From Faecalibaculum rodentium (lineage in GTDB: Bacteria; Bacillota_I; Bacilli_A; Erysipelotrichales; Erysipelotrichaceae), in NCBI RefSeq assembly GCF_001564455.1, contig NZ_CP011391.1:300001-332000 (forward strand): a DNA stretch of 32,000 nucleotides. Reading direction: 5' to 3'. This document shows, piece by piece, positions 1 to 32,000 of this stretch; positions within the stretch are counted from its first letter, which is position 1; each line of letters opens with the position of its first letter. Both the position numbers and the translations under genes were made by a program. The notes below the pieces were generated by a model. It worked only from the letters and a program-made list of their open reading frames with translations, did no database searches and had not been told where the DNA came from.

Positions 1-8990: not shown

Positions 8991-9360
8991 ACTGAAACTG
9001 AAGCGGAGCTATGAGCCCGAATCTGAAGAGGATGGGGCGCGGATCCTGGTGGACCGGCTGTGGCCGCGGGGAGAGTCGAAGGTGAAGGCTGACTTGACGG
9101 AGTGGGACAAGTCCATTGCCCCGGAGAGCGGACTGCGCAGGGCGTTCCATGAGGGAGAACTGAGTTTTGAGGAATTCAAAAAGAAGTATCTGGCACAGCT
9201 GGATGCCTCTGACGACGCCAGGGTCTTTGCCAGCCATGTGAAGGACCTGCTGGAGAAAGGGAATGTAACGCTCCTGTTTGCCAGCAAAGACGAAGCTCAC
9301 AACAATGCGGTGGTGCTGAAGGAGTGGCTGGACCAAAAGCCGGGACTGGACCGGTCCTGA
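8983..9360 (+). CDS. DUF488 (YeaO-like) family protein
   Basis: 'RILVDRLWPRG ... W.K..AP ... LLFASKD..HNNAVVLKEWL' is the typical DUF488 pattern. AAAGGAG RBS at 8965-8971. The ATG overlaps the upstream stop (ATGCATGA). Confidence 0.8.
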   Translation: MHELKLKRSYEPESEEDGARILVDRLWPRGESKVKADLTEWDKSIAPESGLRRAFHEGELSFEEFKKKYLAQLDASDDARVFASHVKDLLEKGNVTLLFASKDEAHNNAVVLKEWLDQKPGLDRS

Positions 9361-9381
9361 CAGAGCACACAAAGAAACACA

Positions 9382-9418
9382 CGGGCAGCTGATCCCTGTT
9401 GGGCAGGCTGTCCGTTTT
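9382..9418 (+). terminator. Terminator candidate after the DUF488 gene
   Basis: CGGGCAGC (9382-9389) pairs with GCTGTCCG (9407-9414), 7/8 paired, followed by TTTT. Confidence 0.5.
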
Positions 9419-9471
9419 CTTTGCAGGCAGGGTTACCGGTACAGGTCTGTTCCTGTATCGGTCAAAAAAAG

Positions 9472-9524
9472 CAGTAAAATGACTGCTCTTTTCCGAGAAT
9501 TATCAGTGACTTTACTGCTTTTTC
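9472..9524 (+). repeat. Left copy of an about 53-bp imperfect direct repeat flanking the ATPase gene
   Basis: Ungapped alignment with 10966-11020 gives 41/55 identities by hand. Each copy holds two CAGT-N6-ACTG mini-palindromes, each followed by a T-run. Confidence 0.8.
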
Positions 9525-9558
9525 CTGAATTGACAGGAGTGATTCATACATTGTGCGC

Positions 9559-10914
9559 TCAGTTGAAATCCGGAACCAGCGGGTCCCAGATCAGCCGCTG
9601 CTGTTCTTTCAGTGCGTAGAACATGATCATGTAAAATGGCAGATACAGTATTTCTCCTTCTGCTTTCACGTCGCTTTTGCAGAAGACGATTTTCCGCTGA
9701 AACTGCCAGTCCTTTACCTGCAGTGCCTTGTCCAGAGCCCTGTGCTTTTTATAGTCTTTTCCTGATTTGATTTCCAGAATATCGATGTCTTTTCCGTTCT
9801 GCACAACAAAGTCCAGTTCTCCTGTGGACTTGGAATCATAATAAAACAAATCCAGTCCCTTCGATGCCAGCGCCTGGGCAAAGACGTTCTCCAGAATACT
9901 GCCGGAATTGATGTCCAGTTCTCCCTGCAGGAGCTCGAATTGAATATTGCCAAGGCTCATGGCAGTCAGCAGACCCGTATCATTCAGGAACAGTTTGAAC
10001 AGGTTTCTTTTTTCATTCAGACGGAGAGGAGATACAGGTGCCGATGTATTGTAGCAGGGGAGGGCGACGCCGGCTTCTTCCAGCCAGAGAAAGCTGCTTT
10101 CCAGGCCCCGCATCTGCTGTCCCTTTCCCAGCGCATTGAGACGGAACCGGCGGTTTTTGTCGTCCAGCTGAGAGGGAATGGAATCGAAAATCTGACGGAT
10201 TTTCAAACTCATGAGCCCCTGTGCGTATTTGAAAATATCCTGCCGGTACAGGGACAGGATTTGTTTCTGAATATAGACGGTCTCTGTAATGTCCCGGGTA
10301 CTGACATAGGTCTGCACCACTTCAGGCATTCCACCCACCACGATATACGTTTCAAAGATTCGCAGCATCCGGTCATGAACCGCACCTTGCACCGCCTGTC
10401 TTCTTTCAAAGCAGTCTTTGAGATACTGTATGGTTTCCAGCGGATAGTTCAGCGCCCAGAGAAACTCCTCAAAATCCATGGGATACATATTGAGCTGTTC
10501 CTCAAATCCTACCGGCAGAGATTTGACCGGATTATACTGGATCCCGAGAAGAGATCCCGTTTCCAGGTAATGTGCGGACCCTTCTTCGACCAGAAACTTA
10601 ATGGCGGTTCTTGCCGCAGGACACTCCTGAATCTCATCCAGAATCACCAGCGTGTTTCCCGGGATGATGGATTGCCCGGTGTAGGCAGTCAGCTGAGTAA
10701 GGATCGTTTCCGCTGCTCCCTGACGGAAAATCCTGGCAGCTCCAGGATCGTTATAGAAATTGATTTCGATGACAGCGTCATAGTTCTGCTCGCCGAAATG
10801 TCTGGCCAGTGTGGATTTTCCCACCTGGCGGGCACCCATAAGGAACAGCGCCTTGGACCTGGCCCGTCTGTTTTTCCACTCCAGCAAATCCTGATACAGT
10901 TTTCGTTTCAGCAT
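9559..10914 (-). CDS. AAA+ superfamily ATPase (AAA_14 + DUF4143 architecture, COG1373-like)
   Basis: Walker A 'GARQVGKST' and Walker B 'LVILDEIQ'. The C-terminal region is typical of DUF4143 proteins. GC is lower than in the flanks (one 60-nt line counted at 43%). Confidence 0.85.
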   Translation of the reverse strand: MLKRKLYQDLLEWKNRRARSKALFLMGARQVGKSTLARHFGEQNYDAVIEINFYNDPGAARIFRQGAAETILTQLTAYTGQSIIPGNTLVILDEIQECPAARTAIKFLVEEGSAHYLETGSLLGIQYNPVKSLPVGFEEQLNMYPMDFEEFLWALNYPLETIQYLKDCFERRQAVQGAVHDRMLRIFETYIVVGGMPEVVQTYVSTRDITETVYIQKQILSLYRQDIFKYAQGLMSLKIRQIFDSIPSQLDDKNRRFRLNALGKGQQMRGLESSFLWLEEAGVALPCYNTSAPVSPLRLNEKRNLFKLFLNDTGLLTAMSLGNIQFELLQGELDINSGSILENVFAQALASKGLDLFYYDSKSTGELDFVVQNGKDIDILEIKSGKDYKKHRALDKALQVKDWQFQRKIVFCKSDVKAEGEILYLPFYMIMFYALKEQQRLIWDPLVPDFN

Positions 10915-10965
10915 AAATTACACCGCCTTCACTTCTTTTAGAACATCTCTGATTTATGGAAAAAT

Positions 10966-11018
10966 CAGTATTTTTACTGCTTTTTCTCAGGAATTATCAG
11001 TCATTTTACTGATTTTTC
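10966..11018 (+). repeat. Right copy of the about 53-bp imperfect direct repeat
   Basis: See the left copy. CAGTCATTTTACTG (10998-11011) is the exact reverse complement of CAGTAAAATGACTG (9472-9485). Confidence 0.8.
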
Positions 11019-11203
11019 TAAAAAGAGCCTGCATGCACCTGTGACAGCGCCCACGGTAACCAGCCAGTTTTCCGCCGATCCCGCAATCCCCTACTGGCAA
11101 ATACCTCAGGATCCGTGACTGAGGGAAGCGCAACGCCTTCCGGCGGTCTATAATGAAGAAGACATTGAACGCTCAAATCAAAGAGGCTGAAGGAGGAACT
11201 CAT

Positions 11204-12283
11204 ATGCTTCGAATCGGAATGCTGACCAGCGGCGGCGACTGCCAGGCCCTGAACGCCACCATGCGTGCAATTTACAAATCTGTGGCCCACAACGCAAAGG
11301 AACCCTTTGAATTCTACGGATTCCAGGATGGGTACAAGGGCCTCATGTACAACAAATACAGAATGCTGACAGGGGATGACTTCACGGGAATCCTCACCGT
11401 CGGCGGGACGATCCTCGGCACAAGCCGGGTACCGTTCAAGGACATCCGCAAGCCGGATGAAAACGGCAACGACAAAGTCGAGATGATGAAACATACCTAC
11501 AACGAGCTGGAGCTCGACTGTCTGGTGGTGCTGGGCGGCAACGGTTCCCTGAAGACCGCCAACCTGCTCTCCCAGGAGGGACTGAATGTCATCGCCATGC
11601 CCAAGACCATCGACAACGATCTCTGGGGAACGGACATGACCTTCGGGTTCCAGTCCGCGGTGGACATTGCCACGAGGGCAATCGACGAGATCCACACCAC
11701 GGCATCCAGTCACGGACGGGTGTTCATTGTGGAGATCATGGGGCACAAAACCGGCTGGCTGCCGCTGAATGCAGGCATTGCCGGCGGCGCGGACATCATT
11801 CTGCTGCCGGAGATCCCCTACAGCATGGACAAGATCGTGGAGGTCATTGAGAAGAAGAAGACCAACAACGCCGGCCGGTTCATGATCCTGGCGGTGGCCG
11901 AAGGCGCCATTTCCCAGGAGGACAAGAAGCTGTCCAAGAAGGAATACAAGAAGCAGCTGCAGAACTACATGTTCCCGTCGGTGTCCTACAAACTCGCGGC
12001 GGAGATCGAAGAACGCACGGGGCGGGAAGTCCGCGTCACGGTGCCCGGGCACACACAGCGCGGTGGCATGCCGGATGCCTACGACCGGGTTTTTGCCAGC
12101 CGTCTGGGATCTGAAGGCGGGCGTATGATCTGCGAAGGTGCCTTCGGGTTCATGGTGGCATACAGAAACCGGGAAATTGTCCGGGTTCCCCTGGAAGATG
12201 CCGCCGGCAAGCTGAAGCTCGTGCAGCCGGATTCGACGATCATCAACGAAGCCCGTATGCTGGGGATCAGTTTCGGAGACTGA
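11204..12283 (+). CDS. pfkA: ATP-dependent 6-phosphofructokinase
   Basis: Motifs 'GMLTSGGDCQALN', 'PKTIDNDL' and 'PGHTQRGG'. AGGAGG RBS at 11191-11196 supports the ATG at 11204 rather than the ORF-track start at 11153. Confidence 0.9.
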   Translation: MLRIGMLTSGGDCQALNATMRAIYKSVAHNAKEPFEFYGFQDGYKGLMYNKYRMLTGDDFTGILTVGGTILGTSRVPFKDIRKPDENGNDKVEMMKHTYNELELDCLVVLGGNGSLKTANLLSQEGLNVIAMPKTIDNDLWGTDMTFGFQSAVDIATRAIDEIHTTASSHGRVFIVEIMGHKTGWLPLNAGIAGGADIILLPEIPYSMDKIVEVIEKKKTNNAGRFMILAVAEGAISQEDKKLSKKEYKKQLQNYMFPSVSYKLAAEIEERTGREVRVTVPGHTQRGGMPDAYDRVFASRLGSEGGRMICEGAFGFMVAYRNREIVRVPLEDAAGKLKLVQPDSTIINEARMLGISFGD

Positions 12284-12284
12284 C

Positions 12285-12878
12285 ATGCCGGCATTTCCGA
12301 TGTTTGTGGATCTCTCACAGAAATCGGTGCTCATTGTCGGCGGCGGTCAGATTGCCCTGCATAAAGCAAAAGCCCTGGAGCCCTTTGGCCCAAGGCTCTT
12401 TGTTGTCGCACCGGATGTGGACACCGCCTTTGATGAGATGCCCTCTGTCACGGTGCGTAGAAAGGAATACAGCGAGGATGATCTGAAGGGCATGGATATG
12501 GTCGTAGCTGCCACGGATGATTATTGCCTCAATGCACAGGTGGCGGCGGATGCCGGAAAACACCAATTGCCGGTGAATGTGGTGGATGAACCGGATCTGT
12601 GCGGGTTTTATTTCGGCAGCATGATCACCGAAGGAGATCTGACTGTTGCAGTTTCCACGGATGGGGCCAGTCCTGCCGCAGCCAGAGAGCTGAAAAAGAG
12701 GATCCGGGAGGTACTGCCCAGGGATGTGGAAGCATCTCTGGCGGTGATGAAGGCCCTGCGGCCCTTGGTAAAGCGGGTGTATCCGGATCAGAAACAGCGA
12801 AGTCGGGTGCTCAATGGGCTCACGAAGCGGGTGATGGAGGCGGATGCGGTGTGTGAGGGAGAGACAGAGAAAAAATAG
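12285..12878 (+). CDS. sirC: Precorrin-2 dehydrogenase / sirohydrochlorin ferrochelatase (SirC / CysG N-terminal-like)
   Basis: N-terminal Rossmann motif 'VLIVGGGQIALHKAKAL', about 200 aa, and an 'AVSTDGASPAAAREL' motif typical of Met8p/CysG-N/SirC. The start lies 1 nt after the pfkA stop. Confidence 0.8.
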   Translation: MPAFPMFVDLSQKSVLIVGGGQIALHKAKALEPFGPRLFVVAPDVDTAFDEMPSVTVRRKEYSEDDLKGMDMVVAATDDYCLNAQVAADAGKHQLPVNVVDEPDLCGFYFGSMITEGDLTVAVSTDGASPAAARELKKRIREVLPRDVEASLAVMKALRPLVKRVYPDQKQRSRVLNGLTKRVMEADAVCEGETEKK

Positions 12879-13011
12879 GGGAGTCAGTCAGCTTTAGCGG
12901 CATTCCGAATCTGTCTACAGCAGCGGACAGGCACAGGAGCTCAGATCAGACCATCTGTCCGGACAGTACAGGTGGAACAGGGGGACAGCCGTAACAGGTG
13001 ACCGGATATGT

Positions 13012-13060
13012 AAAAGCCGCAGGACGTTACGCAGTATTGCGCATAGGTCCTGCGGCTTTT
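13012..13060. terminator. Strong bidirectional terminator-like hairpin
   Basis: AAAAGCCGCAGGAC (13012-13025) pairs perfectly with GTCCTGCGGCTTTT (13047-13060). The loop carries an inner CGCA/TGCG stem. Confidence 0.6.
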
Positions 13061-13311
13061 GTCGTGATGAAGGATGCAGCCGCCATGAATATCAGGCAGG
13101 GAGACAGGCAGCTGTATGGTCGCTGATCTCTCTCTGTCGAAGTTGGAATGGACTCCAACTTTTGGTGAAATCTGCCGCCAGTTGGAGTGCGTTTGCATAC
13201 TGCCGGGGCAACCTTTCCCGGTGGTTTCCCATGGTATTTGCCAAAATGTATCCCCTATATGGCGGTTGATTCATCATCCCAATCAAACAGTACCCCGGAT
13301 ACGATGTTCAG

Positions 13312-13328
13312 TCTGATGAGAAACAGAA
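13312..13328 (+). repeat. Left copy of the 17-nt direct repeat TCTGATGA[G/C]AAACAGAA (putative island junction)
   Basis: 16/17 identical to 18457-18473 in the same orientation. Lies where composition drops from about 60% to about 40-50% GC. Confidence 0.55.
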
Positions 13329-13433
13329 CGCAAGATGGCAAGATAACAATATGATTACCAATTGATGGACAGATAAACAAAATATAAGTAAAATTGAGAC
13401 TGGGTTTAGTAATACTCCAAAGAGGTGATGACC

Positions 13434-13742
13434 ATGCATGTTACTCCATCTTTTGTTGAATCAGTATTATCTGCCTATCCGTTTGCACTGCTCATGATTC
13501 GTGATGAGAATTTGCCGGAGGAATCAGAGCTGAAAACAATCTCCAGACTGATCATTCAGTTTTATGCTCAGTGGGCCATCCGTCTGGATTCACTGGAGAA
13601 AGAAGCAATTGAGCTCCGTTACTTTAAGCGGAAGTCATTGGCAGAGATTGCAGCCGAACTGGGATATGAGAACCACAGCTCTGCAAAACGGCTTATTGAC
13701 CACACCGTGAACCGAATAGCTGAGAATGTCAGAAGCATCTGA
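13434..13742 (+). CDS. Small sigma-70 region-4-like / ArpU-RinA-like HTH protein
   Basis: C-terminal 'EKEAIELRYFKRKSLAEIAAELGYENHSSAKRLIDHTVNRIAENV' resembles a sigma region 4 HTH. No region 2 is present. AGAGGTG SD at 13421-13427 favours the ATG at 13434 over 13428 or the GTG at 13425. Confidence 0.6.
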   Translation: MHVTPSFVESVLSAYPFALLMIRDENLPEESELKTISRLIIQFYAQWAIRLDSLEKEAIELRYFKRKSLAEIAAELGYENHSSAKRLIDHTVNRIAENVRSI

Positions 13743-13866
13743 TATAAGCTATTTATAAGGATTTAATTCGGATATATAGCACATATGTGCCTGAATATTT
13801 CGTTATTCTGAATATGCAGACAACGACCGGTCATATTGTCTGAACAGAAAGAATGGTGATTATTTT

Positions 13867-16104
13867 ATGGCAGACAGCTTTGTACTGGAAGCACAGAAGT
13901 ATCTGAATGAAACGTATGGACACAACAGCAACTGGGTTCATCTGGACGAAAACGGTATGACGGGTGGATTGATGATGGAAGGCCTGGTCAGGGCGTTTCA
14001 GATCGAGCATGGAGTTCCCAGCGTTACGGGATATCTTGGACCCTATACAGTGAATATCATGCGTTCTCTGAATGACATTGAAAAAATGGATCCTTCAGAC
14101 GAACCTTCCAGCGATGTGAAACTGATTCAATGCGCGCTGTTCTGCAAAGGGTATCACGCAGGAGGAATCACAGGCATTTATTACACAAATGGTGTAAATG
14201 CCGTCAAACAGTATCAGGAAGATGCCGGGTTCAAAACCAGCGGTGTGATTGACTGGAAAGTCTGGCAGGGACTTTTCTCCATGGGCTGGTTTCAGCTTGT
14301 TCCAGGAGGAGATCCAACGCTTCGTGTAATTCAGCGAAGCATCAATGCGGACTGGTCCTCAGTCATTGGTGTCCAGCCATGTGAAGGCGTCATGAGCCGG
14401 AATACAGCTCTGTCTCTCATTGGATGCCTGCAGGGTGCACTGAATCTACAGACATGGATCCCGGACCTCACTTCTGTGGTCTTCGGGCCTGCCACTCAGT
14501 CGGCATTCTCTCAGCATCCTCTTTACGAAGGATGCTCAGAACCGGCACTGGTGAAGATTGCAAAATATGCGCTGTACTTTTACGGATTTAGCCAGACTGA
14601 ATTCTCCGGTACCTTTACCAGTGGAATGCGGCTCAACGTTGCAAACTTCCAGAAAGAGTACGGACTGACAGGACTGGATGGGGTGATTTCAGGACAAATT
14701 CATCTGACTACAATGATGTCTCTGCTGACCAGCAGAGGCAATCCCAACCGTCCCTGCACAGGCGGAGATACTTCACAGATCCTGTCCAGACAGATGTGTG
14801 ACAACCTGAAAGCAGCCGGATACAACGTAATTGGACGCTATCTGACTGGAACAGTTGGCGTGGGTGCGGCAGAACGCCCGAAATCCCTCACACCCGAAGA
14901 AATCAGGAATATTCAGGATGCAGGACTGTCGGTTTTTCCCATCTATCAGAATGGCGGGTATTATGCTGACTATTTCAAAATCAGTGGACGCGGATCCTAT
15001 GATGCGGTGACAGCGCTGCGGACTGCATCTGTCCTGGGATTTCCGGAAGAAACAGTGATCTATTTCGCGGTGGATTTCGACTGCATGAGTTATCAGACCG
15101 AGTCACTGATCATTCCATATTTCAGACAGATCGCGAATGCCTTCAGACAAGCCGCGTTCAATCCCAAAAACTACAAAATCGGTATATATGGACCCCGTGA
15201 AGTCTGCAGGCAGATTTCAGCAGAAGGTCTGGCGGAGTATTCATTCGTTGCGGATATGTCCACCGGATTCTCTGGAAATCTCGGATTCCCGATTCCCTCC
15301 AACTGGGCTTTTGATCAGTTTGATCAATTCACGTTTGGGCCTTCTCCCGCTTTTCCCCTTGATAAAGTGGCAGTATCCGGTCGTGATGGAGGAGCGCGAA
15401 AGAATGATGTGGGCGGATCTGTGACCACTGCGGAAATGCTGCAGGAAGCCCGAAGCAAGTTTACACGTCGAGTATTGTCTGCGCTTGGTTTTACAGCCAG
15501 AAAGCGGATCGACTTTGAATTTGAAGTGGGTGAACAGGTTCTGCCACCAGTATCCTCTGGAGGATTAATCATCTACCCGAGCATAAAAGAAACCGTCACA
15601 GTTCCATTTGGAGAAGATGATAGTGGTGTTATTTCTGTAAATACTCTGGACGGGAAACTTGATATCGATCTCACAACCACATTGGCTGAGATTCAAAATG
15701 TATGCGACAGTAACTCGATTAGTATAGATTTATCAGCAATGCTGAAAAATATCAGCTATGCAATTCGGAGCGGTGCAATGAAATACACCTATACGATTAA
15801 TTCCGACGGTTCAGCAACTTTTGATATTTCCATTGGTACAGACGATCTGCAGTCAGTAGAAGGAGTAGCGGGAAGTATCGGTATTGTGCTAAGTATGAAT
15901 ATTAAGTTCACAGATTCAAATGCCTATGAATGGGTTAGAGAAAGTGAAAAGCAGAAATATACAGTAGCAGCAATGGCGTTTGTTGTTTTACTTCCAATTA
16001 CAAATCCCATATTGATTGAACAAGCAAAAATTGTTCTGGTGAAAATCGTTGAGACTCTGTCTTTTGGAAGACTCATTCTGCAGGGAAGTCGAAAGAAAGA
16101 ATGA
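13867..16104 (+). CDS. Multidomain cell-wall protein: peptidoglycan-binding-like repeats + DUF1906 (Rv2525c/GH25-like) domain + unrecognised C-terminal domain with hydrophobic tail
   Basis: About four PGBD-like repeats in aa 1-290 (e.g. 'VKLIQCALFCKGYHAGGITGIYYTNGVNAVKQYQEDAGFKTSGVIDWKVWQGL'). The DUF1906-like core spans aa about 295-510 ('NVIGRYLTG', 'VFPIYQNGG', 'IYFAVDFD', 'KIGIYGPREVC', 'FVADMSTGFSGNLGFPIPSNWAFDQF'). No N-terminal signal peptide is visible. Confidence 0.75.
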   Translation: MADSFVLEAQKYLNETYGHNSNWVHLDENGMTGGLMMEGLVRAFQIEHGVPSVTGYLGPYTVNIMRSLNDIEKMDPSDEPSSDVKLIQCALFCKGYHAGGITGIYYTNGVNAVKQYQEDAGFKTSGVIDWKVWQGLFSMGWFQLVPGGDPTLRVIQRSINADWSSVIGVQPCEGVMSRNTALSLIGCLQGALNLQTWIPDLTSVVFGPATQSAFSQHPLYEGCSEPALVKIAKYALYFYGFSQTEFSGTFTSGMRLNVANFQKEYGLTGLDGVISGQIHLTTMMSLLTSRGNPNRPCTGGDTSQILSRQMCDNLKAAGYNVIGRYLTGTVGVGAAERPKSLTPEEIRNIQDAGLSVFPIYQNGGYYADYFKISGRGSYDAVTALRTASVLGFPEETVIYFAVDFDCMSYQTESLIIPYFRQIANAFRQAAFNPKNYKIGIYGPREVCRQISAEGLAEYSFVADMSTGFSGNLGFPIPSNWAFDQFDQFTFGPSPAFPLDKVAVSGRDGGARKNDVGGSVTTAEMLQEARSKFTRRVLSALGFTARKRIDFEFEVGEQVLPPVSSGGLIIYPSIKETVTVPFGEDDSGVISVNTLDGKLDIDLTTTLAEIQNVCDSNSISIDLSAMLKNISYAIRSGAMKYTYTINSDGSATFDISIGTDDLQSVEGVAGSIGIVLSMNIKFTDSNAYEWVRESEKQKYTVAAMAFVVLLPITNPILIEQAKIVLVKIVETLSFGRLILQGSRKKE

Positions 16105-16264
16105 TAGTCTGCAAGATAATAACAAGATAATAAAAGGAATCAGTCTGGGTCATTCAAGTAATCAGTATCATATTGCTGAGAGAAGTGGAATCTGTGAATT
16201 GAGACAGACTTCAGAATTTGCTTCCTATTAGTACTAAAAATGGTATAAATATCTTACGGAGAAG

Positions 16265-16298
16265 AAATCCGGTTTAGTAGTTAGCCGGATTTTCTTTT
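16265..16298 (+). terminator. Terminator candidate after the 745-aa gene
   Basis: AAATCCGG (16265-16272) pairs with CCGGATTT (16285-16292), followed by TCTTTT. Confidence 0.55.
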
Positions 16299-16379
16299 GT
16301 ATTGCCTTATATACTACGACAGCTATTTTTGTATGCACTATGCCATCATTCTTGATTTCCCAATATAGAAAGGAAATAT

Positions 16380-16892
16380 ATGAAAAATCAGTCTTCTGTC
16401 ACTGGCACGGCAACTCAATACAGAAGAATGTCTGTTTTCTGGAAAGCCGTGATGCCTGTTTCCCTGTTTATGCCATTGTTGTGCGGTGTCTGTGCTTCAC
16501 TTTGGCTATTCGTTTCTGGATTGTCGTTTCTCTCTGTGGTTGTTCTTCTCCTATACGTGGCGGTGTACAGACCCCGGAAAAAGGACCTGGCGCAGCTGAG
16601 AGTCCGTCCGGATTCCTGTCCCTTTGCAGCTTCTGAGGCAGGCATTGCCTTTCCTGACTCGGATTTGACAGTAAACTGGAACCAAATCCGGAGTTGGGCA
16701 GGGGAAAAAGAAGGCGTAGTTGCCACGCTTGACTTCTCGCCCTTTGACCTGCCCGATACGCTGGAGACCAGAGTCCTGGTCCATGAAAACGGGATTTCCT
16801 GCAGGTTGACACCAGACTCTCATCAGGACAGACAGGTCCTGATCCAGCTGTTTCGTTCTTTTGGACCGTACCGTGAAGGAGAGAAACAATGA
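16380..16892 (+). CDS. 2-TM membrane protein with small C-terminal soluble domain (type A, copy 1); possible bPH/YcxB-like fold
   Basis: Two hydrophobic helices (aa about 22-45 and 48-63) are followed by about 100 soluble aa. Paralogous to the 17430-17962 gene ('FAASEAGIAFPDSDLTVNWNQIRSW' versus 'FTASAAGIEFTGTDTVIGWKQVRKW'). GAAAGGA RBS. Confidence 0.7.
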   Translation: MKNQSSVTGTATQYRRMSVFWKAVMPVSLFMPLLCGVCASLWLFVSGLSFLSVVVLLLYVAVYRPRKKDLAQLRVRPDSCPFAASEAGIAFPDSDLTVNWNQIRSWAGEKEGVVATLDFSPFDLPDTLETRVLVHENGISCRLTPDSHQDRQVLIQLFRSFGPYREGEKQ

Positions 16893-17401
16893 AACTCAAA
16901 TGTCTGTTTCCTGAACATGTACCTGGAGGTCTGCGGCTGAAATTTCTGCAGAAGGCCAGATTTGCCTGGGTTTTCCCCCTGGTCATAGCTGGTATTGTGA
17001 CTGCAGCTTCTCTTGTTTCTCCAATGGACCAGACCCAGTGGTTCTGGACCGTTGGTATTGTTTTGGTTCTTGTTCTCCTGGCTCTGGTGAGCCTGGTGAC
17101 TGTCCTGTATGCGGGTCTGGGACATAAGGTATGTTTTCCCAACGCCTCTAAGACCGCAGAGGTCTTCTGCAATCTGAGTGAAACAGGACTTGCTTTTGAA
17201 TCTGAGGATCCAGGTGTGATTTATATCCCCAATGTGGACTGGAGTGAAGTCCCGCTGTACCAGATTGAAGGGTATGACCTGTATCTGAGTCCCGCAGGAG
17301 GAGGTCCGGTCATGATCGTGCTGGATCTTCGTGGGATCTCTCTGCAGGAAATGAGATCCCTGACAGACTTGCTGAAAGCCAGTTCCCTTGTGAAAGTATG
17401 A
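16889..17401 (+). CDS. 2-TM membrane protein with small C-terminal soluble domain (type B, copy 1)
   Basis: ATGA overlap with the upstream stop (16889-16892) and a GAAGGAGAG RBS. Clear paralogue of 17949-18461 ('PNASKTAEVFCNLSETGLAFESEDPGVIYIPNVDWSEV' versus 'PNASKTTDVFCTVDETGLYFSSPDRSVVYLPEVSWDEI'). Confidence 0.7.
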   Translation: MKLKCLFPEHVPGGLRLKFLQKARFAWVFPLVIAGIVTAASLVSPMDQTQWFWTVGIVLVLVLLALVSLVTVLYAGLGHKVCFPNASKTAEVFCNLSETGLAFESEDPGVIYIPNVDWSEVPLYQIEGYDLYLSPAGGGPVMIVLDLRGISLQEMRSLTDLLKASSLVKV

Positions 17402-17429
17402 GTTCCGACGGTGATTGAGGAGAATGGAA

Positions 17430-17962
17430 ATGGAAAATGAAATAGTGATCAAAGGGCACGCCAGGCCTTATCGGTTTTTTTCCGTTTCCTGATTGCGGGG
17501 TATATCGTTCTGTTCATCCCTCCGCTTTTGTTGTTGCTGATAATTCTGAGTTCACTTTTGGTGGGGGGAGAACCGGTGATGGGATCGGCTTCCCTGATTG
17601 CGCTGCTGGTTTGCACCGTTCAGTTGATTCGAGGCTACCGAAACCTGTCCAAGGAAACACCTGGTTTCTTTACCGCATCCGCTGCCGGCATTGAATTTAC
17701 CGGTACAGATACTGTCATTGGTTGGAAACAGGTCAGGAAGTGGTCCAGAAAACGAAAGGGAATTCTGATAACTCTGGAAGCTGGACCATACAGATCACTT
17801 CAGACGTTTTCCGGACTGGTCCTCGGTCATGACAAGGGGTTTGCATTTCTTCTACGGCCTGATGCCAGTCAACAGAATAAAGAAACGGTTTATACAGAAC
17901 TGATACAGTTGCTGAATCAGAACACAAAGGACAGAAAGAAGGGTGATCATGATCACGTTTAA
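17430..17962 (+). pseudogene. Type A copy 2, interrupted by a frameshift at a T7 tract (or a slippage-dependent gene)
   Basis: The ATG at 17430 (GAGGAG SD at 17417-17422) opens 'MENEIVIKGHARPYRFFSVS*', which stops at 17490-17492. The paralogous body is in the -1 frame, open from 17441, with no ATG; the ORF track uses the TTG at 17528. One extra T in the T7 run at 17475-17481 would fuse the two frames. Confidence 0.6.
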
Positions 17963-18461
17963 ATGCTGTTTTCCAGAGAACGTGTCCAAAGAATTTCGGG
18001 TGGCAACGGTGTCTCCTATATGGAGAACATTGGGATTGCCTGTATTCTGTGTGGGCTATTCCCTGTATCTGGCCTGTCAGCCTGTGTCGGATACAGTGAG
18101 GTACAGTCTGATTGGGGTTGCCATCCTTGGAGCCATATGCGGGGGTCTGCAGCTGTGGGCCAGAAGGGTTCTCGGTTTTGGGTATCCACCACATTATCCC
18201 AATGCCTCAAAGACCACTGACGTGTTCTGCACGGTGGATGAGACCGGCTTGTATTTTTCGTCGCCGGACCGTTCTGTGGTATATCTTCCGGAAGTCTCCT
18301 GGGATGAGATCAAGAGCTATCGGCTGATTGGCTCGACGCTGTTTCTGACACCGTATAAATGGGCAGTGGTGCTGGTGGCGCTGGATATGGACGGCCATAC
18401 GCTGGAGGAATGGAGAGACCTCGTTGAGCTGATGAAAGCCGGCAATGTTTCGGAAATCTGA
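17949..18461 (+). CDS. 2-TM membrane protein with small C-terminal soluble domain (type B, copy 2)
   Basis: The ATG at 17949 aligns 'MITFKCCFPENV' with copy 1 'MKLKCLFPEHV'. It overlaps the upstream gene by 14 nt. The ORF-track start at 17943 is a GTG. Confidence 0.7.
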   Translation: MITFKCCFPENVSKEFRVATVSPIWRTLGLPVFCVGYSLYLACQPVSDTVRYSLIGVAILGAICGGLQLWARRVLGFGYPPHYPNASKTTDVFCTVDETGLYFSSPDRSVVYLPEVSWDEIKSYRLIGSTLFLTPYKWAVVLVALDMDGHTLEEWRDLVELMKAGNVSEI

Positions 18462-18473
18462 TGACAAACAGAA
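18457..18473 (+). repeat. Right copy of the 17-nt direct repeat (putative island junction)
   Basis: TCTGATGACAAACAGAA. It overlaps the stop codon of the last island gene and immediately precedes a terminator hairpin. Confidence 0.55.
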
Positions 18474-18476
18474 AAC

Positions 18477-18520
18477 AGAGCGGATGTCCCTGCGTCATGA
18501 CAGGGGAGATCCGCTCTTTT
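18477..18520. terminator. Terminator hairpin between the island and convergent manA
   Basis: AGAGCGGAT (18477-18485) pairs with ATCCGCTCT (18509-18517), with an inner TCCCTG/CAGGGGA stem, followed by TTT. Confidence 0.65.
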
Positions 18521-18575
18521 CAGTGCCTTCTGCAATCTGAATGGACCGCATCGGTTCTCTCACAGAAAAACCTTC

Positions 18576-19529
18576 TCAGTTCTGCTCACGGTTCCGATAG
18601 GAGGCCAGAAACAGATCCAGGTTCCCGCAGATCTGAAGCGCACCCATCCCTGCCGGGACCAGAATAGTCTCTCCCTGGCGGACCGGAATACCATTCACAG
18701 TCCCTTCTCCTTTTGCCGCTGTCAGGAAACAGAACCGGTCATGGATGAAGGTTCCGCGGTCTTCGCACTCCAGCCGGATCAGGGTATACAGACCCGGCTC
18801 ATCCCAGTACCGGGTGGCCTTCAGGCCCTGTTCCAGAGAAGAGGGCAGCATCTCAAACTCGATCAGTCTGTCCGGCAGATTCACGTTGTCATAGACGGCC
18901 TCCGGCTGGATCGGTCTTGTGGTGCCGGTATTCGGGTCGATCCTGTCATAGTCGTACAGCCGAAGGGTCAGATCTGCGTTCCGGGAAATGTTGTAGGTCA
19001 GTACGCCTTTGCCAATGGCATGGAGGGTGCCCGCCGGAATGTCAATGAACCCGCCAACCGGTGTATGCAGATACCGCAGCAGTTTCTCCCATTCCCGGTT
19101 CTCCGTCATCCGGACAAATTCATCCCTGTTCTTTGCGTAATGCCCGAACTGGATCTGCCCGTCTTCCGGTGCATCCAGAATCACCCAGGCCTCCGGCTTT
19201 CCTCTGCCGCCGTTCCAGGTCCGGGCAAAGGCATCGTCCGGATGCAGCTGAATGGACAGATCGTCCATGGGATCCAGGATGTTGACCCGAATGGGCAGTT
19301 CCTTTGTATCGCAGTCAAACCAGTCCGGGGCAGCCGTATACAGCTCTGACAGCGTCATCTTCAGCTGCTGTATTTCACAGTCTGCATGTCCTGGCAGCGC
19401 CACCACATTGTAGACTTCTCCCAGGGGCTTTACATCGGTATGGTAATGAAACTCCGTTTCCAGCCGGGTTCCGCCACCCCACATCCTCGGTTCATAATAC
19501 GGGCTGATGTGCACAATCTCTTTCTTCAT
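18576..19529 (-). CDS. manA: Mannose-6-phosphate isomerase, class I
   Basis: 'PRMWGGG', 'SIQLHPDD' and 'KPEAWVIL' cupin motifs typical of Firmicutes type I PMI (about 315 aa). Confidence 0.9.
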   Translation of the reverse strand: MKKEIVHISPYYEPRMWGGGTRLETEFHYHTDVKPLGEVYNVVALPGHADCEIQQLKMTLSELYTAAPDWFDCDTKELPIRVNILDPMDDLSIQLHPDDAFARTWNGGRGKPEAWVILDAPEDGQIQFGHYAKNRDEFVRMTENREWEKLLRYLHTPVGGFIDIPAGTLHAIGKGVLTYNISRNADLTLRLYDYDRIDPNTGTTRPIQPEAVYDNVNLPDRLIEFEMLPSSLEQGLKATRYWDEPGLYTLIRLECEDRGTFIHDRFCFLTAAKGEGTVNGIPVRQGETILVPAGMGALQICGNLDLFLASYRNREQN

Positions 19530-19722
19530 ATCCGCTTCCTTCCTCTCTGACTCTTACGATACAGCATTCAAAAAGCGCATTCACCTAAAATGTTATGACA
19601 TTTTCAGAGAGCAGGCTCCAGGATAGGCCATTGCCATCCGCCTCTGCCGGCTTTCATCTGGCTGCGGCAAAACACACGCCATCCCTTGCGGCAGTTTCGG
19701 GACGGACCACAGCTGGTCTCTC

Positions 19723-19731
19723 TGCTAGAAT
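19723..19731 (+). promoter_or_regulatory. Extended -10 candidate (TGCTAGAAT) upstream of cobA-hemD
   Basis: TGnTAGAAT lies about 45 nt upstream of the ATG at 19777. No convincing -35 was found. Confidence 0.3.
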
Positions 19732-19776
19732 GACAGCTGTACAGGGCATGGTTTCAGCTGCCCGGGAGGCTTGGAT

Positions 19777-21279
19777 ATGAAACAGGACACAGTCACAGAA
19801 ATCAGACAGGAGCCGGGAACGGTGATTCTGGCAGGAGCCGGATGCGGCGGCAGGGAACTGCTGACCCTGCAGGTGCTGGACCTGATCAGACGGGCAGACG
19901 TGATCGTCTATGACGACTTGATTTCGCAGGACATCCTGGATATCGATACGGATGCAGAGTGGATCTACGCGGGAAAACGCAAAGGCCTTCACAGCATGAC
20001 ACAGGAGGAAATCAACGAGCTCCTCATTTCCCTGGCCCAGACCCATGCGCTGGTTCTCCGTCTGAAAGGCGGCGATCCCTTTGTGTTCGGACGCGGACGG
20101 GAAGAAATGCGGGCTGTCCGGGAAGCGGGTATCTGTTGCCAGAGCGCACCGGGGATCACCAGTGCCATTGCGGTGCCGGAACGTTTTGACATCCCCGTCA
20201 CGGACCGGATCCACGCCTCTTCCTTCACGGTGATCACGGCTTCCCGGAAAAGTCAGGGAAAGCCCTTCGGTGCTGATGCAGGGTGGGTAGCGCATCAGCC
20301 CGGCACCCTGGTGATCCTCATGGGCCTTTCCAGGCTTCCGGAAATCGTGGAGGAACTGATCCGGGCCGGAAAGGATCCCCGGACACCGACAGCGGTGATT
20401 TCCTCTGCGGAAATCAGCCATTCGGAGATGGTCAGGGGAGAACTGAGTGAAATCACGGGAAAAGCGGCGGCTTTGCAGCCGCCGGCAATCATCCTGATCG
20501 GGGATGTGGTGAAGGAAGCCCGGCTGCCGCAGGACATGGCGGAAAAAGAAAAGCCGCAGCGGTTTACAGTCTGGACCACGTTCACCGATGACCTGACAGC
20601 CCGGGTGCGCAGGCGGCTGCCTGACACGATCCGGCTGATTCCGGTACTGGAGGCTGCCCATGAAAGAGTGGAGTCTGCAAAACCCCGGGATCTGGAGACT
20701 GACTGGATCGTCCTGACCAGCCGTCGGGGCGCCGGATTTTTCCTGGAGGACCTGAAGAAACAGAAACTGGATCTGCGGAAACTGCCGAAGATCGCGGTGG
20801 TGGGCAAAGCCACAGCCGAGGTGCTGGAAGAAGCGGGACTCTACCCGGACCTGGTGCCGGAAACTGCCGAAACGCCGGAACTGGTCCGGGAGCTGAAAAG
20901 AGCAGCAGAACCCGGCAGCCGGATCCTGCTGCTGCGGGCGCGCGAAGCCGACCATGAGATGGAGACGGCCCTGGAAACGGACTTCCGGGTGATGCGGAAG
21001 GATCTTTACGAAATCCGCTACAGCAGCCGGGACCTGAAGCGGCTCCCCGGACCGGATCTGATGGCTTTCGCTTCCCGCAGCGCCGTCAGGGCCTGGAAGG
21101 AACCGGTTCCCTGTCCGGTGCTGTGCATCTCCGATATCACGGCTTCCCAGGTGCATCAGGATCACCCGGAAGCGTCTGTCCTGCTGGCAGATGAAATCAG
21201 TGCAGCGGGGCTCGCGGAAACGATCATCGGTCTGAGCCAGGCAGAATCAGCTGTTCCGGAGCCTGGATCTGCCAGATAA
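19777..21279 (+). CDS. cobA-hemD: Uroporphyrinogen-III C-methyltransferase / uroporphyrinogen-III synthase fusion
   Basis: The N-terminal half is SUMT-like ('VILAGAGCGGRELLTLQVLDLIRRADVIVYDDL', 'LRLKGGDPFVFGRG'). The C-terminal about 250 aa is HemD-like. GGGAGG SD at 19764-19769 favours the ATG at 19777; the ORF-track start at 19771 is a TTG. Confidence 0.85.
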   Translation: MKQDTVTEIRQEPGTVILAGAGCGGRELLTLQVLDLIRRADVIVYDDLISQDILDIDTDAEWIYAGKRKGLHSMTQEEINELLISLAQTHALVLRLKGGDPFVFGRGREEMRAVREAGICCQSAPGITSAIAVPERFDIPVTDRIHASSFTVITASRKSQGKPFGADAGWVAHQPGTLVILMGLSRLPEIVEELIRAGKDPRTPTAVISSAEISHSEMVRGELSEITGKAAALQPPAIILIGDVVKEARLPQDMAEKEKPQRFTVWTTFTDDLTARVRRRLPDTIRLIPVLEAAHERVESAKPRDLETDWIVLTSRRGAGFFLEDLKKQKLDLRKLPKIAVVGKATAEVLEEAGLYPDLVPETAETPELVRELKRAAEPGSRILLLRAREADHEMETALETDFRVMRKDLYEIRYSSRDLKRLPGPDLMAFASRSAVRAWKEPVPCPVLCISDITASQVHQDHPEASVLLADEISAAGLAETIIGLSQAESAVPEPGSAR

Positions 21280-21388
21280 GCCCCGGCACGGCTTCCTGGT
21301 CCGGAAAGGAGCAGGAAGCGCATCGGCAGAAAAGCCGGAAACAGAAAGAGGAAAAGACAGAAGGGAAAGAGAAAGGAAGGAAAGACAC

Positions 21389-22279
21389 ATGAACCGCAAC
21401 CTGATTATGAAGCAGGCCATCAACACGCTCCGGACCCTGGCCGGCAACCTGCTGCTGGCAGTGGCCGTCAATGTCTTCATCCGGTCCTTCAGCATGACCG
21501 CCGGCGGCAGCACCGGTCTGGCGCTGATCATTTCCCACTACCTGCCCGCCATCAGCTTCTCTCTTGCCACCACCATTGTCAGCTGGAGCTGCTTCTTTCT
21601 CGGCCTGCTGTTTCTGGGGATGAAGTTTGCGCTGACCACCCTGATTTCCACCATTGGCTATCCGCTGTTTGTGCAGCTGACGGGATTTCTCACCACTTCC
21701 CAGGTGACCGCCGATCCCCTGGTGGCTGCGGTTGCCGGCGGCTGTCTCATGGGAGCGGGTCTGGGGCTGATCATTCAGTCCGGTGCCAGTTCCGGGGGCC
21801 TGGATATTCCGCCCATCATTCTCCACCGGAAACTCGGCTGGAACCTCACCGTGACGATGTGGCTCGCCGACATTGCCTTCCTGGCCATTCAGTCTTCCTT
21901 TTCTCCGCTGACAGCGCTCCTCCATGGCCTGATCCTCATTGCCTGCACGTACCTGGTCATGAATCAGATCCTGACCATCGGCACATCCGCGGTGCAGGTG
22001 CTGATCGTGACAGCGAAATCAGAAGAAGTGCGGCAGCTGCTGGAACAGGACCTGGACAAAGGCGCCACGCTGCTGCATGGAAAAACCGCCCATGCGGGGC
22101 GGGAAACGGATGTGATCCTGTCGGTATTCGAACGCAAGGAACTTCCCGCACTGCGCCAGCGTGTCTCCGACCTGGATCCCGGGGCGTTCATGGTGGTCTC
22201 CAATGTGCAGGAAGTGCGCGGACTTGGCTTTACGGGCTGGAAAAAGATCAAGGCCCAGGACATTCTGCTGGATGAATAA
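21389..22279 (+). CDS. YitT-family membrane protein (DUF161 repeats + C-terminal DUF2179)
   Basis: Multi-pass N-terminal region with 'GGSTGLALI' and 'SSGGLD' motifs. The soluble C-terminus 'VLIVT ... DLDPGAFMVVSNVQEVRG' is typical of DUF2179. Confidence 0.8.
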   Translation: MNRNLIMKQAINTLRTLAGNLLLAVAVNVFIRSFSMTAGGSTGLALIISHYLPAISFSLATTIVSWSCFFLGLLFLGMKFALTTLISTIGYPLFVQLTGFLTTSQVTADPLVAAVAGGCLMGAGLGLIIQSGASSGGLDIPPIILHRKLGWNLTVTMWLADIAFLAIQSSFSPLTALLHGLILIACTYLVMNQILTIGTSAVQVLIVTAKSEEVRQLLEQDLDKGATLLHGKTAHAGRETDVILSVFERKELPALRQRVSDLDPGAFMVVSNVQEVRGLGFTGWKKIKAQDILLDE

Positions 22280-22390
22280 GGTGCCAATGATGCCGATGAT
22301 GGCTGTGCCGGCTGGCAGGATATGGCTTGCCGGGTCACTGGGCAGTCACTGGTCTGGCGAAACCGGCTGGTACGACGGAAAGGAACGGAC

Positions 22391-23263
22391 ATGAACCTGA
22401 AGACGAGGATCCGGGCGGCCGTACTGACACCGGCTGAAGCACAGATTGCCGGGTATATCCTGGACCATGGGGAAGCGGTCATGGAGATGAAACTGCAGGA
22501 CTTCGCCGCTGCAGTGCATGTGTCCCGCTCCACGGTGATCCGGCTGATGCATGCCCTCGGTCTTTCCGGCTGGAAGGAACTGAAGGTGGAACTCGGGCAG
22601 TGGCTGCGGCTGTGTCAGGATCCCGGTCATTCGGTGGACGTGAATCTGCCGTTTTCGCCGGAGGATGACAGCGGACAGATCGCGGCCCGCCTTGCGCGGC
22701 TTTACCAGGATACCCTGCAGGAAATGCTGGAGGTTCTGGACCATGACCAGCTGGAGGCAGCGCTGCGTATCCTGGAAAAGGCAGACTGCACCTACGTGGT
22801 GACGGCGTATCACAACCTGTCCATGGCGGCCAATTTCAGCGACAAGCTGCTTTCCATCGGCAAACGGATCCAGGCAGCGACGTCCGTCCAGACCCAGGAT
22901 TTCCTCTGCTGCAATGCCAGGAGCCGGGATGCGGTGGTGTTCATTTCCTATTCCGGCACCTACCACCCCCTGGCGGAGCTGATCGACAAAGCGGCGAGGC
23001 AGGGAGCGAAGCTGATCCTCATTACCGGGAGCGATGACGACCGGTTCCACGACCGCATCCATGCCCGGCTCAGACTGTGCGGCAGGGAATCCCGCCTGGG
23101 GCGTATGGCGCAGTTTGCCAGCGACATGGAGGTCCACTTTCTGCTGGACATTCTGTATGGTTCGCTGCTGAACCGCCTGCAGGGAACCGGGCAGGGTGAC
23201 AGAATGGCACGGGGCGGGCAGCTGATTAAGTCGGGGGTTTCCGATTACAAAGGCACTTATTGA
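22391..23263 (+). CDS. MurR/RpiR-family transcriptional regulator (HTH_6 + SIS domain)
   Basis: 'LTPAEAQIAGYILDH ... MKLQDFAAAVHVSRSTVIRLMHALGLSGWKELK' followed by a SIS-like domain. ATG at 22391. Confidence 0.85.
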   Translation: MNLKTRIRAAVLTPAEAQIAGYILDHGEAVMEMKLQDFAAAVHVSRSTVIRLMHALGLSGWKELKVELGQWLRLCQDPGHSVDVNLPFSPEDDSGQIAARLARLYQDTLQEMLEVLDHDQLEAALRILEKADCTYVVTAYHNLSMAANFSDKLLSIGKRIQAATSVQTQDFLCCNARSRDAVVFISYSGTYHPLAELIDKAARQGAKLILITGSDDDRFHDRIHARLRLCGRESRLGRMAQFASDMEVHFLLDILYGSLLNRLQGTGQGDRMARGGQLIKSGVSDYKGTY

Positions 23264-23410
23264 GCTTTGTTTGCCGTCGGGACCGAAAAAGTCGCAGAAC
23301 GTTTCATAAACTGCTGAAATCATCGGCAAAAAGTGTCAGCATACTCTGGATTGCTGATACTTTTTTGCGTTTCTGACACAATGGGGCCAGGAACAGAGAG
23401 AAAGGCAGGG

Positions 23411-24820
23411 ATGACTGTGAAACAGACAGACGGCGTGAAAATCGTGACCATTGGCGGCGGCAGCTCCTATACCCCGGAGCTCATGGAAGGACTCATCAAC
23501 CGGTATGATCAGGTGCCTGTCCGGGAAATCTGGCTGGTGGACATCGAGGAAGGAAAAGAGAAGCTGGAGATCGTGGGAGAAATGGCCAGGCGGATGTGGA
23601 ACGCCTCGGGTCATGATGTGCAGGTGCATCTGACTCTTGACAGACGTGAAGCGCTGAAGGACGCGGATTTTGTCACCACGCAGTTCCGGGTGGGACTGCT
23701 TGCGGCCCGGATCAAGGACGAGCGGATCCCCCTTTCCTATGGCATGGCCGGTCAGGAGACCAATGGAGCCGGCGGGATCTTCAAGGCACTGCGCACGATT
23801 CCGGTGATCCTGGACATCGTGGAGGATATGAAGGAACTGTGTCCCGATGCATGGCTGGTGAACTTCACCAACCCCAGCGGCATGGTGACGGAAGCCGTCA
23901 TGAAATACGGCCACTGGGACAAAGTGGCGGGTCTGTGCAATGTCCCGGTCATTGCGATGATGAGCGAACCGGAAGCCATTGGCAAAACCCCGGAGGATCT
24001 CACGTACCGCTTTGCGGGCCTGAACCACTTCCACTGGCATCGCGTCTGGGATGAGACGGGCAGAGAAGTGACCCGGGACCTGATCGAGGCCTTTGACCGC
24101 CTGGGCAGGACACCCGGCACCCCGGCCAACATCTTCGATGTGCCGTTTTACCGCGAACAGCTGGATCTCATGGACATGATCCCCTGCGGCTATCACCGGT
24201 ATTACTACCGCCAGCAGGAAATGCTGGAGCACATGCTGGAAGAAGCCCAATCGCAGGCAGGCACCCGGGCGGAGCAGGTGAAGCAGACTGAGGACGAGCT
24301 GTTTGAACTGTACAAAGACCCGAACCTGGACCACAAGCCGGAGCAGCTGGCCAGGCGCGGAGGAGCGCATTATTCCGATGCAGCCTGTGAAACCATTGCC
24401 TCCCTGTATGCGGACAAGAACACCCACATTGTGCTGACCACCCGAAACAATGGTGCCATTCCCGACCTCCCGGAGGATGTGGCGGTGGAGGTATCCACCC
24501 TGGTGGGCAAAGACGGACCGAAGGTCATCCCCTTCGGGGCATTGCCGGCAGGAGAGCGCGGCCTGCTGCAGGTGATGAAAGCCATGGAGCAGTGTGTGGA
24601 AGAAGCCGCGGTGACCGGAAATGTCGGAGCGCTGCTGGAGGCCTTCACGCTGAATCCGCTGATTACGGCGGGAGAGACCGCCAGGCAGGTCATGAATGAG
24701 CTTCTTGTGGCCCATGAGCGGTATCTGCCGCAGTTTGCACCGGTGATTGAGCAGCTGAAACAGGACGGCGTGACGGTGAAGGACGAGCGCGTGCGCCGAC
24801 TGATGGAAGAAGGACAGTGA
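23411..24820 (+). CDS. 6-phospho-beta-glucosidase, glycoside hydrolase family 4 (ChbF/CelF-like)
   Basis: 'KIVTIGGGSSYTPEL', 'DADFVTTQFRVG', 'GQETNGAGG' and 'NFTNPSGMVTEA' closely follow the E. coli ChbF pattern as I recall it. Confidence 0.9.
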   Translation: MTVKQTDGVKIVTIGGGSSYTPELMEGLINRYDQVPVREIWLVDIEEGKEKLEIVGEMARRMWNASGHDVQVHLTLDRREALKDADFVTTQFRVGLLAARIKDERIPLSYGMAGQETNGAGGIFKALRTIPVILDIVEDMKELCPDAWLVNFTNPSGMVTEAVMKYGHWDKVAGLCNVPVIAMMSEPEAIGKTPEDLTYRFAGLNHFHWHRVWDETGREVTRDLIEAFDRLGRTPGTPANIFDVPFYREQLDLMDMIPCGYHRYYYRQQEMLEHMLEEAQSQAGTRAEQVKQTEDELFELYKDPNLDHKPEQLARRGGAHYSDAACETIASLYADKNTHIVLTTRNNGAIPDLPEDVAVEVSTLVGKDGPKVIPFGALPAGERGLLQVMKAMEQCVEEAAVTGNVGALLEAFTLNPLITAGETARQVMNELLVAHERYLPQFAPVIEQLKQDGVTVKDERVRRLMEEGQ

Positions 24821-24938
24821 GATTCGGGTTCTGGCATGGCCAAAGAGACGGCCGGGAAAAGGGAAGAAGAGGAGACTTGCTGTCAGGACTGTCTGAAGTT
24901 CTGTGATGCTTCAGCGGCCTGAAGATTGCCAAAATCGG

Positions 24939-24965
24939 AAAAACGTGGCAGACTGCCACGTTTTT
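24939..24965. terminator. Bidirectional terminator between convergent units
   Basis: AAAAACGTGGCA-GAC-TGCCACGTTTTT, a perfect 7-bp GC-rich stem flanked by A5 and T5. Confidence 0.65.
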
Positions 24966-25161
24966 CTCAAATAATCAAATGTGTCGTTAAATATATGGGT
25001 TCTTTCAGACAAATCGCTGTACCGGCTGGCTCCAGACTGTCTCCAGTTTTTTTCGGCTTTTTGCGGTATCATCGTGTTTCTTTGCGGTCTCTCAGTTTCA
25101 GTCCACTGCATCAGCGAAACTCCGGTGCATCCTCACATCTGACCTGCGTTCAGCGGTTTTC

Positions 25162-25992
25162 TCAAAGAACGTCCGGCGTTTCAGACAGACCGCTCTGCGG
25201 CCTGTCTGAATGGCCGGAATGGCCGGATGCTTCCTTCACGATGTATTCCGTGCTGCCTTCCACCATCACCGGCACGATCCGCGCACCGAAGATCTCCTGC
25301 GGAATGGCTGATGCCAGCAGCTGCTCCGGCGTGCCGCCAAACCGGATCTGCCCTTTTTCCATCACCAGGATCCGGTCCGCCAGCTTCAGCGCCGTATTCA
25401 GGTCATGCACCACGGCAATGACTCCATGGCCTTCCCTGGCAAGGGACCGCATGGTCATCTCCAGGTGCTTCTGACTGGGCAGGTCCAGAAAGGTGGCAGG
25501 TTCATCGAAGAACATCATCTCCGGGTCCTGGTTGAGCAGCATCGCCAGATAGGCTTTCTGCCGCTGTCCGCCGGACAGTTCGGCAACGGAGCAGTCTGCC
25601 AGATCCATGATTCCCGCCCGCTCCAGAGCCCGGTCGGCCAGGACTTTGTCATCATCGGCATAGGTTCGCGGCCAGGGAACCTGCGAAAACCGCCCATGCA
25701 TGACCAGACGCCGTACACTCAGGGATGGAACCGGGTGTTCCTGGGACAGCAGTCCGGCAGTGACAGCGCGCTCTTTCACGGGAATCGACTGCAGGTCCCG
25801 GCCATTCCACCGCACCTTTCCCTCCATTGGCCTCACCAGTCCCATGCACAAGGCGGCGAGGGTGGACTTGCCGGAGCCGTTGGGGCCAATGATCACCGTG
25901 AGTTCCCCCGACTGGAAGGCGGCGGTGATGTCATGGAGTACCGGTTTGTCACTATACCCTGCTGTCACGTGGTGCAGCTCAATCATGTCCAT
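25162..25992 (-). CDS. ABC transporter ATP-binding protein (FepC/BtuD-type)
   Basis: Walker A 'GPNGSGKST', signature 'LSGGQRQ' and Walker B 'MMFFDEP'. Overlaps the permease stop. Has a non-conserved C-terminal tail with 'SGHSGHS'. Confidence 0.9.
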   Translation of the reverse strand: MDMIELHHVTAGYSDKPVLHDITAAFQSGELTVIIGPNGSGKSTLAALCMGLVRPMEGKVRWNGRDLQSIPVKERAVTAGLLSQEHPVPSLSVRRLVMHGRFSQVPWPRTYADDDKVLADRALERAGIMDLADCSVAELSGGQRQKAYLAMLLNQDPEMMFFDEPATFLDLPSQKHLEMTMRSLAREGHGVIAVVHDLNTALKLADRILVMEKGQIRFGGTPEQLLASAIPQEIFGARIVPVMVEGSTEYIVKEASGHSGHSDRPQSGLSETPDVL

Positions 25993-26935
25993 GTCCTTTT
26001 CCCTTCAAGAGCAGACACAGGAAGTAAGGGCCGCCTGCGAGGGTCAGCAGGATCCCGGCAGGAATCTCGTAGGGAGCCGCCACAGTTCTTGCCAGAAGGT
26101 CCGCCAGAAGGAGAAACGCCGGTCCCAGCAGCAGGCAGGACACCAGCTGTTTCATCAGCGGGCCGGGGGACAGACGGCGGACCATATGGGGAACGATCAG
26201 ACCAACAAACCCGATCATGCCGGTAAAGGAAATCACCGAACCGGCCAGCAGGGAGGCCAGGGCAAGGAACCCCAGCATCCAGCGGTTCACATCCAGTCCG
26301 GCGCACTGGGCATCGTGCTGTCCGAGCTGCATGAGCTCCAGCTGCCGGGCGCAGAGCAGCGTGAAGACAATGGCGCCGACGATGCACAGGGCAGGGAAGA
26401 GGAGGCGGTTGAGGGTGATGCCGGCCAGTGAGCCGATGCGGAAATCCGTATAGCCGGTCAGGGAATCCGGTGCCAGAGTCAGGATCAGGTCAATGCACGC
26501 CGAGAAGATCTGCGAAACCGCCAGACCTGCCAGAACAATGGTGCTCCGGCTTGCACGGATCTTTTTCGCCAGCAGCATGACGAAGAGCGAGGCCAGAAAC
26601 GCCCCCAGGAAGGAGGCGGGCATGCGCAGGCCGAATGCGGCGGGGAACAGCGCGGCAGAAAGCACTGTCATGAGACCGGCTCCGGACTGAATGCCCAGGA
26701 TGTTGGGGCTTGCCAGTGGGTTGGCCAGGACAGTCTGCAGGATCATGCCTGCGACTGCCAGACCGCTGCCGGCGAGCAGGCATCCCAGCATGCGGGGGAG
26801 CCGGACGTGGAGGAACACAGGCAGGGTCAGCTGCGATGTGGAGCCGATGGCCAGGGCCAGGATCATGAGCATGATGAGCAGTCCGGCCTGCCACCAGAGT
26901 CTGCGCTCAGTCTTTCTTCGCTGCCGGCTCTCCAT
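25979..26935 (-). CDS. FecCD-family ABC permease (iron-chelate/cobalamin type)
   Basis: Multi-pass hydrophobic protein with the typical FecCD C-terminal 'P.GI....G.P.F..LL'. Start set at the ATG at 26935 ('MESRQRRKTERRLWW...'), which is uncertain by about 25 nt. Confidence 0.8.
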   Translation of the reverse strand: MESRQRRKTERRLWWQAGLLIMLMILALAIGSTSQLTLPVFLHVRLPRMLGCLLAGSGLAVAGMILQTVLANPLASPNILGIQSGAGLMTVLSAALFPAAFGLRMPASFLGAFLASLFVMLLAKKIRASRSTIVLAGLAVSQIFSACIDLILTLAPDSLTGYTDFRIGSLAGITLNRLLFPALCIVGAIVFTLLCARQLELMQLGQHDAQCAGLDVNRWMLGFLALASLLAGSVISFTGMIGFVGLIVPHMVRRLSPGPLMKQLVSCLLLGPAFLLLADLLARTVAAPYEIPAGILLTLAGGPYFLCLLLKGKGHGHD

Positions 26936-27905
26936 ACAGCAGTTCCGTGAGTTCATCATAAGCCTGTGCCCAGCGCGCATTGGGCTTCAGGTTGTACAGA
27001 GAGGGATCCATGACATGCACGCGGTCTTCCTGCACAGCCTTCAGGGACTGCCATGCGGGATCCGAGAGCCAGCTCTCCATCTGTGCCCGGGCTGCGGTGT
27101 CATCCCCGGATTTTCCCTGGTACACGATGAAGATCTCCTCGGGGTCCGCCGCCATGATGCCTTCCATGGAGAGATTCTCCAGCAGGGACTCCTGACTGTC
27201 CGCCACATTGACGGTATGCAGCGATGCCAGCATTTCTCCCAGGACGGTCCCCTTCGACCCCTTGGCTTTTACGGATTTGGAACTGGCCCGGAGGTACAGT
27301 ACCGTGCGGGCCGGTTTCGTTTCGGCCAGTCGGATGTCGGCGTCGATCTGCGCCTGCTGGTCCAGTCCACAGGTCTGGTAGGCTTCGTCATCCCCCGTCA
27401 GCTGCGTGCAGATGTCCAGCATCCGCAGGTAGTCATCGAAGTCCGAGACCTCGAAATACGCCACGGGGATCCCCTGGTTCTCCAGCACCGGCTCAAGCTC
27501 CTTGTCGGCTTCGGTTTTCAGGCTCGCCAGCACGAAATCCGGTTCAGTCGCCAGCAGGACCTCGGTATTGGGGGATTTCACCGCCCCCAGGTCCTGTACG
27601 GAGTCCGGCAGATCCAGGTCAAATGATGTCCAGGCGTCGCCCGCCGCTGCCACCAGCGTGTCAGATCCCCCGGCTGAGCACCAGATATCCGCAAAACTGC
27701 CAATGAGCGCCGCCACGCGGTCCGGCTGTTTGTCCAGAGTGATGGTCCGACCGGCGTCATCCGTGAAGGAAATGGATTCTGCCGGTTCTGTGACGGCATT
27801 TTCCGCCTCTTTTGCGGCCTTGTCAGCCTCCTGCGAAACCCGGCTGCAGCCGGTCAGGGCCAGTCCGGCTGCGAGAACTGTGGAAAGAATTGTCTTGCGT
27901 TTCAT
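26907..27905 (-). CDS. ABC transporter substrate-binding lipoprotein (BtuF/FhuD/TroA-like periplasmic binding protein)
   Basis: Lipoprotein signal 'MKRKTILSTVLAAGLALTGC' and 'PDRVAAL ... EVLLATEPDFVLAS', typical of PF01497-type binders. ATG at 27905. Confidence 0.85.
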   Translation of the reverse strand: MKRKTILSTVLAAGLALTGCSRVSQEADKAAKEAENAVTEPAESISFTDDAGRTITLDKQPDRVAALIGSFADIWCSAGGSDTLVAAAGDAWTSFDLDLPDSVQDLGAVKSPNTEVLLATEPDFVLASLKTEADKELEPVLENQGIPVAYFEVSDFDDYLRMLDICTQLTGDDEAYQTCGLDQQAQIDADIRLAETKPARTVLYLRASSKSVKAKGSKGTVLGEMLASLHTVNVADSQESLLENLSMEGIMAADPEEIFIVYQGKSGDDTAARAQMESWLSDPAWQSLKAVQEDRVHVMDPSLYNLKPNARWAQAYDELTELLYGEPAAKKD

Positions 27906-28054
27906 GGTTACAATTATATCAAAGCCTCGCTGAAGGCGCGCCGACATGCATTCGGACTCCCGAAATGCCTCTTCTTTGTGTCCTGACCGCATAAGGTCTA
28001 TTGTGATGGTTGCCTGCCGGGTCAGCCATTGGTCCTGGTGAAAGGAGAGACATC

Positions 28055-28480
28055 ATGAAGAAAATGATCAATACTGCCTTTGTGTACATGATCCTGGGAC
28101 TGGTTGCCGGGGTATTTTACCGTGAATTCACAAAGTTCATGGGATTTGAAGGACTTACCACCCTGCGCGCCATGCACCCGCATCTGCTGGCACTGGGCAT
28201 GGGAATGTTTCTGATCCTGGCGCTGTTTGTCCGGGTGCTTCCTGCTTTGCCGTCTGAAAAGACTTTCCGCTGGTTCTATATTCTCTACAACGCCGGTCTT
28301 GTCGTGACGGTGGTCCTGTTTGCTGTCAGGGGCATATTCCAGGTCAATGGGACCTTGCTTTCCGCCGGGGCATCTGCCGCCATCTCCGGTATCGCCGGAA
28401 TCGGCCACATGCTGCTGGGAATCGGCCTGTTCTGTCTGTTTATCGCACTGAAAAAAGCCGCGGGCAAAGCGGAAGCCTGA
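28055..28480 (+). CDS. DUF2871-like small integral membrane protein
   Basis: 'FVYMILGLVAGVFYREFTKF ... HPHLLALGM' with four hydrophobic helices. AAAGGAG RBS at 28041-28047. Confidence 0.6.
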   Translation: MKKMINTAFVYMILGLVAGVFYREFTKFMGFEGLTTLRAMHPHLLALGMGMFLILALFVRVLPALPSEKTFRWFYILYNAGLVVTVVLFAVRGIFQVNGTLLSAGASAAISGIAGIGHMLLGIGLFCLFIALKKAAGKAEA

Positions 28481-28561
28481 AGGCATCTGTAAAGACAGAC
28501 AGTCCTGGATGATGAAGCCGGGGCATTCAGAGCAGGAAGCCATCGCCCAGCCATCTGCAGG

Positions 28562-28603
28562 AAAAAAGGGAAGACCTCATGTCCGGGGTCTTCCCTTTGT
28601 TTT
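28562..28603. terminator. Bidirectional terminator between convergent genes
   Basis: GGGAAGACC (28568-28576) pairs with GGTCTTCCC (28587-28595), flanked by A6 and TTTGTTTT. Confidence 0.65.
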
Positions 28604-28658
28604 ACATATTGTCTTCCGGCTTCTGCCGCGTGCTTCTGTCTTTATCCAGGCAGAGAGC

Positions 28659-30212
28659 TTACTTCACCCAGTCAGCGGCAAATTCCGTCAGTTTTTCCGG
28701 CGACACCCACTGATCCCAGGTCAGTCCGGTATCCTTCACCGTCTGACCCAGCATCACAAAGAAGGTGGGGATGTCGCTGATGGCCACAGCCCCAAGCTCC
28801 GTGCCGAGCCGTTCGTTGTCCAGCAGATCCGAGCCGTTGACATACAGCAGGAAAGCCGGCACCGGTTTTTTGTCCACCATCTTGATGCCGCCGCGCAGGC
28901 CGATCACACCCGCCTGGTGAGAAGCGCAGGAAGACGGACAGCCGGAGATGTGCAGCTGGGGCAGCCAGGGATCCACACCGGCATCCTTGACAGCCTCGCG
29001 GATGTCCCGCAGCATCTGCTGGGAATCCCGGAGACCCACCTGGCAGATGGATGCACCGATGCACGCCTCGGAGGCATCAAAGGCATTCTGTGCCGCATCG
29101 TCCGCAATGATGTCCATGATCCGGTCGGCTTCGCTGCCGGTCAGGTTGATGATCCAGGCGCCCTGGTCCGGTGCAAGACGCAGTTCGGCTGCAGGGATCT
29201 CCTGAATGGCGTCGTTGACTTTGTGCAGAACATCCAGGTCGGGCTTGCCGCCCACAGCGTGCCACTGCACGGCATACAGACCCTCCTGTTTCTGGGGGAA
29301 CACCTGCCAGGACTGGCGGGGAACCGATCCGTCGCCGGTTTTGTGGGAGGCGTCATCGGCCACGTCCGGGAACCGCAGATCCTGGTCCTGAATGGCTGCG
29401 AGTTCTTCCGCAAAGGCTTTGGCGAAGGCTTCCTCGCTGCCCAGGGTCTGAACCATGAACCGGGTGCGCGCCTTGGAGCGGTTTTCGTAGTTGCCGTATT
29501 TGCGGAAGGTATTGATCATGGCCACGACATAATAGGGAATGTCACGGGGATTTACATGTTCGGCCACTTTCACGCCGAGGCGGGGGACATTGCCAAGCCC
29601 GCCGGCGGCATAGACGTCGAAGGTCCCGTCTTCACGGGCCACAAATCCCAGGTCGCGGAAAGTCGCGTGGGGTTCGTTGGCATTGCTGCCGGAGAATGCG
29701 ACCTTGAGTTTGCGGGGCATCTTCGGTCCGTCAATGAAGTGCATGAGGAACTGCGCCGTGGCTTCTGCCCAGGGCAGCACATCAAAGGCTTCCCGGGGGT
29801 CCACTCCGGCGAGGGGAGAACACATGACGTTGCGGGGATAGTCTCCACCGCCGCCATAGCAGACAATGTCCGCATCCAGGGCGTTGTCCATGATGGAATA
29901 TACCTGTTCCGGCACCAGGTCATGCAGCTGCACGGCCTGGCAGGTGGTGAAGTGCACCAGGGGCACCTTCTGTTCATCCAGGGTGCGGATCAGAAAATTC
30001 AGCTTGTCTTTCGTCAGACGGCCGGCTGTGGTCCGCAGCCGCAGCATGTGGTGCTGGCCGTCACGCTGGGCATAGCTGCCATATTTGCCGGAGAAACCCT
30101 TGTAGTCCTTTTTGGACAGCTCTCCGGCATGAAACGCTTCAGTTTTTTCCCTGAAGAGGGGAATCGTGTCCCGGAACACGGCGGGATTCAACGGAGCGAA
30201 TTTGTCATCCAT
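28659..30212 (-). CDS. Nitrite/sulfite reductase-family hemoprotein (siroheme + 4Fe-4S type)
   Basis: Duplicated NIR_SIR ferredoxin-like and 4Fe-4S halves. Cys cluster 'CIGASICQVG ... ISGCPSSCASHQ'. AAGGAGG SD (30219-30225 on -) supports the ATG at 30212; the ORF-track start at 30230 is a TTG. Confidence 0.85.
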   Translation of the reverse strand: MDDKFAPLNPAVFRDTIPLFREKTEAFHAGELSKKDYKGFSGKYGSYAQRDGQHHMLRLRTTAGRLTKDKLNFLIRTLDEQKVPLVHFTTCQAVQLHDLVPEQVYSIMDNALDADIVCYGGGGDYPRNVMCSPLAGVDPREAFDVLPWAEATAQFLMHFIDGPKMPRKLKVAFSGSNANEPHATFRDLGFVAREDGTFDVYAAGGLGNVPRLGVKVAEHVNPRDIPYYVVAMINTFRKYGNYENRSKARTRFMVQTLGSEEAFAKAFAEELAAIQDQDLRFPDVADDASHKTGDGSVPRQSWQVFPQKQEGLYAVQWHAVGGKPDLDVLHKVNDAIQEIPAAELRLAPDQGAWIINLTGSEADRIMDIIADDAAQNAFDASEACIGASICQVGLRDSQQMLRDIREAVKDAGVDPWLPQLHISGCPSSCASHQAGVIGLRGGIKMVDKKPVPAFLLYVNGSDLLDNERLGTELGAVAISDIPTFFVMLGQTVKDTGLTWDQWVSPEKLTEFAADWVK

Positions 30213-30478
30213 ATAAAGCCTCCTTGCCAACTGGCATACATCCTCATTTTAGCACCAGGCTCTGCTGCAGAGAAAAGCGACGCTGCAGGCGGAGACTGTA
30301 AGCGCAGCTCTTGTCCCGCGATTCATGCCGATGCTGTGGATCCGGTCCGGAATCCGGCACAAAGTGATGGCACAAACCGCCGGAAGCAGGATGGGAAGCG
30401 AAGGGTGGAACAGGAGCATCCCAGTCGAGTTTGCCGGGGTCATTTACTATACTGAAACCATCAAGGAGGTATCTGACC

Positions 30479-30739
30479 ATGGCAGACGAATTCAGAAAAA
30501 TGGAGAACAATATCCTCGAAAAGGAACTGCGTCACGATGAAAACAAGATCGACGCCAAGCGCGGCGACATTGCCGATCACGAAGCACAGATCGACAAGGA
30601 TAAGACGAAGTTCATGAAGGATATTCACAAGGAAGAAATCAAGCATGACGAGCGCGTGATGGCCCGCAAGGAAAACGATGCAGAGCGTCACGAAGAGAAG
30701 ATCAAGGAAAACGAACAGATCATTCACGGCATCAAGTAA
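30479..30739 (+). CDS. Small (86 aa) highly charged His/Asp/Glu/Lys-rich repeat protein, unknown function
   Basis: AAGGAGG RBS at 30463-30469, 9 nt before the ATG, and a terminator follows directly. Four loosely repeated motifs: RHDENKID, DHEAQIDK, KHDERVMA and RHEEKIKE. Confidence 0.65.
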   Translation: MADEFRKMENNILEKELRHDENKIDAKRGDIADHEAQIDKDKTKFMKDIHKEEIKHDERVMARKENDAERHEEKIKENEQIIHGIK

Positions 30740-30754
30740 ACCGGATGAAGCAGA

Positions 30755-30787
30755 CCGCAGGACCTGGATTTCAGGACTGCGGTTTTT
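30755..30787 (+). terminator. Rho-independent terminator after the small charged protein gene
   Basis: CCGCAG-GA-CCTG ... CAGG-A-CTGCGG, followed by TTTTT. Confidence 0.6.
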
Positions 30788-32000
30788 AATTTGAAAACAA
30801 TCTTGCGTTCAAAGCTGACAATTGCCAGAGCCACTAAGCATCTACTGTATTAAAAGGCATAGTACCCCCTTTCCCCCAAAAATCGCTTATAAATTCAGGC
30901 TGTTATGTATTCTCCTGTGATCGAATCATAACTGTTACCCGCATCATCTTTGATCTCAGAATCATCAAACCCTTTTGCTATCGTTTTGAGGATCTGATGC
31001 TCTGTCATCCCCATCGCCTTCAGTGTGCTGACTGTCTTATTCAGTTTCCTGGACTCCTTTTGGACTGAGAGACCTCTTGGTACAAAACAGTCATCACAGT
31101 CTTTGGGATGCCATTCCTTCATGTCCGAAAACATGTGGAAGATCGATACGATCACTTTTCGGGCGATCGCGACGATCGCTCTTTTCTTCCCCAGACGCAA
31201 ACTCAGGATCTCAAATTTACAGCGGTAATATGGATTCTTGGATCTGACAGCTGCCCATGCCACTTCAATCAGAACAGGTTTAAGGTGCTTGCCCCCCTTG
31301 GTGATGTGACGGGAATGGATCTTTCCTGCTGATTCGTCACTTCCTGGTGCCAGACCTGCCCATTTGGCTACACGTGAATCCTTCCCAAACTGATCCATCT
31401 CCGTTCCAAGCTCAGCGATGATCTTTCGGGCACTTATTTCACTGACTCCAGGTATCGTCATCAGTAAATCGATAGGCTCCTTATGATCTTCACAAGCCTC
31501 TGCTATGAGCTGGTCCAGTTTTTCTATCTCTTTCGTCAGTTCATCTATATGGTCCCGGATGATCTTCAGTTTCTCTCTCTGGAATTTATCGAATTCGAGT
31601 CCGTGGCAGGCCCGGAGGATATCTTCCTGTGAAGCTTTGCACCGCTTCGACACACATTTCAAAATATCTTCATCTGTATATGATTCTCCTGATAAGATAA
31701 GATCGATGATACGGGATGCCGATATTCCCCGGACATTGGAGAAAACCATGTCCAGTTTGTAGTTGTTGACAGTGAGACAATTGATCAGACGGTTATGGTC
31801 CGAAGCCCGCTGTTGCACATACTTTTGTCGAAGACGTGTAAGCTCTCTGAGAGTGCGGATCTGTTTGCTCGGGATATAACTGGATTTTGTCATCCCGTTT
31901 CGATACAGATCACAGATACGTGCGGCATCCTTGTTGTCATCTTTCTCGCCTTTCACCAGAGACAGCCATTTAGGGTTACAGACCCGCACTTCATCCATGG
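30788..32000 (-). mobile_element. IS110-family insertion sequence, partial; inner boundary not determinable
   Basis: Transposase gene with lower GC than the flanks. The IS end must lie in the about 107-nt gap between the terminator (30787) and the transposase stop (30895). IS110 elements lack obvious terminal inverted repeats. Confidence 0.5.
30895..31998 (-). CDS. IS110-family transposase (N-terminus cut off by the window edge)
   Basis: C-terminal Transposase_20 signature 'LMTIPGVSEISARKIIAELGTEMDQFGKDSRVAKWAGLAPGSDESAGK'. The ORF is still open at the window end, so the first M shown is internal. Confidence 0.9.
   Translation of the reverse strand: MDEVRVCNPKWLSLVKGEKDDNKDAARICDLYRNGMTKSSYIPSKQIRTLRELTRLRQKYVQQRASDHNRLINCLTVNNYKLDMVFSNVRGISASRIIDLILSGESYTDEDILKCVSKRCKASQEDILRACHGLEFDKFQREKLKIIRDHIDELTKEIEKLDQLIAEACEDHKEPIDLLMTIPGVSEISARKIIAELGTEMDQFGKDSRVAKWAGLAPGSDESAGKIHSRHITKGGKHLKPVLIEVAWAAVRSKNPYYRCKFEILSLRLGKKRAIVAIARKVIVSIFHMFSDMKEWHPKDCDDCFVPRGLSVQKESRKLNKTVSTLKAMGMTEHQILKTIAKGFDDSEIKDDAGNSYDSITGEYITA

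Follow-up and report, generated by a model that had tools for sequence, protein, structure and literature searches.

A probable chromosomal effector-immunity locus of the BacA/YbfG family, polymorphic among Faecalibaculum strains

In Faecalibaculum, a genus of Erysipelotrichaceae found in the mouse gut, the low-GC region behind sirC probably represents a polymorphic, chromosomally encoded effector-immunity locus that belongs to the BacA (Bac41)/YbfG family and is located at a recombination hotspot. In the window (the whole stretch of 32,000 nucleotides of F. rodentium contig NZ_CP011391.1 that was analyzed), a 745-aa full-length homolog of BacA and of Bacillus subtilis YbfG is preceded by a small regulator gene and followed by small membrane-protein genes, and both its C-terminal tail and the genes behind it vary among strains. 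A sequence-only reading of this DNA had already proposed a coherent cell-wall-directed module, and this view is upheld; among the functions offered at that time (lysis, export or effector-immunity), the last fits best. The module had not been recognized as a described system, whereas the large protein belongs to the BacA/YbfG family and the bacA-bacI logic of Bac41 has already been published.

Gene content of the low-GC region

The features of the locus are as follows (window coordinates, strand, description; a dot means that no strand is assigned).

12285..12878, +, sirC (precorrin-2 dehydrogenase), conserved left flank (Pfam NAD_binding_7 and Sirohm_synth_M)
13012..13060,., terminator-like hairpin 3' of sirC with a perfect 14-bp stem (inverted repeat I8)
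13139..13162,., palindromic element AAGTTGGA-N-TCCAACTT at the true left breakpoint, where homology is lost
13190..13343,., biallelic spacer holding the left 17-mer (13312-13328), from contig comparison
13366..13394, +, sigma-70-like promoter match upstream of the regulator (TGGACA-17-TAAAAT, 10/12 positions, consensus match only)
13434..13742, +, RinA/ArpU-like regulator of 102 aa that has sigma region 4 only (alternative GTG start 13425)
13867..16104, +, 745-aa BacA/YbfG-family protein, putative effector, no leader peptide
15367..16101, +, variable C-terminal module of the effector (residues 501-745), from the identity drop against close variants
15938..17412, +, swappable cassette of type-1 effector tail, spacer, A1 and B1 (breakpoints against L113/L114)
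16264..16293, +, terminator-like hairpin after the effector gene (11-bp stem, then a T-run)
16380..16892, +, A1, 170-aa membrane protein with two hydrophobic segments, putative immunity (hydropathy; aligns with the modeled paralog B2)
16889..17401, +, B1, 170-aa two-helix membrane protein (hydropathy); its start overlaps the A1 stop
17430..17962, +, A2, frameshifted second-pair gene (full frame from ATG 17430; residual ORF 17528-17962)
17943..18461, +, B2, 172 aa, predicted two-helix membrane segment and PH-like domain (AlphaFold model, Foldseek)
18457..18473, +, right 17-mer, covering the TGA stop of B2 and extending 12 nt into the manA segment
18462..19688, -, manA segment (gene 18576-19529), whose presence does not depend on that of the module
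18474..18520,., hairpin between the convergent B2 and manA genes, a bidirectional terminator candidate (inverted repeat I7; minus-strand terminator-like site)

The low-GC region is real and its composition differs from that of its flanks, as had been claimed: GC is 0.37-0.53 at about 13.0-18.5 kb versus 0.55-0.62 in the flanks (GC profile of the window), positions 13190-18461 have a GC of 0.466 versus 0.563 for the remainder of the window (by-feature composition), and GC3 is 0.27-0.60 in the region versus 0.62-0.77 in flanking genes. The hand counts behind the original claim (24/60 and 38/60) were both exact on recount. The GC minimum corresponds to the C-terminal module of the effector (GC3 0.27-0.36). 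The gene list given earlier is also correct, including the small sigma-region-4 protein, the 745-aa protein and four small membrane-protein genes in tandem, except that the third of these four is frameshifted rather than intact; no integrase, recombinase or transposase was found among the window ORFs or their Pfam, PHROG and NCBIfam matches.

The 102-aa regulator has a sub-threshold Pfam match to Sigma70_r4 (E 6e-5), NCBIfam matches to sigma70-ECF and RinA, and PHROG matches to transcriptional regulator and sigma factor families. It shares 27% identity (pairwise E 3e-9) with the product of a 110-aa gene located upstream of the BacA-like gene of Dubosiella.

The 745-aa protein is 37% identical to BacA of E. 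faecalis pRFP1 over 611 aa (BLASTP, E 4e-110), and contains three PG_binding_1 stretches and an Rv2525c_GlyHyd-like (Rv2525c/DUF1906) domain at residues 313-482 (Pfam). It matches phrog_15213 over its full length (E 1.9e-128), whereas an endolysin-like match (phrog_13480) is limited to the catalytic domain. Conservation is distributed very unevenly along the protein. Compared with variant P0002, identity falls from 97% (residues 301-500) to 87% (501-600), 53% (601-690) and 20% (691-745); P0002 and the F. rodentium protein P0004 both share 96-97% of residues 1-500 with the effector, followed by a tail of 53% and then 20% identity, so only 20% of the last 55 residues are identical in close variants. 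The same gradient is seen across genera, as the N-terminal 500 residues are 43-66% identical in Dubosiella, Lacrimispora and P0093 and 32-46% identical in E. faecalis BacA, versus 3-26% for the C-terminal part. Within the tail, residues 699-717 (nt 15961-16017) make up a hydrophobic helix, and the AlphaFold model of the C-terminal module (pLDDT 77) had no fold match in PDB or BFVD.

The four downstream genes represent two diverged pairs, A1B1 and A2B2, in which A1 and A2 share 37% identity and B1 and B2 31% over their full length. In the window, loss of 1 nt within a T7 run (17475-17481) puts A2 out of frame, and one added T gives a 177-aa ORF; the T7 run is found in all window-type assemblies, whereas the gene is intact as a 176-aa form in L005, and an intact 176-aa gene is also called in L007, L103, L104 and L107. 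The AlphaFold model of B2 (pLDDT 76, moderate) contains helices at residues 31-44 and 50-77 followed by a helix-capped beta-sandwich, for which Foldseek gave a probability of about 1.0 to FERM F3 and SSRP1 PH domains. Each A/B protein is predicted to combine a two-helix membrane segment with a PH-like domain. This family is very narrow and lineage-restricted; none of the four window proteins matched Pfam YcxB (PF14317), for which the best distant relative had an E of 0.045, or any holin family in Pfam or PHROG.

A similar layout, in which a BacA-like gene is followed by genes whose short products (136-201 aa) all have one or more predicted hydrophobic segments, was found in Dubosiella (with a homologous regulator upstream), Lacrimispora, Lachnospira, E. 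faecalis and Clostridium baratii. In the last of these, it is located on a 9-kb plasmid that also encodes a sigma factor and a BhlA/UviB holin-like peptide.

Polymorphism and recombination around the module

An identical SirC protein followed by the module was observed in 23/23 contigs, and strains differ mostly in the tail of the effector and in the second A/B pair. A change of tail type goes along with a change in the gene directly downstream. The type-1 tail is followed by A1B1 in every case (window, L001-L007, L103 and L104), whereas homology of L113/L114 with the window ends at 15937 and restarts at 17413, and a 361-bp type-2 tail and spacer runs straight into an intact A2-type gene; this second linkage comes from two short contigs of one study. 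The size of this sample is among the points that weigh against the effector-immunity reading, as are the frameshift of A2 in the window and the identical A/B genes of the 745- and 759-aa type-1 variants.

In the sister lineage (L100, L107/L108), positions 13190-16362 are replaced by HmaA, HmaB and HmaC together with a 291-aa gene (junctions 13189 and 16363), whereas A1, B1, A2 and B2 are retained at about 90% identity. An Hma anti-phage system thus stands in place of the regulator and the effector next to retained membrane-protein genes, which by analogy corresponds to an orphan-immunity pattern.

The flanks of the module are variable as well. On the left side, the hairpin behind sirC lies within the part conserved in the sister lineage, and homology ends at 13161 for the other spacer allele and at 13189 for the sister lineage. 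The palindromic element at this breakpoint varies in copy number; L004 has an additional one, and there are two in L100. The window-type spacer is missing from many conspecific strains: unrelated sequence of about 320 bp replaces it in L001, L002, L004, L006, L113 and L114, and homology of L115 with the window is likewise lost over 13190-13339. On the right side, the manA segment is gone from L005, L103 and L104 (breakpoints 18461 and 19689). The manA product matches TIGR00218 below the curated cut-off (E 3.5e-19; 69.2 bits versus 116.2) and Pfam PMI_typeI_cat above the gathering score (24.4 versus 22 bits).

Alternative explanations and proposed mode of action

The region had originally been considered a single integrated element, mobilized or decayed, whose 17-nt direct repeat represents attL and attR. 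The repeat itself exists as reported (13312-13328 and 18457-18473, 16/17 identical, same orientation), both copies are near the compositional edges, and the composition suggests foreign origin; even so, this explanation is now highly improbable. The window contains nine direct 17-mer pairs with no more than one mismatch, of which the boundary pair is just one and three others lie inside the low-GC region (first-order Markov sequences give 1.9 +/- 1.3, maximum 6), so the proposed significance of the repeat is not borne out. Each copy is also missing from some carriers of the module. L001, L002, L004 and L006, in which the whole module is present, have a different left spacer (reading TCTGTTGAAGGTGAGAA) and therefore only a single copy of the 17-mer, and the right copy is absent from L005, L103 and L104 because the manA indel begins immediately behind the TGA and cuts the 17-mer in half. 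Among the contigs spanning both sites (window, L001-L011 with twice-sampled contigs counted once, L103 and L104), both copies occur only in the window, L003 (same contig as L010) and L007, and the other carriers have one copy. The left copy is missing from L113-L115, whose contigs end short of the right site, and in L107 the right copy is still there after loss of the regulator and effector, which lie in the left half of the low-GC region. The statement that the repeat lies exactly at the two compositional edges is not confirmed either: the junctions seen in relatives are located at about 13161-13189, 15937/17413, 16363 and 18461/19689, neither position 13312 nor the end of the right copy is among them, and no related genome compared had a junction at either copy. 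An empty site with a single 17-mer between the flanks, which had been suggested as a check, was not found in the genus, and the sister lineage represents a partial replacement. At least three blocks (regulator and effector; effector tail and A1B1; manA) recombine independently, in disagreement with one mobilized unit, and the lack of a recombinase points the same way. The pair was thus rejected as an att scar, its left copy belonging to a biallelic spacer and its right copy being split by a separate manA indel.

A decayed prophage lysis cassette, consisting of a RinA/ArpU-like late-gene activator, an endolysin and two-helix holins or antiholins, would agree with the phage regulator and sigma families matched by the regulator, with the PHROG matches of the 745-aa protein and its catalytic domain, and with the two membrane helices typical of class II holins. 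It is nevertheless improbable, since phage structural, integrase and packaging genes are absent in all lineages examined, the membrane proteins, in which a folded PH-like domain of some 90 aa is predicted, have no holin-family match, their genes persist after loss of the "endolysin", and the only record of the phage collection that contains a full-length homolog is an unverified 10-kb metagenome scaffold. A housekeeping wall-remodeling operon of the ybfGFE kind, in which the 745-aa protein is the cell's own autolysin or wall-editing enzyme and the membrane proteins serve wall homeostasis, is also rather unlikely, although the family includes the chromosomal ybfG of B. subtilis, whose neighbor YbfF protects from beta-lactam-induced lysis (a phenotype not seen on ybfG deletion), the module is fixed in the conspecific contigs, and no partner lysin or export gene is nearby. 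Several observations argue against it: a trunk of 97% and a tail of 20% identity inside one species are abnormal for housekeeping enzymes, the cassette is swapped together with the adjacent gene, a defense system has replaced the effector while the neighboring membrane genes were kept, and the low GC3 and the patchy, plasmid-rich distribution of the effector family (566 plasmid records) suggest an accessory gene.

Under the effector-immunity reading, export, killing and immunity itself would take place as follows. The sigma-region-4 regulator may turn on the 745-aa gene, whose leaderless product would leave the cell by a non-classical route; YbfG, another leaderless family member, has been detected outside cells in pellicle and culture-fluid proteomes of Bacillus amyloliquefaciens (PMC12020853). 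The protein would then bind peptidoglycan via its three PG_binding_1 repeats, the Rv2525c-type glycoside-hydrolase-like domain would act on the wall, and the variable C-terminal module (alpha/beta domain and hydrophobic helical tail) might determine which cells are harmed. The A/B pairs, with their predicted PH-like domains, would neutralize this module, with A1B1 as the putative cognate pair for the resident type-1 tail and A2B2 as a putative orphan pair directed against type-2 tails from competitor strains.

Relationship to known systems

The closest likeness is to the bacteriolysin locus Bac41 of E. faecalis pheromone plasmids (bacL1, bacL2, bacA and bacI; pYI14 type, here represented by pRFP1), an experimentally studied system for which BacL1 and BacA are reported to be effectors that are secreted and BacI to be the factor for self-protection (bioRxiv 10.1101/2020.11.20.391417; PMC13532309). 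Full-length homology to BacA is accompanied by a length close to the roughly 730 aa of this protein type and by a shared leaderless start, PG-binding repeats, Rv2525c-like domain and hydrophobic C-terminal helix, and both loci have a positive regulator gene nearby and small membrane proteins encoded directly downstream of the effector. As in Bac41, where BacA subtypes and variation 3' of bacA have been tied to specific immunity factors (PMC8532689; PMC11808071), variation is focused in the C-terminal part of the effector and in the genes that follow it. The differences are also clear. The Faecalibaculum locus is chromosomal rather than on a conjugative plasmid, its 102-aa regulator does not align with the 211-aa BacL2, and the downstream proteins, encoded where bacI would be expected, form a separate lineage-restricted family of two pairs without similarity to either of the two pRFP1 genes downstream of bacA (blastp; hhalign probability 0.9%). 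It has no holin-family gene, and no ORF between sirC and cobA/hemD encodes a BacL1-type endopeptidase with SH3 repeats; BacA acting without a partner is not described in the papers considered here, which include bioRxiv 10.1101/2020.11.20.391417. These absences and the unlike downstream proteins weigh against the effector-immunity reading, too.

YcxB/bPH membrane proteins have a predicted layout similar to that of the A/B proteins, with two membrane helices and then a PH-like domain (hydropathy and B2 model), and the Bac41 locus encodes a YcxB-family protein two genes downstream of bacA; however, the A/B proteins have no above-threshold Pfam YcxB match and no profile similarity to the enterococcal protein. 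The ybfGFE genes of B. subtilis are chromosomal and also combine a BacA/YbfG-family gene with a following gene for a membrane protein that protects from wall-linked lysis, whereas the YbfF phenotype is not tied to YbfG, which likewise weighs against the effector-immunity reading, and neither a polymorphic tail nor a tandem paralog array has been reported there.

Polymorphic toxin loci (CDI with CdiA-CT/CdiI, Rhs and LXG) have a conserved trunk, a swappable C-terminal module and a cognate gene just downstream, and their orphan immunity genes may be displaced and kept after toxin loss. They are not homologous to the Faecalibaculum locus, and the window contains no T5SS, T6SS or T7SS delivery domain or apparatus; in addition, the trunk here is itself PG-binding and hydrolase-like, and the putative immunity genes are pairs of A/B membrane-protein genes. 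Their evolutionary logic is shared with the Faecalibaculum locus, where the second tail is represented by a small sample.

Composition, gene content and proposed ends of the island

GC content falls to 0.37-0.53 between 13.0 and 18.5 kb of the window, compared with 0.55-0.62 in both flanks (500-nt windows), and is 0.466 over 13190-18461 against 0.563 in the remaining sequence. Third-position GC is also lower in the island genes (0.27-0.60) than in pfk, sirC, manA, cobA/hemD and yitT (0.62-0.77). The sharp compositional drop reported in the sequence-only reading is therefore real, its two hand counts of GC proved exact on recount, and the open reading frames that it described agree with the ORF calls listed below. 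Other low-GC stretches (0.45-0.48) are present at the right end of the window (30501-32000) and at 1001-1500.

Features of the island and its flanks
11153-12283: pfk (ORF call)
12285-12878: sirC (ORF call)
13434-13742: 102-aa protein, matching sigma region 4 below threshold
13867-16104: 745-aa protein (the putative effector), in which an Rv2525c/DUF1906 glycoside-hydrolase-like domain occurs together with three PG_binding_1 stretches
16380-18461: four small membrane proteins, A1, B1, A2 and B2 in that order (ORF calls)
18576-19529, minus strand: manA, with cobA/hemD beyond

The 17-mers TCTGATGA[G/C]AAACAGAA at 13312-13328 and 18457-18473 had been taken as attL and attR of a single integrated element. 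The right copy does contain the TGA of the last island gene, as had been stated. With up to one mismatch allowed, the window holds nine direct 17-mer pairs, three of them inside the island besides the claimed pair, whereas composition-matched random sequences (first-order Markov) contain about two. More decisive than this chance count, the repeat is not conserved among carriers. In four contigs (L001, L002, L004 and L006), a different allele of ~320 bp replaces window 13162-13343, and TCTGTTGAAGGTGAGAA stands at the site of the left copy. The right copy is split in three contigs without manA (L005, L103 and L104), with the breakpoint directly after the TGA at 18461, and L107, from a sister lineage, retains the right 17-mer though the left half of the island is lost. 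Across all comparisons, junctions were observed at 13161-13189, 15937/17413, 16363 and 18461/19689, and none at the 17-mers. Two look-ups were made, of contigs encoding a SirC or a ManA protein identical to that of the window (23 contigs each); the module occupied the same position in 23/23 contigs of both, and no conspecific empty site was found among them. Junctions away from the 17-mers are what the sequence-only reading had itself named as counting against an att scar, and such an origin now appears very improbable: the boundaries and the mobility mechanism proposed were wrong. For annotation, the lesson is that a compositional island with a short flanking repeat is not necessarily an integrated element, and can instead be a hotspot at which competition and defence genes recombine.

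Recombination and cassette replacement

Two contigs whose effector has an alternative (type-2) C-terminal tail, L113 and L114, lose homology to the window at 15937 (codon 691) and regain it at 17413, 17 nt before A2, with an intact A2-type gene directly 3' of the effector; the link between type-2 tail and A2 comes from these two short contigs only. Because homology stops and resumes at these points, window 15938-17412, comprising the type-1 tail, a spacer, A1 and B1, is a cassette. A1 and B1 adjoin the effector in all ten distinct type-1-tail contigs that reach past it. Nucleotide diversity among conspecific strains is mosaic, with peaks at the spacer plus regulator, the effector tail and A2B2.

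A larger replacement was detected in the sister lineage (SirC 81% identical), in which the order is pfk, sirC, 291-aa gene, HmaC, HmaB, HmaA, A1, B1, A2, B2, manA and cobA/hemD. Here 13190-16362 is replaced and the rest is ~90% identical to the window. The exact site of the regulator and effector is taken up there by a complete Hma defence system, made up of the helicase HmaA, the methylase HmaB, the ATPase HmaC and the 291-aa gene (L100 10934-20606, L107 1-8131). The locus sits at a hotspot that also accepts this system. As L115, from the same clade, retains regulator and effector at this site, the module is ancestral there and has been partly replaced by Hma. Natural loss of the effector has left putative immunity genes behind, and the tail-plus-immunity structure of the cassette is clear, which points to diversifying selection on the C-terminal module rather than on the hydrolase-like trunk. 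The locus also offers strains of matched types in which killing and protection could be assayed.

The region as a whole undergoes frequent homologous recombination, which extends to core genes. Among strains with identical SirC protein, pfk (11200-11900) shows mosaic divergence (88-93%), and cobA/hemD (20400-21400) contains mosaic blocks of 53-76% in L005 and L007. Among the matches listed in a CobA/HemD search of the genome contigs, none exceeded 49% identity (at most 39% at full length); a generic methylase motif was dominant and no close relative was found. The palindromic element AAGTTGGA-N-TCCAACTT, present in one to three copies depending on strain, was found at the left breakpoint (window 13139-13162) and also in L004 (~10850-10900) and L100 (~10850-10930), and may be a small repeat element promoting recombination. 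On the right, the presence of the manA segment (18462-19688) varies independently of the module, and a 131-bp spacer with a terminator takes its place in L005, L103 and L104. A perfect 14-nt inverted repeat (18431-18444/19645-19658) brackets this segment and was considered, but not adopted, as a possible segment end. A second variable site is the interval between pfk and a low-GC AAA_14/DUF4143 ATPase gene (9559-10914, minus strand): the two adjoin in the window, and in the sister lineage (L100 1164-8920) they are separated by ~7.7 kb encoding a sugar ABC transporter, a GH77 amylomaltase and an epimerase. Strains also differ 3' of yitT (window from ~22300; L008/L011 vs L009/L010), having either an RpiR-family regulator and GH4 glycosidase, as in the window, or a SocA/Panacea-domain gene and its small partner, together with genes for a two-component system and an ABC transporter.

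The putative effector and its small downstream proteins

About 1,700 relatives of the 745-aa protein were identified in the protein collection, mostly of 730-760 aa and with the same architecture, including proteins assigned to F. rodentium (84-87% identical), to Dubosiella newyorkensis (50%) and to Lacrimispora and Lachnospira multipara, and entries named ybfG. These names place the window in Faecalibaculum (Erysipelotrichaceae). A translated search matched 566 plasmid records, 384 of them from Enterococcus. The Lactococcus carnosus 'bacteriolysin' was rejected as a relative, being an unrelated lysozyme-like protein of 197 aa. Conservation is concentrated in the trunk of the protein. Two homologues, P0002 (a close variant) and P0004 (from F. 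rodentium), are 96-97% identical to the effector over residues 1-500 (141-500 for P0004, which is N-terminally truncated), but identity then decreases to 87% (501-600), 53% (601-690) and 20% (691-745). Across genera, the N-terminal 500 residues are 43-66% identical in Dubosiella, Lacrimispora and a further homologue (P0093), and 32-46% in comparison with E. faecalis BacA, whereas the C-terminal part shows just 3-26% identity. The GC minimum also coincides with the tail. The C-terminal module was modelled (pLDDT 77) as an alpha/beta domain with long helices after it, and the model had no significant match in PDB or BFVD.

The four small genes are two diverged pairs, with an overlap inside each pair: A1 (16380-16892) is 37% identical to A2, and B1 (16889-17401) is 31% identical to B2 (17943-18461) over the full length. 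Hydropathy indicates two N-terminal membrane segments each in A1 and B1 and a single clear one in B2; in the truncated A2 ORF, the N-terminal segments overlap. The AlphaFold model of B2 (pLDDT 76) has two helices followed by a beta-sandwich with a helix cap and matches the PH-like domains FERM F3 and SSRP1 (Foldseek probability ~1.0). The modelled architecture is that of YcxB/bacterial-PH proteins; none of the A/B proteins matched Pfam YcxB above threshold, a comparison of their family profile with enterococcal YcxB was negative (hhalign probability 0.9%), and no homology to the enterococcal genes downstream of bacA was detectable. The family is extremely narrow, with seven clusters in a word-indexed search and nine proteins at E <=0.001 in a HMMER scan of 1.84 billion representatives; two of the weakest of these, large TIG-/cadherin-repeat proteins, are probably spurious. 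A2 is disrupted in the window: the frame that opens at ATG 17430 is shifted by the loss of one base from a T7 run (17475-17481) common to all window-type assemblies, and one extra T restores a 177-aa protein. By translation, A2 is intact (176 aa) in L005 and has an intact frame and start in L113, and gene calling gives an uninterrupted 176-aa form in L007, L103, L104 and L107. The frameshift could reflect either decay of an orphan gene or phase variation.

In other genera, too, small proteins with one or more predicted hydrophobic segments apiece are encoded directly after a BacA-like gene: proteins of 175 and 201 aa in Dubosiella, 146 aa in one gut taxon, 187 aa in Lacrimispora, and 186 aa in Lachnospira, which has a degenerate second copy. 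Pairwise blastp of the small downstream proteins from the different genera gave no cross-genus match at E <0.1; apart from the Faecalibaculum A/B proteins, one clear match emerged, between two Lachnospira genes that share a locus. Dubosiella also has an upstream 110-aa regulator homologous to that of the window (pairwise E 3e-9). A C. baratii plasmid of 9 kb encodes, beside its BacA-like gene, a sigma-70 factor together with a holin-like peptide of the BhlA/UviB type, a combination typical of clostridial bacteriocin plasmids. The second copy in Lachnospira multipara (L112 9891-11444), ~2.6 kb downstream of the intact gene, consists of a truncated Rv2525c-like fragment (96 aa) and genes for 241 and 177 aa, the latter product 27% identical to the 186-aa protein adjoining the intact gene; it may be a displaced orphan module.

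Proposed function and comparison with Bac41

An experimentally studied relative is BacA of the Bac41 operon, the annotated region matched on E. faecalis plasmid pRFP1. The effector is 37% identical to BacA over 611 residues (E 4e-110), starting from residue 2-3 of each; both are without a signal peptide, and each has one strongly hydrophobic segment near the C-terminus by hydropathy. The island cargo is a real, coherent accessory locus, but not an unrecognised system, since its effector belongs to a described family. As a known defence system it was rejected, because none of its six proteins had a PADLOC match. We consider it probable that the effector is a polymorphic, stand-alone chromosomal form of BacA, accompanied by lineage-specific paired PH-domain membrane proteins at a hotspot.

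On homology and comparative anatomy, the effector would leave the cell by non-classical export, attach to peptidoglycan and exert its action through the hydrolase-like domain in combination with the variable C-terminal module, and each cognate tail would be neutralised by an A/B pair anchored in the membrane. The 102-aa RinA/ArpU-like regulator, which gave no alignment with BacL2, probably activates the effector promoter (13743-13866), and a hairpin terminator between effector and A/B genes (16264-16293) would let the latter be expressed independently. The B. subtilis relative lies in the ybfGFE operon, whose membrane protein YbfF protects against beta-lactam-induced lysis, and YbfG of B. amyloliquefaciens has been detected in extracellular proteomes (PMC12020853). 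A housekeeping wall-remodelling operon of this kind is nevertheless an unlikely identity for the locus, as it leaves unexplained the tail polymorphism, the cassette swap and the retention of membrane genes after effector loss. Still less probable is a decayed prophage lysis cassette, suggested by PHROG matches: phage genes were found in no lineage, and 'holins' retained without an endolysin would make little sense.

Extending the stand-alone BacA reading beyond this locus, we tentatively propose that BacA/YbfG proteins might be a widespread Firmicutes class of leaderless, peptidoglycan-anchored polymorphic effectors able to work without BacL1, whose exchangeable C-terminal module, with no fold relative in the solved-structure or viral libraries searched, would set specificity or toxicity, and which in Faecalibaculum would be neutralised by previously undescribed paired two-helix plus PH-like membrane proteins. 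If true, the long-standing 'undefined' action of BacA would become a testable question about this module.

In Bac41, two secreted effectors, BacL1 and BacA, lyse E. faecalis jointly; the system is positively regulated by BacL2, and self-protection comes from BacI (bioRxiv 10.1101/2020.11.20.391417; PMC13532309). The enzymatic action of BacA is still described as 'undefined', though Bac41 is common in clinical E. faecalis (bioRxiv 10.1101/2020.11.20.391417), and differences downstream of bacA among Bac41 subtypes are tied to specific immunity factors (PMC8532689; PMC11808071). On pRFP1, the gene for BacA, a glycoside-hydrolase-domain protein of 726 aa, is preceded, in this order, by those for a peptidoglycan amidohydrolase (in the BacL1 position), bacL2, a phage-holin-family gene and a gene for 175 aa. 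After it come genes for a protein of 180 aa that has four membrane helices and for a YcxB-family protein of 191 aa that has two; RefSeq plasmid annotation lists the gene 3' of bacA as hypothetical. The order BacL1-BacA-small protein was also observed outside Enterococcus, in an unverified 'phage' scaffold from human faeces (L116, MT836466.1, 5441-10205), which encodes a 563-aa endolysin/peptidase-domain protein, a 755-aa BacA-like protein and a 186-aa protein. Neither a BacL1 partner nor a holin gene is present in the Faecalibaculum locus: whereas Bac41 combines BacL1 with a plasmid-borne bacA, this dominant mouse-gut commensal carries the BacA family in a chromosomal, stand-alone form.

Follow-up and report, generated by a model that had tools for sequence, protein, structure and literature searches.

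What does a tandem array of small two-helix membrane proteins do beside a large wall-binding protein? The question is raised by a 32,000-nucleotide stretch of Faecalibaculum DNA (here, the window), in which two gene types, A and B, alternate directly downstream of a gene that is homologous to Bacillus ybfG. Here, we describe the array and its neighbour, compare the arrangement with that at other YbfG-like loci, and weigh the possible roles of the A/B pair.

The A-B-A-B array

Four same-strand open reading frames are found at the positions reported in a first-pass annotation (16380-18461, + strand). The array and its landmarks are as follows:

16380..16892, + strand: A1, 170 aa; two-TM hairpin (approximately residues 19-38 and 44-63) and a 107-aa tail, predicted to be cytoplasmic and PH-like
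16889..17401, + strand: B1, 170 aa; two-TM hairpin and a 95-aa tail with the PNASKT motif
17430..17962, + strand: A2, broken by the loss of 1 nt; the upstream segment (17430-17492) and the remainder (~17483-17962) are in different frames
17475..17484, + strand: frameshift site, a 1-nt deletion; TTTTTTTCCG in the window, TTTTTTTCCCG in relatives
17949..18461, + strand: B2, 170 aa from its ATG; intact
18475..18517, unstranded: hairpin with T runs, read from the sequence, between B2 and a convergent gene (18576-19529); end of the array

The A1 stop and the B1 start share the ATGA at 16889-16892 (a 4-nt overlap), and the A2 stop and B2 start overlap by 14 nt (17949-17962). These type-specific overlaps are seen again in relatives, and the B2 start is further supported by orthologues that begin with MITFKC. 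Within the hairpin downstream of B2, a terminator-like site lies on the minus strand (18493-18475). The array, its coordinates and both overlaps are thus as first described; the claim of four coupled genes of about 170 aa has to be reduced to three intact genes, because A2 is frameshifted.

The A2 start ATG at 17430, with GAGGAG upstream, is off-frame and reaches a stop at 17490-17492. In the conserved A2 frame, the first ATG, GTG or TTG is the TTG at 17528, inside TM1; intact A2 orthologues are 176-177 aa long. The identical deletion is present in four separate assemblies (L090-L093), and a random sequencing error was rejected on that account. A T7 run adjoins the site, and the idea of programmed or transcriptional slippage at this run has no support.

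Every Faecalibaculum locus examined has an A gene followed by a type-matched B gene, with one, two or three such pairs per locus, which agrees with the earlier proposal that the pair is the unit. From this strict co-occurrence and the translational coupling, we infer that A and B form a heteromeric complex.

Relationships, topology and predicted fold

The A1 and A2 tails share 37% of their residues over 81 aa (E 1e-16), and B1 matches B2 along its full 170 aa at 31% identity (E 5e-31). These similarities are well above chance, and the A-type and B-type motifs quoted in the first-pass annotation are both present. Purifying selection acts on each of the four gene types (dN/dS 0.15-0.58). Between A and B the resemblance is weak: E is 0.12 by BLASTP and 4e-4 to 8e-4 (probability 24-36%) when profiles are compared, with a colinear alignment just past TM2. 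An old A/B pair with loosely similar tails, later duplicated as a unit, had been proposed; on these comparisons, it is plausible that A and B share an ancestor.

All four proteins have two hydrophobic helices each. Lysine and arginine residues are located in the N-terminus and just past TM2, with at most one in the inter-helix loop (B2), and this distribution predicts that both termini lie in the cytoplasm (N-in/C-in), and with them the tail of 95-109 aa. Tails so placed would make no contact with extracellular wall-binding or glycosidase-like domains, so that any antagonism could take place only in or at the membrane.

AlphaFold models of A1 (pLDDT 66.6 overall, 75-87 over most of the tail and 60-69 at residues 121-140) and B1 (pLDDT 57.9) have 5-6 strands and a C-terminal helix. 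In Foldseek searches of the PDB, all 50 listed matches of B1 are PH-like superfold domains, the top ones all FERM-F3, with the best at E 2.6e-3 and none significant; most of the top A1 neighbours are also PH-like (FERM-F3, PTB, Pob3), with ribosome recycling factor at rank 1. The PH-like superfold neighbours (FERM F3, PTB, Pob3/Spt16) align over ~82 columns with an rmsd of 3-5 Å, none reaching E 1e-3. Judged by their descriptions, the 50 matches listed per model include no solved structure of a bacterial PH domain, and Foldseek against BFVD gave no informative structural match for A or B. These low-confidence models suggest a PH-like fold for both tails.

Hydropathy, charge, AlphaFold and alignment all place in A and B the plan of YcxB, namely a two-helix hairpin at the N-terminus and a small domain at the C-terminus. 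The topology had earlier been likened to that of YcxB-like and bacterial PH-domain (bPH) proteins, a reasonable comparison at the level of fold given the PH-like (and non-significant) top Foldseek neighbours. Membership in either family fails at the HMM level. The YcxB-like model PF14317 (gathering score 23.3 bits) has no match at E <=1 in A1, B1, A2, B2 or the F. rodentium or L007 orthologues, and the bPH families (bPH_1-6, e.g. PF03703) give no Pfam match at E <=1. Across Pfam, NCBIfam, PHROGs and PADLOC, no meaningful family was found for A or B, the matches, TauE and Cpta_toxin among them, all being weak and due to the TM helices; none of the four proteins has a PHROG match at E <=0.1, and no holin or lysis family appears.

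Relatives of A and B have a narrow distribution. Word-indexed and exhaustive HMMER profile searches of 1.84 billion representative proteins found true relatives in Faecalibaculum only, the other sequences returned being fragments and a cadherin-like repeat protein (P0021) judged spurious. The A1 orthologues (63-91% identity) all come from this genus, as do the B1 relatives, and a scan of IMG/VR contigs with the B profile gave no relatives.

The large neighbour and its island

The gene upstream of the array encodes a 745-aa protein with a sharply bounded variable end. It lies in a low-GC island with these features:

13425..13742, + strand: 105-aa protein, sigma-70 region 4 / phage RinA-like; first gene of the low-GC island
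13867..16104, + strand: YbfG-like protein, 745 aa; three PG_binding_1 repeats, an Rv2525c-like barrel, beta-rich sequence and a hydrophobic tail at the C-terminus
15589..16104, + strand: hypervariable C-terminal module of that protein (residues ~575-745), with a hydrophobic segment at 699-717 and beyond
16264..16293, + strand: terminator-like hairpin (11-pair stem) with a T run behind it, in the spacer between large gene and array

Pfam assigns PF01471 and PF08924 to the 745-aa protein, the glycoside-hydrolase-like barrel occupying residues 313-482; it also matches phrog_15213 (E 1.9e-128), with PHROG endolysin sub-hits. The protein has no signal peptide, its N-terminus opening straight with a PG_binding_1 repeat, and no secretion or trafficking domain (LXG/WXG, PAAR and similar) was found in it by Pfam or NCBIfam. 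Homologues occur at 80 genome loci, which include the Bacillus ybfG-type genes (33-37% identity over ~640-680 residues, with shared Pfam domains). The Bacillus homologue has the Ybfg_C domain (PF21015).

Compared with the F. rodentium sequence, the 745-aa protein is 97% identical over residues 1-548 and 50% identical beyond. Identity stays at or above 92% to residue ~550 and then runs 80, 68, 32, 56, 76, 40, 20 and 14% per 25-aa bin, toward a C-terminus that forms a hydrophobic hairpin. Bacillus orthologues behave similarly, dropping from 98% to 14-44% identity over the last 100-150 aa; the hypervariable part of the large protein comprises its last 100-170 residues. A TelC/Lipocone toxin was considered for this region and rejected, as no match supports it and the region looks beta-rich and hydrophobic.

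The 105-aa protein has a sub-threshold Pfam match to Sigma70_r4 (E 6e-5), NCBIfam matches to sigma70-ECF and phage_rinA, and PHROG transcription-regulator matches. Its gene accompanies the hydrolase gene in F. rodentium and is absent at loci with the array alone, and its product may be an activator of the large gene. A gap of 276 nt separates the large gene from A1, and, judging from the hairpin in this gap, transcription of the A/B array may be separate from that of the large gene. The island is variable, with cargo at the insertion site that differs between strains; flanking repeats that would define it were looked for, and none was convincing.

Partners of YbfG-like genes

Is the proximity of the array to the large gene more than coincidence? 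The first-pass annotation had tied the pairs to the neighbouring wall-active protein, and the homologues bear this out: many of them too are followed by a small membrane protein, which co-varies with the variable C-terminus. Among the 67 YbfG-like loci of Bacillota and Actinomycetota with enough downstream sequence, 47 have such a gene directly downstream, a partner being defined as a same-strand ORF of 100-320 aa that starts at -60 to +200 nt. All 47 partners have at least one predicted TM helix and 34 have at least two, figures to be read against a crude control for TM frequency (uncurated ORFs in all frames). The partners split by lineage into unrelated sequence families, a pattern that matches fast-evolving immunity genes. 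YbfG-like genes themselves occur in prophage-like contexts (Actinomycetota) and conjugative-element contexts (Lachnospiraceae), and also in Erysipelotrichales and lactobacilli.

Seven of the 14 partners in other genera match YcxB, mostly below threshold (best E 1.9e-5), and A and B align colinearly with these YcxB-like partners. Indeed, proteins with two TM helices, a beta-rich tail of ~100 aa and a borderline YcxB match lie directly 3' of YbfG-like genes in many distant genera. We make no claim of homology between A/B and these proteins, since the alignments (hhalign/hmmsearch) are colinear but sub-threshold, at E 2e-3 to 1e-2; an hmmsearch of all downstream ORFs with the A and B profiles reached the Bacillus partners only at E >=0.07.

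Across 11 Bacillus species, partners diverge in step with the C-terminus of the large protein (Spearman 0.90 between the two identities, Mantel p 0.0002), and less closely in step with its N-terminal part (0.66). One YbfF-type partner from this genus (L049) consists of an internally duplicated two-TM unit (E 4e-11). In B. subtilis, YbfF, the membrane protein encoded after ybfG, gives dose-dependent protection against beta-lactam-induced lysis; a ybfG deletion leaves sensitivity to the four beta-lactams tested unchanged, a ybfF deletion strain grows without drug, and the preprint draws no link between YbfF and YbfG (bioRxiv 10.64898/2026.05.13.724699).

Within Faecalibaculum, the large gene, wherever present, has A/B next to it, and the type of the first pair follows the type of the C-terminus in the small sample of three lineages. 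A window-type C-terminus (the window and L090-L093) is directly followed by A1/B1, and an F. rodentium-type C-terminus (L001, L010) by an A2/B2-type pair. The C-termini of L001 and L010 are 71% identical, although the N-terminal part of L010 is more distant. The gene lost in the window lineage, A2, belongs to the non-cognate pair. Moreover, intact A1B1A2B2 arrays occur in two contexts (L007/L008 and L094-L096) without the large gene on the contig, these being metagenomic contigs from genomes in which the large gene could lie elsewhere. Compared between themselves, the orphan arrays are under purifying selection (dN/dS 0.19-0.33).

Possible roles of the A/B pair

The explanation that we prefer, at a little less than an even chance, is that A and B together make up an immunity factor or antagonist in the membrane, composed of two subunits and fitted to the variable tail of the large protein, with the additional copies serving as orphan immunity pairs. 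The conserved N-terminal 550 residues (peptidoglycan-binding repeats and Rv2525c-type barrel) would hold the large protein to the wall, and the variable C-terminal module, ending in the hydrophobic hairpin, would work in the membrane. The A/B heterodimer, with subunits in equal amounts via translational coupling, would place four helices in the membrane and two PH-like tails in the cytoplasm, and would recognise and neutralise the cognate C-terminal module inside the membrane. A1/B1 would be the cognate pair for the C-terminal variant of the window strain, and A2/B2 an extra orphan pair directed against the F. rodentium variant and now decaying in the window lineage. Three elements of this scheme are inferred: that A and B bind each other, that they recognise the C-terminal module, and any toxicity that this module may have.

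The case for immunity is built from the synteny, the bounded polymorphic C-terminus, the co-variation, the cognate order, the orphan and extra pairs and the loss of the non-cognate A2. It also draws on the lysis protection by YbfF and on the duplicated two-TM unit of YbfF, a parallel to two subunits. We know of no toxic or lytic activity for YbfG-like C-termini. Considering that the large protein carries neither a signal peptide nor a toxin-trafficking domain, its delivery into another cell is unexplained, which counts against immunity; the unchanged beta-lactam response of the ybfG deletion and the drug-free growth of the ybfF deletion indicate that the resident protein is not overtly self-toxic. 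Also to be set against immunity are the cytoplasmic tails, the terminator-like hairpin and 276 nt before A1, the restriction of the cognate-order argument to three lineages, the metagenomic origin of the orphan arrays, the lack of detectable similarity between A/B and the partners in other genera, and the fact that any physical interaction would give co-variation.

In two other readings, A and B cooperate with the large protein or govern it. Export, release or membrane anchoring of the signal-less large protein, with the variable C-terminal hairpin as a handle, is in our estimation quite unlikely. The large protein is endolysin-like (PHROG endolysin sub-hits, phrog_15213) and lacks a signal peptide, small two-TM N-in/C-in proteins beside a lysin have the topology of class II holins, the surroundings of some homologues are prophage-like or those of a conjugative element, and a dedicated carrier would also co-vary with the C-terminus; there is even a coupled PH-domain membrane pair, DdE/DdF, that is needed to export a signal-less toxin (PMC8657885). 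However, two or three diverged copies would be useless to an exporter, and intact arrays are kept under purifying selection with no large gene on the contig. At 170 aa, of which ~100 aa form a folded tail, A and B also differ from typical holins, PHROG shows no lysis match for them, the B. subtilis analogue YbfF guards against lysis instead of promoting it, and there is no precedent for a folded 700-aa protein crossing a four-helix unit. It is likewise unlikely that A and B restrain the cell's own YbfG-like wall enzyme via its membrane-anchored C-terminus, and with it wall remodelling under envelope stress, after the model of LrgA-type antiholins and in the absence of any inter-strain conflict. 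Such restraint fits the specific beta-lactam sensitivity of the B. subtilis ybfF deletion and the protective effect of overexpression, and synteny and co-variation are what any stable interaction would produce; proteomics of B. amyloliquefaciens places YbfG, annotated as a cell-membrane protein, in matrix and cell-free fractions (PMC12020853). Left unexplained are the swapping of C-terminal modules between near-identical N-terminal parts, the extra non-cognate pairs and orphan arrays, and the carriage on a variable low-GC island, conjugative elements and prophage-like regions.

Finally, A and B might be stand-alone PH-like membrane proteins, active in envelope stress or, as has been proposed for YdbS/YdbT, in resistance to small antimicrobial peptides, that merely share an island with the large gene. 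The arrays without the large gene, the terminator-like site between the two, the strain-specific cargo of the insertion site and the lack of sequence similarity to partners elsewhere would all be expected. We nevertheless consider this very unlikely: the same protein plan recurs directly 3' of YbfG-like genes across many distant genera, and in Faecalibaculum the large gene is always followed by A/B, with a first pair whose type goes with that of the C-terminus.

The immunity reading can be extended to the family as a whole. YbfG-like proteins would then be polymorphic effectors, antibacterial or autolytic, of a kind that is widespread in Gram-positive bacteria and has gone unrecognised. Each would join a conserved wall-targeting body to an exchangeable membrane-active C-terminal module, and a cognate small membrane protein would neutralise that module inside the membrane, Faecalibaculum having evolved a two-subunit PH-like version and retained orphan pairs against kin. 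We hold this generalisation to be doubtful; if true, it would account for the protection that YbfF gives against beta-lactam lysis in B. subtilis.

Comparison with known systems

The hairpin plan of A and B is shared with YcxB-like proteins (PF14317), which we take to belong to the PH-like clan, but A and B themselves have no PF14317 match. The literature searched gives no function for YcxB-like proteins, and the YbfG-like loci provide a first functional context for such two-helix membrane proteins.

Holins and antiholins, such as CidA/LrgA and the phage class II holins, provide another comparison. Like these, A and B are small N-in/C-in two-TM proteins beside a signal-less muramidase-like protein, and the link of the Bacillus analogue to beta-lactam lysis resembles LrgA. 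Unlike holins, A and B have a folded tail, about double the typical size and no PHROG lysis match, and duplicated or orphan pairs would be unexpected for holins.

The first-pass annotation noted that the B. subtilis PH-domain pair YdbS/YdbT has been linked to bacteriocin resistance, in agreement with PMC8657885. At the enterocin DD14 locus, DdE/DdF is a YdbS/YdbT-type PH-domain couple that exports the leaderless enterocin (PMC8657885). YdbS has 159 aa, two TM helices and one domain, and YdbT/DdF has six TM helices and three domains (PMC8657885). As in A/B, the genes are adjacent and co-oriented and encode a TM hairpin with a cytoplasmic PH-type domain, the plan of YdbS being that of A or B; couples of this type have links to an antibacterial product lacking a signal peptide and to self-protection of the producer (PMC8657885). 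In contrast to the six-TM DdF, B is a single unit, and the large partner is a 745-aa wall-binding protein instead of a small leaderless peptide; in the enterocin case, export has been demonstrated.

A further comparison is with the B. subtilis ybfG-ybfF(-ybfE) operon: in both organisms a homologous large protein is followed by a membrane protein gene that co-varies with its C-terminus. A plus B would combine two two-TM units, as the YbfF-type partner does with its two related units. A and B nevertheless have no detectable sequence similarity to YbfF, whose units form a helical N-terminal region with a short tail and lack the PH-like tail of ~100 aa. The comparison ties the unexplained YbfF/beta-lactam lysis phenotype of B. 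subtilis to the upstream neighbour, YbfG.

A Lipocone preprint describes proteins with a PGBD and an Rv2525c-like barrel that are fused to TelC and have fast-evolving neighbours in Actinomycetota (10.1101/2025.01.14.632903). Some YbfG-like genes, for their part, ride conjugative elements common to human-gut Lachnospiraceae.

Polymorphic toxin-immunity cassettes (CDI CdiA-CT/CdiI, Rhs, LXG) combine a conserved body and a variable C-terminus with a cognate downstream gene and orphan immunity genes. In pore-forming colicins, immunity is provided by a small polytopic membrane protein that meets a hydrophobic hairpin inside the membrane. The Faecalibaculum locus resembles such cassettes in its bounded variable C-terminal module (97% versus 50% identity, with the boundary at residue ~548), its co-varying downstream gene and its extra and orphan pairs. 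It differs from them in having no recognisable trafficking domain, in that immunity would call for two different subunits, and in a module that is beta-rich and hydrophobic with no recognised toxin domain. Because F. rodentium is a well-studied mouse-gut commensal, a strain-variable locus that looks like toxin and immunity could affect which strains coexist. If the immunity reading is true, the YbfG-like family adds to the conflict systems of Gram-positive bacteria an effector type that is signal-less, wall-binding and C-terminally polymorphic.

The A/B gene array and its genomic setting

The four small genes lie in a low-GC island (44-49% GC, against 55-60% in its flanks), in a region that is 98% identical to a metagenomic Faecalibaculum contig (L090). 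All of their protein relatives come from Faecalibaculum rodentium or its relatives. The first-pass annotation had described four genes of about 170 codons, with an ATGA overlap joining A1 to B1 and a 14-nt overlap joining A2 to B2. Both overlaps are present in the sequence and three of the genes are intact at 170 aa, but A2 is not.

Features of the island and its flanks
11153-12878, phosphofructokinase / sirohaem-synthase N-domain pair, one island flank
13425-13742, 105-aa sigma-70-region-4 / RinA-like protein, island head
13867-16104, 745-aa wall-binding YbfG-like protein ("large gene"), in the island
16264-16293, terminator-like hairpin between the large gene and A1
16380-16892, + strand, A1, intact 170-aa ORF
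16889-17401, + strand, B1, intact 170-aa ORF
17949-18461, + strand, B2, intact 170-aa ORF
19771-21279, uroporphyrinogen methyltransferase/synthase gene, other island flank

The hairpin falls within a gap of 276 nt between the large gene and A1. The 105-aa protein at the island head, which has only a sigma-70 region-4 / RinA-like helix-turn-helix, accompanies the large gene whenever present, is missing from arrays that lack the large gene, and may be a dedicated activator. A 20-nt stretch in the ribosome-binding region 5' of the large-gene start (13844-13863) is 90% identical to 17931-17950, just 5' of the B2 start, which may reflect chance or a common translation-initiation context. Comparison with three other loci (L001 from F. 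rodentium, L007 and L094) marks the interval between the two flanking gene sets (12878-19771) as a variable low-GC hotspot. Its cargo includes an extra AAA_14/DUF4143 ATPase in F. rodentium and DUF499/DUF1156/SNF2 defence-type genes in L094; a convergent 317-aa gene (18576-19529) occurs in some strains and is absent in F. rodentium.

The natural start of A2, an ATG at 17430 behind GAGGAG, meets a stop at 17490-17492. The conserved frame is a different one, and its first start codon is a TTG (17528) inside the first membrane helix. At the lesion (17475-17492) the window reads TTTTTTTCCG and its relatives TTTTTTTCCCG, one C having been lost beside a run of seven T. The identical 1-nt deletion is carried by four separate metagenome assemblies and is therefore a real mutation of this lineage, not a random error. 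Restoration of some full-length A2 by slippage on the T run is conceivable, though unsupported. A deposited F. rodentium B2-type protein (P0016, NCBI; compare window 17963-18220) takes its N-terminus from an alternative frame (MLFSRERVQRISGG...), so that a second lineage also has a frameshifted B2 gene. A further locus (L010, a Faecalibaculum MAG) contains, about 2.2 kb downstream of a single A2/B2-type pair, a fragment (11682-12132) that matches the 3' two-thirds of B2 at 75% identity and looks like the remnant of a lost pair. Individual pair members seem to decay recurrently. Orthologue dN/dS values of 0.15-0.58 show that the A/B genes are real and fairly fast-evolving.

The A and B proteins

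The two alternating types proposed at first reading are borne out, with A1 and A2 matching over their tails (E 1e-16) and B1 and B2 over their full length (E 5e-31). The looser likeness between A and B, also proposed, is recovered by profile-profile comparison as a colinear alignment just past TM2 (E 4e-4 to 8e-4), but the associated probability is 24-36% and BLASTP gives E 0.12, so that the case for relating A to B by sequence is only suggestive. Every A/B protein has two hydrophobic helices, with lysine and arginine placed at the N-terminus and immediately after TM2 and at most one such residue in the connecting loop. Positively charged ends of membrane proteins face the cytoplasm (the positive-inside rule), and this placement therefore predicts that the N-terminus and the 95-109-aa tail are cytoplasmic.

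Neither A nor B matched a family in Pfam, NCBIfam, PHROG or PADLOC searches, and a scan of viral contigs found no relatives. An exhaustive HMMER search with a B-family profile, run against 1.84 billion representative proteins, recovered full-length relatives in just two clusters, both from Faecalibaculum; the other hits were fragments and a single spurious repeat protein. At the level of sequence, the A/B family is confined to Faecalibaculum.

AlphaFold gave models of poor to moderate quality, with a pLDDT of 57.9 for B1 and 66.6 overall for A1 (75-87 over most of its tail). At this low confidence, both tails are predicted to form five or six strands with a closing C-terminal helix. Separate Foldseek searches of the PDB with A1 and B1 returned neighbours of the PH-like superfold (FERM F3 lobes, PTB domains, Pob3/Spt16), which make up all 50 of the matches listed for B1 and most of those listed for A1; the alignments span about 82 columns at an rmsd of 3-5 Å and none is significant. 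A PH-like tail is likely but unproven.

The 745-aa protein and its variable C-terminus

In the 745-aa protein, an Rv2525c-like glycoside-hydrolase-like barrel accompanies three PG_binding_1 repeats, and the C-terminal tail is hydrophobic. The protein matches phrog_15213 at E 1.9e-128. It has no signal peptide, and no secretion route is apparent. A search of one genome per species yielded 80 related loci, spanning Lachnospiraceae, Erysipelotrichales, Bacillus (the ybfG type, whose homologue carries a Ybfg_C domain), lactobacilli and Actinomycetota. A set of YbfG-like loci (L017-L024, L027, L043, L048 and L009, the last being MT836466.1) have identical match scores (44% identity, E 5e-178 for most); among the genera in which they occur are Roseburia, Blautia, Dorea, Lachnospira and Erysipelatoclostridium. 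For L009 and L017, the pair that were examined, a PrgK-like gene lies directly upstream (with PrgI- and VirB4-like genes also in L017) and a gene for a 186-aa partner protein follows. The identical scores across genera and the adjoining conjugation genes indicate that in Lachnospiraceae the gene rides a shared conjugative element that is moving between human-gut bacteria. One identically scoring copy was deposited as an unverified 'bacteriophage' contig. In a Gardnerella locus (L045, Actinomycetota), a phage small-terminase gene lies just downstream of the YbfG-like gene.

Between the window and F. rodentium, the 745-aa protein is at least 92% identical in each 25-aa bin up to about residue 550, beyond which the bins fall to 80, 68, 32, 56, 76, 40, 20 and 14%; overall, residues 1-548 share 97% identity and the C-part 50%. 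On this sequence pattern, residues ~575-745 (15589-16104) are a swapped module. Bacillus ybfG orthologues behave similarly: an identity of 98% gives way to 14-44% over the final 100-150 aa. Among 11 Bacillus species, the identity of the protein encoded directly downstream (the partner) correlates better with that of the C-terminus (Spearman 0.90, Mantel p 0.0002) than with that of the N-terminus (0.66), a co-variation that proves interaction at most, not immunity. Across three Faecalibaculum lineages, the type of the first pair is predicted by the C-terminal type, and the C-parts of L001 and L010 are 71% identical although the N-part of L010 is more distant.

C-terminal type and A/B gene order in Faecalibaculum
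Window, L090-L093: window-type C-terminus; A1/B1, then A2/B2 with A2 frameshifted
L001 (F. rodentium): F. rodentium-type C-terminus; A2/B2, A1/B1, second A2/B2
L010: F. rodentium-type C-terminus; single A2/B2-type pair

Partner genes and orphan arrays

A partner was defined as a same-strand ORF of 100-320 aa starting between -60 and +200 nt from the stop of the large gene. Such an ORF is present in 47 of the 67 YbfG-like loci with enough downstream sequence; a membrane helix is predicted in every one of the 47 products, and two or more in 34. The partners belong to unrelated sequence families.

Partner families
Lachnospiraceae/Erysipelotrichales: A/B plan (short N-terminus, two helices, ~100-aa beta-rich tail)
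Bacillus: helical N-terminus, two helices, short tail
Actinomycetota: one helix, outside domain
Remaining partners: several singletons

A and B align colinearly with the A/B-plan partners of other genera. Seven of 14 partners of that kind give hits to the YcxB-like family, mostly sub-threshold (PF14317; best E 1.9e-5), and neither A nor B does. Some YbfG-like loci carry two or three tandem partner paralogues. Bacillus partners may consist of one two-helix unit of 142-171 aa, of two genes in tandem (B. sonorensis) or of a fused duplication; the 295-aa partner of L049 (8277-9164; compared with L050, L058 and L061) is an internally duplicated two-helix unit with halves related at E 4e-11. By analogy, the two-unit Bacillus partners parallel the Faecalibaculum A+B pair.

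Intact A1B1A2B2 arrays also occur on metagenomic contigs without the large gene, a contig-level observation made in two contexts; the genomes concerned may have a large gene at another site. Upstream of one (L007/L008) are short ORFs only, and upstream of the other (L094-L096) are DUF499/DUF1156/SNF2 defence-type genes. Relative to each other, these orphan arrays have dN/dS values of 0.19-0.33, indicating purifying selection.

What do the A/B pairs do?

Polymorphic toxin-immunity cassettes typically have a conserved body, a bounded variable C-terminal module, a co-varying downstream gene, extra non-cognate copies and orphans. Because conserved body, variable C-terminus, co-varying downstream gene, non-cognate copies and orphan arrays are all found here, it is quite possible, if short of probable, that A and B act as a membrane antagonist or immunity factor. 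With the A/B tails predicted in the cytoplasm and a hydrophobic hairpin at the end of the variable C-terminal module, they would have to recognise that module inside the membrane. Immunity to pore-forming colicins works likewise, through proteins that recognise their targets within the membrane. Translational coupling and the strict A-then-B co-occurrence suggest that A and B would form a heterodimer. In B. subtilis, deletion of ybfF, the membrane-protein gene after ybfG, leads to lysis with beta-lactams and overexpression protects, whereas a single ybfG deletion leaves beta-lactam sensitivity unchanged; the authors draw no connection between the two genes (bioRxiv 10.64898/2026.05.13.724699).

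Three main rivals have to be weighed against an immunity role. A and B might instead be export or anchoring partners of the large protein, holin-like or analogous to DdE/DdF, the PH-domain couple that exports the leaderless enterocin DD14 (PMC8657885), but it is difficult to reconcile an exporter with orphan arrays and multiple diverged copies. Perhaps the pair regulates the cell's own wall enzyme; the swapping of modules and carriage on mobile elements speak against such a housekeeping task. A function unrelated to the large gene would make the adjacency a coincidence, yet the same plan recurs after YbfG-like genes in distant genera.

Comparison with known systems

The initial suggestion that A and B resemble YcxB and bacterial PH-domain proteins survives in part: the colinear alignment and the non-significant PH-like Foldseek neighbours agree with it, but both proteins fail the HMM membership tests for the YcxB-type and YdbS-type families. 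A and B would work like these two-helix PH-like membrane proteins and probably fold like them. The literature searched reports no function for YcxB-like proteins and does not describe the YbfG-like/partner module as such. Actinomycetota proteins that join PGBD and an Rv2525c barrel have been described as fused to TelC, with fast-evolving neighbours (Lipocone preprint, 10.1101/2025.01.14.632903); a TelC-type match was looked for here and not found. Although it lacks a trafficking domain or a known toxin domain, the YbfG-like/partner module is similar to the polymorphic toxin-immunity cassettes.
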